A stretch of DNA of 64,000 nucleotides from Elusimicrobiota bacterium. Lineage in GTDB: Bacteria > Elusimicrobiota > Elusimicrobia > JACQPE01. Position 1 is the stretch's first letter. The number at the start of each line of letters is the position of its first letter. Below the pieces are notes generated by a model. That model was given only the letters and a program-made list of their open reading frames with translations. It made no database searches and had not been told where the DNA came from. Location: positions 11,007 to 75,006 of the forward strand of contig JBHPMF010000001.1 of the NCBI GenBank assembly GCA_042563375.1. The letters are read 5' to 3'. The position numbers were made by a program, and so were the translations under genes. Below are positions 1 to 64,000 of this stretch, piece by piece.

Positions 1-1567
1 TGTGTATTTATTGGGTTGCACCTCTTCAAAGGCTTCAATGTAATTCTGATCAAGAACGATCAGGTTGTTATGCGGATCAAGCATGAAGTCAGTCGGATTA
101 ATGAATGAACCCAGAGCGCCTTTTTCCTTTGTTTTGCCCTGCGCTATGATCGAGAGGTATTTGCCCTTACTGTCGAGTATCCATATCCCAGGAATGCCTG
201 AATCAAGGACGAATAGCCTGTCTTTTTCCTTGTTGTAATGGATCTTAGACAGCTTTGTGAAGGTGTTGGGCGCAATGCTTTTGCCGGTGTTGGGGCCATA
301 GCTTGCAAGGTAGATACCCTGTTCAGTGTATGTATGTATCTGTTTTAAATCCATGACATAGAGCTTCTCATTCGCGTATATAAGATCACGGGGGTTCTTT
401 ACGGCTGATTTCTTGAAGCTGACTGTGGCGTTTAATTTTAGAGTTTTGCGCTCAAGTATCAGCATTTCCTTTCTGCTTAAGATATAAAGGAATTTTCCCT
501 TGCTGTCTGAGGTTATTGAGATAATCTTTGAAGGCGCCACAGGCTTGCCTTTCTGATTCTTCACTGTTCCAAGCTGTGAGATGCTGCCTTCATTGTTCAT
601 AATGTATATGCCGGCTTTTTTGCCTTTGTTTACCAGAACGAACATGTTTCCGGATTTTTGCGCATCCTGCTTGATCACAGCCGGGTCTGTGAAAAACGGG
701 GTCTTTTTCCCCTTGTCAAACGACCATTTGGAGAATTTGCTTGGGCTTGAAAAAATAATTTTATCCTTGTTCTCAACCTCAAAACTCTGGATCCTGCGGT
801 TCTTGGCATCCAATACCCATAGATTCTGATCATTATCGATCGCAATATCGCATGGGAAATTGAATTCTCCGCGGTTTTTGCCTTTTCTGCCGAAATTCCC
901 CTTGGTTTTAAGTTTCGGAGACATCTCGATTATGCTGCTCTTTGCAGTGCCTGCGTAAAGCCACATGTAATTATCAAGGGCAATGGAAATAATGCCTTTT
1001 GCCTCTACGCCGCCCAGTTTGCGTCCGCGTTCATTGACGACAATGATGGTATTGCCTCCGAGGATGGCAATCGAGTCTGAATGCCTGTTGATCGATATCT
1101 TGCTGTTCTTAGGGTATTTCCCGAATGAATATTGGGGCTGGCCTGTGGCGGTCAGCAGATTAAGAGCCCCGTTAAAAAACCATATTCTTCCCACGCTGTC
1201 CAGATCAAAATCACTTGCCTGCTTTGTCTTGGTGAGCAAGCGCCATTTATTGTTTTTATGGGGCTTAAGCCATATTTCACCCTGCTTGTTGAGCGCGAGC
1301 AGGTTTCCCATGCCGTCAATCCGCATTCTGAGCACCTGCTTAAAAGGCACATAGAGCTCATTCCATTTTTTCTCCTCTATATCATAGTGCCAGGCTTTTT
1401 TAGAGCTTGCCACATAAACAATCTTGTTTTTGCTGTCAGCGGCCAGGATGCTGGGATAGCCTTTTTTTCCGGGCATTTTTATTTCTTCAATAAGTTTAAT
1501 GTTTTCAAAAGCATGAGAATTGGATAATGCGAAAACAGCAAGGCAGCCAATGATTACTTTTTTCATA
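1..1567 (-). CDS. NHL-repeat six-bladed beta-propeller protein with N-terminal signal peptide. Partial: the start (ATG at 1567-1565) is inside the window and the C-terminus runs off the window start.
   Basis: Manual minus-strand translation gives MKKVIIGCLAVFALSNSHA... followed by repeated G.F..P.DIAID.D.N.WV.D..N.RIQ.F units typical of NHL repeats. The frame is open to position 1. The plus-strand ORFs listed at 581-1527 are antisense artefacts of this gene. Confidence 0.55.
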
Positions 1568-1647
1568 TCTTCCTCCGAATTAGTGTGGCGATGATTGCGT
1601 TCTTATATCTTAGCTAAATCTTTTGAGTCGTTAACCGGCTCATAAAT

Positions 1648-1680
1648 CACACTAGCGCCTTGCTAACAAGGCGCTAGTGT
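1648..1680 (-). terminator. Perfect 13-bp-stem palindrome (cacactagcgcctt gctaac aaggcgctagtgt) 27 nt downstream of the etfA stop. It is a terminator-like hairpin or a protein-binding palindrome in the promoter of the NHL gene.
   Basis: Inverted repeat read directly. Only a weak T-run follows on the minus strand. Confidence 0.35.
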
Positions 1681-1706
1681 ATCAGAAATTACCTCAGACC
1701 TGTATA

Positions 1707-2729
1707 TTATGACTTGCGCTTTTTAATTTCTTCAACAAGCAGCGGTATGAACTCATAGACATCAGCTTCTATGGAGTAATTAGCCATTTTCATCATGGGA
1801 CATTCCGGATCCTTGTTTATCGCGATGATGACATCTGATTGGCCCATTCCAGCTAAGTGCTGGATTTGTCCTGATATGCCGCATGCAACATATAGTTTCG
1901 GCTTAACTGTTCTGCCTGTGAGTCCTACCTGGTGGCGGTAAGGTATCCAGCCGAGATCAACCGCGGGCCTGCTGGCTCCCACAGCCGCTCCGATCTCTTT
2001 TGCCAGGGTTCCTATTATCTCAAAACCATTCGCTTTGCCCAGGCCTCTTCCTCCGGAGACTATCTTCTCAGCTGAGGAAAGATCAACAACCTCCCCTTCC
2101 TCGGGCACATATTTGACGAACTTTGACTGTACATTCCATTTGCTTGCGTCATATGTCGGCTTTTCGATCTTGCCCTGTTTCGGGCTTGTCTTTTGAGCCT
2201 TTGGATATGACATCGGCCGCACTGTCACCATTTCAGGTCGTGCTTTTTTGGATACAACAGTGGCCAGAATGCTTCCGCCGTACGCAGGCCTTGTGATATT
2301 GAGACTGCCGCCTTCTCCAACCGAGATTTCCGTGGCATCAGCCACGAGTCCGGTTTCAAGTGTTATGGCAAGCCTGCTGGCAAGGCTTCTTCCTATGATG
2401 GTCGCCGGAAACAGGATTTTGTTCGGCTTGGCACTGGCTGCGAGTTCTGCGATAGCCTGGCTATGAGTCTCGCCGCAAGTAAGGTTCTCGAACATCGCGT
2501 CATTAAAGACGTATACCATGTCAGCTCCGTATTCAAAGAAGCTGTTTGCCTCATTCTCAATGTTATTGCCCATAAGGATGACGCAGAGCTCTTCCTTGAG
2601 ATCATCCGCGAGTTTTCTGCCTATATGAAGAAGTTCATAGGTGGCTGGAATGATTTTGCCGTGTCTTTGCTCAACATAGCACCAGACACCCTTGTAAGAC
2701 GATGTGTCGATATTGGTTTCGTTTGGCAT
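1707..2729 (-). CDS. etfA: Electron transfer flavoprotein alpha subunit
   Basis: Translation has an EtfA-type N-terminal domain and the C-terminal FAD-binding region (VACGISGQIQHLAGM). It is translationally coupled to the upstream etfB (shared base at 2729). Confidence 0.9.
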   Translation of the reverse strand: MPNETNIDTSSYKGVWCYVEQRHGKIIPATYELLHIGRKLADDLKEELCVILMGNNIENEANSFFEYGADMVYVFNDAMFENLTCGETHSQAIAELAASAKPNKILFPATIIGRSLASRLAITLETGLVADATEISVGEGGSLNITRPAYGGSILATVVSKKARPEMVTVRPMSYPKAQKTSPKQGKIEKPTYDASKWNVQSKFVKYVPEEGEVVDLSSAEKIVSGGRGLGKANGFEIIGTLAKEIGAAVGASRPAVDLGWIPYRHQVGLTGRTVKPKLYVACGISGQIQHLAGMGQSDVIIAINKDPECPMMKMANYSIEADVYEFIPLLVEEIKKRKS

Positions 2730-3538
2730 TAGAGTACTTTCAACTCCTTTAGTTTATCAGCAAGAACCTTGGCTTTCTCGTTCGGATCAGCCCCGTCTAT
2801 CTTCATGCCGGCGCTGCGCGTTGGAGGCGCAAAATTCTTGACTACTGTTGTAGGGCTTCCCGCTACGCCGATCTTTGTCTTGTCGCAGGATAGTTCATCA
2901 GGAGTCCATCTGGTGATAACCGCTTTTTTCGCTGCCATTTTTCCTTTTAATGAAGGAAGCCTGGGCTCATTGATCTCCTTTACAACCGAGATAACAGACG
3001 GCAATTTCATCTCGATCACGTCGTATCCGTCTTCCATCATGCGATGTATGGTGATCGTTGAGTCAGCGAGAGCCTCTATCTTTTTAACGAATGACGAACT
3101 CGGCCACTTAAGCCAGGAAGCTATCTGCGGCCCAACTTGCCCTGTGTCGCTGTCGCTTGATTGCTTTCCGCAGATCACCAGGTCCACTTTATTGTCTTTG
3201 AGTTCCTTGATCTTGGCTATGGCTCGTGACAGGGCGTAGCTTGTGGAGTATGTGTCAGCGCCTTCATACGCATTATCACACAGGGAAAATGTCTGGTCGC
3301 ATCCGCGCGATATCGCGTCTTTTAGCGCGCCTTCAGCCTGAGGCGCTCCCATCGTCAATACGCCGACCCAGGAGCCAGGGTTTTTCTCCTTTATTCTGAC
3401 CGCTTCCTCAATTGCGTATTCATCAAACGGATTGAGCTGACCCGCATCTGCGTCTTTTTTTATGGCTCCGTTCGCGTCAATAGCAACATTGGTCGATGAA
3501 GGTGTTTGTTTAACGCATACAACTATATTGAATGGCAT
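2729..3538 (-). CDS. etfB: Electron transfer flavoprotein beta subunit
   Basis: MPFNIVVCVKQTP... matches the typical EtfB N-terminus. It sits directly downstream of the acyl-CoA dehydrogenase. Confidence 0.9.
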   Translation of the reverse strand: MPFNIVVCVKQTPSSTNVAIDANGAIKKDADAGQLNPFDEYAIEEAVRIKEKNPGSWVGVLTMGAPQAEGALKDAISRGCDQTFSLCDNAYEGADTYSTSYALSRAIAKIKELKDNKVDLVICGKQSSDSDTGQVGPQIASWLKWPSSSFVKKIEALADSTITIHRMMEDGYDVIEMKLPSVISVVKEINEPRLPSLKGKMAAKKAVITRWTPDELSCDKTKIGVAGSPTTVVKNFAPPTRSAGMKIDGADPNEKAKVLADKLKELKVL

Positions 3539-3544
3539 TTTAAC

Positions 3545-4801
3545 TTACACCCCCACCGGCACTTTCGCGTCTTTGGATGCTGTTTCCTTGATAAGCATCA
3601 TTGCGATCTCGTTTCTCTGCATCTGGCTTGTGCCCTCATATATCTGAGTGATCTTCGCGTCCCTCATGTATTTTTCCACCGGGAAGTCCCTCATATAACC
3701 TATCCCGCCGCAGATCTGCACGCAGTCAGTCGTGACCTTCATGGCTACATCAGCGCAGAAGAGTTTTACCATGGCTGAATATTTAGTGAGCCTGCCCGGA
3801 TTAAGAGCGCGCAGTTCCTCATACACGAGTTTGCCTGAAGTACGGCTTTTCGCAATGGATTCTTTCAGGAGCTTATCCATCATCTTATTGACCGCATACA
3901 TGAGCGTGCGCCCTGCTTCAATTTGAGCTGCGCAGTCAGCGAGCATGTGCTGTATGGCCTGGAAGCTGATGATAGGCTGTCCGAACTGCCTTCGCATCTT
4001 GGCGTATTCCATGGTTTCTTCCATGGCGCCGTGGGCAAGTCCGATAGCTTGCGCGCCTACGCCGATTCTTGAAAAATCAAATGTAGTCTGCGCTACGAAC
4101 AAACCTCTGCCTTCGCTCCACAGCCTGTTCGCCGCCGGGACTTTGCAATTATCAAAAATCAGTTCGTATGTGGGGCTTGCACGGATCCCCATCTTTGTTT
4201 CTTTTTTGCCCATTGTGAATCCGGGGGTCCCTTTTTCAACAACAAAAGCTGTTATTCCCCGGGCTCCTTTCTTTGGGTTGGCATTGGCGAACACTATATA
4301 TAGTTCAGCCACTTCTCCATTGGAAATGAATGTTTTCGTTCCATTGAGGGTATAGTGATCCCCATCCAGTTTTGCGGTTGTTTTTTGAGCTGTCGCGTCT
4401 GAGCCTGCTTCAGGCTCAGTGATAGCGAATGCTCCGAGTCTTTTTCCTGATGCAATGTCCGGTAACCACTTCTTTTTTTGTTCTTCATTGCCGAAAATAA
4501 GGATCGGTATGGCGCAAAGGCCGTTCGCTGCCACGCATAGCGCGACTCCGGCGCATGCCTTGGAAAGTTCTTCCACAACAAGGCAAAGCTCAGTGTTGGC
4601 TCCGCCCATTCCGCCATATTCCTCCGGAAGGTAGACGCCCATAAGGTCTGCCTGGCGCAGCTGTTCCACTACTTCCCATGGAAATGATTCATCCTCATCA
4701 TGTTTCATACGGACGGGTTTTATCTTTTTCTGGGCGAGTTCCCTCGATAAATTTATTATTTCCCGTTGTTCCTCTGTGAATTCAAGATCTAGAGATTGCA
4801 T
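3545..4801 (-). CDS. Acyl-CoA dehydrogenase (butyryl-CoA dehydrogenase-like)
   Basis: Acyl-CoA dehydrogenase family motifs (GGMGG..., YEGTSQ) and the classic ACAD-etfBA gene order. RBS aaggggga lies 8 nt upstream of the ATG. Confidence 0.9.
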   Translation of the reverse strand: MQSLDLEFTEEQREIINLSRELAQKKIKPVRMKHDEDESFPWEVVEQLRQADLMGVYLPEEYGGMGGANTELCLVVEELSKACAGVALCVAANGLCAIPILIFGNEEQKKKWLPDIASGKRLGAFAITEPEAGSDATAQKTTAKLDGDHYTLNGTKTFISNGEVAELYIVFANANPKKGARGITAFVVEKGTPGFTMGKKETKMGIRASPTYELIFDNCKVPAANRLWSEGRGLFVAQTTFDFSRIGVGAQAIGLAHGAMEETMEYAKMRRQFGQPIISFQAIQHMLADCAAQIEAGRTLMYAVNKMMDKLLKESIAKSRTSGKLVYEELRALNPGRLTKYSAMVKLFCADVAMKVTTDCVQICGGIGYMRDFPVEKYMRDAKITQIYEGTSQMQRNEIAMMLIKETASKDAKVPVGV

Positions 4802-4823
4802 AATTTAGTTCCCCCTTTTATTT

Positions 4824-4888
4824 GGATCCCGAATCAAGTTCGGGATGAATATGATACATCTCCGGTAGGGGATGCATTATATTCATTT
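4824..4888 (-). repeat. Copy 1 of a conserved ~65-bp double-hairpin element that begins at the TGA stop of rnc and ends ~20 nt before the ACAD ribosome-binding site
   Basis: Near-identical copies at 49823-49887 and 56267-56330. Two inverted repeats: gaatat(g/a)a..tctcc / ggggA..tatattc and atcccgaa / ttcgggat. Confidence 0.7.
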
Positions 4889-5614
4889 GGCTTGAGCCTG
4901 GCGCAAATAAGCCAGTGCTTCTTTTGCGCCGCTTTGCTCTGCTTCCTTCTTGTTCTTTCCTATGCCTCTTCCTAAAAATTTACCCCTGAATACAACATCA
5001 ACCTGGAATGTCTTCTCGTGTTCCGGTCCCCAGCTTTTGGTTAAGCGATATTCAGGGATGCTTTTGTACTTTTTCTGTATGATCTCCTGAAGGCGGCTTT
5101 TATAATCCCTGAGGATAAACCGTTTCTTCTTGCTTATCCATTTGTCGATTATCAACTCATGGCAGTGTTTGATGCCGCTGTCCAGGTAGATCGCCCCGAT
5201 TATCGCCTCAGCGCAGTCTGCTAAAATGCTCTCTTTTTCCCTGCCGGCATGCTCGAGTTTTCCATTCCCAGAGCCATCGTCAAAGAGAACGAATTCTTCG
5301 AGACTCAGGTATTTGGCCAAGTCAAGAAGACTTCTCTTTGAAACGAGCATAGACTTGAGCTTTGAAAGCCTCCCTTCGTCAGATGTCGGAAACCGTTCAT
5401 ACAAATGAGATGCTATCAGCATGTTAAACACGCTGTCTCCCAGGAATTCAAGCCTTTCATTTGAGAAGGGAAGGCGTTTCCTTTTAGCGTAGGAAGAATG
5501 CAACAGGGCAAGTTCAAGGTGTTTTGAATCCTTGAATGTTATGCCCAGCCTTTCTTCCAGGGCGTCAATGATTTGGGGCTGTACTGCTGATGTATCCACT
5601 TTGTCAGGACACAA
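4883..5614 (-). CDS. rnc: Ribonuclease III
   Basis: ERLEFLGDSV signature of the RNase III catalytic domain plus a C-terminal dsRBD. It lies downstream of acpP. Confidence 0.9.
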   Translation of the reverse strand: MCPDKVDTSAVQPQIIDALEERLGITFKDSKHLELALLHSSYAKRKRLPFSNERLEFLGDSVFNMLIASHLYERFPTSDEGRLSKLKSMLVSKRSLLDLAKYLSLEEFVLFDDGSGNGKLEHAGREKESILADCAEAIIGAIYLDSGIKHCHELIIDKWISKKKRFILRDYKSRLQEIIQKKYKSIPEYRLTKSWGPEHEKTFQVDVVFRGKFLGRGIGKNKKEAEQSGAKEALAYLRQAQAK

Positions 5615-5660
5615 CCCTACCTGATAGCTTTACGTAATCAGGCGGTGTTTTCGCTGAAAG

Positions 5661-5912
5661 TTACTTTTTTCCGTGTGCTTTGATGAATTCTATTGCTTGT
5701 CCGACGGTTTGGATCTTTTCAGCTTCTTCATCAGGAATCTCAGCGTTGAATTCCTCTTCAAGTGCCATAACGAGTTCCACTGTATCGAGGGAGTCAGCGC
5801 CCAGATCATTGACGAAATGTGCCGGTGGATTAACTTCTGATGCATCAACCCCAAGTTGTTCCACGATGATCTTCTTTACTCTTACTTCAATATCCTGTAC
5901 TGCTTCTGCCAT
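5661..5912 (-). CDS. acpP: Acyl carrier protein
   Basis: [20 protein letters not shown] motif with the phosphopantetheine-attachment serine. Confidence 0.92.
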
Positions 5913-6002
5913 TTTGTTTCCTCCGTTTGTTAGCGTGTTTAAGCTATAAATTACCTTATCATCTTATAATTTAACTGTCAACTGTATTTATGCTAGCAAA
6001 TC

Positions 6003-6058
6003 CGCTTCTTATTCGCGTTCATTCGCGCGTCTTTTCATTCGCGTTAATTCGCGTATCC
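6003..6058. promoter_or_regulatory. Array of four direct ATTCGCG (CGCGAAT on the coding strand) repeats in the fabG-acpP intergenic region. Candidate operator or promoter array for acpP.
   Basis: ttattcgcgttcattcgcgcgtcttttcattcgcgttaattcgcgtatccgc, read directly. Confidence 0.3.
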
Positions 6059-6060
6059 GC

Positions 6061-6801
6061 TTACATATGCAGTCCGCCGTTTACTCCCAGAACCTGTCCA
6101 GTGATATAGCATGAATCATCACCGCTTAAAAACAGGCAGGCTTTGGCTATTTCCTCAGGCTCGCCAAAGCGCCCCAGTGGCGTTGTTGTCATGAAAGCTT
6201 GCTTTAACTTTTCCGGTAATACATCAGTCAGGCGTGTCCTGACAAATCCCGGCGCGATAGCATTGACCAAAACGTTGCGGCTTCCGACTTCTTTTGCCAG
6301 GGATTTTGTCATGGCTATGACTCCGCCCTTTGAAGCAGCGTAATTGGTTTGGCCGGCATTGCCCATAAGTCCGACAACGCTTGAGATATTGACTATCCTG
6401 CCGCCTCTTTGTTTCATCATGATGGGAGTGCAGGCTTTCAGGAAGTTGAATGTTCCCTTAAGATTGACGTCAATGACCATGTCCCAGTCTTTTTCAGTCA
6501 AGCGCATGATCAGGTTGTCTTTTGTTATGCCCGCGTTATTAATGAGGATGTCTACGCGGCCGAATGCTTCCTGAGTTTTTTTGGCTATGGCTTCGCATTC
6601 ACTTAAATTTGTGACATTGCAGCATGCTGTCATGACCCCGTCTGATCCCCCGCCTATTTCCTTGGCTGTGTTTGCGAGAGTCGCTTCGTCAAGGTCGCAA
6701 AGCATCAGTTTGGCCCCCTCTTCCTTGAAGAGTTTTGCCGTGGCTTTGCCTATGCCCTGAGCTCCTCCTGTTATGATCGCTACCTTATCTTTTAATCTCA
6801 T
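6061..6801 (-). CDS. fabG: 3-oxoacyl-[ACP] reductase
   Basis: Short-chain dehydrogenase/reductase with TGGAQGIGKA and the NAG...YAASK catalytic tetrad pattern. Position is between plsX and acpP. Confidence 0.9.
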   Translation of the reverse strand: MRLKDKVAIITGGAQGIGKATAKLFKEEGAKLMLCDLDEATLANTAKEIGGGSDGVMTACCNVTNLSECEAIAKKTQEAFGRVDILINNAGITKDNLIMRLTEKDWDMVIDVNLKGTFNFLKACTPIMMKQRGGRIVNISSVVGLMGNAGQTNYAASKGGVIAMTKSLAKEVGSRNVLVNAIAPGFVRTRLTDVLPEKLKQAFMTTTPLGRFGEPEEIAKACLFLSGDDSCYITGQVLGVNGGLHM

Positions 6802-6846
6802 TTATCATTCTCCTTTATACAGTTATACAACCTTAAAGAACCACAT

Positions 6847-7860
6847 TCATGTAATGATAGGATACTTTTCTTGCATTGCTTTGGCAAGGTTTTCCCTGCC
6901 CATATTAGCGCATAGTCTTATGGCATTGGTTATGGCGGTCGGAGTTGATTTTCCATGCGCGATCACCATATTCCCGCGGATCCCAAGCAATGGAGCGCCT
7001 CCTATATTCTCCCATGATACTTTTCGCTTGATTCTTTTTAAAGTGGGCAACAGGAGCAATACTCCGAGTTTGCCGAAAATATTAAGGTCATTTTTTATTG
7101 ATTTTGCTGTTTCAGCCAATAATCCTTCTCCGAGTTTGAGTATTATATTGCCAAGGAAACCATCGCAGACAACCACATCCATCTTGCCGCGAGCCAGGTC
7201 ATTGCCTTCGATCATTCCCTTGAAATCACTTTTAAGTGTTTTTAAAAGCGCGCTATGCGCGTCTTTAGCCCTGATATTGCCCTTGGTCCTCTCTTCGCCT
7301 ATGGAAAGAAGGCCCACTGAGGGTTTCTCTATTTTCAGAAGATGTTTGGCGTATAAGGATCCCATGATGCCGAAATGAGCGAGGTCTGCGGCGTCAGCGT
7401 CTACGGTTGCCCCGGCGTCAATAAGTATGGTAGCGCCTCTTGAGGTGGGCCATGGTATGGGTATTGCGACTTTTGAAGTATTTTGAGGGTAGGTGCCGAA
7501 CACTTCTCTTGACCAATAAACGCTTGCCGCGGTTGAACCCGCGCTTAACGCGGTATGCGCTGTGCTGTTCAATACGAGCTCAAGGGTTCTTTTGATCGTT
7601 GCGCTGCCTTTTTTGCGCGCCAGGGAGACAAAAGATTCCCCCATTCCAACGACTTGTTCGCAGTGTTCAATGGCAATGTTTAAATCCTGCCATGAAGGAT
7701 ATTTCTCGGTTAACGTTGATTCGAGTTTTTGTTTGTCTCCTACAAGGATTATCTTAAGTGCTTGATCTGCGCGCAGCGCATCCAGGCTCCCGGCGATCAA
7801 TGGCTTAAAGCCTGTGTCGCTTGCCATAGCATCAATTGCGACAGTGACTTTATCCGGCAT
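6847..7860 (-). CDS. plsX: Phosphate acyltransferase PlsX
   Basis: PlsX family protein (about 330 aa) located immediately downstream of rpmF. Confidence 0.85.
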   Translation of the reverse strand: MPDKVTVAIDAMASDTGFKPLIAGSLDALRADQALKIILVGDKQKLESTLTEKYPSWQDLNIAIEHCEQVVGMGESFVSLARKKGSATIKRTLELVLNSTAHTALSAGSTAASVYWSREVFGTYPQNTSKVAIPIPWPTSRGATILIDAGATVDADAADLAHFGIMGSLYAKHLLKIEKPSVGLLSIGEERTKGNIRAKDAHSALLKTLKSDFKGMIEGNDLARGKMDVVVCDGFLGNIILKLGEGLLAETAKSIKNDLNIFGKLGVLLLLPTLKRIKRKVSWENIGGAPLLGIRGNMVIAHGKSTPTAITNAIRLCANMGRENLAKAMQEKYPIIT

Positions 7861-7926
7861 GATCTTTAAAATATCCTTCGTCCGATGAAATCGTCCTTAA
7901 GGATGGATTTGCTGTTATCAGCAAAA

Positions 7927-8139
7927 TCACTTTGCCTGTTCTTTCTTCTTTTCTTTTTTGACCTTTGGCTGCATTACCATTCTTTTGCCATAAAAGCCGC
8001 ATACAAGACAGATCGTGTGCGGCAGTACGGGCTTCCCGCAATTACTGCATTTAGACAGGGTTGATGTTTTGCATTTCCAATTCGATGATCTGCGAGTGCC
8101 CGTCCTGTGTCTAGTGTGTTTCTTTTTTGGATTTGCCAT
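7927..8139 (-). CDS. rpmF: 50S ribosomal protein L32
   Basis: MANPKKKHTRHRTGTRR... with a CxxC...CxxC zinc ribbon. Part of the classical yceD-rpmF-plsX arrangement. Confidence 0.85.
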   Translation of the reverse strand: MANPKKKHTRHRTGTRRSSNWKCKTSTLSKCSNCGKPVLPHTICLVCGFYGKRMVMQPKVKKEKKKEQAK

Positions 8140-8611
8140 GTTCTAACTCCTTTTTCAACCTCTCCAGATTAGCAAATGGTTTGGCTGTTGGCGGATTACA
8201 TTTACAGGATACATTATTTAAATCGTTCCCGCAGTTTGAACACAAGTCTTTGCAGTCCGGTTTGCAAACCGGTTTTTCCGGCAGAGACAGTATTATCGCC
8301 TGGCGGACTTCATCACCTGCGTTTATCGTCTCCAGAGTGAGCGGGTATATTTCCTCGATCTGGCGCGAAAAAGACATTGCGAACTTTTTAAGGCAGCGCG
8401 AACAGCCTATATTGAAACTTCCTGATACTGTGCCGAGCATGAGAAAATCATCCTTGCCTATTGAGATCTCAATGGATACTTTTATCGGATACTCGATGCC
8501 TGCGTTTTCGCTCTTTAAGTCTTTGTCTATAGCGCCCGCATCATCGAGCTCGCTGTTGAAGGTAAGCCCCTTGTTTTCAAGAATCTCGTTGACGTTAAAT
8601 ATAAGAGTCAT
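8111..8611 (-). CDS. yceD: YceD/DUF177 family protein (large ribosomal RNA subunit accumulation protein)
   Basis: Size, conserved Cys pairs and position immediately upstream of rpmF. Confidence 0.7.
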   Translation of the reverse strand: MTLIFNVNEILENKGLTFNSELDDAGAIDKDLKSENAGIEYPIKVSIEISIGKDDFLMLGTVSGSFNIGCSRCLKKFAMSFSRQIEEIYPLTLETINAGDEVRQAIILSLPEKPVCKPDCKDLCSNCGNDLNNVSCKCNPPTAKPFANLERLKKELEHGKSKKETH

Positions 8612-9768
8612 AAAAAAAGCCGCTTGTATAACACTTCCTGGTCTTTGACCATCTTGTTTATATCAAATTCCGCGTCTATACTGGATGCCGCGCATTTGGA
8701 CATTTTATCCCGCAGCTGCGTGTCGCTTAAGATATCGCTTACATGCTTGGTGATGCTTTTAAGATCCGCGCAGTCCGATATGAATCCGTTTTGCCCGTGT
8801 ATAACCACTTCCTTGACCCCGTCTGTCGCGTAGGCGCATACGGGGATGCCGGCGCAAAGGGCTTCAAGGACGCTTCTGGGCAAGCCTTCCCAGAGGCTTG
8901 TGAGCACAAAAATATCCGCGGCTTTCAATAGGTCCGCGGTATCTTCTCTCCAGCCTAAATGCCTGGAATTTTCCGGGATATCACCCAGAATGTTGTTTTT
9001 ATCATCCCCGCCAACGAATAAGAACAGGGCGTCGGGAAGCTTGCTCTTGAGAGCTTGCGCTATATTGAAGAAATCTTTGGGATTTTTTTGTTTCTTAAGA
9101 TTTCCGATGGTCACGGCGATCTTGCGCGTGCTGTTGAAACCGAGCCTCTCGCGTATCGTATCCCTGGACTCGGATTTTTTGTATTTTGCTATATCAATTC
9201 CGCTTCGTATCAGTACCTGCTCTGCTTTTCCGGGGATACAATGTTCCTTGGCGATGCGGATATTTTCCTTTGATACATACACAAGCGCGGTTGTGATTTT
9301 GGCTGTGATCTTCTCGATCCATATCAAAAAATTTCTTAAAGGCCGTTTCTGTCTGTCATGAAAGCCGAATCCATGGAAAGTATGGATGATAACAGGAGTG
9401 CCTGCGAAATAGGCCGCCCAGCGTCCCAATATCCCGGCTTTGGAGGAGTGTGTGTGGATGATATGGGGTTTTAAGCGCCTGATAAGCAGGAATATCTCGA
9501 TAAAAGCCAATAAATCAGATAGCGGCCGGATTTCTCTTATCAGATGCTTCAGCCAGAACGTGGGGCAAGTCGATCTGAAATTTTCAGCTTTGCTGTCAAA
9601 ATAACCTCCTGCGCCGGAGGCAAGGACCGGCTCGAATCCTGTCCTGTCAAGATGGGTCACGGTGTGAAGCGTGTTCTGCTGCGCCCCCCCGAATTCAAGT
9701 TTTGTGATCAGGTGAAGAACCTTTATCATATAAAGTGTTAGACGTAAAACGTGAGACGTGAGAAGCAA
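8608..9768 (-). CDS. Glycosyltransferase family 4 (GT-B fold)
   Basis: GT4-like C-terminal domain (EGLPRSVLEALCAGIPV). First gene of the glycan locus. Confidence 0.8.
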   Translation of the reverse strand: MLLTSHVLRLTLYMIKVLHLITKLEFGGAQQNTLHTVTHLDRTGFEPVLASGAGGYFDSKAENFRSTCPTFWLKHLIREIRPLSDLLAFIEIFLLIRRLKPHIIHTHSSKAGILGRWAAYFAGTPVIIHTFHGFGFHDRQKRPLRNFLIWIEKITAKITTALVYVSKENIRIAKEHCIPGKAEQVLIRSGIDIAKYKKSESRDTIRERLGFNSTRKIAVTIGNLKKQKNPKDFFNIAQALKSKLPDALFLFVGGDDKNNILGDIPENSRHLGWREDTADLLKAADIFVLTSLWEGLPRSVLEALCAGIPVCAYATDGVKEVVIHGQNGFISDCADLKSITKHVSDILSDTQLRDKMSKCAASSIDAEFDINKMVKDQEVLYKRLFL

Positions 9769-9890
9769 GAAGCGTGAGACGCAAGACGTGAAACGTGAGA
9801 AGTGTGCCAGAAAACAGAATTCAGAATTTTTTTCTTGCTTTTTATTTTTAACATTTCACGTTTCACATCTCACGTCTTACGTCTCGCGTT
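9737..9890. repeat. Heptamer-periodic long hairpin, family 1 site A (GTGARAC/ACGTGAG units). The right arm overlaps the stop of the FAD oxidoreductase gene.
   Basis: Left arm 9737-9804, loop containing cagaaaacagaattcag, right arm 9852-9890. The stop (tca, rc TGA) at 9870-9872 is inside the arm. Confidence 0.75.
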
Positions 9891-11198
9891 CTTCAAGATC
9901 GTTTCCGCGGCTTGTTTCCCCTCAAGCAGGGCTTCTTCCATAAAGGAATATTTCCAGGCGCCGTACCTGCCTATGGAAAGAATATTATTCGCTTTCAGGT
10001 AGTTCATGACTTTGGGCATGATGAGCTGTCTGGTTTTTGTAAATATCACGTAGCCCGGATCGATCCCACACCACTCTTTGGCGAGAATCCTGTCTGAGGA
10101 CTTAAGAAGTCCGATTGATTCGAGTTTTCTTATTGCGGCACGTTCGTTTTTGTTGAAATCAAAGCGACTTGGACTTCTTGTCGCAAATTCAATGTAGAAC
10201 GAGGTCGCGTTTGTTGGGGCGACTTTTGGGGTGAAATTGCTGGCGACTCCAACGCGATAAAAAGGAAATTTGGGCTCAGGAAAATAAATCCAGTGTTTAT
10301 CGGTTATGTTCCCCCTGTTCACGCCGAGGTTCAGGTTAAAAACAGCGGCATATGGCAAGGTGGACGCGCGCTTAAACCAGGATGGAGTTCTTGAGGTAAA
10401 GCGCTTGGCAAAGAACGGCAGGGGGCTCGTGTTTATCAGCCAGTCGTACTTAAAGCTTGCGTATGGCGTGTGCACTGTGCGCTTTTTCGCATCTATCTCA
10501 AGCGCCTCGTGCCCCGGATAAATCTCAGATTTTTTTAATCTGCCGGCAATCGCGTTTGGCAGAGACTGGATGCCTCCGACTCGCGGATAATAAAATAATG
10601 CGTTATAACCCAGAGGCTTATCCTGGTTTTTTATAGCCCCATAAAGCACTTCTTCCCGAGTCGGGACAGGCACAAAACCTTTTACCCATTCCGCGGTCAT
10701 TTGATTCAGGTCGCAGCAGAAAAGTTTCCTGTTATACGGGTTCATGAAATATTTTGATATTCCCTTTCCGAACACCTCAACGCACCATTTGGCAAAGCTG
10801 GAGTTCGAAGAAGGCTCTTTGAATTTGTCGCGCGCTTTAAGAAAATGAGCCACGCATTGGGCGGCTGTTTTGCCGGGCAGTTCCGAGAGATTAGCCTGGA
10901 ATGGATATTTGCTGAACTTTTTTTGATTGAATATGAAACTTTTGCGCTTATGCCGGCAAAGGTTGTTTTTCAAAAGACCGTTTAATATCCATTTTGTGGT
11001 ATATGGGTTATGCAGATGCAGGAGATGTCCGGAAATGTCAAATGTAAATCCATTATGCAAACTTGAGCTGGCCAATCCGCCAAGGCGCTCGTTTCTTTCA
11101 AGAATAGAGATCTCAACGGGTTTATTTCCGGAAAATTTCTCAATATGGAATGCGCTAGATAGGCCTGCAAGGCCTCCGCCGATAATCACGACCTTCAT
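9870..11198 (-). CDS. FAD-dependent oxidoreductase (amine oxidase / protoporphyrinogen oxidase-like fold)
   Basis: N-terminal GxGxxG dinucleotide-binding motif (VVIIGGGLAGLSSA). Exact function not assignable. Confidence 0.7.
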   Translation of the reverse strand: MKVVIIGGGLAGLSSAFHIEKFSGNKPVEISILERNERLGGLASSSLHNGFTFDISGHLLHLHNPYTTKWILNGLLKNNLCRHKRKSFIFNQKKFSKYPFQANLSELPGKTAAQCVAHFLKARDKFKEPSSNSSFAKWCVEVFGKGISKYFMNPYNRKLFCCDLNQMTAEWVKGFVPVPTREEVLYGAIKNQDKPLGYNALFYYPRVGGIQSLPNAIAGRLKKSEIYPGHEALEIDAKKRTVHTPYASFKYDWLINTSPLPFFAKRFTSRTPSWFKRASTLPYAAVFNLNLGVNRGNITDKHWIYFPEPKFPFYRVGVASNFTPKVAPTNATSFYIEFATRSPSRFDFNKNERAAIRKLESIGLLKSSDRILAKEWCGIDPGYVIFTKTRQLIMPKVMNYLKANNILSIGRYGAWKYSFMEEALLEGKQAAETILKNARRKT

Positions 11199-11339
11199 AA
11201 TTTCTCAAAATAAACGAAATTAAATTTCATTTGTACCATTCATATTCTCATTCGTACACCATTCGCGTTGAGGCTCAATTGAATCAGCGCGAATTAATAC
11301 GAATTATATACGAATACGTACAAATAAAACAGGAAAGTT

Positions 11340-12015
11340 ATTTATCTAACGAGGACGTATGGACTTTGCTCAGAATGGTTCCTTTTTGATGCGGTGAGCA
11401 CTTCGACTTCGCTCAGTACGTTGCACGCTCTATCGAGCCATAGGGGATGTGTTAGTGGACTTGGATCCCGGATATTTACCACATTGCACTTTATATTAAT
11501 CCCGGATTTTGCATTAGCCGTCAAATCGGGAATACAAAGACGGGACTATCTTTTCCGTTTTCTAATGCAACGCAATTAGAAAACACGACTAAAATACACT
11601 GATTGCCAACGGATTTCATTCTTTAATTTTTCAACCTAGAATCCTTCAGTTCACCTGCTATTACCGTCGGGAATGGCGGAACTTTCCTATTGCCCCCTCA
11701 CCCTGCCCTCTCCCTCAAGGGAGAGGGGAAAGAGAAAGTCAGCTGAGAATTCCGGGTTTAAGGAAGAATCCTAATGCAAAATCCGGGTTAATAGCGGATA
11801 TGTGTTAAATTCTGGGATGAATTAAACGCATCTCCGGCCCTTCGACTTTGCTCAGGGTGGTTCCTTCTCGATGTGGTGAGCGGAGTCGAACCATAGGGGA
11901 TGCATCAGCGGATTTGGATCCCAGACATTTACCACATTGCACTTTATATTAATAGCGGATATGTGTTAAATTCTGGGATGAATTAAACGCATCTCCGGTA
12001 GGGGATGCGTTTAAT
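11340..12015. repeat. Tail of the ~800-bp ORF-free intergenic region (11199-12015). It carries a duplicated ~115-bp segment (11355-11500 and 11838-11951), direct 47-bp repeats (11792-11838 and 11951-11998) and a stop-embedded hairpin (11978-12020).
   Basis: Self-similarity read directly. No protein-coding frame of 60 aa or more. Confidence 0.5.
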
Positions 12016-13077
12016 TCATTTTACGCTTTTTAGCTTTGATAAGTATTTGGCAAAAAGCACAAGTTCCGCGATCACGGCCGCATAGATCAGGATCACGATC
12101 ACCTCATTGGAGATCAGCGTGACTATCCAGGAAAGGATTGAAAGCACTATGGCGACTGACGCCATGGCGAAAAGTATTTTTCTGGGCGTGAAGCCGTACG
12201 TTTGAAGGCGATGAGCCACATGGTCCTTGCTTCCCTTTACGGGCGACTTTCCTTGCCGCAGACGGATATAGATCAGGAAGAATGTCTCAAAGATCGGGAT
12301 TGCCAGTATAAAAAGAGGAGCAAACACAGCATAGGGGTTATTACTGGTGTAAGAACAGCCAAGGCTCATTGTGGCCAGAAGATAACCCAGGACAAGCGAT
12401 CCTCCGTCGCCCATGAATATCTTGAATTTGTTCGTCAGGTTGTACGGCAAGAATCCAAGCGAGCCTCCGATCGCAGCGGAAGCCAGGATGTTGACGTATA
12501 TGGCTTCTGAGGGAAAGCCTATGGCAAGGAAAGCCAAAGACGCGATCGCTATCTGTGTTCCCGCGATGCCGTCAATAACGTCGATCAGGTTTATGGCATT
12601 TGTGATCCCGATGATCCATATGAATGACACGAGCATGGCAAAATATTCAGGGCTTACAAAATGGATCCTGACATTAGCCCAAACAAGGATCCCTGCCGCT
12701 ATGCTTTGAATAATGAATTTCCAGGCAATAGGCACTCCGCCTTTTTTTATGTCATCAATGAATCCCAGGCAGAATACTATCATCGCCCCGATCAATATGA
12801 ATCTGAAATTGTGTATGGTTCCCGTGGGGTAGTGTGTGAATAAGCGCACTATGACAAGGGTAATGATGATCGACATGAATATGGCTGTGCCGCCGAGTCT
12901 GGGTATAGGTCTTTTGTGCGATTTCAGCCTTGGGTCAGGCAGGTCAAAGAGGTTAAAACGCTGCGCGATCCGGCTTATCAAAGGGGTCAGGGTGGCTGAA
13001 AGCACGAATGCCAGCAGCATCAATACGATATAAGTCACTGCGCCGCCGCTTGGCTGGGACCAATCGTATGTGTTCAT
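12016..13077 (-). CDS. Polyprenyl-phosphate N-acetylhexosamine-1-phosphate transferase (WecA/MraY-like GT4 initiating transferase)
   Basis: About 10 TM helices with MraY/WecA-family motifs (DDIKKGG, NxxNxxDGIDGL-like NLIDVIDGIAG). Confidence 0.8.
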   Translation of the reverse strand: MNTYDWSQPSGGAVTYIVLMLLAFVLSATLTPLISRIAQRFNLFDLPDPRLKSHKRPIPRLGGTAIFMSIIITLVIVRLFTHYPTGTIHNFRFILIGAMIVFCLGFIDDIKKGGVPIAWKFIIQSIAAGILVWANVRIHFVSPEYFAMLVSFIWIIGITNAINLIDVIDGIAGTQIAIASLAFLAIGFPSEAIYVNILASAAIGGSLGFLPYNLTNKFKIFMGDGGSLVLGYLLATMSLGCSYTSNNPYAVFAPLFILAIPIFETFFLIYIRLRQGKSPVKGSKDHVAHRLQTYGFTPRKILFAMASVAIVLSILSWIVTLISNEVIVILIYAAVIAELVLFAKYLSKLKSVK

Positions 13078-13081
13078 AATA

Positions 13082-15196
13082 CTATTGCTCTATTATGTTA
13101 AAAACAAAATTTTGCGGGAGCATGGTTGTTGCTTTGGCTGTAATCCGTATAGTTTTGGTTGTTACGCCGAATTCCGGTGAATAAAAGAATTCTCCTTTCT
13201 CAAGAGGGATCTGCGAGACGATCGCGAATACGCGGCCTGACGGCATGGAGATCGCGGCCCTGTCTGCCTTGAGATCGACAAGGCTTGCTTGCGGGTGCAG
13301 TATAAAATTCCATACGCAGATTATTTCCTCATGATGAGAGCTTGGGGTAAGCAGCTCATCCGTGATCCCAAGCTCGCATTTGTCCCCGTTTTTTAGAAGC
13401 AGGCTTCTCTTGTGGGTTATCGGCGGCTTAAGTTTCCCGTATCCGTTATGCTCGCCGCTAAAGCTGCATTGCCGCGTCTTGGGATCATATTCGCAGCGAA
13501 GCAGAGGGATTTTTGTCACGTCCTCTTTTAAGCAGAATGGCCCGAGATCCATCCGGTTTTGCTCCTCGTTGTTTAAAATAAGTGTTGTGTGCGAGGATGT
13601 GCTGCGCATCTGATTCCTGAGGGACCTGTTCCTTAAATAGCATCCGGTGCCGGGGTCGACGAATAGGTCCTCTCCGTATGGAGAAAATTCAATGGCCAGT
13701 TTGTCATTATGGCTGTGTCCCCCGTTTCCAGCCTGGCCGTTGGGAATAGTACAGAACGCCAGAAAATGTTTCTTTGCCGGATCATGAAAAGTATGTATCC
13801 CTCCATTAGGCAAAGAAACAATCACCGGTTTTCGCTCCATCGCTCCATCGCTCTGCCGCTCCTTCATATTTTTGTCCGCTTGTGCCGGTCCCAGGAGCCA
13901 TAATGATTCCGGGGCGGGATCGTGGCAGTATATGGGCGGCTTTAGATCCTTGAACACGCAGGACCCGATGTGGGCCAGATAGGAATGATCCAGGAGCGGG
14001 CGTCCGGGGTTGAGCGCCAGGAATCGCCCTGAATCATTATCTCCGAACTGCGCCGCATGCCCGTTGCCTTTTGTGAAAGCGTATGTCGCTTCCACCATTT
14101 TTTTGAGTTTATCCTTATATTGGGCGCGCACAGAATCCTTGTCTGTTATGAGATAGCTGAATAAAAAGAATTCTGTTACAAGGCGGTGATAGCTTGTTGA
14201 AGCCTCAAAATCCATTCCATCAGCGTATACCTGGAAATCCATCTGCTTATTGAATTCATCCTGAGAAAGCTCAGTCCAGTATCTGCTTGCCCGAAAATGA
14301 GGATACATGCGCCCTGCGAAGGAAAGACCCGCAAGATTCGCCAGGAAATGGTTCGAAGTCCATTCAAAGTTCTTCACAATATGCATGGCGTGGTTAAAGA
14401 CCAGGGACGGCAAGATCCTTTTAAGGTGCTTGAGTTCTTCCGGATGATGCGCAAGCTTATTTTCAATGAGGCCGAGGGCGAACAGGATATTGGCTATTCT
14501 TATGCCTACATCCATTGTGCAGGCCCAGTTGACTCCTTTTGCCGGAGGATTATGTTCGTACCAGTCTGATATCTGGGTGAATATCTCCTTGCAGTATTTC
14601 GCGTCTTCTGTGATCAGGTAGGCCTGAGCCAATGTGACTAAATGGTGAAATCTGGATAGCTCCCAAGGGACTTTCACATCTCTGCCGTCATCCTGAGCGT
14701 AGTCGATGTTGAGATACAGGGCTTTTGGGTCAAAAAGGCGGCCGCTGATAAAGTCATAATGCCAAGGCAGATAGGTCGGGGCAATGCCATGTTTTTTCGC
14801 GAGTTCTATGGAAAGGGCTTTAAGGTTTCTGGGTTTCTCCTCGAGGACCCGGTGATTACCCGCTAGATATTGGTCAGCGGCAGCAGTAACAGCTTGGACA
14901 TGTTTTGGGTGATCCGCCTTGAGGATCGACACAAGGGATTGCAGCTTGTGAGCCGGGCAGAACGGGAAATTAATGCCGAGCTCAAAATGTCCGATCTGCC
15001 CAAGACTCTCAAGCGCCGCGAACTTTATCCGTTTGTCGCTGACCCATGTGTTCCTGTGCCATGATATCCAAACATTCAGGAAGATGCGACGAATAAGATC
15101 CTTGATTTTAATAAGGATCTTGAGCATCACGATCCTGGGCGGATTTTGCAATGCTCGTTTGAATCTGGACAGCAAGATCGGGTGTTTCTGTATCAA
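13082..15196 (-). CDS. Heparinase II/III-like family protein (alginate-lyase-fold polysaccharide-modifying enzyme)
   Basis: Length and aromatic-rich central region typical of heparinase II/III-like proteins found in surface glycan loci. Assignment is by family resemblance only. Confidence 0.6.
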   Translation of the reverse strand: MIQKHPILLSRFKRALQNPPRIVMLKILIKIKDLIRRIFLNVWISWHRNTWVSDKRIKFAALESLGQIGHFELGINFPFCPAHKLQSLVSILKADHPKHVQAVTAAADQYLAGNHRVLEEKPRNLKALSIELAKKHGIAPTYLPWHYDFISGRLFDPKALYLNIDYAQDDGRDVKVPWELSRFHHLVTLAQAYLITEDAKYCKEIFTQISDWYEHNPPAKGVNWACTMDVGIRIANILFALGLIENKLAHHPEELKHLKRILPSLVFNHAMHIVKNFEWTSNHFLANLAGLSFAGRMYPHFRASRYWTELSQDEFNKQMDFQVYADGMDFEASTSYHRLVTEFFLFSYLITDKDSVRAQYKDKLKKMVEATYAFTKGNGHAAQFGDNDSGRFLALNPGRPLLDHSYLAHIGSCVFKDLKPPIYCHDPAPESLWLLGPAQADKNMKERQSDGAMERKPVIVSLPNGGIHTFHDPAKKHFLAFCTIPNGQAGNGGHSHNDKLAIEFSPYGEDLFVDPGTGCYLRNRSLRNQMRSTSSHTTLILNNEEQNRMDLGPFCLKEDVTKIPLLRCEYDPKTRQCSFSGEHNGYGKLKPPITHKRSLLLKNGDKCELGITDELLTPSSHHEEIICVWNFILHPQASLVDLKADRAAISMPSGRVFAIVSQIPLEKGEFFYSPEFGVTTKTIRITAKATTMLPQNFVFNIIEQ

Positions 15197-17409
15197 TGGG
15201 AATTTATGTTCTCTGTTCCCCTGAGAGTTTCTTCCAGGGAAAATGTCGCTAAAGTTGATTTCAATGCTTCTTCGAATGGCAGCGGGGCATCTGCTGTTTT
15301 ACCCTCAAGATATCGAAAGCAGGCATCCCAGGCCCGGGAGAATCCTTTATCCGGCGCTGAAAGGTTTTTCACTTTTTTCCTGCCCTTTTGATCCGCGATC
15401 TCCAGGCGTTTAAAATCCGTGAGCACCATCGTGTATCCCCCGGCCATCACTTCGATGCGTTCTTTGGAGAATTCCTTTGAACCGCAGCTCGCATAGGTAA
15501 GATTCGCGCTCGTGCCTTCGGGATACCTCAGGATCGCGGAGAAATTCTCGCAATTCTTCGAATCGATCATTTGCGCCTTGATGGCGGCCGGAGTAATGCT
15601 TTTTGCTGCATCTGCGCTTGCCAGGAAGTCCAGCAGATCAACCATATGGCAGGCTTCTCCCAAAACCCTTCCCCCTCCTTCTTCGCCTATGGCCCAGTGG
15701 TCAGCCGGGAGATTCTCTGTTGCCACGCGATAATCTATGAACCAGGGTTTTGGCAGGGACTTAAGTCTGGTTTTGAGGTCATGCACAAGAGATGAGAACC
15801 TTCTGTTAAAACCAAGATGGAAGAATATTGAGGTCTGTTTTATTGCCTGTTCAAGATATTCGATCTCATGCATATTCAGAGCCATGGGCTTTTCCAAAAA
15901 TATATTTTTGCCTGCGTTTATGCAATCGCGCGCGATTGCTGCATGAAGGTTGTGCCTTGTTCCTATTAAAACCAGGTTGATATCAGGATTATCCAGGATG
16001 TCCTTATAATTGCTTGTCGCGATCGGCGCATTATATTGCTTTGCTATAAAAGACGCTTTTTCAGGATGCTTGTTGCAAATCGCAGTGATGTTCACTTTTT
16101 CCGTGAATTTGGCAAGTATAGGCAGATGAACGCTTGTCATAAAGTTGCCCGCGCCGATAATACCGATATTGAGAGGCAGTGTTGTTGGGAATGACTTTAT
16201 TGTCTCCTTCTTCTTTTGGCTGTCTCCTGTCTCCTGTTCCCTGTCTCCTGATTTAGGATAGGTGAGCACGGTTAGTATTGGTTTTGGGCCATTTTTGTCT
16301 GTTATCGCGCTGTAAGCCTGCTGTGCGTCATCTACCTTATATGCTGCGTTAAGCAGCGGAGCCAATGTGATTTTTTTATTGGCTATAAGATCCAGATAAC
16401 ACGACATGTTCCTTGACGCGCTCCATCTCACAAAAGAATACGGATAATCCCTGCCTTTAGTCTCATATTCAAGGTCATAGCGGCCCGGACCGTAAGATGT
16501 GGCGATTTTCAGTTCAAGGTCCTTTTTATAGAATATTTCGCGCGCGACATTTATTCCCACATCTCCGACTATGATGACCCTTCCTCTTGGGCGGGCGATT
16601 TTCGCGGCAAGCTCAAGGGGTTTCGGGTTTCCCGGGCTGTGAGCGCAGATGATCACCCCGTCAACTCCAAATTTGTTGGTGGCATGAAGGATCCTTGATT
16701 CAAAATCAGGCTCATCCAAGACCAGGCCATGCTCTATCCAGCCATTGGACCTGGCAAGCTCCAGTCTGCTTGCGTCAGCTTCAATTCCTATAGTGCGGGT
16801 TCCGGATTGGGTCAGCATTTGAGCAGTGAGCTGGCCGATGAGTCCAAGCCCGATGACCGCTACATTATCCCCTAATTGCGGTTTAAGGCGTCTGACTCCT
16901 TGAAGAGCGATAGCGCCTATGGATACAGTCGATGCTTCTTCAAAACTTATGTTATCAGGCATCTTAACCGTAAGCATCGAAGAGGCAATGTTTTTTTCAG
17001 CGTGACTCGCGAAGTTCCCTCCTGCGCAAGCTACCCTGTCTCCCGGGGATAGATAGCTGACGTTGGGCCCGATCTGCGTGACTATACCGCTTGCTGAATA
17101 TCCAGGAGCAAAGCCTTGCGCGGTCCGTTCCTTGACTTTTGCCAGGAATGCGCTGAATCCGCGCTCTTTGGCGAATCGAAAAGCTTTACCTGCAAGCTCA
17201 AGGTTTTTCCTCCAGTTCGTGGGGCTTGATACGACTGAAGCTGTTTCTGTGCCTGCTGAGATGGTTGTGGCATAAACATCAACGCTTAGCTCATGGTCAC
17301 CCGGGAGTCCTGTGTCAGGGACGTTTTCCAGAGTGATTTTCCCGGCTTTTAGGAGGACTTTTTTCATTTCACCACTACCTATACCAGGATGGAGCGCGTT
17401 CTGCCGCAA
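15193..17409 (-). CDS. Bi-domain oxidoreductase: N-terminal zinc-type alcohol dehydrogenase (MDR) fused to C-terminal Gfo/Idh/MocA NAD(P)-dependent oxidoreductase. The true start is probably MKKVLL near 17367.
   Basis: N-terminal GGNFASHAE and Rossmann GLGLIGQ motifs. C-terminal IGIIGAGNF plus the EKP motif of the Gfo/Idh/MocA family. The interdomain linker is encoded by (tgtctcc)n repeats. Confidence 0.8.
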   Translation of the reverse strand: MRQNALHPGIGSGEMKKVLLKAGKITLENVPDTGLPGDHELSVDVYATTISAGTETASVVSSPTNWRKNLELAGKAFRFAKERGFSAFLAKVKERTAQGFAPGYSASGIVTQIGPNVSYLSPGDRVACAGGNFASHAEKNIASSMLTVKMPDNISFEEASTVSIGAIALQGVRRLKPQLGDNVAVIGLGLIGQLTAQMLTQSGTRTIGIEADASRLELARSNGWIEHGLVLDEPDFESRILHATNKFGVDGVIICAHSPGNPKPLELAAKIARPRGRVIIVGDVGINVAREIFYKKDLELKIATSYGPGRYDLEYETKGRDYPYSFVRWSASRNMSCYLDLIANKKITLAPLLNAAYKVDDAQQAYSAITDKNGPKPILTVLTYPKSGDREQETGDSQKKKETIKSFPTTLPLNIGIIGAGNFMTSVHLPILAKFTEKVNITAICNKHPEKASFIAKQYNAPIATSNYKDILDNPDINLVLIGTRHNLHAAIARDCINAGKNIFLEKPMALNMHEIEYLEQAIKQTSIFFHLGFNRRFSSLVHDLKTRLKSLPKPWFIDYRVATENLPADHWAIGEEGGGRVLGEACHMVDLLDFLASADAAKSITPAAIKAQMIDSKNCENFSAILRYPEGTSANLTYASCGSKEFSKERIEVMAGGYTMVLTDFKRLEIADQKGRKKVKNLSAPDKGFSRAWDACFRYLEGKTADAPLPFEEALKSTLATFSLEETLRGTENINSH
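16219..16250. repeat. Tandem heptamer (tgtctcc) x4 inside the coding sequence. It encodes the Q-E-T-G-D linker between the two oxidoreductase domains.
   Basis: ctgtctcctgtctcctgttccctgtctcctg, read directly. Confidence 0.8.
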
Positions 17410-18640
17410 ACAGCCCTACAGTGTCAATATCGTGGTATTGAGTTCTTTCTATGGCGCTCTTTATTTGTGGTTTTGCGTCAATAAATTCCTTATGCGCGAC
17501 CAGGATCAGGATAATATGAGCTTTTTCCAGGGCTTCTCTTAAAGGATAGGTCCTGATTGTTTTTAATTTATGCCCGTATGGGTCCACCGGAAAAACATTA
17601 AGGTCTTTTCTTTTCAGGAGTTTTTTCACAATATTTAATGCCGGGCTTTCCCTGAAATCATCAGTATTTGCCTTATACGCAAGTCCCAGGCATGCTATAT
17701 TTATCTTTGTAATAGACATAGCGGATTTCATCTTGTTTAACCGTGCGATTACCTTGTCAGGTTTAGCGTCATTTGTTTGCCGTGCGCATCTGATGAGTTT
17801 TGATTCGTTTGGGCAGTCCTGAGCAAGGAACCATGGATCAACCGCTATACAGTGGCCTCCAACACCGGGTCCGGGTTGCAAGATATTGACTCTTGGGTGG
17901 TAATTAGCGAGTTTTATGACTTCGCGGGTGTTTACCGCGAGCTTATTGCAAATCCCGTCAAGCTCATTGGCGAATGCGATATTAATATCGCGGAAAGTAT
18001 TTTCCGAGAGCTTTGCCATTTCAGCCACTGTGGCGCTTGTCAGGAATATTTTCCCTGATACAAATTTTGAATAAACAGCCTGAGCATGCTTAGCGCTGCT
18101 TTCGTTCATGCCGCCGATTATGCGGTCATTGGCGATGAGTTCATCCATAATATTACCGGGCAGGACTCTTTCCGGGCAATGCGCAAGATGTATCTGCGAC
18201 GGTATGCTGTATCCGCTTTTACGCAGGATAGATGCTACTTTGTATTCGGTTGTTCCCGGAGGAATAGTGGATTCAAGTATTACGAGATTACCCGGTTTTA
18301 TCAGATGCACGATGGATCTCGCGGCTTTGTTGACGAAGTTCAAGTCAGCTTTTTTGGATGATGGTATCAGCGGTGTTGGAACACAGATGATGAACACATC
18401 CGCTGCTTTGGGCTTGCTTGTGATTTTCAGGTTTCCGGATTTGATCGCAGCTCCGACAAGAGTCTGCAGGCCTGGCTCCTCGATCTGAGGAACCCCGCGT
18501 TGGATATTCGCGCGGGCATCGCGTTTTATCTCGACCCCTGTTACTTTAAATCCATGTGTGGCAAGGATGCTGGCTGTGGGTAATCCTATATAGCCGAGCC
18601 CGATCACGCATATTGTCTCTTGCTTGAATTTATGGTTCAT
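17375..18640 (-). CDS. UDP-N-acetyl-D-glucosamine / mannosamine dehydrogenase (nucleotide-sugar dehydrogenase, WecC/WbpA-like)
   Basis: ICVIGLGYIGLPTA N-terminal Rossmann motif and the catalytic Cys region (GGHCI) of UDP-glucose/GDP-mannose dehydrogenase family enzymes. Confidence 0.85.
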   Translation of the reverse strand: MNHKFKQETICVIGLGYIGLPTASILATHGFKVTGVEIKRDARANIQRGVPQIEEPGLQTLVGAAIKSGNLKITSKPKAADVFIICVPTPLIPSSKKADLNFVNKAARSIVHLIKPGNLVILESTIPPGTTEYKVASILRKSGYSIPSQIHLAHCPERVLPGNIMDELIANDRIIGGMNESSAKHAQAVYSKFVSGKIFLTSATVAEMAKLSENTFRDINIAFANELDGICNKLAVNTREVIKLANYHPRVNILQPGPGVGGHCIAVDPWFLAQDCPNESKLIRCARQTNDAKPDKVIARLNKMKSAMSITKINIACLGLAYKANTDDFRESPALNIVKKLLKRKDLNVFPVDPYGHKLKTIRTYPLREALEKAHIILILVAHKEFIDAKPQIKSAIERTQYHDIDTVGLFAAERAPSWYR

Positions 18641-18677
18641 TTAGGATTATTTTAGTTATTTTTACGGCGCCTTTCCG

Positions 18678-19670
18678 CTATATCGGCAGGTGTTTCTTTA
18701 CTTTGTCTGTTTTTTCCTCGATCTTGCTCAAGTTTATACCCTCATTGAGCACAACAAATATCGTGATAGAGGAAAGCATCACATAATACATTGCATGGTA
18801 CGTGACAACAAATGCCAGGGATGGTCCCGGAGGTCTGCCCAGGATATCCATTGCCCATGCTCCCAGCAGCTCCACAATGCCTATTGAGCCCGGAGAAAGA
18901 GCCGGAAGGCTTGCGATGGCTGTTGTTGTCATCATGAATGCTGAATCCCGCATGGAAAGATGTATGGAGCTCTCAAACCCCCGAGAAACTATAAAAAGGA
19001 AAAAAGCATCAAAGAACCATATTCCCAAAGTGGCTAAAAACGCCATGCCAAGCCTGTTTATGAACACTTTGCGGATCGTTTTGAATTTCTCCGTACTTTC
19101 CCGTATCTTTTCCTTTGCGAATTTTCTGGCTCGCTTATTGTAAAGGATGATCCCTGATATTAAGGCCAGAACCATCAATACAATGAGAATGCCTATGCTG
19201 ATATTCCCAAAAGATAGGCGTATCTGCGGAGCTCCGAAACGCTTTGTCCAGTAATCAATAAGATCCGGGTTGGCTAACACGAATATGACGATCAAGGTTC
19301 CCAGCATTATCACATCAAGGATCCTTTCACACACTATTGCCAGGCTCGATGTCAGGAGGCTTGTCTTGGTTTTCTTGTGAATGTAGATGATCTTGGCCAC
19401 TTCGCCGGCCCTCAGGGGTATAAAGCAGTTCACACCCAGGCCCAATACAGCTGCTTTGGAGTAATCCAGGATGTTTTTGCCTCCCAGCAGGGTCTTGAGC
19501 CTGACGCCTCGCATCGTGATCTCGAATGAATACACGAGTATCGCAAGCGCGATCCATTTCAGGGAACAGGATTTGAGCGCAGTCAGGATATCCCCTGTTG
19601 GGATGCCCTTGATGGCAAAGTACATAAGAACAGCGCCGAAAGCTATGCCTAAAAATATTTTTAGTTTCAT
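18678..19670 (-). CDS. Polytopic membrane protein of the lysylphosphatidylglycerol-synthase-TM / UPF0104 (flippase-like) family
   Basis: 8-9 predicted TM helices. Adjacent to a dolichyl-phosphate-type GT2, the usual pairing for this family. Confidence 0.55.
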   Translation of the reverse strand: MKLKIFLGIAFGAVLMYFAIKGIPTGDILTALKSCSLKWIALAILVYSFEITMRGVRLKTLLGGKNILDYSKAAVLGLGVNCFIPLRAGEVAKIIYIHKKTKTSLLTSSLAIVCERILDVIMLGTLIVIFVLANPDLIDYWTKRFGAPQIRLSFGNISIGILIVLMVLALISGIILYNKRARKFAKEKIRESTEKFKTIRKVFINRLGMAFLATLGIWFFDAFFLFIVSRGFESSIHLSMRDSAFMMTTTAIASLPALSPGSIGIVELLGAWAMDILGRPPGPSLAFVVTYHAMYYVMLSSITIFVVLNEGINLSKIEEKTDKVKKHLPI

Positions 19671-20377
19671 CCCACCCCCATGATAAGCGGTAAATACTCC
19701 TTAATAGATTTTATTAATGAGAACCGGCTTTTAGATTGCTTTTTTTCATATTTCAGGAAAAACGGCAGTTCAATGGCGCTTGCGCCTTTTTTGCTTAATT
19801 TGAGCAGCGCTTCAAGCTGTATGGCGAATCCGCAGGATCTGAGCTCCGGCAGGATCTTACATAGGCAGCGCGCCCTGTATAGGCGAAAGCCGCTTGTCAG
19901 GTCTTTAATATTATTGATAGATCCATAGCGCAAGCGGAACAGGGACCTCGCAGTGTTCGCTATGGCTTTTCTTGCGCACGGCACTCCGCTTTCTCCTCCG
20001 CCCGTGATGAATCTTGACGCAATAACAAGGTCAGATGAGGTTTTGTCTGCGGCAGCGAGCATTTCCCGCAAATAACATACAGAGTGCGTATTATCAGCAT
20101 CCATAGTGGCGATAAAATCAGTTTCAAGCGCGTCAGGGCATATGAGCGTCAGGGCGCGTCTTATGCTTGAGCCAAGCCCCAGGTTTTCGGGATTTTTAAT
20201 TATCTTAACAGGGAGGCCTCCGGAGCGGTTCTTGACTATATCCAGGGAATTGTCCGTTGAGCCGTCATCCACAAAAACAACATGCATGTCAAGATCTTTC
20301 TTGATTTGCGCGATATCATCAAGGAGTTGCGGAAGGGCTTTTTCCTCATTAAGAGCGCAGATTATTAGATAAAGCAA
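19667..20377 (-). CDS. Glycosyltransferase family 2 (polyprenyl-phosphate sugar transferase-like)
   Basis: GT-A fold with DDGSTD and DAD(N) motifs. Confidence 0.8.
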   Translation of the reverse strand: MLYLIICALNEEKALPQLLDDIAQIKKDLDMHVVFVDDGSTDNSLDIVKNRSGGLPVKIIKNPENLGLGSSIRRALTLICPDALETDFIATMDADNTHSVCYLREMLAAADKTSSDLVIASRFITGGGESGVPCARKAIANTARSLFRLRYGSINNIKDLTSGFRLYRARCLCKILPELRSCGFAIQLEALLKLSKKGASAIELPFFLKYEKKQSKSRFSLIKSIKEYLPLIMGVG

Positions 20378-20405
20378 GGCAGGTTATAAGGGCTAAATGC
20401 TAAAA

Positions 20406-20490
20406 AGCGTGAAACGCGAGACGTGAAACGTGAGAAGTTAGGCATGGAATTTTCTTTACTTTTCACGTTTCACGTCTCGCGTTTCACGCT
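20406..20490. repeat. Heptamer-periodic hairpin, family 1 site B: a perfect 33-nt inverted repeat with a 19-nt loop. The right arm supplies the last codons (..KRET*) of the upstream GT2.
   Basis: agcgtgaaacgcgagacgtgaaacgtgagaagt / acttttcacgtttcacgtctcgcgtttcacgct. The stop is at 20470-20472. Confidence 0.8.
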
Positions 20491-21438
20491 GCTGGCATTA
20501 TGCGTTATTGTGGATTCTATCTGATATGGTTTTTGGTTGGTGATAATGACATTGTTGCGCATCATAATATCTGCCAGGGGGCCCAGGAACAGGAATAATA
20601 TCGCGCCGGCGAAAAAGAAGAATCCAAAGAAAAACAGCGGAGACAGCCATATTCCGCCCAGGAATATCCTCCGGATCACAACTGCGCAATGCATAAGGAG
20701 TCCCAAGCTTGCGAAAAGGAATGCTGCTCCTCCGAAAAGATGCATGGGTCTGGTAAAGTATGAAAGATAGAACTTAAGCAGGAATGCATCCAGAAGCACT
20801 TTCACTATGCGTGAGAATAAGCCGTATTTTGATCTCCCCCAGGTGCGCGGATTATGCGACACGCTGATCTCGGCTATGCTGTGCCCCCTGAGGGCCAGGT
20901 ATGCGGGGAGCAGGCGGTGCATTTCCCCTAGTATCTCAAGGCCTTCGAGCGCTTTTCGTGAATATGCCCTTAGCGTGCACCCGTGATCATGCAGGCTGAT
21001 CCCCATTATTCCTGAAATAAACCTGTTTGCGACCCATGAAGGCAATACCCTGATGAAGCTGTCATGGCGGTCTTTGCGCCATCCGCAGACAACGTCGTAG
21101 CCCTCGTCAAGCTTGGACAAGAGAGCCGGTATGTCCTTGGGATTGTTCTGTCCGTCGCCGTCAAGGGTGACGACGGTATCTCCGGAGCTTTCCTCGATGC
21201 CGCAGGCCAATGCTGCTGATTGCCCGAAATTCTTTTTGAACTTTATGATCCTGGCTGAAAGCCCGGTGTTTTTAAGAGTTTCGCTGATATTGTCAACGCT
21301 GTTATCCGTGGAGCCGTCATCCACAAAGACAATTTCCAGGCTTTTCTTTATGGCCCCTGAAACTTCCCAAAGAGCCTTGGCCAGGTCCTTTACATTTCCG
21401 CCTTCATTGTACACGGGGATTATTATTGAGATGTCCAT
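20470..21438 (-). CDS. Glycosyltransferase family 2 with C-terminal TM anchor (DPM1/GtrB-like)
   Basis: IIIPVYNEGGN..VDDGSTD GT2 motifs plus two C-terminal TM helices. Confidence 0.8.
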   Translation of the reverse strand: MDISIIIPVYNEGGNVKDLAKALWEVSGAIKKSLEIVFVDDGSTDNSVDNISETLKNTGLSARIIKFKKNFGQSAALACGIEESSGDTVVTLDGDGQNNPKDIPALLSKLDEGYDVVCGWRKDRHDSFIRVLPSWVANRFISGIMGISLHDHGCTLRAYSRKALEGLEILGEMHRLLPAYLALRGHSIAEISVSHNPRTWGRSKYGLFSRIVKVLLDAFLLKFYLSYFTRPMHLFGGAAFLFASLGLLMHCAVVIRRIFLGGIWLSPLFFFGFFFFAGAILFLFLGPLADIMMRNNVIITNQKPYQIESTITHNASSVKRET

Positions 21439-21546
21439 TATAAAGAAGTGATGGTTCGGCTGCGCTCACCGCAGGAAAGTGAAAAGCTAGAAGTTAGAAG
21501 TAAAGGAAAAAAGACAGGAAAAGTGAATACTTGTAAAAAATGCATA

Positions 21547-23097
21547 TTATTGGCCAGCATCATGACTCCTGTGAGTTATTTTACTCTTTTGGCGGATAAT
21601 TTGGAGATTTCGGAGGAGGATCTTGTTGTGCGGCAGGATTTTCAGAGCTTGTGTTTGAGCTACGGCAGCAAGGGTTTTGTTCCTTGAATAATCATGGGTA
21701 TTCATTGAGAGCTCTGTCCACAGGAAAGCGTTTGCCGGGTCCCATCTGAGAGCGCGCTTTAGATAATGAGAGCAGGTCTTGTCATGAAATTTAGCGGCAG
21801 TGATGAATGAATATCCGAATAAAATTTTTATATTCATATAGGCAAGAATGACCAAAGCGCCAAACAGTATCGCGATGCCTGCTCGCGTATGCGCATGCTG
21901 CGCGGTTTTAGGCGGTTCCCCGGATGTTTTTTTTGTGTTGCAGCTTTGAGAATGAGCGATGGCGGTTATGGCGGTGAATACAAGTAAATTCGGGATGAAT
22001 ATGAGCGATGAATCATTTATCCAGAAAAGCGCGTTTGCCAGGCATGTGATGAGCCACCAGGGATTTTTGAATAATCCTGATCCGGGATTGAGCCTTAAAG
22101 CGCAGAATATCATCCATATGATCAAGAAAACGCCCGCGATCCCGTGATCCGCCAGGATCTGCAAGGGCAGATTGTGCGTTAAGGTCGTTCCGGTTTTGGC
22201 GAAAAGCTCTCCTTTATATAATTGGTAAAGTTCAGCGAACCCTCCTTTTGTAAACGCACCGAACATCCAATTATCCAGGAATATGAATATCGAGGAGTGG
22301 AACCATTTTAATCTGTCTGTGAGGCTGGCGGGGTCATTTGAAAGTTTGATCAATGCGGTGAAAATGATGATAAGGATCGCAATCATGATCAATATTGCCG
22401 CGGATTTTCCGGGCAATCTCCAGTTCGCCGGCAGGGTTTTTTTATTTCTTCGCATGAGATAGTATGCGGCAAAAGCTATTACAAGGCATGATATAGCCGA
22501 GAAAGATTTTGTCAATATTAAAGCCCAGACAAAGGTGAATGCCGCGACAGCGTGGAACAGCCTTATCCGGGAATCTTGGGCGGCCAACGAGAGCCAGATG
22601 CTCATGGGTATCAGGAGTATCAGGTGTTGCGCGAGTATATTTGAATTCCCAAGGACGATCGCCGCGTTTGTGTTTGCGCTGGATATATACGAGACGCTTA
22701 AAAACAGGATCGCCAACAGCCATCCTCCGCATATCACAGCCAAGCTGAGCATGTCCCGCTCTGCCGGTTCGGAAAACCTCACAATGTAGACGATAATGAT
22801 AAAGGCTGTGGCAATGCCGGACAGCACAGGCGATTGCGCAGAACTGCTTATCGACACGCAGGCGGATACTGCAGTGAGCAATATCAGAGGCAGCATCAAT
22901 ATCACGGGCGCATCAGCGCGGCGCTCTTTTTTAGAAGATATATTCAGCGCAACAGCTGCATAAATGCCTGCTTGCAGCGCAATCAGGCTCATTGCGCCGA
23001 TAAGTTCAGGCGCCAGACCAAAGAGTGCGGGCAATAGGAAAAATGGAAATGTTACAAGAAGATCCCGTGATTTAAATGTTTTAGCGCTGGACCGCAA
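21547..23097 (-). CDS. O-antigen ligase/polymerase-like membrane protein (Wzy_C domain) with C-terminal TPR region
   Basis: About 10 TM helices with a large periplasmic loop, and a C-terminal soluble TPR-like segment (ALRWDPANAFLWTEL). Confidence 0.65.
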   Translation of the reverse strand: MRSSAKTFKSRDLLVTFPFFLLPALFGLAPELIGAMSLIALQAGIYAAVALNISSKKERRADAPVILMLPLILLTAVSACVSISSSAQSPVLSGIATAFIIIVYIVRFSEPAERDMLSLAVICGGWLLAILFLSVSYISSANTNAAIVLGNSNILAQHLILLIPMSIWLSLAAQDSRIRLFHAVAAFTFVWALILTKSFSAISCLVIAFAAYYLMRRNKKTLPANWRLPGKSAAILIMIAILIIIFTALIKLSNDPASLTDRLKWFHSSIFIFLDNWMFGAFTKGGFAELYQLYKGELFAKTGTTLTHNLPLQILADHGIAGVFLIIWMIFCALRLNPGSGLFKNPWWLITCLANALFWINDSSLIFIPNLLVFTAITAIAHSQSCNTKKTSGEPPKTAQHAHTRAGIAILFGALVILAYMNIKILFGYSFITAAKFHDKTCSHYLKRALRWDPANAFLWTELSMNTHDYSRNKTLAAVAQTQALKILPHNKILLRNLQIIRQKSKITHRSHDAGQ

Positions 23098-23098
23098 T

Positions 23099-24904
23099 CT
23101 AATCTACGATTGTGGGTGTTACGAATATCAACAGTTCATTGCGGCTGCTGTCTTCGCCTGTGCGTTTAAAAAGCCATCCGATCAATGGAATATCACCCAG
23201 AATAGGTACCTTGGTTTTTACTTTGTTTTTGCGATCTGAAATAAGCCCTCCCAAAACCGCTGTGTCACCATCTTTCGTGATGATCTCAGTGGTGGCTGTT
23301 CTGGTTAGAATACCGGGGGCAACATTCGGGATTCCGCCTTGTCCGACCTGGCTTACTGTTGGCGTGAGTTTTAACTTGATATAGCGCTCAGCATTTGCCG
23401 TGGGAGTCACTTGCAGAGTAATGCCCACGTCCTTATACTGAATGGTTTGAGTGACTATCGCCGTGCCTCCGCCTGTGTCGATCTGCGATTGCACTATTGG
23501 TATCTGGCTTGTGACAGAAATATTGGCAGCCGTGTTATTAAGTGTGACGATCTTTGGATTTGAGAGTACTTTAAGGTTGCCCTTGCTTTCAATAGCTGAG
23601 AGGGTGGCTGTTAAAAAGCTCGTGTTCGTGACCCTGCCAAAAGAAACACCTGAGAGAAGCGGGAGGATCGTTTGCGGCATTATCACTCCTGTGCCCCTGC
23701 TGCCTGACCCGAAACCAGCAGGAGGACTGGCTGAAGTGCCACCTGCAGGCGTGTTTGGGTCGATTCCGCCAACAGTGCGCTGGTCAAGCTTGTCTGTGGT
23801 GCTTTTGTCCCAGCTTTTGGCGTATTCCCATTGAACTCCATAATCCATACCTGAGTCAAGTATCAGGTCGACTATTCTTGCCTCGATCGATACGGAAATC
23901 GGCTTTTCATCAATCTTCTTAATGATCTTCGCATTCTCAATATGGCCTTCTTCTGTATCCGTGACTATCAGGGAATTGGCAGCTTTATGGATTAAAATAT
24001 TGCCCTTTCTGCCCTCTTTGCTTCTTATTGTATCCAGATGTGTTTTAACCTCAGCGGCTTCAGAGTAATTCAAGGTGATTATCTTTGTGGTAGTCCTTGC
24101 TTCCTTGCGTTTGGCGAGGTATGATGCTTCATCCGTGACCTTGATGATGTTTTTCCCCAGCTGAATGGCTATAAGGCTGTTTGCTGATAATACGAGGTTA
24201 AAAACCTCATTAAAGGGCACATCCCGCAGATCAATAGAAATAGACCCGGAGACCCCTGTGGTTGTCAGCAGATTGATCTTTCTTTTGCTCAGGCTTTCCC
24301 ATTTGCTGATGAGCATTTCCATGGCCATTTTAAGGTCGGTTTCCTGAAAATTTATGTTTATCGGGGTTTTTGGCATAGTCGTAAGCAGGTCTTCATATTT
24401 TGACTTGCCTGATGGAGCCGCATCTTTTGTCTTGGTAAGCTTAAGCCGCGGGGTTTTTAAAGATTTAAATACTACCTTGATATTCCCATCGGTTTCATTC
24501 ACATGAAAATTAACGACTTTCTTCAGATCAACAACTATGCGCACGATCGCGGTCGGAGCGCTCGCAAACTGGGCTATGCGTATTTTCTCAAGCGAGAATC
24601 CTGTCTTTTTCTTGCGCGGATACATCTCTCTTGGCAGGGTCGTCGGTATCCAAGCGTCATAGAGCTCCAGAACCACCTTTGGAGGCGCTTTCAGAGCAAA
24701 GCTTTTGTAAACCGGCTGGTAACCTTCGGTTTTTATGTCAATGCCGTCTGGAAGTATGTCCACGCTCGTGATCTTGGTCTTGGCTTTCCATATCTGCTGT
24801 TCCCGAATGCTTGGCTTGGCGCTTTCCGCTATGAGATTGGCCATCAATATCGCAGCGCACGCGGTACATGTGAAAATCATGATTCTCTTGCCGAGAAAAT
24901 TCAT
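23099..24904 (-). CDS. pilQ: Type IV pilus secretin PilQ
   Basis: N-terminal signal/AMIN region. The C-terminal secretin domain ends in the canonical LLIFVTPTIV motif. It heads the pilMNOPQ block. Confidence 0.85.
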   Translation of the reverse strand: MNFLGKRIMIFTCTACAAILMANLIAESAKPSIREQQIWKAKTKITSVDILPDGIDIKTEGYQPVYKSFALKAPPKVVLELYDAWIPTTLPREMYPRKKKTGFSLEKIRIAQFASAPTAIVRIVVDLKKVVNFHVNETDGNIKVVFKSLKTPRLKLTKTKDAAPSGKSKYEDLLTTMPKTPININFQETDLKMAMEMLISKWESLSKRKINLLTTTGVSGSISIDLRDVPFNEVFNLVLSANSLIAIQLGKNIIKVTDEASYLAKRKEARTTTKIITLNYSEAAEVKTHLDTIRSKEGRKGNILIHKAANSLIVTDTEEGHIENAKIIKKIDEKPISVSIEARIVDLILDSGMDYGVQWEYAKSWDKSTTDKLDQRTVGGIDPNTPAGGTSASPPAGFGSGSRGTGVIMPQTILPLLSGVSFGRVTNTSFLTATLSAIESKGNLKVLSNPKIVTLNNTAANISVTSQIPIVQSQIDTGGGTAIVTQTIQYKDVGITLQVTPTANAERYIKLKLTPTVSQVGQGGIPNVAPGILTRTATTEIITKDGDTAVLGGLISDRKNKVKTKVPILGDIPLIGWLFKRTGEDSSRNELLIFVTPTIVD

Positions 24905-24927
24905 ACTATCCTCCTAACGATCTCCAT

Positions 24928-25449
24928 CTATTTTTTGCCCTTCTTCTCATAATTAACAATAATCATTAAAGGTTCGCCTTTTGTCTTTGTTATTACGACT
25001 TCTTTGTCATGAACCTTTGCTTTGTAGTTCTCAAGCCATAGCCTTGACGATGCATGCTGAATTTTGCCTTTTTTTATCACAAATTGTTCTCCGTTCACGG
25101 GATTTGTCAGAAGAGCAACGGAATAGTCTTTGTTCGCGCCTCCAATGACAGCTTGGAGTTTCAGCGCCGTGGGATCAAATTTGCTCTCGACTTCCGCAAT
25201 AGTCATCTTTTTCTTGGAGTTCGCTGCCGCAAGCCTGTATCCTCCTTTTGATAGGTTGATAAAAGGATCCCGATAATTCAGCCCCGTGTATTTGAATGCA
25301 GCGGTTGAGGTGCTGACATCAGCGCACCACACTGAAGATGACGGAGCGATACACAGACACAGCGCCACAGCGATAAAGAAAAACAGGGGTAGAGCAATTG
25401 AATTATTACTCTTTCGCCTCATCTCCTCATCGCTCCATCGCCTCATCAT
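24928..25449 (-). CDS. pilP: Pilus assembly lipoprotein PilP-like
   Basis: Small protein with signal peptide and the conserved RDPF motif. Position is between pilO and pilQ. Confidence 0.55.
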   Translation of the reverse strand: MMRRWSDEEMRRKSNNSIALPLFFFIAVALCLCIAPSSSVWCADVSTSTAAFKYTGLNYRDPFINLSKGGYRLAAANSKKKMTIAEVESKFDPTALKLQAVIGGANKDYSVALLTNPVNGEQFVIKKGKIQHASSRLWLENYKAKVHDKEVVITKTKGEPLMIIVNYEKKGKK

Positions 25450-25453
25450 TCTT

Positions 25454-26020
25454 CTATCCTCCCTTATGCTGGAATGTCACCAGCTCCATTCCCACCTGAA
25501 GCGTTGCTTTCGGGGATGTTAAAGTGGGTGTTGCCGGATTAAATGAGAGCTTCTTAGCATGAAAGATCCTCTTTTCTTTGCCGATCGAGACAAGGAACTG
25601 AGCCACATCATGATAAGCTCCCACAATAGTCATCTGATAGCTGATCTCATTGTAGAGCGGTTGCGGACTTGGTTTTTTTGGCGCTATACTTAAGATGGTT
25701 ATTTGATGCTTTCTGGCAAGCTGCATCACAAAGTCCAGGACTTTGGGCAGATCCCTGTCCTTGGCCAGGTTCTCTTCGAGCTTAGCCCATTCCTTGTTCA
25801 AGACTTCTATCTCTCTTTTAAGACGGTCAAGTTTCGCTGTTTTCATTTGAAGCTGCGTGATCCTACCATTGAGTTCAACGATTTTTTCCTTGCTTTCCTT
25901 GATCGTCTTCATAGTGGGCTTAAAGAAATATTGTGTGTAGATATAGCCTGCCGCAGCGAGCATCAAGGCTCCCGCGACTATTTGCTGCTGCTGTTCTTTT
26001 GATAATTGCGGTATTGTCAT
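25454..26020 (-). CDS. pilO: Type IV pilus assembly protein PilO
   Basis: Single N-terminal TM helix, coiled coil and periplasmic domain. Position in the operon. Confidence 0.7.
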   Translation of the reverse strand: MTIPQLSKEQQQQIVAGALMLAAAGYIYTQYFFKPTMKTIKESKEKIVELNGRITQLQMKTAKLDRLKREIEVLNKEWAKLEENLAKDRDLPKVLDFVMQLARKHQITILSIAPKKPSPQPLYNEISYQMTIVGAYHDVAQFLVSIGKEKRIFHAKKLSFNPATPTLTSPKATLQVGMELVTFQHKGG

Positions 26021-26565
26021 GGTTTGTACTCGAATTTCACGTTAATCGGAATAATCTTGCCGGATGAGACTCCGGAGAGGGCTCCAATGTCCACCTCGGA
26101 GATAGCGGGGTTTGATTCCAGTTTTTCGATCCATTCAATGACGCCGTCTATGCTTGTGGCCATGGCTGAGATATTCATATTGAATTTATTCCCGCCGGCT
26201 TCCGGGCTGGCGACCACATTCGAATACCATATCTGGGGAGACAATATCGAAGCCAGGCCCTGCATGAGCTTGGGATATGTGAATCGTTCCGTGATAAGCT
26301 TTTTTACAGCGTCTATTTTCGAGGTTATTGAGTTTTTAGTCGACTGCAGGGCGTCAACCTGGCTTGCTATCTGCTCAAGCTCGCTTACTTGCGATTCCAG
26401 GTTCATAGCCTGTTTTTTAAGATTTTGCGCTTTAAAAACAAAAGACAGGGAGATTCCAATGACGATCATCGCTACTATGCCGGCTGCTCCGCCGGCAAGC
26501 ATTGCGACCTCGCGTTTCTTCTCCTTTTGTATGTATTCCTTCGGTATCAGGTTTACTCTTATCAT
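26017..26565 (-). CDS. pilN: Type IV pilus assembly protein PilN
   Basis: MIRVNLIPKE... is the canonical PilN N-terminus. One TM helix plus coiled coil. Confidence 0.75.
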   Translation of the reverse strand: MIRVNLIPKEYIQKEKKREVAMLAGGAAGIVAMIVIGISLSFVFKAQNLKKQAMNLESQVSELEQIASQVDALQSTKNSITSKIDAVKKLITERFTYPKLMQGLASILSPQIWYSNVVASPEAGGNKFNMNISAMATSIDGVIEWIEKLESNPAISEVDIGALSGVSSGKIIPINVKFEYKP

Positions 26566-26600
26566 GACCGTATCACACCGCTTAACGTATTATGTCCGCT

Positions 26601-26634
26601 AACAGAAGCACAGGAGCACAGGAGCACAGGAGCA
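26601..26634. repeat. Direct 8-mer array (gcacagga x3.5) in the pilM-pilN intercistronic gap
   Basis: agcacaggagcacaggagcacaggagcacaa, read directly. It shares its unit with the inverted repeat at 29388-29474. Confidence 0.8.
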
Positions 26635-26641
26635 CAACTCG

Positions 26642-27790
26642 TCATTTCTGCCAGTCTCCGTATTTTCTCAGAGCAAGACCGCAAGCCACAGAGAATGCGG
26701 GTCCGGCCTGGATCAGGTTTTGATAAGCAGGAGGTATTTTGAGCAGCGAAAGCGGATTGAGGATCTCAACAGGCAGCTTGAATTCTTTCGAGAGATAAGC
26801 GTCCAGGTTCTTAAGCAGGGCTCCGCCTCCGCTTAAATAGATTTTTGTTATTTCACGGTCCATTCCATGAGTGAGATAAAAATCAATGGATTTATGCACC
26901 TCCGCCAGAAGCTCATTAGCTACGGTTATCAAGCATTGAGACGCCTGGGTATCAGCCGGTTCCCCTGAGGAAAGGGTGCCTTCCTTATCATCTTCTCCCG
27001 TGTTGATCTTGCTGTCCCTTTTCATTTTTTCGCTTGCCTGTGCGTCCTGGCCCAGACTGCTTTCGATGGCGTTTGTGAATGCGTTGCCTCCGATATTAAC
27101 GTCCCTGACAACGCGCGGCGTCCCGTCTTCCACGATTACCAGGTTCGTTATAGTAGAGCCGATATTCACCATAAGCGTTGTTTGCTGGGATTGTTGATCG
27201 GAAACAAGCGATAAAAGATTGGTCACGGCAAAAGCATCAACATCCACGATAATGGGCCGCAGTCCCGCCTGCGCAAGTATTGATAATCGTCCGTCGATCA
27301 GATCTTTTTTCGCAGCCACTAAAACAGTGTCATATTTCTTCTGATTCTCCTCGACTATCTCCTTGATCACATAATAATCAAGATTAACATCGCGGATATC
27401 GTAAGGTATAAACGGTTCAGCCTCGAATGGAAGGGTGCGTTCCAATTCCTGGTGTCCTATAGCCGGCAGTTTTGCTTCGCGCACGATCACGGAACTTCCG
27501 GATATGCCTATGGCGATCGGAGATTTTTTAAGTTTTGCGTCGCTGAGCATCTTCTTTATCTCGCCTATCATGTAGATCTGCATGGCTTCTTCATCACCGG
27601 AGATGCTGCGCATATCAAGTTCCTTATATGCCGCAAAGTCAGCCGCGTATTGATTGCCCTCAGATTTGATCCTGATCGATTTTATCGCGCTCGATCCTAT
27701 ATCAACAGCAAGAATAGGTTTTTTGAAGCTGATCGCGTCCTTTACCTTTGTAATAATAGGTTTGAGTTTTTCAGTGATATTAGCCTTCAT
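26642..27790 (-). CDS. pilM: Type IV pilus assembly ATPase-fold protein PilM
   Basis: Actin-like/FtsA-fold protein. It is the first gene of the pilMNOPQ block. Confidence 0.85.
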   Translation of the reverse strand: MKANITEKLKPIITKVKDAISFKKPILAVDIGSSAIKSIRIKSEGNQYAADFAAYKELDMRSISGDEEAMQIYMIGEIKKMLSDAKLKKSPIAIGISGSSVIVREAKLPAIGHQELERTLPFEAEPFIPYDIRDVNLDYYVIKEIVEENQKKYDTVLVAAKKDLIDGRLSILAQAGLRPIIVDVDAFAVTNLLSLVSDQQSQQTTLMVNIGSTITNLVIVEDGTPRVVRDVNIGGNAFTNAIESSLGQDAQASEKMKRDSKINTGEDDKEGTLSSGEPADTQASQCLITVANELLAEVHKSIDFYLTHGMDREITKIYLSGGGALLKNLDAYLSKEFKLPVEILNPLSLLKIPPAYQNLIQAGPAFSVACGLALRKYGDWQK

Positions 27791-27833
27791 CTTGAGCCTC
27801 TGGTATATAGTGTGCGGTCTATAATGCCATTTT

Positions 27834-28565
27834 TCAATAGTTTTTTATGAAAATAGGGAAAAGCTCGATTTTCCCCTTTGCCAGAAATACCAGGAAGGCA
27901 GCTATCGCCAGGAACGGGCCATATGCGATCGGGTCCTGGCGATTAAGCTTGCCTGAAATAAGCATAGGCAACGCATACAGGATGCCAAAAGCGCTTGAGA
28001 TGAGTATTGTGGGATACAGCGATGATACTCCAAGACTGGCGCCGATAGCTGCCGCCAGCTTCACATCGCCGCCTCCCATAGCCTCTTTCTTATATATCTT
28101 CTCTCCGATAAAAGCGAATAAAAAGAAAATCGCGCCTCCTGCTAATGTTCCGGCAAGGCTTGAGATTATCCGTGATGTAACAGTGCTTCCAAGAAGAGGG
28201 TTCCACGGGGAGAATACAAGCATTCCTGTTAACAGTCCCAGGCTGAAAATATCGGGTATTGTATAGGTATCGAAATCTATAGCAGTAATAACTGTCAAAA
28301 TAAAGGCAAAAGAAACAAAAGCAATGACCTGGACCAAGCCCAGAGCGCCGGTAGTGTCAAGCTTCCACAATATCAGAATACATTCAAGACTCAAGGCGAG
28401 TTCGATTATGGGGTAGCGCCATGAAATAGGGTTTTCGCACTTGCGGCATTTTCCTTTTAGCGCAATAAAACTGAGTACGGGTATATTATCAATAGCGGGT
28501 ATTTTGTTGCCGCAATTCGGACAATAGGAAAGCAGGGGTTTTATCGGAGATTCGCCTTTAGGCAA
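27834..28565 (-). CDS. pilD: Prepilin peptidase PilD (A24 family). The reading frame stays open upstream to 28640 and encodes the expected first TM helix, so the true start is probably upstream of the listed one.
   Basis: CPNCGNKIP...CRKC zinc-binding motif and a polytopic TM core. The upstream in-frame translation IIDIYILAGIIGLILGSFANVVIYRLP is the canonical PilD N-terminus. Confidence 0.8.
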   Translation of the reverse strand: MPKGESPIKPLLSYCPNCGNKIPAIDNIPVLSFIALKGKCRKCENPISWRYPIIELALSLECILILWKLDTTGALGLVQVIAFVSFAFILTVITAIDFDTYTIPDIFSLGLLTGMLVFSPWNPLLGSTVTSRIISSLAGTLAGGAIFFLFAFIGEKIYKKEAMGGGDVKLAAAIGASLGVSSLYPTILISSAFGILYALPMLISGKLNRQDPIAYGPFLAIAAFLVFLAKGKIELFPIFIKNY

Positions 28566-28670
28566 TCTGTAAATGACAACATTCGCGAAGCTGCCCAGGA
28601 TCAGGCCGATGATTCCCGCAAGAATGTATATGTCGATTATTTAAGTTAAATCCTCGTTTGATGTGAAATC

Positions 28671-28706
28671 AAAAAACCCGTCCCGAGGTCTCGGGACGGG
28701 TTTTTC
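28671..28706 (-). terminator. Rho-independent terminator of pilA
   Basis: On the minus strand: acccgtcccgag-acc-tcgggacgggt followed by TTTTTT, 11 nt after the pilA stop. It could act bidirectionally (A-run on the other side). Confidence 0.75.
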
Positions 28707-28716
28707 TCATTGTATC

Positions 28717-29190
28717 TTAATACTCTTGCCAGATTTTACCTTTGCTGTCATTGTGACTGCAGCCGATCCATACATGTCCCCAGTTGATGTTCGTGTTGTT
28801 GTAGATATACTCCCATTGGCCGGCATCTGTGGTCGATGAATACATAACCACCTCGTTAAAGGTGTTGTTTTCACCGTGACCAGTGTTGCCTTGGTCAGCT
28901 ACTGCAGGAATAACGATGTTTGGTATCTCTTTGAGGTATTTGGAGTTATTCGTTAATGCTCCCTCTGAAGTTGCTGATTGCGGGTAGATACCATCATTGT
29001 CACCATAGTAGATAGCCAGAGAACTTCTTACAGTGCTCAGGTTCCCTTTGCTTTTGCCTTCCTGCGATTTCTTTACAAGGTCAGCGAACTTGGGTATCGC
29101 GATTGCCGCGAGAATACCAATAATTGCCACCACGATCATAAGTTCGATCAAGGTGAATCCCAATTCGCCTGCTTTTCTTGTTTTTAGCAT
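28717..29190 (-). CDS. pilA: Type IV major pilin
   Basis: Class III signal peptide KAGELGFTLIELMIVVAIIGILAAIAIP (G-F cleavage and N-methylation site, Glu+5). C-terminal Cys pair. Confidence 0.85.
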   Translation of the reverse strand: MLKTRKAGELGFTLIELMIVVAIIGILAAIAIPKFADLVKKSQEGKSKGNLSTVRSSLAIYYGDNDGIYPQSATSEGALTNNSKYLKEIPNIVIPAVADQGNTGHGENNTFNEVVMYSSTTDAGQWEYIYNNTNINWGHVWIGCSHNDSKGKIWQEY

Positions 29191-29387
29191 AATGGCGTTC
29201 CTCCTTTTTTTTGCCCCTTATTTGTGATCTTTTAGGGCAAATCTGTCAAAGAACAATTTATCACATTTATACTATGTCAATACCTGGTATTTCGCGTTTT
29301 GTCAATAGGGGTCTTTTATAGCTGGACAGGCAGGCGCGTTAGAATTTTTATGTTTTTGAGGGGTGTGAAGAAAATCACACATTAAGC

Positions 29388-29474
29388 AACGTGCTCCCGT
29401 GCTCCAGTGCTGCTGTTTTTGCAAAGGAAATTCTTCTGTTAACAGGAGAACCGGAGCACAGGAGCACTGTAGCA
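29388..29474. promoter_or_regulatory. Inverted repeat built from GTGCTCC / GGAGCAC 8-mers in the divergent pilA-pilB promoter region
   Basis: aacgtgctcccgtgctccagtgctgctg ...27-nt T-rich loop... caggagaaccggagcacaggagcactgtagcac. Confidence 0.6.
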
Positions 29475-29544
29475 CAATTCACTTTGCTTATTGACAAAGC
29501 TCAAAACAGGGGCTAAATAGATAAATGAGGGAGAGTATGTAAAT

Positions 29545-31308
29545 ATGGCTTCGCAGCGTTTAACTTTAGCAAAGAAAAAAATCGGCGAATTATTGATCGA
29601 AGCAAAGTTATTGAATGATAATCAACTGGGAGAGGCTCTTGGTATCCAGAAAGAGAAGGGCGGCAAGATCGGCAAGATCCTGGTTGACAGGGGCTATATT
29701 ACCGAGCAGGTGCTCTTAACCTATCTTGGAAAACAATGCGGCATAGGGTATGTATCCTTGTCAAGTCTTGGCGAGATACCCAAGTCGATCCTGGAGATTA
29801 TCCCCTTTTCAACCACCAGAAGGCAGCTTCTTATCCCAATAAAGAAAGAGGGGCGCAAGCTCACAGTCGCCATGGCAGATCCTCTCAATGTTTTTGTGCT
29901 TGATGATCTCAAGCTTACAACAGGCCTGGATATCATTCCTGTTATCGCCAGTACAGATGAGATCTCAGGCGCGATCGATAAATTCTATGAAAAGGAAAAG
30001 TCAGTTGAGGAAATGGCTGAAAGCACGGAAAAGGAGTATGAGGAGGCTCTGGAGAAGATCGAGGATTCGGGTGAATTCGAAGAGGTTGGTGATCAAGCGC
30101 AGTCGGGCTTAAGTCTTGATGAGAAAGTCATAGGCGCGCCTGTCGTAAAACTGGTCAATGCCATACTTTCAAAAGCAATAACAGCCAAAGCCTCTGATAT
30201 ACATTTTGAGCCTTATGAGAAAAGCTTTCGCGTCAGGTACAGGATCGACGGGGTCCTGCAGGAACAGCCTTATCCGCCGAAAAGACTCCAGAATTCAGTT
30301 ATTGCCAGGATCAAGGTTCTGGCAAAAGCTGATATTTCCGAGAAAAGAGTTCCCCAGGATGGCAGGATAAAGCTTAAAATGGCAGGCAAAGACATTGATC
30401 TGCGAGTGAGCTTTGTGCCTTCAGTATTTGGAGAGAAGGTTGTATTAAGATTATTGGATTCTTCGGGCTTAAAGCTTAGCTTGAATCAACTCGGCCTTGA
30501 GCCTGATAATCTCGCTGTTTATGCGAAGGTGATACGCTGCCCTTATGGAATGATCCTGATAACAGGGCCGACTGGCAGCGGAAAATCAACCACGCTTTAT
30601 TCAAGCATTTTCGTTCTTAATTCACCCGCAAATAATATTATGACCATTGAGGATCCTGTTGAGTATATCATCGCAGGTATAAATCAGGTCAATATCAAGC
30701 CTGATATAGGGTTTAATTTTGCTGCTGGTTTGCGGGCATTCTTAAGGCAGGATCCTGACATCATCATGGTGGGTGAGATCAGGGACAAGGAAACAGCTGA
30801 GATCGCTGCAAATGCCGCTTTAACAGGACATATGGTGTTTGCAACATTGCATACTAATGATGCTTCGAGTGTTCCTGCAAGGCTTGCGTATCTCGGGGTC
30901 GAGCCTTTTTTGATCGCAAGCAGTTTATTGGCGGTTGTGGCCCAGAGGCTGATCAGGGTATGCTGCAATTACTGCAAGAAACCCTATGAGATAGATTCTG
31001 CTGAGCTTGTAAAGCTCGGGATTCCCGATATCTACCTGCCGGCAATGAGCGAAAAATTAACCATATATAAAACAGATGGATGCGATAAATGTTCCTTCAC
31101 TGGTTACAAAGGACGCATGGGCATACATGAGATCATGGAGATCAATGATGAACTCAGGGAGGCTATAGTGCGCCGCGCTCCTACCCTGGAGATAAAGGAT
31201 ATGGCAACAAAAAACGGCATGGCAGGCTTAAGAATATCCGCTTTGCGCAAGGTATTAAACGGTAGTACCACGATAGAAGAGCTTCTTAGGATCACTGCTG
31301 AGACATGA
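29545..31308 (+). CDS. pilB: Type IV pilus assembly ATPase PilB (GspE family)
   Basis: N-terminal GSPII domain. Walker A GPTGSGKST, Asp box, His box and the tetracysteine motif CNYC...CDKC. Confidence 0.9.
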   Translation: MASQRLTLAKKKIGELLIEAKLLNDNQLGEALGIQKEKGGKIGKILVDRGYITEQVLLTYLGKQCGIGYVSLSSLGEIPKSILEIIPFSTTRRQLLIPIKKEGRKLTVAMADPLNVFVLDDLKLTTGLDIIPVIASTDEISGAIDKFYEKEKSVEEMAESTEKEYEEALEKIEDSGEFEEVGDQAQSGLSLDEKVIGAPVVKLVNAILSKAITAKASDIHFEPYEKSFRVRYRIDGVLQEQPYPPKRLQNSVIARIKVLAKADISEKRVPQDGRIKLKMAGKDIDLRVSFVPSVFGEKVVLRLLDSSGLKLSLNQLGLEPDNLAVYAKVIRCPYGMILITGPTGSGKSTTLYSSIFVLNSPANNIMTIEDPVEYIIAGINQVNIKPDIGFNFAAGLRAFLRQDPDIIMVGEIRDKETAEIAANAALTGHMVFATLHTNDASSVPARLAYLGVEPFLIASSLLAVVAQRLIRVCCNYCKKPYEIDSAELVKLGIPDIYLPAMSEKLTIYKTDGCDKCSFTGYKGRMGIHEIMEINDELREAIVRRAPTLEIKDMATKNGMAGLRISALRKVLNGSTTIEELLRITAET

Positions 31309-31499
31309 TGACTCTGCCATTTCTTTGGGCTAAAGCCGTATTTAATGGCTTTTGAAAAACCCTGATTTTCAGGATTTTTCAAAAGAAGGCATTGTTGCTT
31401 TGATCGATCAGATAGTTTAAACATGTTTATAATGAATAATAACAATACAGTTCCTCGATACCAGCGCGCTGAGCCTTCCCGGCCCGAAGAGGCTGCGCA

Positions 31500-32579
31500 G
31501 TGATATTCGAAGAACTTCTCATGTTAATGAAGCGCAGGGGCGCCAGTGACCTTCATATTTCAGCTGGCAGCCCCCCCATCTTGCGCGTTGATGGCAAGCT
31601 TATTGCCGCAGATGAGAAAATCTTGAGCGGGGATGAATGCCAGAAGCTTATTTATAGCGTTTTAAACGAGTCGCAAAGGCACAAATTCGAGGAAATGAGT
31701 GAACTCGATTCTTCCTTCAGCCTTAAGGAAGTCGGACGTTTTCGTCTCAATGTATTCAGGCAAAAGGGATTTGTCGGCGCTGCTGTGCGCCTTATTCCCC
31801 AAGAAACCGAGTCTTTCGAGCAGCTTGGACTTCCTCAAGTGATTTATGAGGTATCAAAGCTGCCAAAAGGGCTTATACTTGTAACAGGTCCCACCGGGAG
31901 CGGCAAATCAACGACGCTGGCTTCAATAATCAATCATATAAACGAGAACAGGGCATTGCATATCCTCACGATCGAGGATCCTATTGAATTCGTCCATCCC
32001 CATAAAAAGAGCATTGTAAATCAAAGGGAGATAGGGGATGATTGCCGCAATTTCAGCAATGCATTACGCCATGTGCTGCGCCAGGATCCGGATGTAATAT
32101 TGGTCGGTGAGATGAGGGATCTGGAGACGGTAGCCACGGCTTTGACCGTTGCCGAGACAGGGCATCTGGTATTCGCCACACTGCATACCAATGACGCGAT
32201 CGGCACGATAAACAGGATAATAGATGTTTTTCCGTCAAATCAGCAGGAACAGATCAGGGTCCAGCTTTCCTTTGTGCTGGAAGCAGTGTTCTCTCAACAG
32301 CTTTTGCAGCATTCCTCGGGGCATGGCAGGGCAATGGCTTGCGAGGTGCTGATCGCAACAACTGCCATTCGGAACCTGATCAGGGAAGTTAAAATAGAGC
32401 AGATACATTCGTTAATACAGGCCGGAGCTAAATACGGTATGCAGACAATGAATCAATCCTTATGCAGTCTGTATAATCGCAAAATGATTTCCTATCAAGC
32501 GGCCATTGAGAGTACATTATTCCCCGATGAATTGAAAAAGCTCTTAGCTCAAAAGACGGAGGTCAAGATCCATGGCTAG
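31500..32579 (+). CDS. pilT: Twitching motility retraction ATPase PilT
   Basis: About 360 aa with Walker A GPTGSGKST and the PilT-specific AIRNLIRE motif. Confidence 0.9.
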   Translation: MIFEELLMLMKRRGASDLHISAGSPPILRVDGKLIAADEKILSGDECQKLIYSVLNESQRHKFEEMSELDSSFSLKEVGRFRLNVFRQKGFVGAAVRLIPQETESFEQLGLPQVIYEVSKLPKGLILVTGPTGSGKSTTLASIINHINENRALHILTIEDPIEFVHPHKKSIVNQREIGDDCRNFSNALRHVLRQDPDVILVGEMRDLETVATALTVAETGHLVFATLHTNDAIGTINRIIDVFPSNQQEQIRVQLSFVLEAVFSQQLLQHSSGHGRAMACEVLIATTAIRNLIREVKIEQIHSLIQAGAKYGMQTMNQSLCSLYNRKMISYQAAIESTLFPDELKKLLAQKTEVKIHG

Positions 32580-33795
32580 TTTTGCGTATAAGGCAAAATC
32601 TGCCACAGGCGCCATCACCGAGGGCGTGATCGACGCTGACAGTATTAGAACCGCTACAAACCGTCTTAAATCGCAGCGTTTGAATATTGTTGAGATCAAA
32701 GAAGGCGGCGGCGGATTGGGTGAGATCCTCAATAAGTACAATCCATTCAAGCCGTCAGTCAGCGGGAAGGATCTGGTGATTTTCTCGCGCCAGCTCGCGA
32801 CCCTGGTGGCTGCCGGAGTTCCTCTTGTCCAGGGATTGGCTCTGCTTACCGGATCGATCGAGAACCCGCTTTTTAAGAGTATTGTTGAGAAACTCAAGGC
32901 TGATATCGAGGAAGGATCTTCGATATATGAGTCAATGAGAAAGTATCCGGAAGCTTTTACCGAGCTGTACTCATCGATGATCCGGGCGGGTGAGATGGGC
33001 GGCGTGCTGGATGTGATCCTGGACCGCCTTTCAAGCTATCTGGAAGCGTCTGAAGAGCTCAAACATAAGGTCAAGGGGGCGCTGATGTATCCGGCAGTGG
33101 TGGTAACTATTGCCGTGAGTGTGACAGCGTTCCTTTTGATCGTTATTATTCCGCGTTTTGAGGAGATCTTCGCGAGTTTTGGTTCGGAATTGCCGATGCC
33201 TACGCAGATACTTTTAGGATTATCCAAGGGGTTGACCAAGTATTTCTATATGCTTTTTATCGTTCCTTTCGGCTTCTATAGACTGCTCAAGTATGGCCAA
33301 GCGCATGAGCCGTGGGCTACGAGGATCGATGCTGTAGTGCTCAAATTGCCTATATTCGGCGATATCATGCGCAAAGTGGCTATCGCGAAATTCGCGCGCA
33401 CTCTTTCGACCCTGGTAAAATCAGGGGTCAATATATTGGAGGCGCTTGATACCGTAGGCAAGACAAGCGGAAACAAGGTTGTTGAGCATGCTATTGAAGC
33501 ATCCAAGAAGTCAATACAGGAAGGACAGAGGTTCTCTGATCCTTTGAAAAAGAGCGGAGTTTTTCCGGCTATGGTCGTGCAAATGATATCCATCGGGGAA
33601 GAATCCGGAAATCTTGACACAATGCTTTCAAAGATCGCTGATTTTTATGACGGAGAAGTGGACGCCGCTGTTAAAGGCCTGACCAGTATGATCGAGCCTA
33701 TCGTGATCTGTTTCATGGGCGTGGTTGTCGGTGCGATCGTTGTAGCCATGTTCTTACCCATGTTCGAGATATCTTCAGCTGCCGGCGATATGTAA
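32572..33795 (+). CDS. pilC: Type IV pilus platform protein PilC (GspF family)
   Basis: Two GspF repeats, three TM segments. Overlaps the pilT stop. Confidence 0.9.
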   Translation: MASFAYKAKSATGAITEGVIDADSIRTATNRLKSQRLNIVEIKEGGGGLGEILNKYNPFKPSVSGKDLVIFSRQLATLVAAGVPLVQGLALLTGSIENPLFKSIVEKLKADIEEGSSIYESMRKYPEAFTELYSSMIRAGEMGGVLDVILDRLSSYLEASEELKHKVKGALMYPAVVVTIAVSVTAFLLIVIIPRFEEIFASFGSELPMPTQILLGLSKGLTKYFYMLFIVPFGFYRLLKYGQAHEPWATRIDAVVLKLPIFGDIMRKVAIAKFARTLSTLVKSGVNILEALDTVGKTSGNKVVEHAIEASKKSIQEGQRFSDPLKKSGVFPAMVVQMISIGEESGNLDTMLSKIADFYDGEVDAAVKGLTSMIEPIVICFMGVVVGAIVVAMFLPMFEISSAAGDM

Positions 33796-33796
33796 T

Positions 33797-33877
33797 CGAG
33801 AAGTTAGAGGTTGGAGGTCAGAGGTAAGGGGCTGAATCCATTGATCTTTTCTTCTAACTTCTAACTTCTAACTTCTT
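33797..33877. repeat. Heptamer-repeat hairpin between convergent pilC and coaD. The right arm (cttctaa)x3 encodes the last residues (..KLEVRS*) of CoaD.
   Basis: gagaagttagaggttggaggtcagaggtaagggg / cttttcttctaacttctaacttctaacttcttc. The left arm is degenerate with G-for-A substitutions that preserve G-U pairing. Confidence 0.7.
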
Positions 33878-34357
33878 CATTATGGCTTTTTCCACACATT
33901 TCGGTATGAAGTCTTTGGGCGGGCGGCCATGGCGCGAGATCTCCTTGACTATCGATGAAGATAAGTACACATACTTGTCATCAGGCATCATGAATACAGT
34001 TTCTATGGACTCAAGAAGATGGCGATTCATCAGAGCCATTTGAAATTCATATTCAAAGTCGGACACAAAGCGCAATCCTCGTATGATCACCTTTGCTTTT
34101 TTCGTCTTTAGGTAGTCCACAGCCAAACCCTTGAATTCTTCCACAATAACGCGGTTGTGCAAGTTTTTTTCCTTTAAAGCTGTTTTTACCAAATGGATCC
34201 GTTCGCGCACGGGAAATAGCGGGATCTTGGATGTGTTCGCGTTGACCGCGACTATAAGTTTGCCGAATATCGCCAATGATCGCTTGACAATATCAATGTG
34301 CCCGTTCGTGATAGGGTCAAAACTTCCAGGATAAACCGCAATGATATTCTTATGCAT
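33854..34357 (-). CDS. coaD: Phosphopantetheine adenylyltransferase
   Basis: AVYPGSFDPITNGHIDIV is the canonical (H/T)xGH nucleotidyltransferase N-terminus of CoaD. Confidence 0.9.
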   Translation of the reverse strand: MHKNIIAVYPGSFDPITNGHIDIVKRSLAIFGKLIVAVNANTSKIPLFPVRERIHLVKTALKEKNLHNRVIVEEFKGLAVDYLKTKKAKVIIRGLRFVSDFEYEFQMALMNRHLLESIETVFMMPDDKYVYLSSSIVKEISRHGRPPKDFIPKCVEKAIMKKLEVRS

Positions 34358-34390
34358 ATAATCTCACTTTAACATTTTAAAAATGATGAA

Positions 34391-34527
34391 GCAGGAGAAA
34401 GTATACAGTAGACAGCATACAGGGGAGGAGATGGTACGTTTCTAATTAAAAGAGGAATTCTTTTTTCTTATATGCTGCCTGCTTTCTTCTGTGTGCTGCA
34501 TGCTGTCTACTGTATGCTTTCTTCTTA
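34391..34527. repeat. Heptamer-periodic hairpin (AGCATAC/AGTAGAC units, family 3) ending exactly at the recG stop codon
   Basis: Left arm agcaggagaaagtatacagtagacagcatacagggga. Right arm tgctgcctgctttcttctgtgtgctgcatgctgtctactgtatgctttcttcttatga. Confidence 0.7.
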
Positions 34528-36660
34528 TGATATATCGCTTATCTCAAAATCCTTGCCGAATCTTTCTCGTATCAGCGATTTTAGCAATGGAAAGGAATTA
34601 AGATTCGCGCTTTGATCCGTCACCTTTGCGCTTACGCTCTGAGCATGTGCGATAAGCTCAGTGTCTTTCTGGAAATTAGTGTATTTGAATTCGAATTCTC
34701 CGTGCTGGCTGATCCCAAGAAGTTCTCCGGGGCCTCTGAGCTCGAGATCGAGTTTACCTATGTCAAAGCCGTCCTTGGCTTCAATAAAGCGCAGGAGTCT
34801 TTCCCATGCCTGGCTTGGGGCCGCAGAGCTTTTAATGAACTCCTGTGATGGGAACAAGAGGCAGATGCCGGGCAGGTCTCCCCTGCCGACCCTGCCTCGA
34901 AGTTGATGCAGCGTGGCAAGACCGAAACGCTCAGCTGCCAGTATTATTATGATATTGGCTCCTGGAACATCCACTCCGACTTCAATGATGGTCGTTGTGA
35001 TAAGGATATCAAGGTCTCTGCTCCTGAAGCGACTAAGCACTGTTTCCTTGTCTGCTGCGCTCATTCTTCCGTGTAAGTATCCTATCTTGTTCTCGGGAAA
35101 TATCGCCTCGACCCTTTTAGTTTCTTTGATGATATTATGAGCTATGTTATCGTCCTCTATGGCCGGTACGGTTATATAGGCTTGGCCGCCATCATCAAGC
35201 TTTTGCCTGAGGATATCCCAGAGATCATCTTCGTTGCTTATCAATTTGGCCGGGGATATTGTTCTTCCGGGAGGCAGTTCTTCCATAGTAGTCATATCAA
35301 GGTCTCCGTAAAGAGCAAGGGCGAGGGTGCGCGGTATGGGCGTGGCTGAGAGTACGAGCGAATCAGGCACCATGTTCGCTTTATCTCTTAGGCACCATCT
35401 TTGCTTTACCCCGAATCTATGCTGTTCATCAATTATCACAAGGGCCAGGCTTTTAAACAGCACATTTTCCTGAAGGATTGCGTGTGTGCCTACTATCACT
35501 TGCAACTGGCCTGATGATATCCGGTTCAGGATATCGTCTTTTATACTTGGTTTTATATCGCTGTTGAGCGCGGCAAGGCTGATATTAAGGGGTTCGAGAT
35601 ATGCCTTAAGCGTAGCGAAATGCTGAAAAACAAGCACTTCAGTCGGAGCGATAAAAGCTACCTGATGCCCGGAACTGACAGCCCTTATTATCGCGGCTAT
35701 TGCTACCACGGTTTTGCCGCTTCCCACTTCTCCTTGAAGGAGCCTGTTCATCGGGTGCGGCTGCTGCAGATCACTTTGTATCTCTTGTATGGCCGTGCTT
35801 TGGCTTTTTGTGAGAGTGAAAGGCAGACTGTCAAAAAAACTTCTCAAATTCTCGTTCTGAGCGCAGCCTATGTATTTTTGCGGCTTATTGATCAGTTCAA
35901 GCTGCTTTTTCCTTGAGTTAAGAGCTGTAGAGAATATCAAGAGTTCGTAAAACGCATGGCTTTTTCTCGCTAATTCAAGCTCGGACTCATTCTCCGGGAA
36001 ATGGATCTTTTGATAAGCAGAGTTCCAGGCGAATAAATGCTCAGGCATCTCAAAACCACGATCCAGGTTGCCAGCATCCTCAAATATACTTTTAGGCGCC
36101 ATATCCAGCCAGACTTCCATCGCTTTCCAGCGCAAGTTCCTGAGTTCTTTTTGAGAGATGCCTTCTGTTAAGGGGTAGACAGGTACGATCCTGTTGAAAT
36201 GAGGCGAGGCGGCTTTGTTCTCATCGAACACCTCATAATCCTCGACCATAATATCGCGGCCAAAGAACGTTTTTGTGGCTTTCCCATATATGAACAATAA
36301 TGGTTTTGTATCCAGTAATTGCCTCAAGCTCTTAAAGACGTCATACGCGAAGGATGTTTTCCTTATCCATAAAAGGTCAAGATTCCCCCCATCGCCTGTT
36401 TTTGCCTGGACCTTCAGGAATGTGAGGCGGCCATCGCGCGATGTATTCGCGGAAACTGATCCCACTTTGCATGAGAACGCGTATTTATGGCCTTCCTGCA
36501 TCGATGCTTGCTGCATGCTGACGGCCTGGATGCGCCGGTCTTCCCAGACCCTTGGAGTCTCAAGTATCAGGTCTTCCACAGCGCAGAGGTTGAGATGCTT
36601 TTCTAGAATAGCGGCTTTTTTCGGGCCTATGCCTTTGAAGTAGCGGATGGGAGTGGTTAG

Positions 36661-36666
<6 letters not shown>
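34525..36666 (-). CDS. recG: ATP-dependent DNA helicase RecG
   Basis: Wedge domain plus superfamily-2 helicase motifs (GDVGSGKT, DEQHRFG, LSATPIPRT, QLRGRVGR). Confidence 0.9.
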
Positions 36667-36830
<164 letters not shown>

Positions 36831-36852
36831 GATTTCGTATAATATATGCCTT

Positions 36853-37029
36853 ATGGCAAATAAATGTAGCGTCTGCGGAAGAGGGCCCAGAGCCGGAAAG
36901 ACAGTGAGCCATTCTAATAGAGCCACGAACCGCTTTTTTCATCCGAATATCGTTAAGAAGCGTATTCATGAGGGTTCATCAAAGAGAGTGCGTATCTGTA
37001 CATCCTGTCTGAAAAGGACAAACAAATAA
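36853..37029 (+). CDS. rpmB: 50S ribosomal protein L28. True start is the ATG at 36853; the listed ORF 36730-37029 carries a spurious N-terminal extension.
   Basis: MANKCSVCGRGPRAGKTVSHSNRATNRFFHPN... matches the L28 family, including the C4 zinc-ribbon Cys pairs. Confidence 0.85.
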   Translation: MANKCSVCGRGPRAGKTVSHSNRATNRFFHPNIVKKRIHEGSSKRVRICTSCLKRTNK

Positions 37030-37097
37030 CGTCCTGTCACTTTTCTTAAACTGAGAGCTCTCTCGAACGCATAAATTTTTTTAGACACCCGGCTTGA

Positions 37098-38546
37098 TCA
37101 TCCCTTTCGGGGGCCTGATAACACCCTTCTGATTTTTGACCTTGCTCTTGCGGTTTTGACGAATGCGAGCCAATCCTTGTTCGGCTTAGCGTTTTTGCGT
37201 GTGACTATCTCGCATGTATCTCCATTCTTTAATTCAAAGTTAAGCTTCACCATCTTGTTATTAACTTTCGCGCCTATCGCCCTGTTCCCCACTTCGGTAT
37301 GTATGGCATAGGCGAAATCTATGGGCGTGGCGCCTTCCGCGAGCGCCTTGACCTCTCTGCGCGGGGTGAATATGAATATCTGATGCACCCGCAGTTCTGT
37401 TTTAAGACTGTCAAGGAATTCTCCGGGATTTTTCAGATCTTTGAGCCAGGTTAATGTTTCCGCGATCCATGAAAGTTTTGCTTCAAGCTCTTTGTCTTTA
37501 TGGCTGGGGCTGGTTCCCATCTTGTATTTCCAGTGAGCGGCGATACCGTACTCGCAGCGTTTGTGCATCTCATCGGTGCGCACCTGGATCTCATAGATAT
37601 TATCCTCTGGTCCATACACGGTTGTGTGCAGGCTTTGATACATATTGATCTTTGGCTGCGCAATGTAATCGGTAAAAGATCCGGGAACAGGCTTAAAACT
37701 GGCATGTACTTCCCCGAGGATCACATAACAGCTTGAGATCGTGTCCGCGATGATTCTAAGCGCCATAACGTCTTCTATCTCTTCAACAGTTTTATTCTGC
37801 CTGAGCATTTTTTGGTAGATGGAATATATATGCTTTGGTCTGTGCGTGAACGTAAGAGTTCCTTCGTATTTATCAAGTTTTTGCCTGAGTATGCTTTCCA
37901 TGGTTTGCAAGCATTCGTCTCTTTGAGAGGCGTTCTCGTCGAGCTTTTTCAGTATCGCGAGGTATATTTCCTCATCCAAAATTTGAAAGCTGATATCTTC
38001 AAGATCGCTTTTTATCGTGAACATTCCAAGACGATCCGCTATAGGAGCATAAAGATTAAGAGTCTCCTTTGCGATCCTTTGCCTTGATTCAAGGGGCAGA
38101 TAGTTTATCGTGCGCATGTTGTGCAGCCTGTCTGCGAGCTTGATCAATATGACTCTGATGTCTTTTGCGCTTGAGAGAAGCATCTTCCTCCAGTTCTCCG
38201 CTTGATAGAGATCCGGGTCAGAGAATTTGAAACGCTCGAGCTTTGTGACTCCTTCCACGAGGTTGGCTATATCCCTATTGAATTCTTTTACCAGGTCTTT
38301 GTGCGTTGCTTTGGTGTCTTCGACCACGTCGTGTAAAAGTCCGGCGCAGATCGAATTCAGATCGAGTTTGAGCTCAAGAAGGGTTTTCGCTGTTTCAATG
38401 CAATGGATCAGGTAAGGTTCCTCGCTTTTACGCAGTTGGGATTCGTGGGCGTTTTTTGCATAATCATATGCCCTTTCGATCAGGTTTGCGTCCTTGTCAG
38501 GCTCGTATGATTTGAATAAGTCAAGCAAAATATTTATATCGATCAT
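37098..38546 (-). CDS. Short RelA/SpoT-homologue: HD hydrolase, (p)ppGpp synthetase and TGS domains only (482 aa, no ACT/RRM C-terminal regulatory domains)
   Basis: HDVVEDT in the hydrolase domain. RelA_SpoT nucleotidyltransferase region (YQSLHTTV). A TGS-like beta-grasp at the C-terminus. Confidence 0.8.
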   Translation of the reverse strand: MIDINILLDLFKSYEPDKDANLIERAYDYAKNAHESQLRKSEEPYLIHCIETAKTLLELKLDLNSICAGLLHDVVEDTKATHKDLVKEFNRDIANLVEGVTKLERFKFSDPDLYQAENWRKMLLSSAKDIRVILIKLADRLHNMRTINYLPLESRQRIAKETLNLYAPIADRLGMFTIKSDLEDISFQILDEEIYLAILKKLDENASQRDECLQTMESILRQKLDKYEGTLTFTHRPKHIYSIYQKMLRQNKTVEEIEDVMALRIIADTISSCYVILGEVHASFKPVPGSFTDYIAQPKINMYQSLHTTVYGPEDNIYEIQVRTDEMHKRCEYGIAAHWKYKMGTSPSHKDKELEAKLSWIAETLTWLKDLKNPGEFLDSLKTELRVHQIFIFTPRREVKALAEGATPIDFAYAIHTEVGNRAIGAKVNNKMVKLNFELKNGDTCEIVTRKNAKPNKDWLAFVKTARARSKIRRVLSGPRKG

Positions 38547-38553
38547 GGCGTAT

Positions 38554-39270
38554 CTAGTGGCAGTGGATCATAAGCCCCACGGACGCGAGTCCGGCAAGAA
38601 AGCAGACAATGGATACGGGATCTTTTAATCGGTGGATCCGCGGAAGAATGTCGCTTGCCGCAAGATAGATCAAGCCTCCTGCGGAAATACCGGCCAAAAG
38701 GGGTATGGCAGCGCTTCCGCTCTGCCTTATGAAAAACAGGGCGAGTATTGTTCCAAGGGGCATGGTTGCTGCGATCGCCAAGACTACGGCCAGGCTTTTA
38801 TTGAATCCCCATGAGAATTCAGTCTTAAACAATGCCAAGAGCATCAGGGAATCCATCAGTTTATGTATGGCCATGCCAAGGAGTACGCTTTTAAATTCCA
38901 AGGGTCCTACCTTAAAACTTGTGCCGAGTATCGCTCCGTCAAAAAGAGAATGTATAAGAAGTGATACGCATGCCATGACGCCAAGGGAGTGGACCTGGCA
39001 GTCAGTCAGGTGATGGGGACATGAGTGGATGATTATGTAGTTTTCCATGACAAAAAACAGGGTGAAGCCTATGAGAGCTCCGATCAATGTGATCTTCCCC
39101 TGAGACGGTATCAGCAGGTTAAAGCCGCTTGCCAGAAGTATCGCGCTTCCGAAGCTCAATATCCGCCAGAGGGACTTATGAGACCATGAGTGGATCCTGT
39201 AGAATACGCCGGCGAGTATTGCCGTGGACGCCGCAGCTGATGACATAAGTATCGGATTAAGCTCAATCAT
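38554..39270 (-). CDS. ZIP family (ZupT-like) divalent metal transporter
   Basis: Eight TM helices with His/Asp-containing helices (HSLFDGAILG, HKLMDSLMLL) in the ZIP-family arrangement. Confidence 0.6.
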   Translation of the reverse strand: MIELNPILMSSAAASTAILAGVFYRIHSWSHKSLWRILSFGSAILLASGFNLLIPSQGKITLIGALIGFTLFFVMENYIIIHSCPHHLTDCQVHSLGVMACVSLLIHSLFDGAILGTSFKVGPLEFKSVLLGMAIHKLMDSLMLLALFKTEFSWGFNKSLAVVLAIAATMPLGTILALFFIRQSGSAAIPLLAGISAGGLIYLAASDILPRIHRLKDPVSIVCFLAGLASVGLMIHCH

Positions 39271-40993
39271 TTTTCATTAAACGGGTCAGGCGCGATCCTA
39301 AGTCCGTTGTTTGCGCGCAGGCCGTTTCCTCGACGATCTCGCCTTTTTCCATCACTATAATACGGTTGCAAAAACTCAGGGTCTTTAGGCGGTGGCTTAT
39401 GACAAGTGCGGTCCTGTTTTGCAGCAATTCCTTGATGGCAGCGAGAACGAATTCTTCGGACTCAGGGTCCAGATTGCTCGTTGCTTCGTCAAGGATCAGG
39501 ATCTTCGGGTTTTTCAGTATTGCCCGTGCTATTGCTATGCGCTGCTTTTGGCCGGCGGACAGTCTTGCTCCACGCTCACCAACGAGTGTTTTAAAGCCAT
39601 CAGGCAGGTATTCGATAAACTCAAGAGCATAGGCTTGCGAGGCTGCGGATTTTATCTCCTCGAATGTTGATCCGGGCTTGCCCATCATAATGTTTTCTTC
39701 TATTGAGCTGTCAAAAAGAAATGCATCCTGAGATACAGCGCCGAGCAATGTCCTCAATGACGGGATAGAGAGGTCTTTGATATCCGTGTTGTCTATCGTG
39801 ATTCTTCCTTGAGCAGGGTCGTAAAATCTGCCAAGCATCATTGCCATTGTTGTTTTTCCGCTGCCGCTTGGTCCGGCAAGCCCCAGGATCTCGCCTTTGG
39901 GTATTTTCAGATCCATGCTTTTAAGTATTGCATGTCCGGGTTCGTACGAGAAGCTTACCTGTTCGAACGCGATCTGCTTTTCAATGGTTGCGATCGTCTT
40001 TGGCAGTGCAGCGTTGATGATACTCGGCTTTAAATCCAATATCTCGAGCACGCGCTTCCAGCTGGTAAGACCCATCTGGATGATCGGATTGACCTGGGCA
40101 AGGTGCTTCATCGGCATATACGCGGCAAACGATGCGCTCAAAAACGCCATGAATGAGCCGGGGCTCCATGCGTCATTTATCACCTGAAGCCCTCCGGCGA
40201 ATAAGATGAGCGTGATGATCAGAGAGCTTAAGAATTCATTAAGGGACGGAGCCAGGGCTGTTATCTTCTGGAATTTAAGCAAAGCTTTGTAGTGCGCGGT
40301 ATTCTGTTCGTCAAAATGTTTAAGCCACTTTTTTTCATACAGGAAGACTTTGAGCATTGTGAGTCCGTTAAGACCTTCCGAGATTATCGAGTATAGGACT
40401 GCGACGAGTTCCTGTATCCTTCTTGTTATTTTGCGCAGCATCATGGTGAATAGTATGAAAAGGCCCGCAAAAACAGGCATTGTAATGATTATGGCTGTGG
40501 CAAAACGCCAATTAAGATAGAAGATCAGCATCATCAGGAACGTGACCGTAAGTCCATCTCTTATGATATAGAGCGGCGCGTTCGCCACCATATTGGATAT
40601 GGCCATAACGTCATTTGTGGATCTTGAAAGGGCTTCTGAGCTTTTTGCTCTTGTATGGTATGAGTGGTCCAAGGAAAGCAGTTTTTCAAGGATCTGAGCC
40701 CTGATCGTTTTAGCTGCAGCATGACCGATTTTCGCCATATGGTAATTAAGAAGGTATGAGAAAAGGCTTTTAGCGAAGAATATGATGGGTATTATAAGGG
40801 AGAGGGTTTTAAGCATCTCTATGTCTTTCTCGATGAAGATCTGGTCTATGACCGGCTTGACAAGGCCCACGGAGCCTGATGAGAGAGCTGCCACAAAGCA
40901 CATGGACACGGCTGCGACAGAGAAATCCTTAGCGTGTGATGTTAAGTACGGAAGAAGCCGCTTCCAGGATGGCCGGTGTGTATTATCCGGCAT
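39263..40993 (-). CDS. ABC transporter, fused permease/ATPase (MsbA-like lipid A / lipid exporter)
   Basis: Six-TM N-terminal domain. Walker A GPSGSGKTT, ABC signature LSAGQKQR, Walker B ILILDEATS. Adjacent to the lpx cluster. Confidence 0.8.
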   Translation of the reverse strand: MPDNTHRPSWKRLLPYLTSHAKDFSVAAVSMCFVAALSSGSVGLVKPVIDQIFIEKDIEMLKTLSLIIPIIFFAKSLFSYLLNYHMAKIGHAAAKTIRAQILEKLLSLDHSYHTRAKSSEALSRSTNDVMAISNMVANAPLYIIRDGLTVTFLMMLIFYLNWRFATAIIITMPVFAGLFILFTMMLRKITRRIQELVAVLYSIISEGLNGLTMLKVFLYEKKWLKHFDEQNTAHYKALLKFQKITALAPSLNEFLSSLIITLILFAGGLQVINDAWSPGSFMAFLSASFAAYMPMKHLAQVNPIIQMGLTSWKRVLEILDLKPSIINAALPKTIATIEKQIAFEQVSFSYEPGHAILKSMDLKIPKGEILGLAGPSGSGKTTMAMMLGRFYDPAQGRITIDNTDIKDLSIPSLRTLLGAVSQDAFLFDSSIEENIMMGKPGSTFEEIKSAASQAYALEFIEYLPDGFKTLVGERGARLSAGQKQRIAIARAILKNPKILILDEATSNLDPESEEFVLAAIKELLQNRTALVISHRLKTLSFCNRIIVMEKGEIVEETACAQTTDLGSRLTRLMKND

Positions 40994-41003
40994 AAATATC
41001 TCG

Positions 41004-41175
41004 CAAGACGTTAGACGTTAGACGTGAGAAGCAGGAAGCGTGAAATGTGAGATGTGAAACGTGAGAAGTGCAAAGCGTGAAACGTGAGACGTGAAACATG
41101 AGAAGTTCAGCAGAAAATAAGATTCTTATTTTATCTTTTAACATTTTACGTCTCACGTCTTGCGTCTCACGTCTT
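41004..41175. repeat. Family 1 heptamer hairpin site C. The left arm (about 104 nt) is internally expanded to three times the length of the right arm (35 nt). The right arm contains the lpxB stop.
   Basis: Left arm gcaagacgttagacgttagacgtgagaagcaggaagcgtgaaatgtgagatgtgaaacgtgagaagtgcaaagcgtgaaacgtgagacgtgaaacatgagaagt. Right arm acattttacgtctcacgtcttgcgtctcacgtctt. Confidence 0.75.
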
Positions 41176-42330
41176 CAATATTTTCTCAATTTGCTCACTT
41201 GCGTATTCAATCGGGTTCCTGTTTTCATGAATCAAGCTGTTGCTTAATTTCAGCAATTCCTTGCGCATGGCCTCCGCTGAATCTTTATTTTGCAAGGTTT
41301 TTAAGGCTGATGCGGATACTTCATCAATAATATTATCAAGCGGGCCCTTATGGGGCCATACGAATTCATCGATTATTTTCCTGTTTGCGAGGATATTGGG
41401 CATTGAAGTGTATCTGATATGAAGGGCTCTCTTGAGAACATGATAGAGCCAGGCGGGTTTTACAGTGTAGATGCTCAACATTGGTACGCCGAGGATCAGA
41501 TTCTCAAGAGTAGCTGTGCCGCTTGTAGTGAGCGCCAGATCAAGCAGAGCCCGTTTTTCATGGTCCGATCCGAATGCTTCGCTTATCCCCATCTTCAAGA
41601 GTTCGCCTTGCTCGGGGTATAATTGCGGCGGTATTCCATTGACCTTGAAAATAATAGCGCTGGCATTCGGGATTTTATTTTTGATCTTGCGCCATGCCCC
41701 AAGAAGTATGGGAACATTCTGGACTATCTCCCTTGGCCTGCTCCCGGGTAAGATCCCCACTAAAGGGGATTTGAGATTTGAGATTTGAGATTTGAGATTA
41801 ACGTATTTTCTGAGCATCTGGGCCATGGGATGGCCCACGAAACATGCTTTAATCCCATGCTCGTTGTAGAAGGGCTCTTCGAATGGGAACAAGCACAGCA
41901 CAAGGTCTGTGAGCTTCCTTATCTTATGGATCCTGTTTTTGCGCGTTGCCCAGACTTGCGGGCTTATGTAATAAACCACTTTGGCTCCGCTTTTTTTCGC
42001 AAGAGAAGCTATCCTCACGTTAAAACCATAATAGTCCACGGGCATGTGCAGATCGATGGGGTCCGCCGCGATTTTTCGTTTTACGGCCCTATATGCCTTA
42101 AGGAGAGGAAAAGCTTTAAGCAGCGGATCCGTCCAGCCCATGATCCCCATGTTTGAGAGATCGAAAATAAAACTGTCCGCTATTGCTGCGAGATTTTTCC
42201 CGCCTAAAGCTGACACGCGAATATCAGGGAAACGTTTTTTTAAATCTTTAATAACAAGAGACGCCAGGAGATCGCTGGAAGGTTCTCCTGCTGTAACAAG
42301 GATATGTTTGCTAAGTTTTTGTGTTGGCAA
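41167..42330 (-). CDS. lpxB: Lipid-A-disaccharide synthase
   Basis: GT19 family (ILVTAGEPSSD N-terminus, LPGSR motif). Confidence 0.85.
   Translation of the reverse strand: MPTQKLSKHILVTAGEPSSDLLASLVIKDLKKRFPDIRVSALGGKNLAAIADSFIFDLSNMGIMGWTDPLLKAFPLLKAYRAVKRKIAADPIDLHMPVDYYGFNVRIASLAKKSGAKVVYYISPQVWATRKNRIHKIRKLTDLVLCLFPFEEPFYNEHGIKACFVGHPMAQMLRKYVNLKSQISNLKSPLVGILPGSRPREIVQNVPILLGAWRKIKNKIPNASAIIFKVNGIPPQLYPEQGELLKMGISEAFGSDHEKRALLDLALTTSGTATLENLILGVPMLSIYTVKPAWLYHVLKRALHIRYTSMPNILANRKIIDEFVWPHKGPLDNIIDEVSASALKTLQNKDSAEAMRKELLKLSNSLIHENRNPIEYASEQIEKILKT
41768..41799. repeat. (GATTTGA) x4.5 tandem heptamer inside the lpxB coding sequence, encoding ..NLKSQISNLKS.. in a loop before the LPGSR motif
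   Basis: gatttgagatttgagatttgagatttgagatt, read directly. Confidence 0.85.
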
Positions 42331-43378
42331 GGCAGGCAGCGGGCTGGGTGCGGATGTCTTTTTTCTCCATGATCTTCATCAGTTCGAATGCCAGATCCAG
42401 AGCGTCCCAGGCTTCCCTCGGGTGGATATCGTGACGATTATTCTTGATCGAATTTATAAAGTGTTCAAGCTCAAGGCATAAAGGATCACTTTTTGTGAGT
42501 TTCGGCCCCACTACTTTTATGTCATCGAGGCTTTTAGGCGGCATTGTTTTCGCTGTGAATTGGTGCAGTTTTTTCTTGAGCAGGTTTATCGTCAGGTAAG
42601 AGTCTTCCTGAAAAATACGGATTTTCCTTATTTTCTCAAAAGACAAACGGCTTGCGTTCAGATCCACGACGATCAAGTGTTTAAGATTTCTTTCCCTGAA
42701 TTTAAGTCTTACCTTAACAACATCTTCATGGGGCGTCAGAATGCTTATTCCTTGGGCTTCAGCGCTCTCAAGCGTTATATCAAGCCCTGAAAGCAGCCAT
42801 AGTATGAGATCTAAGTCATGGATCATGACGTCCAATATCACGCCGATGTTGGCTACTCGATCATCGTATGGGCCGAATCTCACGGTTTCAATGAATATGG
42901 GTCTTGATATCAGTTCCCGGGCTTTTATCATGGTTGGATTGAATCTCTCAATATGGCCTATGTGCAGGTGAGTCTTATTCTCATGGCTTACAAGGTACAT
43001 ATTCTCCGCCTCATGCACCGTTGTTGCTATCGGTTTTTCAACCAGAGCCGGAATTTTATTTTTCAGGAAAAAAGTGGCGACTTCTGAGTGGGCTTCCGTG
43101 GGTGTGCATATGCTGATCGCGTCAACGCGGCCGATAAGATTACGATAATCAAATGTGGCATACGCATCAGGAAATTGAGATTGGGCATTCCTGAGTCTTT
43201 TAAAACTTATATCAGAGAGAGCGGTAACTTCGACCAGGCCTGCAAGCTTTTTCATGGTTTCAAGGTGCAGGCTGCCCATCTTCCCAAGGCCAACAATGCC
43301 GTATCTTATGGGTTTTGGAGTATTTAAGCGGCCTTTGCCATTGCTGCCATTTTGACCGTTTGAAGAATAATTCTGCAT
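42311..43378 (-). CDS. Gfo/Idh/MocA family NAD(P)-dependent oxidoreductase embedded in the lpx cluster (candidate GnnA-like UDP-GlcNAc 3-dehydrogenase)
   Basis: IRYGIVGLGKMG Rossmann motif and Gfo/Idh/MocA architecture. The function is inferred from the lipid A context only. Confidence 0.7.
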   Translation of the reverse strand: MQNYSSNGQNGSNGKGRLNTPKPIRYGIVGLGKMGSLHLETMKKLAGLVEVTALSDISFKRLRNAQSQFPDAYATFDYRNLIGRVDAISICTPTEAHSEVATFFLKNKIPALVEKPIATTVHEAENMYLVSHENKTHLHIGHIERFNPTMIKARELISRPIFIETVRFGPYDDRVANIGVILDVMIHDLDLILWLLSGLDITLESAEAQGISILTPHEDVVKVRLKFRERNLKHLIVVDLNASRLSFEKIRKIRIFQEDSYLTINLLKKKLHQFTAKTMPPKSLDDIKVVGPKLTKSDPLCLELEHFINSIKNNRHDIHPREAWDALDLAFELMKIMEKKDIRTQPAACLANTKT

Positions 43379-43498
43379 TTAAATCGTTTTTTTGCCTAGA
43401 ATTTCACGTATGGATACAAGTGTACTTATAAGGGCTGAGGGCTGACGGCTGAAAATAAAGAAATCCTGCGTATTCAACATCCAGCATTTATGCTTATA

Positions 43499-44386
43499 TT
43501 ATACTTTATCACCCGAAACTCCCACAATGGTGATTTTCCCTGAATTTGCCAGGTTGATCATGTCTTGATGTTCCATCATGAGGGTCCATTTTGCCTCGCA
43601 GGCAAGGCAGGTAGCTTGAGATTCCAGCATTGACTGAATCGTGCTCGGTCCTATTATCGGCAGGTCGTATCGCGCGTCCTGATCAGGGCGTGCGACTTTT
43701 ACGATCGTAATGCCTTCTCCGGGCTTAAGGTCTTTTTTCTTGAAAAATTTATTAAAAATATTGCCTGCTCTTTTTATGCATTCATCTGTCCCCTCCATCG
43801 CCTCCACGGCAATGGCAGCGCCGCCTGACATGCATACTGTGAGTCCTATATCCAGGGATGAGAGTTTTTTGGCGATGATAAAACCTTGTCTTACCTGCGA
43901 TAGCTCGTGCGAGCCGGCTTGCCTTTTAGTCAGAGTTTTTTCCGGGACAAGATCGTGCTCCAAAAAAGAATATGAAGGGAGAGTGGTTATCCCCTCCTCT
44001 TTGAACATATCGATGAGAGCATTGAGAATGCTTTTTGTCGTCTTGTTCTTGAGGCTCATGACGAATTTAAGGGTTTTGATATCTGCGAGCGCGCGTATTT
44101 TGTCAAGGGGTTTGAGGGCTTCTTCGTGACTTATGGTTCCCGCGAATATTGCGTATGCTGCTTTTTCTTTTTTTAAAAAAGAAAGCATTTTTGTCAGTTC
44201 TCCTACGTTGATCCATATGCAGGATTGGCAGAATTCCTCGATCTTTTTTGATGTGTAACCATTGAAAGCCACTATGGCAATGTGCGCTCCCTGCTTGTGC
44301 GCATTTTGCGCGATTGACAGCGGAAAAGTACCGCTTCCGGCGATAATCGCGATTGTTTTGCTCAGATCAGGACTACTTATTTTCAT
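43499..44386 (-). CDS. lpxI: UDP-2,3-diacylglucosamine pyrophosphatase LpxI-like (DUF1009)
   Basis: IAIIAGSGTFPL N-terminal motif characteristic of LpxI, with size and position in the lpx cluster consistent. No lpxH is present in the window. Confidence 0.6.
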   Translation of the reverse strand: MKISSPDLSKTIAIIAGSGTFPLSIAQNAHKQGAHIAIVAFNGYTSKKIEEFCQSCIWINVGELTKMLSFLKKEKAAYAIFAGTISHEEALKPLDKIRALADIKTLKFVMSLKNKTTKSILNALIDMFKEEGITTLPSYSFLEHDLVPEKTLTKRQAGSHELSQVRQGFIIAKKLSSLDIGLTVCMSGGAAIAVEAMEGTDECIKRAGNIFNKFFKKKDLKPGEGITIVKVARPDQDARYDLPIIGPSTIQSMLESQATCLACEAKWTLMMEHQDMINLANSGKITIVGVSGDKV

Positions 44387-44434
44387 CTATGTGATTTTCG
44401 CATTTTTGAAAGAATTGCTCAACCAGAGAAAATA

Positions 44435-44540
44435 GCAGGACAGCATGCAGTAGACAGTATACAGGGAAGATAAATAATTCTTAATCCAAGGAAATCCTTT
44501 TCTTTCCTGTATGCTGCCTACTGTCTGCTGTATGCTTTTA
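44435..44540. repeat. Family 3 heptamer hairpin (AGCATGC/AGTAGAC/AGTATAC units) between lpxI and lpxA, ending 2 nt before the lpxA stop
   Basis: agcaggacagcatgcagtagacagtatacagggaag / ctttcctgtatgctgcctactgtctgctgtatgctttta. Confidence 0.7.
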
Positions 44541-44542
44541 TG

Positions 44543-45373
44543 TCAGTTGTCCAGTGCTGCTTTTCGTGGGCTAGCTATGCCCCGCGGTCCGGGCTGCTTT
44601 ATGAAATCATAGAAATGCTTGACTTCCGGTATTGACATGGATTCAGACGCGGATAGTTTATTGAGAGCTTCTTCGCGCAAAAGCTCAGACACGAACACCA
44701 GCTTATAGGCTTCTTTTAATGCGCTCATGGTGCTTTTGGTTATCCTGCATCTTCGTAATCCCACTATATTGAGACCTGATACGCCTGCCCTGTTGCCCTG
44801 GGCAATGCAATAAGGAGGAACGTCCCGCTCGACCATTGAGCCGCCGCCAAGCATAGCAGCGGTTCCAATGCGCACAAACTGGTGTATTGCGGCTAGTCCG
44901 CCTACAACAGCGAATTCGCCTATTGTAACATGTCCGGCCAATGCCACGGAATTAACCAGGATAACGCTGTCACCGAGCACACAATCATGCGCTACGTGCG
45001 AATAAGCCATGAAAAAACAGTTTTTCCCTATTATTGTTTTGCCTTCGCCCCCGTCCCAGGTTGTTCCGCGGTTAAGCGTCACGCATTCCCTGACAGTAGC
45101 ATTGTCTCCAAGACACAAAAGTGTTTTCTCGTCTTTAAATCTGAGATCCTGCGGAGGGGTACCTATTGCGGCATGTGATAATATGCGGCAATTCTTGCCT
45201 ATCTGCGCGCATTCGATGTAGGTGTAAGCGCCTATTTTTGTGCCTTCTCCTATCTCTACATTTTCGCCTATTACCACATAAGGGCCTATCTGGACGTTAT
45301 CCGCGATATTAGCGGACTTATCTATTACTGCGGTTTGGTGTATTGTGCCTGTCATTTTACTTTTGTTAGACAT
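44543..45373 (-). CDS. lpxA: Acyl-[ACP]--UDP-N-acetylglucosamine O-acyltransferase
   Basis: Left-handed beta-helix hexapeptide repeats with an LpxA-type C-terminal helical domain (VGLRRCRITKSTMSALKEAYKLVF). Confidence 0.9.
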   Translation of the reverse strand: MSNKSKMTGTIHQTAVIDKSANIADNVQIGPYVVIGENVEIGEGTKIGAYTYIECAQIGKNCRILSHAAIGTPPQDLRFKDEKTLLCLGDNATVRECVTLNRGTTWDGGEGKTIIGKNCFFMAYSHVAHDCVLGDSVILVNSVALAGHVTIGEFAVVGGLAAIHQFVRIGTAAMLGGGSMVERDVPPYCIAQGNRAGVSGLNIVGLRRCRITKSTMSALKEAYKLVFVSELLREEALNKLSASESMSIPEVKHFYDFIKQPGPRGIASPRKAALDN

Positions 45374-46200
45374 CTCCTTAGTTTTTTCGTGAATAATATA
45401 TTGTTTTTATGGCTTGGGCGGTAGGCCTCGATTTTAGCCAGTATATTTCCTTGTCCGAACAGGGCAATGTCACCCAGGAAATCCAGTAATTTATGCCTTG
45501 CGAATTCATTCCTGAATCGCAAACCGTCTTTTGCCAGTATTCTTGATTCATCCACTACTATGGCGTTATCCAGGCTTCCCCCCTTGGCGAGGTTTGCCTG
45601 TTTTAATAAAGCTATTTCCTCGGCAAGACAGAATGTTCGCGCGGGCGCAATGCTTCTTGCGTAATTTTTCAAAGATAAAAGGGAAGCTTTCTGTTTCCCG
45701 ATGTTAGTATTCTCAAAATCTATCGTGACAGATACCTGGAATCTTTTTGAGGGGCTTGCCTTGTAGATAGAACTGCCGAATTTGAATGTCCTGGACTTTT
45801 TTAATCTCCATGATATTCTGCTGCTGCTGTTCTGCTTTGCTATCCCTGCTGATTTAATGGCTTTTGTGAAGATCACGGCTGAGCCATCCATGGCAGGCAT
45901 CTCTTTTCCGTTCAGGTTGACTTCAATATTGTCGATCCCCAGGCCCTTGAGTGCGCTTAACAAGTGCTCGACTGTCATAAAGCTGGCGCCATTGGCAGCT
46001 GACAGGGAAGTGGAGCGGTTCGTCAAACTTACGGAATCAGAGTTCGCGCGTATTCTTTCCCTGTTCTTTCCTATAAATACAATACCAGTGTTTGGCTCAG
46101 CGGGAATCAATCTTAGCGCGGCTTTGGAGCCTGTGTGAAGCCCGATACCTTTTATCGTTGCAATGCGTTTTATTGTCTGCTGTGCCCCGGCTTTACTCAT
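45352..46200 (-). CDS. lpxC: UDP-3-O-acyl-N-acetylglucosamine deacetylase
   Basis: IKGIGLHTG, VEHLLSAL..GIDN, MDGSA and HK.LD motifs of LpxC. Confidence 0.85.
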   Translation of the reverse strand: MSKAGAQQTIKRIATIKGIGLHTGSKAALRLIPAEPNTGIVFIGKNRERIRANSDSVSLTNRSTSLSAANGASFMTVEHLLSALKGLGIDNIEVNLNGKEMPAMDGSAVIFTKAIKSAGIAKQNSSSRISWRLKKSRTFKFGSSIYKASPSKRFQVSVTIDFENTNIGKQKASLLSLKNYARSIAPARTFCLAEEIALLKQANLAKGGSLDNAIVVDESRILAKDGLRFRNEFARHKLLDFLGDIALFGQGNILAKIEAYRPSHKNNILFTKKLRRCLTKVK

Positions 46201-46479
46201 TTTGTATTTTGCTTGATAAATTCGTACGCTTCCGGAAGCTTATTGTATAGAGCCGGAAGTTTCATTGCGTCCTTGTATTTTTTTGCTGGAGTTCCCCGGA
46301 GGACTTGTCTTTCCTTGATATCACCTATTATTCCGGCCTGTCCCCCTGCGGTCACTCCACCAGGGGTTCCTCCTGTTATTTGAGATATCTGCTCAAGTGT
46401 ATATGTTTTTATGATACCCTCTACAACATTTCTTGTGTTACAGCGTGACTGCAGCGTCCTGCTTAAGATCGCTGTTGTC
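46198..46479 (-). pseudogene. Open frame of about 94 codons with no ATG for a full-length start. It fills the skp-lpxC gap where lpxD-fabZ normally lie, and its translation ends with an LpxD-like tail. Possible lpxD remnant.
   Basis: Manual translation: ..TGGTPGGVTAGGQAGIIGDIKERQVLRGTPAKKYKDAMKLPALYNKLPEAYEFIKQNTK*. GGQAGI.GD then G.PA...LP.L resembles the LpxD hexapeptide end plus C-terminal helix. The stop overlaps the lpxC ATG (aaaATGAgt). Confidence 0.3.
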
Positions 46480-47235
<756 letters not shown>

Positions 47236-47276
47236 GATTCTGGATGCATGCGGTCCCATATTCGATTTTACATTCT

Positions 47277-49787
47277 TTATAAGATACTGCCAATTGTGAA
47301 GTAGAATTGGCTTCTTTCTTCTCCGGGAGCATGATGCAGCCCCCAGCCCCAATCCAGCCTGACAGGAAATGCAGGAGTCTTGAATCGTATGCCGAATCCA
47401 ATGCCAGCTTTGAGGTTATAAAGCCTGGTGCCGAAATTCAAATTCACAGATCTGCTTGAGCTCCAGGCTCCGCCAAAATCACAGAATAATGCGCCCTGGA
47501 TGATCGTGACCCTTCTTTCCATGAGAAGCGGGATCTTATACTCAAAATTCCCCACCATGTAGGCTTTTCCTCCGCCGGGAGGCCCGATCTGACCGCTGTA
47601 TGAGTATCCCCTTACTGTTTCAGCCCCTCCCACAAAGAAACGGTCTGAAACAAACACATCCTTGCTCTTGCCGAATTCCTTGACAACGCCGAGTCTTAGT
47701 GCGGATGAGAACACGAACTGGTATTTTCCGATGGCGAATGTCGGCACATGGATGGCATGAAGCGTGGTAGGCTTGACAAAATGCACATTGCCGCCGAATG
47801 GTCCTCCGGCTATTTCAATATTGACTGTTTGCTCGGTTCCCCTTGTGGGATTAAAACGATAATCTCTTGTATCATAGCTTGCGCGCAGATCAACCGAGGA
47901 ACGGGTGGTCCTGCTCTCTTGGATCTCGTTTTTATAATATTCAAGCACATCATATATCTCATCCCTTTGAAGGGTGTAGCCGACCCCGAATATCCACACA
48001 TCATCTTCTGATCTGGGAGACAGGAATATCCTGCCGCCCCTTGATCTCTTCTTGAATGCTGTCGTGTTTGACGCGTATTGAAGCGATCGGTTCGTGTCGA
48101 AAAGGGACAGAGACGTCGACATCCTGCGGTTTAATGTCCACGGTGTGGTCCAGGTGACATCGTAGCTTTGTCTTCGTTTCCCGAATTCAGTGGAAAGATT
48201 GACTCGTTGCGCTCTGCCGAGTAGATTGAGGTGCTGGAGGCTTATGGTGCCCACTACGCCGTCAACCGATGAAAACCCTGCTCCGGCAGTAAGCATGCCG
48301 GGTCTTCCTTCTTTTAGATCGAATATAAGATCAACGTACTTTGGATTCGCGGTTGGGTCGTATTTAAAATCAAAATCCTCGAAGAAACCCAAATTGAATA
48401 TTTTCTCCTGACTCCTCCTGAGTTTTGCTGAATTAAAAAGATCTCCTTCTTTTAAAAGGATTTCGCGCCTGACCACGTATTCCTTTGTTTTGACAAGGCC
48501 CTCAATGTAGATATCCCCGATATAGACCTTATGATGTTCAGCTATGTCAAACACCAAGACCACGCCTTGCGCGCCTTGCCACTCCTTTTTTATGGCGATA
48601 TCCGCGAAAAGGTAGCCTTTCTCATAGTAGGCCTCGAATATTTTCCCTCTTGCCTGGTCAAGCTGGGATTGTTTCAGGATCTTTTTTACTCTTAAGTTTG
48701 CGAGCTTCTTGAGTTTTTCCGATGATATGACAAGATTGCCCGTGAATCTTATGCCTGTGAGATAGTGCCTTTTCCCCTCATCAGCTGTGTATATGAGCTT
48801 CACTGCGATTTCCTTGTCAGTGTCAAGCTCTTTTATTGAATCGCTTGAGATGTTCACATGGAAATCCAGCCATCCATGCTCCTTATATAAACTTTCGATC
48901 TTTTTCTTGCCCTTGAAGATCTTCTTGAAATTGAATCGTTTGCCTTTCTTTGTTTTAAGGCGTTTCCTGATCTTTTTTTCCTTGTAGCTTTTGAATCCTA
49001 TGAGGCTGATTTCGCGGATTTTGGCTCGCTTTCCTTCGATAATGTCAAGATGCAGGTCTACTTTACGTTTTTTGGGACGTTCCACTCTTCTTAAGGTGAC
49101 GCTTGAGCCGAATATGGCTTTTTCCTCGTATTTATCCTGAACATCGACCAGGGCTTGCGCGAGTTTGTGTTCATCCAGGTATGCTCCTGATTCAACCTCG
49201 GTTTTCAGTTTCTTCCATTGGGAGCTTGATCCAAGGGCATAATCTTTTTCATCTCTTTCATCACTTCTGCTCGGGGACAGCGCGTCGCGGATGGCGCTTT
49301 TTGAAAGACCTTTATTGCCGTGTACCTTGATCTTCCCTATCAATGGCTTTTCCTTGAGGTTGAATGTGACATCAAGGTAATGGTTTCCTTTTAGGGTTAG
49401 GGTTGAAACCTCGATATCAACATTCTCAAAAACGCCGATATCCATGAGTCTTTTGATGTCCTTGGAGGCAAGGGACTTGTCAAAAACATCTCCTTCGCGC
49501 GTCTTGATCTGCGAGCGCAGCAGGTTCTCCTTTATGTTCCTTAATCCGCGGATCCGGAATTTCCTGATGATAAGAGTGTCAATGTCAGATCCGGATTCTT
49601 TATTGATGAGTTCAGTGATCTTTTCTTCGCCATAAACCGCCTGAAGATTTTCTTCGGGGGTCGTTGCGCTGATGGTTTCCGTGGATTTGATCGATGGAAC
49701 AGTCGAGCTCGTTGTCTCGATCGCGTGCATATAAGGCGAGTAAGCAGTAAGCAACAGGATGAATATAAAAATATTTGGATTATTCAC
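47277..49787 (-). CDS. bamA: Outer membrane protein assembly factor BamA (apparent GTG start)
   Basis: Signal peptide, POTRA-like repeats, and a C-terminal 16-strand beta-barrel ending in an aromatic residue (..FTIGSIL-like terminus GSIL). Confidence 0.85.
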   Translation of the reverse strand: MNNPNIFIFILLLTAYSPYMHAIETTSSTVPSIKSTETISATTPEENLQAVYGEEKITELINKESGSDIDTLIIRKFRIRGLRNIKENLLRSQIKTREGDVFDKSLASKDIKRLMDIGVFENVDIEVSTLTLKGNHYLDVTFNLKEKPLIGKIKVHGNKGLSKSAIRDALSPSRSDERDEKDYALGSSSQWKKLKTEVESGAYLDEHKLAQALVDVQDKYEEKAIFGSSVTLRRVERPKKRKVDLHLDIIEGKRAKIREISLIGFKSYKEKKIRKRLKTKKGKRFNFKKIFKGKKKIESLYKEHGWLDFHVNISSDSIKELDTDKEIAVKLIYTADEGKRHYLTGIRFTGNLVISSEKLKKLANLRVKKILKQSQLDQARGKIFEAYYEKGYLFADIAIKKEWQGAQGVVLVFDIAEHHKVYIGDIYIEGLVKTKEYVVRREILLKEGDLFNSAKLRRSQEKIFNLGFFEDFDFKYDPTANPKYVDLIFDLKEGRPGMLTAGAGFSSVDGVVGTISLQHLNLLGRAQRVNLSTEFGKRRQSYDVTWTTPWTLNRRMSTSLSLFDTNRSLQYASNTTAFKKRSRGGRIFLSPRSEDDVWIFGVGYTLQRDEIYDVLEYYKNEIQESRTTRSSVDLRASYDTRDYRFNPTRGTEQTVNIEIAGGPFGGNVHFVKPTTLHAIHVPTFAIGKYQFVFSSALRLGVVKEFGKSKDVFVSDRFFVGGAETVRGYSYSGQIGPPGGGKAYMVGNFEYKIPLLMERRVTIIQGALFCDFGGAWSSSRSVNLNFGTRLYNLKAGIGFGIRFKTPAFPVRLDWGWGLHHAPGEERSQFYFTIGSIL

Positions 49788-49822
49788 TGTGCTTCAGGAA
49801 GACAGGGGTTATAGATCCGGAT

Positions 49823-49887
49823 GGATCCCGAAACAAGTTCGGGATGAATATAATACGTCTCCAATAGGGGACGCATTATATTCATTT
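49823..49887 (-). repeat. Copy 2 of the TGA-embedded double-hairpin element (clpC stop to bamA start)
   Basis: ggatcccgaaacaagttcgggatgaatataatacgtctccaataggggacgcattatattcattt. Confidence 0.7.
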
Positions 49888-52428
49888 TTCTTTCTTTGAT
49901 GTTCCAATCTTGCCTGGGAATGGATTCGGGCTGAAAATAAGTTTCTTTTCTTTCTCGTCAATGTCCACGTGTATGGTGTCGTTTCGCTTGAATTTCTTGG
50001 ACAGTATCTCCTCGACAAGCGGATCTTCAAGATTCTTCTGGATCGTGCGCAGAAGGGGCCTTGCCCCGTAGTTCGGATCGAATCCGGTTTGCACAAGAAA
50101 GTCTTTTGCTTCCGGGGTAAGGTCGAACTGGAAATTCTGCTCCTTGAGCTTTGCAATGGATTTCTTAAGCGCGAGTTCCAGGATCAGCCTCATATGATCC
50201 TGATTAAGAGGGTGGAAGACGATGAGTTCATCGACCCTGTTGAGAAACTCCGGATTAAATACCCTTTTGACTTCTTCCATCACGATTTCTTTCATTTTCT
50301 GGTAATCTTTTGATTCGCGGACTTCTTCATCAGAGATGAAACCCAATGATTTGCCTTTTGAGATGAGTCTTGCCCCGACATTGGAAGTCATGATCACGAC
50401 TGTATTTTTAAAACTTACTTTTCTGCCGAGACTGTCTGTCAGAGAGCCTTCATCCATGATCTGGAGCAGGATATTGAAAACATCCGGATGCGCTTTTTCG
50501 ATCTCATCAAGGAGCACAACGGAGTATGGTTTTCTTTTTACAGCTTCGCTGAGCTGTCCGCCTTCTTCATATCCGACATATCCCGGAGGAGCTCCTATTA
50601 ACCGTGAGACATTGAATTTTTCCATGTATTCTGACATGTCCAGCCTTACGATCTGTTCTTCATTGTTGAACATGTATTCAGCCAAGGTTCTTGCGAGCTC
50701 TGTTTTGCCGACCCCGGTCGGCCCAAGAAACACAAAGCTTCCGATCGGCCGCTTTGGATCCTTCAGACCGGTTCTGCTCCTTCTTATGGCTTGTGAGACC
50801 GCTTTGATCGCCTCATCTTGGCCTATCATGCGATTGTGAAGCTCTTCTTCCATGTGCAGGAGCTTTTCTTCCTCACTTTCAGTGAGTTTAACAACGGGTA
50901 TTCCGGTCCACTTGGAGACAATGAGCGATATGTCATCAGATGTAATGACAGGGGTCTCGCTTTCCCTGGTTTGCTTCCATTTCTTCTTCATGTCCTCAAT
51001 GGTTTTCCTGAGTTCCCGCTCCTTATCCCTCAACTTGGCTGCTTTTTCGTAGTCCTGGGTGGCTATCGCCTCATTTTTAGAGTTAACGATACCTGCAAGT
51101 TCTTCTTCCTTTTCCTTAATAGAGAGCGGAGGCTGGTTTGAGGAGAGCTTTGCTCTTGATCCTGCTTCATCAAGCAGATCTATGGCTTTGTCAGGAAGGA
51201 ACCTGTCTGAGATGTATCTGTCGGAAAGATTCGCCGCTGACCGGATAGCATCATCATCATATTTGATCTTATGATGTTGTTCGTATTTTTCCTTGATGCC
51301 GTTTAAAATATCAATTGTCTGGTCCACTGTGGGCGGATCGACCATCACAGGTTGAAAACGTCTTTCAAGAGCTGCGTCGTGTTCTATGTGTTTCCTGAAT
51401 TCATCTATGGTTGTTGCGCCTATGCATTGCAGTTCCCCGCGGGCTAACGGCGGCTTTAAAATATTAGCGGCGTCTATCGCGCCTTCAGCTGCGCCCGCTC
51501 CGATCACAGTGTGGAGCTCGTCAATGAACAGGATAATGGCGTTTTTCGCTTTTCTTATTTCCTCGATTATGTTTTTAAGTCTTTGTTCGAATTCACCGCG
51601 GTACTTTGTGCCTGCCACGACTGCAGCCAGGTCCATCGTTACAACGCGTTTATTGGCCAGAAGTTCAGGAGCATCGCCTGTTGCGATCTTTTGGGCCAGG
51701 GCTTCGACTACAGCTGTTTTCCCCACCCCGGGTTCGCCTATCAGAACAGGATTGTTTTTTGTTCTTCTGGAGAGGATCTGTATCACCCTCTCTATCTCAT
51801 TCTGTCTGTTAACAACAGGATCGAGTTTTTGTTCTCTTGCCAGTTGTGTTAGATCCCTTCCAAATTCATCCAGGGTTGGGGTTTTTGATTTGCCCTTTGC
51901 TGCTGGTCCGCCTGAGGGGCCTCCCTGCTGGCGGCCTGTTTCTTTGGCTTCGGATTCACCAAGGAGGTTTAAGACCTCTTCTCTGACGACTTCAAGGCGG
52001 ATACCGAGGTTTTCAAGGACTCTGGCAGCGACTCCTTCTTCTTCCCTGATAAGGCCAAGAAGGATATGTTCTGTCCCAACATAGGTGTGCCCCATTTTCT
52101 GGGCTTCTTCAACAGCGAGTTCCAGGACTTTTTTAGCGCGTGGAGTGAATGGGATTTCACCCAGCTGCATGATATTATCCCCGGCTCCCACGATCTTCTC
52201 TATCTCAGCCCTGACCCGTTTTAAGTCAACTCCGAGATTAGCCAGTACTTGGGCTGCAACGCCTTCATTTAAGGCAACAAGGCCTAAGAGTACGTGCTCA
52301 GTGCCCACATAATCGTGATTAAGGCGTTTTGCCTCTTCCTGAGCGATTAAAATCGCCCTTTGGGCTCTTTCTGAAAAACGGTTATAGAACATTGCCATGG
52401 TGCATAATCCTCCGAGTCCATTATACAA
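49882..52428 (-). CDS. clpC: AAA+ chaperone ClpC (Clp_N repeats, two NBDs, short M-domain with UVR-like motif)
   Basis: Two Clp_N repeats. Walker A GEPGVGKT and GPTGVGKT. The M-domain carries the DYEKAAKLRDKE UVR-type motif and is too short for ClpB. Confidence 0.85.
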   Translation of the reverse strand: MYNGLGGLCTMAMFYNRFSERAQRAILIAQEEAKRLNHDYVGTEHVLLGLVALNEGVAAQVLANLGVDLKRVRAEIEKIVGAGDNIMQLGEIPFTPRAKKVLELAVEEAQKMGHTYVGTEHILLGLIREEEGVAARVLENLGIRLEVVREEVLNLLGESEAKETGRQQGGPSGGPAAKGKSKTPTLDEFGRDLTQLAREQKLDPVVNRQNEIERVIQILSRRTKNNPVLIGEPGVGKTAVVEALAQKIATGDAPELLANKRVVTMDLAAVVAGTKYRGEFEQRLKNIIEEIRKAKNAIILFIDELHTVIGAGAAEGAIDAANILKPPLARGELQCIGATTIDEFRKHIEHDAALERRFQPVMVDPPTVDQTIDILNGIKEKYEQHHKIKYDDDAIRSAANLSDRYISDRFLPDKAIDLLDEAGSRAKLSSNQPPLSIKEKEEELAGIVNSKNEAIATQDYEKAAKLRDKERELRKTIEDMKKKWKQTRESETPVITSDDISLIVSKWTGIPVVKLTESEEEKLLHMEEELHNRMIGQDEAIKAVSQAIRRSRTGLKDPKRPIGSFVFLGPTGVGKTELARTLAEYMFNNEEQIVRLDMSEYMEKFNVSRLIGAPPGYVGYEEGGQLSEAVKRKPYSVVLLDEIEKAHPDVFNILLQIMDEGSLTDSLGRKVSFKNTVVIMTSNVGARLISKGKSLGFISDEEVRESKDYQKMKEIVMEEVKRVFNPEFLNRVDELIVFHPLNQDHMRLILELALKKSIAKLKEQNFQFDLTPEAKDFLVQTGFDPNYGARPLLRTIQKNLEDPLVEEILSKKFKRNDTIHVDIDEKEKKLIFSPNPFPGKIGTSKKEK

Positions 52429-52599
52429 ACTACGAAATAAGTAATGGATGCAAAAGGAAAAATACGGAAATCTCTTAGATAGGGTTTGATATAGATTATT
52501 AGGGACTAAATGCCAAATGATTTAATGCGAGTAAGGACCATTCTTGCTTGTGATTATACGTATATGTTCGTGTTGATACGCAATGTTGATTCCCGGGTA

Positions 52600-53445
52600 T
52601 TATAGTTCGAATTCCTCGATGATCTCATCGGCGTAATCTTCATAGATGGATGATCTAAAGGTTTCGAGCAGGATTTCGTATGTCTTTGTTTGGATCTCGC
52701 TCCTGCATGCTATATCATCAGACTTAGCTCCGCTGATTTCTGCGTTATCAGTAATGTTATTGAGATAGTTTGATCTGGCGCACGCGTTAGGAGGTTTTTG
52801 TTTTAGCTCCATCATCTTATTGTGCACGCCTCGGCCCGCTTCGAATCCGTTTAAGGGGTTCAAATAGAACTTACCACAATAATCATCGCAATCAGCGCCC
52901 TTTCGCGGTTCAAGGATGTTGGCATTACTATGCGAAAAAGCTTTTATGAATTTACATTTATCTTCTCTATCTAGAGCGCCACATATGGCGTTTCTCATGG
53001 TCATTCGGTGTAGATTCAGGACGTTTATCCGCAGTTCTTCCATATTTGCAGGAGACATCTCTTTCCCATTGCCATCTGCGAAATATACCGCGTTTTTTGT
53101 CTGGCCATCCACAGTCCTGTCGCATATCATGAGCATAGTGGCGCTTTGCAGCGCAGCATCGACGTATTGAGCATATGATACGCTCATGTCAGCGTTGAGC
53201 ACTTGGTCGAATATTTCGTCATAACCATGACCTGGCCCCCACACTAAAATGCCCCATACTGAGTTGTCACGATTTATATCGGGTTTATTCGGGTCATCGT
53301 ATGCCATATTCTCAGTGTGCATGGTCCTACACTCTGTGTCACCCTCTTGTTCAGCGTAAATCGTGGTTATAGAGCTAATTGTTAATGACAATACCAAGGT
53401 ACATATTAAGGTTTTGATTTTCATTTTCCTGTCCCCCTTATCCAT
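52600..53445 (-). CDS. Hypothetical secreted Cys-rich protein (probable start MKIKTL at about 53424)
   Basis: Signal peptide MKIKTLICTLVLSLTISSITTIYA and about 12 Cys. No recognisable family. It is AT-richer than its neighbours. Confidence 0.5.
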   Translation of the reverse strand: MDKGDRKMKIKTLICTLVLSLTISSITTIYAEQEGDTECRTMHTENMAYDDPNKPDINRDNSVWGILVWGPGHGYDEIFDQVLNADMSVSYAQYVDAALQSATMLMICDRTVDGQTKNAVYFADGNGKEMSPANMEELRINVLNLHRMTMRNAICGALDREDKCKFIKAFSHSNANILEPRKGADCDDYCGKFYLNPLNGFEAGRGVHNKMMELKQKPPNACARSNYLNNITDNAEISGAKSDDIACRSEIQTKTYEILLETFRSSIYEDYADEIIEEFEL

Positions 53446-53505
53446 AAAAACTGCTTCATATATAGTGTTGCGGGAAAACTCTTTTATGTCAAGGGGCAGC
53501 TTTAT

Positions 53506-54561
53506 TTAGGAGAGAATTTTACGTATAAGGTCAGCGCGTGAGATGTCTCGTTCCTGAGGGCTGAGTTCTTCGCCTGCCGCGATCTGGATGTGAGCCGGCT
53601 GAGTAAGGATCAGGACTTCATTTAATTTGGCGAAATTAAGCTTGTCAAATCTGATGTTATTTGAGAGCCCGAGTCTTAAAAGTGAGAGTTCCTGCATGCT
53701 CTCTTTGTAGCTGATGAGTCTGGCATTGGACAATGTCCCATAAGCTCTCCATATCTTGTCATGGAGATTAATGTGCTTTGGTCCTTTAAATATCGCATCC
53801 CTGATTTTAGCGTCATGATTGATCACATTTTTCAATATTCCTGTCATGATGTCTGTGAATTCAGTCTCGCTTTTTCCAAGGCTTGTTGCATTTGATATCT
53901 GGAAAAGATCCCCGAACACTTGTGATCCTTCCCCGTAGAATCCTCTGGCGACAAGGCCAAGACGGCTTAGATTCCTCAAGACGGCTTCAGTCTCTTTTGC
54001 AAGCCCTATCGAAGGAAGGTGGATCAATGCGCTTGCTCTCATCCCTGTTCCAAGATTCGTGGGACAGCTCGCAAGAAACCCGAAATCATCCCTGTAAGCA
54101 AAAGCGAGCTCTTTGCCAAGAGCCGCGTCAATGTCAATGGCGGTTTTTAGCGCATGGGTCAAGTTGAGTCCGGGCGCTATGACCTGAATGCGCAAATGAT
54201 CTTCTTCATTGACCATTATGCTTATGGTTTCCTTGTTCCCGATGAATACTGCCCTGTTCTGAGGATTCTGCGCAAGGTCAGCGCTTATCAGGTGGCGCTC
54301 TACCAGGAACCGGGCATCTGTCTGGCTTATTTCCCCGAGCTGTACATAAGCGAGCCTTGATATTTCCTTGGCTTTGCGCACAGCTTCAGATACCTGGGCA
54401 AGCACTGCCTTGAGCTCCTGGGAAGATGCTTTGTGCGGAAATCTGGAAAAAGCCAGGTTTCTGGCAAATCTGATCCTTGATGCCACCACATTCTCCGCGT
54501 TTGAGCCTTTGGCATCCAGCCATCCGATCTGGTTTTTGAGGAGATTTGTTAATTGGAACAT
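53506..54561 (-). CDS. mcsB: Protein arginine kinase McsB (ATP:guanido phosphotransferase family)
   Basis: Phosphagen-kinase C-terminal catalytic domain (CPTNLGTGMRAS). Adjacent to mcsA. Confidence 0.85.
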   Translation of the reverse strand: MFQLTNLLKNQIGWLDAKGSNAENVVASRIRFARNLAFSRFPHKASSQELKAVLAQVSEAVRKAKEISRLAYVQLGEISQTDARFLVERHLISADLAQNPQNRAVFIGNKETISIMVNEEDHLRIQVIAPGLNLTHALKTAIDIDAALGKELAFAYRDDFGFLASCPTNLGTGMRASALIHLPSIGLAKETEAVLRNLSRLGLVARGFYGEGSQVFGDLFQISNATSLGKSETEFTDIMTGILKNVINHDAKIRDAIFKGPKHINLHDKIWRAYGTLSNARLISYKESMQELSLLRLGLSNNIRFDKLNFAKLNEVLILTQPAHIQIAAGEELSPQERDISRADLIRKILS

Positions 54562-54566
54562 TTTAT

Positions 54567-54673
54567 ACGTAAGACGTGAAGCGTAAGACGTGAGAAGTTC
54601 GGCAGAAAACAGAATTCAGGATTTTTTCTTTTTTTGCTTTTAACATCTTGCGTCTTACGTCTCACGTTTTACG
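54567..54673. repeat. Family 1 heptamer hairpin site D. Its loop shares cagaaaacagaattcag with site A. The right arm supplies the ..VKRET* end of McsA.
   Basis: acgtaagacgtgaagcgtaagacgtgagaagt / acatcttgcgtcttacgtctcacgttttacg. Stop TAA at 54655-54657. Confidence 0.75.
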
Positions 54674-55020
54674 ATCTCCTTGATCTTGTCGCGAAGGATG
54701 GCGGCTTTTTCGTATGCTTCCTTTTTTATGGCTTCCGAGAGGTCTGATTTGAGTTTTTTAAGATCCTCTTTTGGAGCTGTTTTTTTAGCTCTTGGATCCG
54801 CTATCTTGCTTGGAGAATATGAGATCCCTGTATGTTTTGAGCTGCCGTGTATTTTTTTCACTACCTCCTGCATAAGCTTATGAAAAGTGTCATAACACTG
54901 TGCGCATCCCACAAAACCGGTTTCCTTAAAAGCAGTGTATGTTGTAGCGCAGTTGGGGCATTTGAGCACCGGGGGCTTGCTTGCTGGCCTGTGATAGGTT
55001 CCGGAGGCCGCTCCCGGCAT
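54655..55020 (-). CDS. mcsA: McsA-like activator of protein arginine kinase (zinc finger plus UVR motif)
   Basis: CPNC...CAQC zinc ribbon and C-terminal EAYEKAAILRDKIKEI UVR-type motif. The frame stays open upstream to the ilvE stop and includes another CPDC. Confidence 0.6.
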   Translation of the reverse strand: MPGAASGTYHRPASKPPVLKCPNCATTYTAFKETGFVGCAQCYDTFHKLMQEVVKKIHGSSKHTGISYSPSKIADPRAKKTAPKEDLKKLKSDLSEAIKKEAYEKAAILRDKIKEIVKRET

Positions 55021-55209
55021 AAGATTGCCGATGATATCAGGAAGATTGAATCCGGGCGTTTCAGAAGGGTCGAATGCAAAGCCTTTGACAAGGCCCTGCT
55101 CGCTGGCGCAGTCCGGGCAAAGGTTTAGATTCAGGATTTCCGAGCCTGACTGGCCCTGAAAATGTATGGTGGCTTTATTCTTGCCGCAGGATTGACAGAT
55201 CGCTATTGT

Positions 55210-56250
55210 TTAGACCTCTGACTTTTCGTAAACCGGTGTTCCTGTGGAGTTGACAAGGTCAGCGTAGAGTTCCCTGATCTTGTAAGTGATCGGGCCTTGC
55301 TTTCCCTTGCCGATCTTCCTGCTGTCGATCTCCGTGACGCCTATTATCTCAGCGCCTGTTCCCGTAACGAACACTTCCTTCGCGTTGTATAAGTCAGGAA
55401 GGGTGAATGGTTCCTCGCGCAAAGTCATCTGAAGCTTGGTTTGGATAAGCTCGATAACGCAAGCGCGCGTGATCCCCGGAAGGATCCCGATCCAGGTCGG
55501 AGTTGTGCGGATCTCGTTGTCTCCTACAAGAAATATATTATCTCCTGAACATTCTGACACGTGTCCTTCAGTTGTAAGAAGTATTGCTTCAGCTGCTCCT
55601 GCGCGCGTAGCTTCCGCTCTTGCCATGACATTGTTCAGGTAATTGAGTGATTTTATGCTCGGAGAGAGGCACTGTCCCGGAACGCGCCTCAAAGAACTTG
55701 TTATGACTTTTAAACCCTTTTCGTAATTGCCTGCAGGGTAAAGCTCTATTTTATCCGCTATTACGATAACTGTTGGTTTTTCACACTTGCGGATATCCAA
55801 TCCCAGGTCGCCGACACCGCGCGTGACCAAAACGCGGATATAACCGTCTTTGAGCTGATTGTTTTTTACGGTAGTAAGGATTATTTTCTCGATCTCCTCA
55901 AAAGTGTAGGGGATATCAAGCATGATGCCTTTTGCGCTCGCGAATAACCTCTCGACATGCTCGCTTAATTTGAACACGCGTCCGTTATAAGCCCTGATTC
56001 CCTCAAAGATGCCGTCTCCGTAAAGCAATCCATGATCGAATGTTGATATCTTGGCGTCTTTTTTATCAAGCCACTTTCCGTCAATGAATATTTTCATATC
56101 TTTACCTCGTTTCTCCATTTTATATTTTGAATCAGTGTTATTGGTAGCGGGCAGATCATCGGTTCGCTCAAGGATTCCAACGCAAGAATCTTTTCTGTTC
56201 ATTTTTTCTCCTTCTCCGATCAAAAACTCGGCCTTTAGGCCGGAGAGCAT
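55210..56250 (-). CDS. ilvE: Branched-chain amino acid aminotransferase. Likely true start MKIFIDGKW at 56097, with RBS ggagaaacgaggt upstream.
   Basis: Fold-type IV PLP enzyme with the E(G)xxxxxR-type motifs of IlvE. The listed N-terminal 51 aa overlap a terminator hairpin. Confidence 0.85.
   Translation of the reverse strand: MLSGLKAEFLIGEGEKMNRKDSCVGILERTDDLPATNNTDSKYKMEKRGKDMKIFIDGKWLDKKDAKISTFDHGLLYGDGIFEGIRAYNGRVFKLSEHVERLFASAKGIMLDIPYTFEEIEKIILTTVKNNQLKDGYIRVLVTRGVGDLGLDIRKCEKPTVIVIADKIELYPAGNYEKGLKVITSSLRRVPGQCLSPSIKSLNYLNNVMARAEATRAGAAEAILLTTEGHVSECSGDNIFLVGDNEIRTTPTWIGILPGITRACVIELIQTKLQMTLREEPFTLPDLYNAKEVFVTGTGAEIIGVTEIDSRKIGKGKQGPITYKIRELYADLVNSTGTPVYEKSEV
56226..56250 (-). terminator. 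Intrinsic terminator-like hairpin (cggcc-taaa-ggccg followed by aGTTTTT on the minus strand) after the lolD 3' element and before the probable ilvE start
   Basis: Read directly from the sequence. Confidence 0.45.
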
Positions 56251-56266
56251 GCTTTATGCAGGCTCT

Positions 56267-56330
56267 GGATCCCGAATCAAGTTCGGGATGAATATAACGC
56301 GTCTCCGGCAGGGGACGTGTTATATTCATT
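56267..56330 (-). repeat. Copy 3 of the TGA-embedded double-hairpin element (lolD stop)
   Basis: ggatcccgaatcaagttcgggatgaatataacgcgtctccggcaggggacgtgttatattcatt. Confidence 0.7.
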
Positions 56331-56997
56331 TTTCCTCCAGGATGCCGTTTTTCAGCTCAAGCACCCTATCTGCCATTTTAGCAATATCAAGATTGTGGGT
56401 CACTAGCACAGCGCTTAGTTTTTTACGCGCCATTGAGACAAAATCACCCGCTATTTGTCTGGCATTTTTTGGATCCAGGTTTCCCGTGGGTTCATCAGCC
56501 AGAAGTATCCTCGGGGCTCCGACCAGGGCTTTGGCAAGATTGGCCCTGGTGAGTTCTCCGCTTGAGAATTCCCTTGGATAGCGGTTTAAAAGGCTTTCTA
56601 TACCGAGTTGCCGGCATATCTCCTGCGCTTTTTGAGATGAATCATTATTATTGTTTTTTATCATGGCAACAAGGTCAAGGTTCTCCATAAGGTTCAATTC
56701 TTCGATCAAGCTGTCGAATTGAAATAAAAATCCTATCTCTTTCTGTCTTATCAAGTCCTTGGAAGTCTCTGATATTTTTTCAGTGGATTGCGAGAAAATG
56801 CTCAAACTTCCGCTGTCAGAGAGATCCATGAGCCCCAGGATATTAAGAAGTGTTGATTTTCCGGAACCGCTTGGGCCTACGATCGCCACGATCTCACCTA
56901 CACTGATCTCAAGATTCGCGCCTGTCAGCACGTCAAGTTTTTTGCCTCCGGGCTGGGCGAAGGACTTGTGTATATCGCGTGCTATGATCGCTTTCAT
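56326..56997 (-). CDS. lolD: ABC transporter ATP-binding protein, LolD/MacB type
   Basis: Walker A GPSGSGKST, signature SSGE(L), Walker B LLADEPTGNLD. Paired with an FtsX-family permease. Confidence 0.75.
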   Translation of the reverse strand: MKAIIARDIHKSFAQPGGKKLDVLTGANLEISVGEIVAIVGPSGSGKSTLLNILGLMDLSDSGSLSIFSQSTEKISETSKDLIRQKEIGFLFQFDSLIEELNLMENLDLVAMIKNNNNDSSQKAQEICRQLGIESLLNRYPREFSSGELTRANLAKALVGAPRILLADEPTGNLDPKNARQIAGDFVSMARKKLSAVLVTHNLDIAKMADRVLELKNGILEEK

Positions 56998-57002
56998 AAA
57001 TC

Positions 57003-57125
57003 ACACGTGAAACGTAAGACGTGAGACGTGAGAAGCAAGAAGCGTGAAACATGAAGTGGAATCTTGGATTTATTTCTTGGTTTTGATTTAAACATTTCAC
57101 GTCTCACATCTAACGTTTTACGCTG
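57003..57125. repeat. Family 1 heptamer hairpin site E, ending 1 nt before the stop of the lolC/E-like gene
   Basis: cacgtgaaacgtaagacgtgagacgtgagaagcaagaagcgtgaaacatgaagtg / acatttcacgtctcacatctaacgttttacgctg. Confidence 0.75.
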
Positions 57126-57126
57126 T

Positions 57127-58398
57127 TTAGCCATATCTCAATATCTGCGACACTTCGAGCTTTGCTGTTTGATATGCCGGAATAATACTTACAATGACGC
57201 TCAATATCCACGCCAGGATAACGACTATCATGGTCTCGCCTGCTGTTATCCTGATCGGCAGACTTTCAAGCATATAAATCGCAGGAGGAAGATGCACGAT
57301 CTCAGTGTATTTGATGAGAAAATATATCGGGCACGATATTATAAGGCCTAATATGCTTCCCAGGATTCCAAGGATAGCCCCGAGCGAAAGTATCAGATGG
57401 CTCAGTTCTTTCCTGGACACTCCGAGACTGCGAAGGGACCCAAGCATCTTTGTTTTTTGTGAGCCGATAAGAATAAGATTGCTCGCGATTCCGACTGTTG
57501 CCACGAAAATTATCAGCGATATCACGAGGCTCAGCATCATTTTCTCAAGCTTTAAAGCGGAAAACAGGCTTTTGTTTATCTCGCTCCATGGAACGATCCT
57601 GGCTACAGCAGGCTCATCGGCAAACTCGGCTTTAAGGGTATCGGATAGCTCCTTGGATTTTTCAATATCAGAGCCTTTCACCCCGATCCACGCTGACTGG
57701 ATCAGGTTTCTGAGCTGGTATGCTTTCATGGCGTCGATCAGCGCGAATGAAGAATCATACTCGTAATATCCTGATCTGAATATTCCCTTCACATATGCCT
57801 TGTAAATGGCAGGGGTCATGGCCAGGGCTGAATTGTGGCCCGGAGCAAGAAGCAGGAGCTCGCTTCCCACTGTGACCGCCAGGTTCTCAGCCAATTCGCT
57901 GCCTATTATGATCGGCACAGCTTGCGTTCTTTTTTGAGGGGCTTGCGCATGGCCGGGTTCAAGCCACTTGCCTTTTATAATGAGATCTTTTGTTCGCGTT
58001 ACCTCCCCTTCGTGCATAGGGTCTACGGCTTTAAGCATCACACCAAGGCTTCCTCTTCCGGTACGCAATATCGCCTGGCCCAGAAAAAACGGAGAAACGC
58101 CTTTTACATGGTCCTTCTTGGACCTTATTCTGTCAATAAGTTCTTTTCCTGATATTTTAAAAACCCTTGGCTCAACTTCAGCCAGACGCATGAACACATG
58201 AGGCGAAAGTCCCAATATGCGGCTTTTGATCTCATGATGGAATCCATTAACGACTCCAAGGGTTATGATGAGACTTGCCACTCCGACTGCTATGGCTATT
58301 ATCGAGATCAATATAGAGAACTTCTGGAGCGTGGGATTATGCGGGTATCGCAGGATCTTCCATGCAAGCCAGAAATAGGGGACTTTCTTTTTATTCAT
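57127..58398 (-). CDS. Lipoprotein-release-type ABC permease (LolC/LolE, FtsX/MacB_PCD family)
   Basis: N-terminal TM helix, large periplasmic domain, and C-terminal FtsX three-TM bundle. Confidence 0.75.
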   Translation of the reverse strand: MNKKKVPYFWLAWKILRYPHNPTLQKFSILISIIAIAVGVASLIITLGVVNGFHHEIKSRILGLSPHVFMRLAEVEPRVFKISGKELIDRIRSKKDHVKGVSPFFLGQAILRTGRGSLGVMLKAVDPMHEGEVTRTKDLIIKGKWLEPGHAQAPQKRTQAVPIIIGSELAENLAVTVGSELLLLAPGHNSALAMTPAIYKAYVKGIFRSGYYEYDSSFALIDAMKAYQLRNLIQSAWIGVKGSDIEKSKELSDTLKAEFADEPAVARIVPWSEINKSLFSALKLEKMMLSLVISLIIFVATVGIASNLILIGSQKTKMLGSLRSLGVSRKELSHLILSLGAILGILGSILGLIISCPIYFLIKYTEIVHLPPAIYMLESLPIRITAGETMIVVILAWILSVIVSIIPAYQTAKLEVSQILRYG

Positions 58399-59893
58399 GC
58401 GTTTTAGGTTTCAATGTAGGGAACAATATTACTTCCCTGATGCTTTTAATATCAAGCAATGCCATGACAAGGCGGTCAATGCCTATGCCAAGGCCGCCTG
58501 TGGGAGGCATGGCGTATTCAAGGGCATTGATGAATTCATCATCAACAGGAGGAGCTTCTTCATCTTTCTCCTCTTCTCTTAAGGAAGCCTGGACCTCCAT
58601 CCTTTTTCTCTGCTCTGCCGGGTCATTTAATTCCGTGAAAGCATTGGCTGCTTCAGCATGCTTGATAAAGAGTTCGAATCTCTCAACAAGATGCGGTTTT
58701 CCGGGCATTGATTTAGCGAGAGGGCTGATCGCTGTGGGATAATCAAACATAAATACTGCTTCCCCAAGCTTAGGAATAACGCATGTATCCATGATCTTGT
58801 CGAAGATCTTATTTGTCGGCATTGCTTCATCAGCTTTTATCTGCAAGCCAGCTGCTTTTTCCTTTAATTTAGCGCGGTTGAATCTGTGCGGATCATCAAG
58901 AAGATTTTCCAGGTCCTCGCCTGTGGCTTTCTTCCATTCTTCGGGCAGGCTCACTCGCTCAAAAGTCATTTTCGGTTTTCCAAGGGAGTCCTGAGCATTG
59001 TTGATTATCTCTGTTGTAAGCTTAGCCATACCTTCATAATCATTGTACGCCTCATACACTTCAAGCATCGTGAACTCAGGATTATGCTGGGTGTCGATAC
59101 CTTCGTTCCTGAAACATTTTCCTATCTCATAGACCTTTTCCATGTCTCCGACAATGAGGCGCTTAAGGTAGAGCTCCGTTGCTATGCGCAGGAATAGATC
59201 TGTTTCCAGGGCATTATGGAAACTTGTGAATGGCTTGGCAGCGGCTCCGCCTGCTTTTATCTGGAACACAGGCGTTTCCACTTCAGTGAATCCCTTCTGA
59301 TTCAGCGTATTCCTTACGGAGTCGATGATCTTCGCCCGGGAACCAAATATCGAGGCTATCTGGGAACTTGACATTAGATCAAGATATCTTTGCCTGTATC
59401 TGGTCTCAGTGTCTTTGAGTCCGTGCCATTTCTCGGGCGGAGGGTTGAGTGACTTTGAAAGAAGAGACCACTTTTTCGCGTGCACTGACGGCTCTCCTGT
59501 TTTGGTTTTGAAAGGAAACCCTTCTATCCCAACGATATCTCCCACCTCAATGGTGCTGGAAAATATGGGGTAAGTATCCGCGAGTTCGTCTTTTCTCATG
59601 TATATCTGGATCTTGCCTGTGGAGTCCTTTACATGAAAAAATCTTGTTTTACCCATGGATCTCATCTGCATTATGCGGCCCGCAACTATCACTGTTTTGT
59701 CCTCAAGCCTTGCCCCTATCTCAAGGTCCTTGGCGAGATCATAAACTTCCTGAGCTTTGTGGGTTCGGTTGAATCGCGGCGGATACAGATCGATCCCCGC
59801 GTCTTTTAAGTGCTGTATCTTAAGTTCCTTATCTTTATTCATAATTAATCCTGTAATTATATTACGCAATAGCGCAATAATGCAATAACGCAA
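58391..59893 (-). CDS. lysS: Lysine--tRNA ligase (class II). Probable true start MNKDKEL at 59842; the 17 upstream codons are a translation of 8-mer repeats.
   Basis: OB-fold anticodon-binding domain plus class II motifs (FRNEG, GGLGIGIDRL). Confidence 0.9.
   Translation of the reverse strand: MRYCIIALLRNIITGLIMNKDKELKIQHLKDAGIDLYPPRFNRTHKAQEVYDLAKDLEIGARLEDKTVIVAGRIMQMRSMGKTRFFHVKDSTGKIQIYMRKDELADTYPIFSSTIEVGDIVGIEGFPFKTKTGEPSVHAKKWSLLSKSLNPPPEKWHGLKDTETRYRQRYLDLMSSSQIASIFGSRAKIIDSVRNTLNQKGFTEVETPVFQIKAGGAAAKPFTSFHNALETDLFLRIATELYLKRLIVGDMEKVYEIGKCFRNEGIDTQHNPEFTMLEVYEAYNDYEGMAKLTTEIINNAQDSLGKPKMTFERVSLPEEWKKATGEDLENLLDDPHRFNRAKLKEKAAGLQIKADEAMPTNKIFDKIMDTCVIPKLGEAVFMFDYPTAISPLAKSMPGKPHLVERFELFIKHAEAANAFTELNDPAEQRKRMEVQASLREEEKDEEAPPVDDEFINALEYAMPPTGGLGIGIDRLVMALLDIKSIREVILFPTLKPKTHE
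59853..59890. repeat. (GCAATAAC)-type 8-mer x4 tandem array in the lysS leader region
   Basis: tattacgcaatagcgcaataatgcaataacgcaataacg. Confidence 0.8.
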
Positions 59894-59906
59894 TAACGTT
59901 CCGGTT

Positions 59907-61002
59907 TCATTCTCTCTTCCACGGCGTCTTGGGCTTCTTGATTATGAGGTAATCCAAAAATCCGTCAATAAAAGGTCCTAATGCCCCATCAAGGACTTCT
60001 TCGGGTTTTGATGATTCGACTTGCGTTCTAAGGTCTTTTACCTGCCTGTATGGCATGAGCACGTATGATCTTATCTGGTTCCCCCACCCCATCAGGCCTT
60101 TGCTGTCATAGCGCTTTTCCTGGGCAACCCTTTTTTTATCCATCTCCATCTCATAAAGCCTGGCTTTGAGCATTTTCATGGCGATATTGCGGTTCTTAAA
60201 TTGGGATCGCTCAGCTTGGCACGCAACTATCGTATTGGTGGGCAAATGCGTGATGCGGACCGCGGTTTCAACCTTATTAACGTTTTGTCCTCCGTGCCCG
60301 CCTGCCCTGAACGTATCCAGTTTTATCTCGCTGTCAGGGATCTCGATCTCAATATCCTTCTCAATATCAGGGAGCACGTCGCAGCTGGCGAATGATGTGT
60401 GTCTTCTTTTATTCGAGTCAAACGGGCTTACCCTGACAAGGCGATGGACCCCTGTTTCCCCCTTAAGCATGCCGTACGCGCATTCCCCGTTAACCAGGGC
60501 ATCAACGCTTTTTATGCCTGCTTCATCTCCTACGAGTATGTTTGTTATCGTGAATTCAAAGCCTTCTTTTGAAGCCCACATCTTGTACATTCTAAGCAGT
60601 ATTTCAGCCCAGTCGCAGGCTTCAGTGCCTCCGGCTCCGGCATGGATCGAGAATATGGCATTGGATCTGTCGTGTTCTCCCGAGAGCTTCAGTTTTATCT
60701 CCCAGGTTTCAATGCTTTTCCCTATTTCAGAGAGCGCTCTTTCCGCGGCATTGATCTCATGCGCGTCCTGGTCCTGGGCAGCAAGATCCCAGTAAGCCAT
60801 AGCGTCTTTTGTCTGGGTTTCAATATTTGTGAAATCATCGATATTTTTTCTTATGTCGGATATTTCTTTTGAAATGGTTTTGGCGTTTTTCGTATCTTGC
60901 CAGAAGCTCGGATCGTGGGTTTGCTCCTCAAGTTCTTGCAGGCGGACTTTTTGTTTTTCTAGGTCAAAGAAGCCTCCTTAGGCGTTCGATTTTTTTCAGC
61001 AT
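59907..61002 (-). CDS. prfB: Peptide chain release factor 2 with programmed +1 frameshift. Frame 0 is [12 protein letters not shown] then UGA (60964-60966); the shift occurs on CUU at 60967-60969.
   Basis: mRNA reads AAGGAGG-CUU-CUU-UGA-C, the classic SD-like element plus CUU UGA C shift site. The +1 frame continues [24 protein letters not shown]... into the listed ORF. Motifs SPF and GGQ(NVNK) are present. Confidence 0.85.
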
Positions 61003-61049
61003 TATGGCTTACATTATCCAAAATTTTAGGCACATTTCAGACTGCCGCC

Positions 61050-61976
61050 TTATTTTCGCGAAGAAGTCTGTTGATTTGCGCTTTTAAGGGCTGCGCTGAT
61101 CGTGTTTATGTGTATCTTGATGCCGTCAGCCAGATTCTTTGAATATCCCCCTCCCAGTGTTACGGCGCATGGGATATGTCTTTTCTGGGCTTCAAAGAAT
61201 ACGATTTCATCCCTTTTTTTCAGGCCTTCCATGCTTAGATTAAGACCTCCAAGGACGTCTTCTTTATATGGGTCAGAGCCTGCCTGGTAAACGATCATCT
61301 GCGGTTTATGCTTGTTAAGAACCTGTTTTAAAGCTTTTTCTAATATTTCCAGATATTGTTCATCTTCTGTGCCGTCTTCAAGGCCTATATCAAGATCGCT
61401 TCTGGGCTTTATGGCGGGATAATTGTTCTGCTGGTGCATGGAGAATGTGAACACATCCGGATCATTCCTGAATATATAAGCTGTTCCATTGCCTTGGTGC
61501 AGATCCAAGTCTATAACAGCGGCTTTTTTGATCCCGCCCTTCTTTTGCATAGCCATGATCGCGATCGCCATATCATTAAGCGCACAGAATCCTTCTCCAT
61601 GGTCCGGAAAAGCATGATGAAATCCGCCTCCTATGTGGATGCCAACTGAATTTTCCAGTGCCTGTTGGCATGCTTGCGTTGTTGCTCCGCAGCAAAGTAT
61701 GCAGGCCATGGCGAATTCCGGGCTCATTTTAAGCTCGAGCCGCAGTTCATCCTCGATCTCAAGCGTGTTGTTTTTGATCTTGTCAAACCATTCTTTTGTG
61801 TGACAAAGAAGAATGTCTTTATCATGGGCTGCTTTTGGCTCACGAATCCAGGATTTCTTTATTATGCCTGTTGAGACAAGGGCTTCTGCAATAAGCCTGT
61901 ATTTTTGCATTGGAAAAACATGAGGCCCTATGTTTACTTCGTATTTGGGAGAGTAGAAGATGCGAGGGGGCTTCAT
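61050..61976 (-). CDS. Histone deacetylase / acetoin utilization (AcuC)-family zinc amidohydrolase
   Basis: Arginase/deacetylase fold motifs (GGGFHHA, DLDLHQGNG). Confidence 0.75.
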   Translation of the reverse strand: MKPPRIFYSPKYEVNIGPHVFPMQKYRLIAEALVSTGIIKKSWIREPKAAHDKDILLCHTKEWFDKIKNNTLEIEDELRLELKMSPEFAMACILCCGATTQACQQALENSVGIHIGGGFHHAFPDHGEGFCALNDMAIAIMAMQKKGGIKKAAVIDLDLHQGNGTAYIFRNDPDVFTFSMHQQNNYPAIKPRSDLDIGLEDGTEDEQYLEILEKALKQVLNKHKPQMIVYQAGSDPYKEDVLGGLNLSMEGLKKRDEIVFFEAQKRHIPCAVTLGGGYSKNLADGIKIHINTISAALKSANQQTSSRK

Positions 61977-62067
61977 AGCAGATAATAGATAATAGATGGC
62001 AGATGGCAGATGGCTAAAAAAGAAAAGAAAACAATGGTACTGGGTTCTTTTTGATTTCTGGCGCCTT

Positions 62068-62856
62068 CTACCATGTGCCTTTTAGTTTTATTTGCAGCGG
62101 CACCAGGAAAGCTTTTATGGCGTCCATCAGGCGTATTTTCTTACCTTCTTTAACAGTCCTTGGGTTATAAGAGATGGGCGCTTCGCTGAATTTTATTTTT
62201 CCCTGTCCGGTCAGAGTACCTATCTTTGTGGATATTTCAGCTTCAATATCGAATCCGTATTTTTCCAGGCTCAGGCCCTTGATAAGGTTTGTTCTGATGA
62301 TTTTTCGTCCTGTATAGGAGTCAGTGATTAAGGTCCCTGTGAGCAGGCTTATCCATTTTGAAATGAACTTGTTCGCAAAAGCGCAATGCGGATATATTAC
62401 GGGATTGGGCTCAATAAAGCGGCTTCCAAAACATGCATCCAGGCTGTTTTGCGTGATATCCTCCATTATCCTGTCTATATCATGCGGGTCATATTCAAGA
62501 TCAGCATCCTGGATGCAAAAATATCTGCCTGATGAATGCTTGATCGCGGTTATAATGCCTGCGCCTTTGCCTTTTCGCTTTTCATGCTTGAATATCTTTA
62601 TAAGGCCGTTCGACTTATCAGCCATGCTTTTAATGATCTGGGGCGTCGCGTCTGTGCTTGCGTCATCAATGATCATGATTTCCTTGTTGATCTTCAGAGA
62701 AAGCAGTTCGGTGAGCACCCGGCCGACATTGGCTGCTTCATTAAAAGCACATACGGCAATAGTGACTTCCGGAAGATTCGTTTGGCTCATTCTCCGCACC
62801 CGAAGCTTTGCCTTGGTATTGTTCTGCCCATGATTATTCTTTGGGTTTTTTAGCAA
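62068..62856 (-). CDS. Glycosyltransferase family 2
   Basis: VTIAVCAFNEA...IIDDASTD and DADL motifs. Confidence 0.75.
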   Translation of the reverse strand: MLKNPKNNHGQNNTKAKLRVRRMSQTNLPEVTIAVCAFNEAANVGRVLTELLSLKINKEIMIIDDASTDATPQIIKSMADKSNGLIKIFKHEKRKGKGAGIITAIKHSSGRYFCIQDADLEYDPHDIDRIMEDITQNSLDACFGSRFIEPNPVIYPHCAFANKFISKWISLLTGTLITDSYTGRKIIRTNLIKGLSLEKYGFDIEAEISTKIGTLTGQGKIKFSEAPISYNPRTVKEGKKIRLMDAIKAFLVPLQIKLKGTW

Positions 62857-63988
62857 ATAAATAGACTTCGTTGTTTTGTGCGATCAAGCTGTATTCGCCG
62901 TTATCTTGAAGTTTCTCAATATGTTTACGGAGTTCGCTTTGGCCTGAAAGAGGCCATGTATTTCCATGTGCATCCACAATAACATAGTCAGCATTAGGAT
63001 TATCAGGAAACTGATAAAGGTTATTGCGTGTGGCAACATGAGGGCCTATGTCGGATTGCGCGCTTACTGATCCGTCCGCCGGCACGAGCGAAACAATGTG
63101 GCTCAAGGCAGTGCGATGAGATTCACTTATAGGTTTGTAGTATCTTGATACATTAAAGCTCCAGTGAATGATAATCAGGGCCATTATAGGCCAGATCGTG
63201 GCCTTAGAGACAGCTTTTCTTAATGTTAATTTGAATCCGCTGTCAGAGCGCAGTATCGCATTGAGGCCATAGCATGAGCATATTATGACAAGCGGAAGCA
63301 CAGCGCATATATATTGTCCGGACAGGGCCCGTTGAGTGGAATAACTGCTCAGGAAATGCGGAAGCGCAGCGAACAGCGGAAGCGCCATGGCCCATCCGCT
63401 TAAGATCGGCAGAAATATCATGGGCGTAAGAATTTTTAAGATTGTTTTCCATATGACCTGGTCTGAGAGCAGGTTTACGGCGACTTTGTGCGGCGTGAAA
63501 GTAAACGTGCGCAAAACCTCCTGCCAATTTGCGCCCAGGTTCTCGTATCTGTCCATATGCGTAGGCACCTGGGATCCAAGAAAAAACGGCATGATCACAA
63601 AAATAACAAGCACAAATACTATCGCGCTGGAGACGCCAAGAAGCGCGCCCATTATTTTTTTATCTTTCCAGTGAAAAGCCATAAAAACTCCTATGGCTGC
63701 TGATACATGAGGTAAATCCTCTTTGATAAACCACATGGCAATGAAGGCTGCCAAAGCTTTCCAGTGCTTTCCCGTGGATAGCCAATAAAAGCCCCATAAT
63801 ATGCAAGGCACTGCAAGAAATTCAGGATGATAATCAAATCGGTTTATTGCATGAAGCTGGGGGCTGAAAATATAGCATGCGCTAATTAGTATGGCCCATG
63901 ACCTTTGTTTTATTACAACAGCGCAGAGCTTATACGCTCCTATCGCGCCGAGAACCAAAAATAATGATTGAAACAGTATCAGCAGCAT
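62834..63988 (-). CDS. Polytopic integral membrane protein (DUF2079 / GT-C-like putative glycosyltransferase)
   Basis: At least 10 predicted TM helices. Overlaps the downstream GT2. No catalytic motif confidently recognised. Confidence 0.45.
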   Translation of the reverse strand: MLLILFQSLFLVLGAIGAYKLCAVVIKQRSWAILISACYIFSPQLHAINRFDYHPEFLAVPCILWGFYWLSTGKHWKALAAFIAMWFIKEDLPHVSAAIGVFMAFHWKDKKIMGALLGVSSAIVFVLVIFVIMPFFLGSQVPTHMDRYENLGANWQEVLRTFTFTPHKVAVNLLSDQVIWKTILKILTPMIFLPILSGWAMALPLFAALPHFLSSYSTQRALSGQYICAVLPLVIICSCYGLNAILRSDSGFKLTLRKAVSKATIWPIMALIIIHWSFNVSRYYKPISESHRTALSHIVSLVPADGSVSAQSDIGPHVATRNNLYQFPDNPNADYVIVDAHGNTWPLSGQSELRKHIEKLQDNGEYSLIAQNNEVYLFAKKPKE

Positions 63989-64000
63989 GGCGCTTTCCCA

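Follow-up and report, generated by a model that had tools for sequence, protein, structure and literature searches.

We found that the 817-nt spacer between two genes of a polysaccharide operon in an Elusimicrobiota bacterium is probably (at roughly 70%) lineage-specific non-coding repeat DNA, a REP/BIME-like or MIRU-like mosaic with a nested MITE. The spacer occupies positions 11199-12015 of the window, the 64-kb stretch of DNA that was analysed, and separates a GT4/WecA-like gene from an amine-oxidase gene.

According to this reading, repeats would have accumulated at a stop/start junction that was formerly tight or overlapping. A REP-like double hairpin of the family that we call family 2 would have come to lie at the GT4 stop, with the stop codon within its first stem. 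A derivative of this element would then have given rise, by tandem amplification, to an array of two units with a period of 161 nt, the second hairpin being expanded in each unit, and the internal unit would have come to carry a short ubiquitous hairpin module, hpX, between a left arm and a right-arm look-alike. A 287-bp MITE would have transposed into the TTAAT of unit 1 after the unit tails had become identical, and an AT-rich heptamer palindrome adjoining the downstream start codon would close the spacer. At most, the hairpins would work in the manner of REPs, as attenuators or as barriers at mRNA 3' ends, with no dedicated RNA gene among them.

The operon and its spacer

The GT4/WecA-like gene (12016-13077) and the FAD amine-oxidase-like gene (9870-11198) both lie on the minus strand. 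The ATG start of the latter is at 11196-11198, and its N-terminus aligns with those of its relatives. The genes belong to a conserved polysaccharide operon with the order GFO/MocA oxidoreductase, heparinase-like, GT4/WecA-like, amine oxidase and GT1. The order GT4, amine oxidase, GT1 is kept in 5/5 related Elusimicrobiota contigs (52-57% protein identity), and four of the five also keep the upstream heparinase-like gene. The spacing from GT4 to oxidase in these contigs is -4, -4, -4, +3 and +1 nt. As the two genes share 4 nt or are separated by only 1-3 nt in all five relatives, the whole 817 nt is lineage-specific. Translational coupling of the GT4 and amine-oxidase genes has probably been lost, and expression of the downstream amine-oxidase and GT1 genes would now require either a new promoter or read-through past very stable hairpins. 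A coupled surface-polysaccharide gene pair would thus have been pulled 817 nt apart by selfish repeats, and the spacer could alter the expression of a capsule or LPS-type glycan.

The first-pass annotation had described the region as free of ORFs, and our searches agree with this. The longest ORFs in the spacer are 61, 60, 52 and 45 aa; none of these 45-61-aa ORFs matched Pfam, and the 60-aa ORF, the sole one searched for homologues, had none among 5.8 billion proteins. ARAGORN found no tRNA or tmRNA. A T-loop resemblance on the minus strand (GGTTCGACTCC) was rejected, as it has no matching stem and is not retained in unit 1. The GC-skew profile was uninformative on the replication strand, and a literature search by sequence string returned primer noise only. 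Just upstream of the amine-oxidase start lies a long AT-rich palindrome of TACGAAT-type heptamers (11225..11329, minus strand), whose fold energy is -48.7 kcal/mol for the minus strand, compared with -37.1 for the plus strand.

Family-2 hairpins and the tandem array

At the other end of the spacer, the TGA of the GT4 gene (12016-12018) falls within the right arm of a terminal hairpin, ATGAATTAAACGCATCTCC-GGTA-GGGGATGCGTTTAATTCAT (11978-12019), with 19-nt arms and a 4-nt loop. A perfect hairpin immediately following the TGA had been reported here. The hairpin is real, but "perfect" was slightly generous, as its arms are 95% complementary with one T.G pair on the plus strand, and the TGA lies inside the right arm. 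The hairpin is part of a complete family-2 element (11954..12023, plus strand), which consists of a degenerate second hairpin and a first hairpin of 17-19 bp (left arm, GGTA loop, right arm).

Family 2 is a double-hairpin repeat with four copies in the 64-kb window (4823-4893, 11956-12026, 49822-49892 and 56266-56336). All four lie between same-strand genes, abut or overlap the AAA-TGA end of the upstream gene, and hold the stop codon inside the first hairpin. The gene pairs at the other three sites are functionally unrelated. In the first hairpin, alignment of the four copies revealed four compensatory pairs and a pairing of 97%, and wobble pairs are concentrated on the plus strand. The second conserved hairpin is GGATCCCGAA..TTCGGGAT, and the loop/stem boundary reads GGTAGG, AATAGG or GGCAGG, with no invariant GTAG. 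The first-pass annotation had proposed the terminal hairpin as a diverged family-2 member and a covariance search as one check; the covariance model of the family scored this copy at 83 bits, confirming the assignment, and also detected a half copy at 11793-11869/11912. Solely the plus strand of the terminal copy was terminator-like (20 pairs and a T-run), and no intrinsic terminator-like site was called on the minus (sense) strand at any of the four copies. In shuffle tests of the hairpin arm, the segment tail and the segment head, the observed matches were reproduced in 0/100 shuffles. A scan of genome contigs with the family-2 core gave four matches, from other phyla.

Upstream of the terminal hairpin we identified a perfect 50-nt direct repeat (11788-11837 and 11949-11998, spacing 161). 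A repeat of 47 bp had been noted before; the repeat exists at the greater length of 50 nt, and the string then quoted for it is 45 nt, starting at 11793 and 11954. The same left half of the hairpin, placed about 160 bp upstream at 11821-11838, is indeed present, at 11819-11837 and with a spacing of 161. We read the 50-nt repeat as best explained by the junction of a 161-nt tandem duplication. Unit 2 (11838..11998, plus strand, 161 nt) consists of hpX, the right-arm look-alike, an expanded second hairpin and a left arm. The expanded hairpin (11918..11979, plus strand) has arms ATCCCAGACATTTAC and GTTAAATTCTGGGAT and a 32-nt loop. Unit 1, also on the plus strand, comprises a head (11355..11500), with a 29-nt extra piece and a degraded hpX, which ends at the left TTAAT, and a tail (11793..11837), with the left arm at 11819-11837. 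The degraded hpX is as expected of decaying repeat DNA.

The segment at 11838-11951 had been described as a diverged duplicate of 11355-11500, and the alignment bears this out for 11838-11948, with 69/89 aligned bases identical (78%) and an indel of 29-30 nt; the ungapped blocks of the unit heads are 87% identical. The unit tails, in comparison, are identical at 72/72 nt (11474-11500 plus 11793-11837 versus unit 2) once the MITE is removed. This shift from 78% to 100% identity within the unit is sharp, with P about 1e-8 under uniform divergence. Simple duplication leaves it unexplained, and it counts against our explanation. We infer that slippage or unequal recombination produced a tandem duplication and that the 72-nt tail subsequently underwent gene conversion.

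The suggestion that the 115-bp segment is multi-copy, in the manner of a MITE, was not upheld: the window, IMG/VR, JGI metagenomes, plasmids and protein libraries yielded no further copy of either the segment or the X-Y unit. A metagenome scan with the 19-base X pattern gave just two chance matches, inside coding sequences, and plasmid BLAST returned nothing for X1 and hpX alone for unit 2. A family-2-type element has also been doubled in tandem, independently, in a Saccharibacteria MAG.

The hpX hairpin of unit 2 (TTCGACTTTGCTCA / TGAGCGGAGTCGAA; 11841..11890, plus strand) has two U.G pairs on the plus strand and is positioned between the left arm, ending in CCGG, and TAGGGGATGC. The left arm (11819-11837) is followed by about 56 nt and then by the right-arm look-alike TAGGGGATGC, and this placement of hpX between the two accounts for the appearance of a split hairpin. 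The look-alike had been assigned to the end of the segment, which is incorrect: ccataggggatg lies in mid-segment, at 11891-11902.

The same arrangement could in principle reflect the insertion of a mobile unit of about 161 nt (11838-11998) into the hairpin loop, with duplication of a target of about 50 nt, or the insertion of the 56-nt hpX alone into the loop of an upstream family-2 hairpin. We regard this as improbable. It is favoured by the sequence at 11834-11902, where exactly hpX parts the CCGG and TAGGGGATGC that are contiguous in the terminal hairpin. The covariance model interprets 11793-11912 as a family-2 element carrying a large insert (E = 0.037). Furthermore, hpX relatives with the same boundaries occur in a Pseudanabaena (cyanobacterial) plasmid, and the 20-mer of the hpX left arm is widespread, being present in 48 IMG/VR contigs. 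However, a 50-nt target duplication far exceeds what any transposase makes, and a plain tandem duplication yields the same sequence. The look-alike agrees with the true right arm across just some 12 nt, and its pairing with the left arm extends to 8 bp; in unit 1 the modules follow in the same order with no left arm preceding them. We also rejected nesting between inverted flanks as a general property of the hpX 20-mer, with 6/47 cases against about 5% in controls. The earlier description of a hairpin split by an insert is thus fair for 11819-11902 and fails for the 50-nt repeat, which is too long as a target duplication.

The region folds strongly, at -89.4 kcal/mol on the plus strand versus -74.8 on the minus strand (z = -7.9 and -6.9, respectively). 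This folding would also be expected of a structured RNA, either an sRNA or a long 5' leader or attenuator of the amine-oxidase and GT1 genes. Mutually exclusive pairings are present, and in the form of a switch the right arm would pair either with left arm 1, thereby enclosing unit 2, or with left arm 2. The covariation in the first hairpin across the four family-2 copies and the preference of wobble pairs for one strand point in the same direction. On the other hand, a strong fold is the automatic outcome of duplicated palindromes, and the strand that folds better is the antisense strand of all the neighbouring genes. The whole spacer is missing from the five relatives that retain the operon, and unit 1 is degraded, including its hpX, and split by the MITE. 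Rfam 15, searched with the spacer and another family-2 copy at E <= 10, gave best scores of at most 20 bits (E >= 0.1), which are miRNA/snoRNA noise, and the whole window had no match at the gathering score. Two promoter-like sites were found where 2.7 were expected, which is not above chance. Altogether, the small ncRNA gene or larger structured RNA that had been suggested for this region seems quite unlikely. The better fold of the plus (antisense) strand and the wobble polarity nevertheless hint at a strand-specific constraint, which a pure "junk" reading does not predict.

The nested MITE-like element

Unit 1 is interrupted by a 287-bp element without an ORF (11501..11787). It is bounded by perfect 17-bp TIRs (CCCGGATTTTGCATTAG at 11501-11517 and, as reverse complement, at 11771-11787; 17/17), which are the only two TIR matches in the window at up to 3 mismatches, with 0.25 expected by chance. 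The TIRs are flanked by a TTAAT target-site duplication (TSD; left 11496-11500, right 11788-11792). In unit 2 the corresponding empty site is uninterrupted (TATATTAATAGCGG; TATATTAAT-AGCGG), and its intact TTAAT (11949-11953) sits in the 32-nt loop of the expanded second hairpin. In-silico excision of the element restores the 72/72 identity with unit 2. Folded as DNA, the element is closed by its TIRs (z = -5.8). The longest stretch without a stop in it has 66 codons, and the translation of this stretch had 0 matches against 1.84 billion representative proteins.

With TIRs at its ends, a TSD with an empty site, and a small size without a transposase gene, 11501-11787 has the sequence features of a putative MITE. 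The scar of a small non-autonomous element that the first-pass annotation had suspected is therefore present; it is not the 115-bp segment but this 287-bp element, which had been missed. The 5-bp TSD and the CC-initiated ends recall IS1380-type elements, which we take to be a putative likeness. The element has one copy in the 64-kb window, an IMG/VR scan with the MITE end found none, and in plasmid BLAST only its BoxC part matched. This lack of a second copy in the searched data counts against our explanation.

Perfect 17-bp inverted repeats, spaced 253 bp apart and upstream of surface-polysaccharide genes, also resemble those of invertible promoters, of which fimS and the Bacteroides PS-locus invertons are examples. 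The 253-bp segment would then be an invertible, phase-variable promoter switch for the downstream polysaccharide genes. We consider this very unlikely: the 5-bp direct repeat on either side and the precise empty site of unit 2 mark transposition, no promoter-like site was found inside the segment, and its interior is the BoxC motif plus filler. Just as unlikely is an assembly artefact in which strain variants were joined through the shared 50-nt repeat, producing the tandem arrangement or the MITE-bearing copy. The source is indeed a MAG contig, and short-k assemblies can be misled by perfect repeats of 50-72 nt. However, the junction of the unit 1 tail with the unit 2 head (CTCCGG followed by CCCTTCGAC) has no long k-mer in common with any alternative path, the heads differ by 22% and an indel, which excludes their collapse or expansion from one copy, and the Saccharibacteria MAG shows a tandem doubling of independent origin.

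Inside the MITE we found a BoxC / PIT / TM intrastrand-triplex motif (11695..11727, minus strand), which reads CCCTCTCCC-TTGA-GGGAGAGGG-CA-GGGTGAGGG on the minus strand. The motif is defined by three blocks with short linkers (Holder et al. 2015, PMC4666352, Table 1), and the three-block sequence found here is essentially identical to E. coli TM no. 2 (PMC4666352). It matches 3928/5426 E. coli genomes at 88-95% identity and 319 plasmid records. The BoxC/TM motif has been associated with rearranged loci (PMC4666352). Unlike the known cases, the motif here lies within a TIR-bounded element of an Elusimicrobiota genome, adding Elusimicrobiota to the hosts of BoxC-type triplex motifs.

Relation to known repeats and to hairpin modules in other phyla

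The REP-like mosaic and the putative MITE belong to known kinds of element, and the spacer is probably ordinary repeat DNA with no hidden RNA gene. REP/BIME clusters of Enterobacteria and Pseudomonas act as IS landing sites and mRNA 3'-end stabilisers (PMC3184786). Like them, the spacer has short imperfect palindromes at gene 3' ends inside an operon, mosaic clusters of several motifs and tandem amplification (PMC3184786). Unlike REP/BIME, family 2 is unrelated in sequence, has AU-rich stems and no conserved GTAG, and carries an in-stem stop codon (4/4 copies) together with an attached second hairpin. REPINs, doublets of REPs moved by RAYTs (PMC3116915), are likewise palindromic non-coding units that spread in a genome with compensatory maintenance of their stems, but their doublet-of-REP architecture was not seen for family 2, whose abundance here is 4 copies per 64 kb.

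The spacer shares with MIRUs repeat units at an operon junction that overlap codons of the flanking genes, tandem copies in variable number and absence from the corresponding loci in relatives (PMC3184786). MIRUs measure 40-100 bp, are rich in G+C and contain small ORFs, whereas the unit here is 161 nt, is built of hairpins and embeds only the upstream stop codon. Like the MITEs Correia/NEMIS, Nezha, RUP and IMU, the 287-bp element has TIRs, a TSD and an empty/filled-site pair and is without a transposase gene, in keeping with the classical definition (PMC3184786). It differs from them in being known from one copy in the data searched and in carrying a BoxC triplex motif. The locus would be a clean natural case of layered repeat growth, from hairpin element to tandem array to MITE, with an internal empty-site control.

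Hairpin modules of 20-65 nt from this locus turn up again, at 80-100% identity, in Bacteroidota, Saccharibacteria, Cyanobacteria, Enterobacteria and viral contigs. This recurrence across phyla is not explained by any curated family and is the most interesting loose end. We can imagine, as a speculation that we think rather unlikely, that the locus offers a glimpse of a pan-bacterial toolkit, for the most part undescribed, of hairpin modules of about 20-65 nt. The GGATCCCGAA..TTCGGGATGAAT hairpin, the CCCTTCGACTTYGCTCAGGG module and BoxC would be its members here. Such modules would pass from phylum to phylum, insert at gene ends and supply the stop codon there, nest within one another's loops and amplify in tandem. 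If so, family 2 would be a stop-codon-donating mobile element that pries apart overlapping stop/start junctions, and the polarity of the wobble pairs would mark the strand on which a putative mobilising machinery or RNA acts.

The spacer and its counterpart in related contigs

The Elusimicrobiota MAG from which the region derives carries, on the minus strand, a GT4/WecA-like (GT4/MraY-family) gene at 12016-13077 with its TGA at 12016-12018, and a FAD amine-oxidase-like gene at 9870-11198. The two are separated by a spacer of 817 nt. The nearest relatives of the GT4/MraY-family protein, its own record aside, show 52-57% identity. We found that the gene order GT4, amine oxidase, GT1 is kept in five related contigs, four of which also have a heparinase-like gene upstream. 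In 3 of the 5 contigs, the GT4 stop shares 4 nt (ATGA or GTGA) with the oxidase start; in the other two, the genes are 1-3 nt apart. The oxidase N-terminus can be aligned with its relatives from the first residue. Because the two genes overlap or adjoin in all five contigs, the comparison indicates that all 817 nt of the spacer are an addition in this lineage.

The sense strand reads ATGAA at both spacer ends (12015-12019 and 11194-11198), where the relatives have the ATGA/GTGA stop/start overlap. This would fit an insertion into an ATGA overlap, and with two bases past the start codon it is not significant alone. At the junction of the ClpB/C-like gene and BamA, the element start TGAATA likewise recurs at the downstream GTGAATA start. 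The longest ORFs in the spacer encode 45-61 aa without a Pfam match, and the 60-aa ORF, the sole one searched, has no homologue. A palindrome of AT-rich TACGAAT-type heptamers occupies 11225-11329, between the first of two tandem units (unit 1) and the oxidase start.

We consider it probable (about 70%) that selfish or neutral repeat DNA has accumulated, specifically in this lineage, at an operon junction where the genes once overlapped. The components would be a hairpin element that was amplified into an array of two units, a MITE nested in that array and carrying a BoxC motif, and the AT-rich palindrome. As a class, such an accumulation is known biology, and the hairpin element can be likened to REP/BIME or MIRU.

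Stop-codon hairpins and the two-unit array

The first-pass annotation had placed a hairpin at the end of the WecA-like gene and a second left half further upstream. Both features exist, though their positions were about 2 nt out. The hairpin is ATGAATTAAACGCATCTCC-GGTA-GGGGATGCGTTTAATTCAT at 11978-12019, with the stop codon inside the right arm and one T.G pair, and the left arm was found again at 11819-11837. The hairpin belongs to family 2, an element of ~66 nt with four copies in the window (4823-4893, 11956-12026, 49822-49892, 56266-56336). When the element is read on the gene strand, ATGAAT opens the 17-19-bp stem of the first hairpin, and this stem contains the AAA-TGA of the upstream gene; the second hairpin, ATCCCGAAC-TTGA-TTCGGGAT, follows directly. 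The first hairpin is 97% paired over the four copies, with 4 positions altered on both sides, and the upstream genes are mutually unrelated (GT4, RNase III, ClpB/C-like ATPase, ABC ATPase). A covariance model trained on all four copies gave 83 bits for 11956-12026. Beyond these four it recognised only a half copy in the window, extending from 11793 to 11869 or 11912, and ~52 kb of sequence from two Elusimicrobiota relatives yielded no copy. The hairpins lack a following U-run on the sense strand, where the terminator scan called no terminator-like site; only the + strand of the 11956-12026 copy passed it. Thus, the family-2 element behaves like a REP-type extragenic palindrome and not a canonical terminator.

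The direct repeat described earlier as 47 bp is present, but the string quoted for it has 45 nt, and the maximal perfect repeat is 50 nt (11788-11837 = 11949-11998, spacing 161). Segment 11838-11948 is, as had been proposed, a diverged copy of 11355-11500 (69/89 bases identical, plus a 29-30-nt indel). In shuffling controls, none of the hairpin, repeat or segment matches arose by chance. With the MITE removed, the order is unit 1 (11355-11500 + 11793-11837), unit 2 (11838-11998), then TA and the right arm. Each unit contains the short hairpin hpX (TTCGACTTTGCTCA ... TGAGCGGAGTCGAA), continues with a right-arm look-alike (TAGGGGATGCAT...) and an expanded second hairpin (GGATCCCAGA, 46 nt, TTCTGGGAT) with the TTAAT target in its loop, and is closed by the left arm. 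The string ccataggggatg, taken previously for the segment end, lies mid-segment at 11891-11902.

The description of a split hairpin holds, since 11819-11902 reads left arm, hpX and right-arm look-alike in order. A plain tandem duplication of the 161-nt unit yields the identical sequence, and the 50-nt flanking repeat is far too long for a transposase-made target duplication. True insertion of a mobile unit into the hairpin loop is unlikely.

In unit 1, hpX is degraded, and 29 additional nt include a third TTCGACTTCGCTCAG motif. The unit heads are 78% identical vs 72/72 for the tails (P ~1e-8 under uniform divergence), so one must assume that the tails were made alike by subsequent gene conversion or partial re-duplication; the MITE would have arrived afterwards. 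A weak sigma-70-like site was seen on the minus strand at 11941-11969 (TTAACA, 17 nt, TAAAGT), and the stretch between its hexamers includes the MITE target TTAAT; the hexamers of its unit 1 counterpart (11488-11493 and 11803-11808) are parted by the MITE. The number of sigma-70-like sites in the region is not above chance.

The nested MITE-like element and its BoxC motif

Perfect 17-bp inverted repeats (CCCGGATTTTGCATTAG) at 11501-11517 and 11771-11787, with no other match in the window at up to 3 mismatches, delimit a 287-bp segment with TTAAT on either side. Unit 2 provides an internal empty site, in which ...TATATTAAT runs uninterrupted into AGCGG..., and deletion of the element with one TTAAT makes the last 72 nt identical between the units. 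MITEs are defined by terminal inverted repeats, target duplication, the lack of a transposase, and an empty/filled pair (PMC3184786), and the 287-bp element bears this classical signature.

The MITE interior contains CCCTCTCCC-TTGA-GGGAGAGGG-CA-GGGTGAGGG (minus strand, 11695-11727), which was matched in 3928 of 5426 complete E. coli genomes and in 319 plasmid records. The sequence is the BoxC/PIT/TM intrastrand-triplex motif described by Holder et al. 2015 (PMC4666352) and is nearly identical to its E. coli counterparts. The example taken from E. coli is an inverted pair in the wcaJ-cpsG spacer (L012 1510-1620), also in a polysaccharide (colanic acid) cluster. In a related Elusimicrobiota contig, the heparinase-like gene contains a 21-nt exact match to the C-rich half of BoxC (L010 6929-6949). 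The MITE terminus with the last two bases of the target duplication (11499-11507) reads ATCCCGGAT, a 9-mer also present 33 nt upstream (11466-11474) as the second-hairpin arm of unit 1, and resembles the family consensus ATCCCGAA. This coincidence could be chance or kinship of the MITE ends with the hairpin family.

RNA structure, dispersed modules and other repeats

The region folds very strongly on both strands (-89.4 kcal/mol, z = -7.9 on +; -74.8 kcal/mol, z = -6.9 on -). Such folding is expected from duplicated palindromes. The region matched no Rfam family and contains no tRNA or tmRNA, promoter-like sites are not in excess of chance, one unit has decayed and is interrupted by the MITE, and the relatives lack the spacer. 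A structured RNA or leader, including the ncRNA gene suggested earlier, is hence quite improbable, and an inverton or an assembly artefact is slightly more improbable still. What remains odd is the strand polarity of wobble pairs: the first hairpin has 6 wobble pairs and 2 mismatches on the + strand, which is antisense to every gene nearby, vs 2 and 6 on the sense strand. Two U.G pairs occur in hpX when the + strand is folded.

It had been asked whether the 115-bp segment is multi-copy. No second copy of the entire segment turned up in the window, IMG/VR, plasmids or protein libraries, and JGI metagenomes gave only two chance matches, both in coding sequence; of the source genome only the window was covered, so this negative is weak. 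The short modules of the segment are nevertheless widespread. MAGs of Prolixibacteraceae, Sunxiuqinia, Allomuricauda and Saccharibacteria contain exact matches to the second hairpin's 26-nt core, GGATCCCGAANCAAGTTCGGGATGAAT (L001 6930-6956, L002 7848-7915, L003 3790-3861, L004 6130-6156), and stem variants there show compensatory changes. The Saccharibacteria contig (L002) has the full two-hairpin architecture (59 bits), which overlaps an L7/L12 gene at its stop codon and is present as a tandem pair with a period of 62 nt. Three hpX-like modules were found in Pseudanabaena galeata plasmid NZ_CP112876.1 (L013 1373-1428, 1505-1560, 1817-1890), and the 20-mer CCCTTCGACTTYGCTCAGGG in 48 IMG/VR contigs (L018-L065), mostly without the right arm. 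This cross-phylum conservation of short modules, with the habit of embedding stop codons, is the part that might repay study. The plasmid modules lie antisense within a CDS annotated as a helicase and show the wobble polarity seen in the window. In L004, short tandem repeats of the CTGCGACTGAAAA type come after the core.

A second repeat family consists of 130-200-nt palindromes, with ACGTGAG/ACGTGAA heptamer arrays opposite TTCACGT arrays, each filling a same-strand gene junction (9726-9900, 20375-20510, 40992-41186, 54568-54681, 56996-57122). The oxidase-to-GT1 junction measures -4 to +9 nt in four relatives vs ~100 nt here. For four of the five palindromes, the + strand gives a clearly more stable fold (e.g. 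-54.8 vs -38.5 kcal/mol), the strands being about equal at 9715-9905. Such a palindrome also stands at the beginning of a second long ORF-poor spacer between same-strand genes (54562-55209, 648 nt). Short intergenic tandem arrays of AATGATG heptamers and GCACAGGA octamers were located at 36670-36760, 47148-47200, 26595-26648 and 29435-29480.
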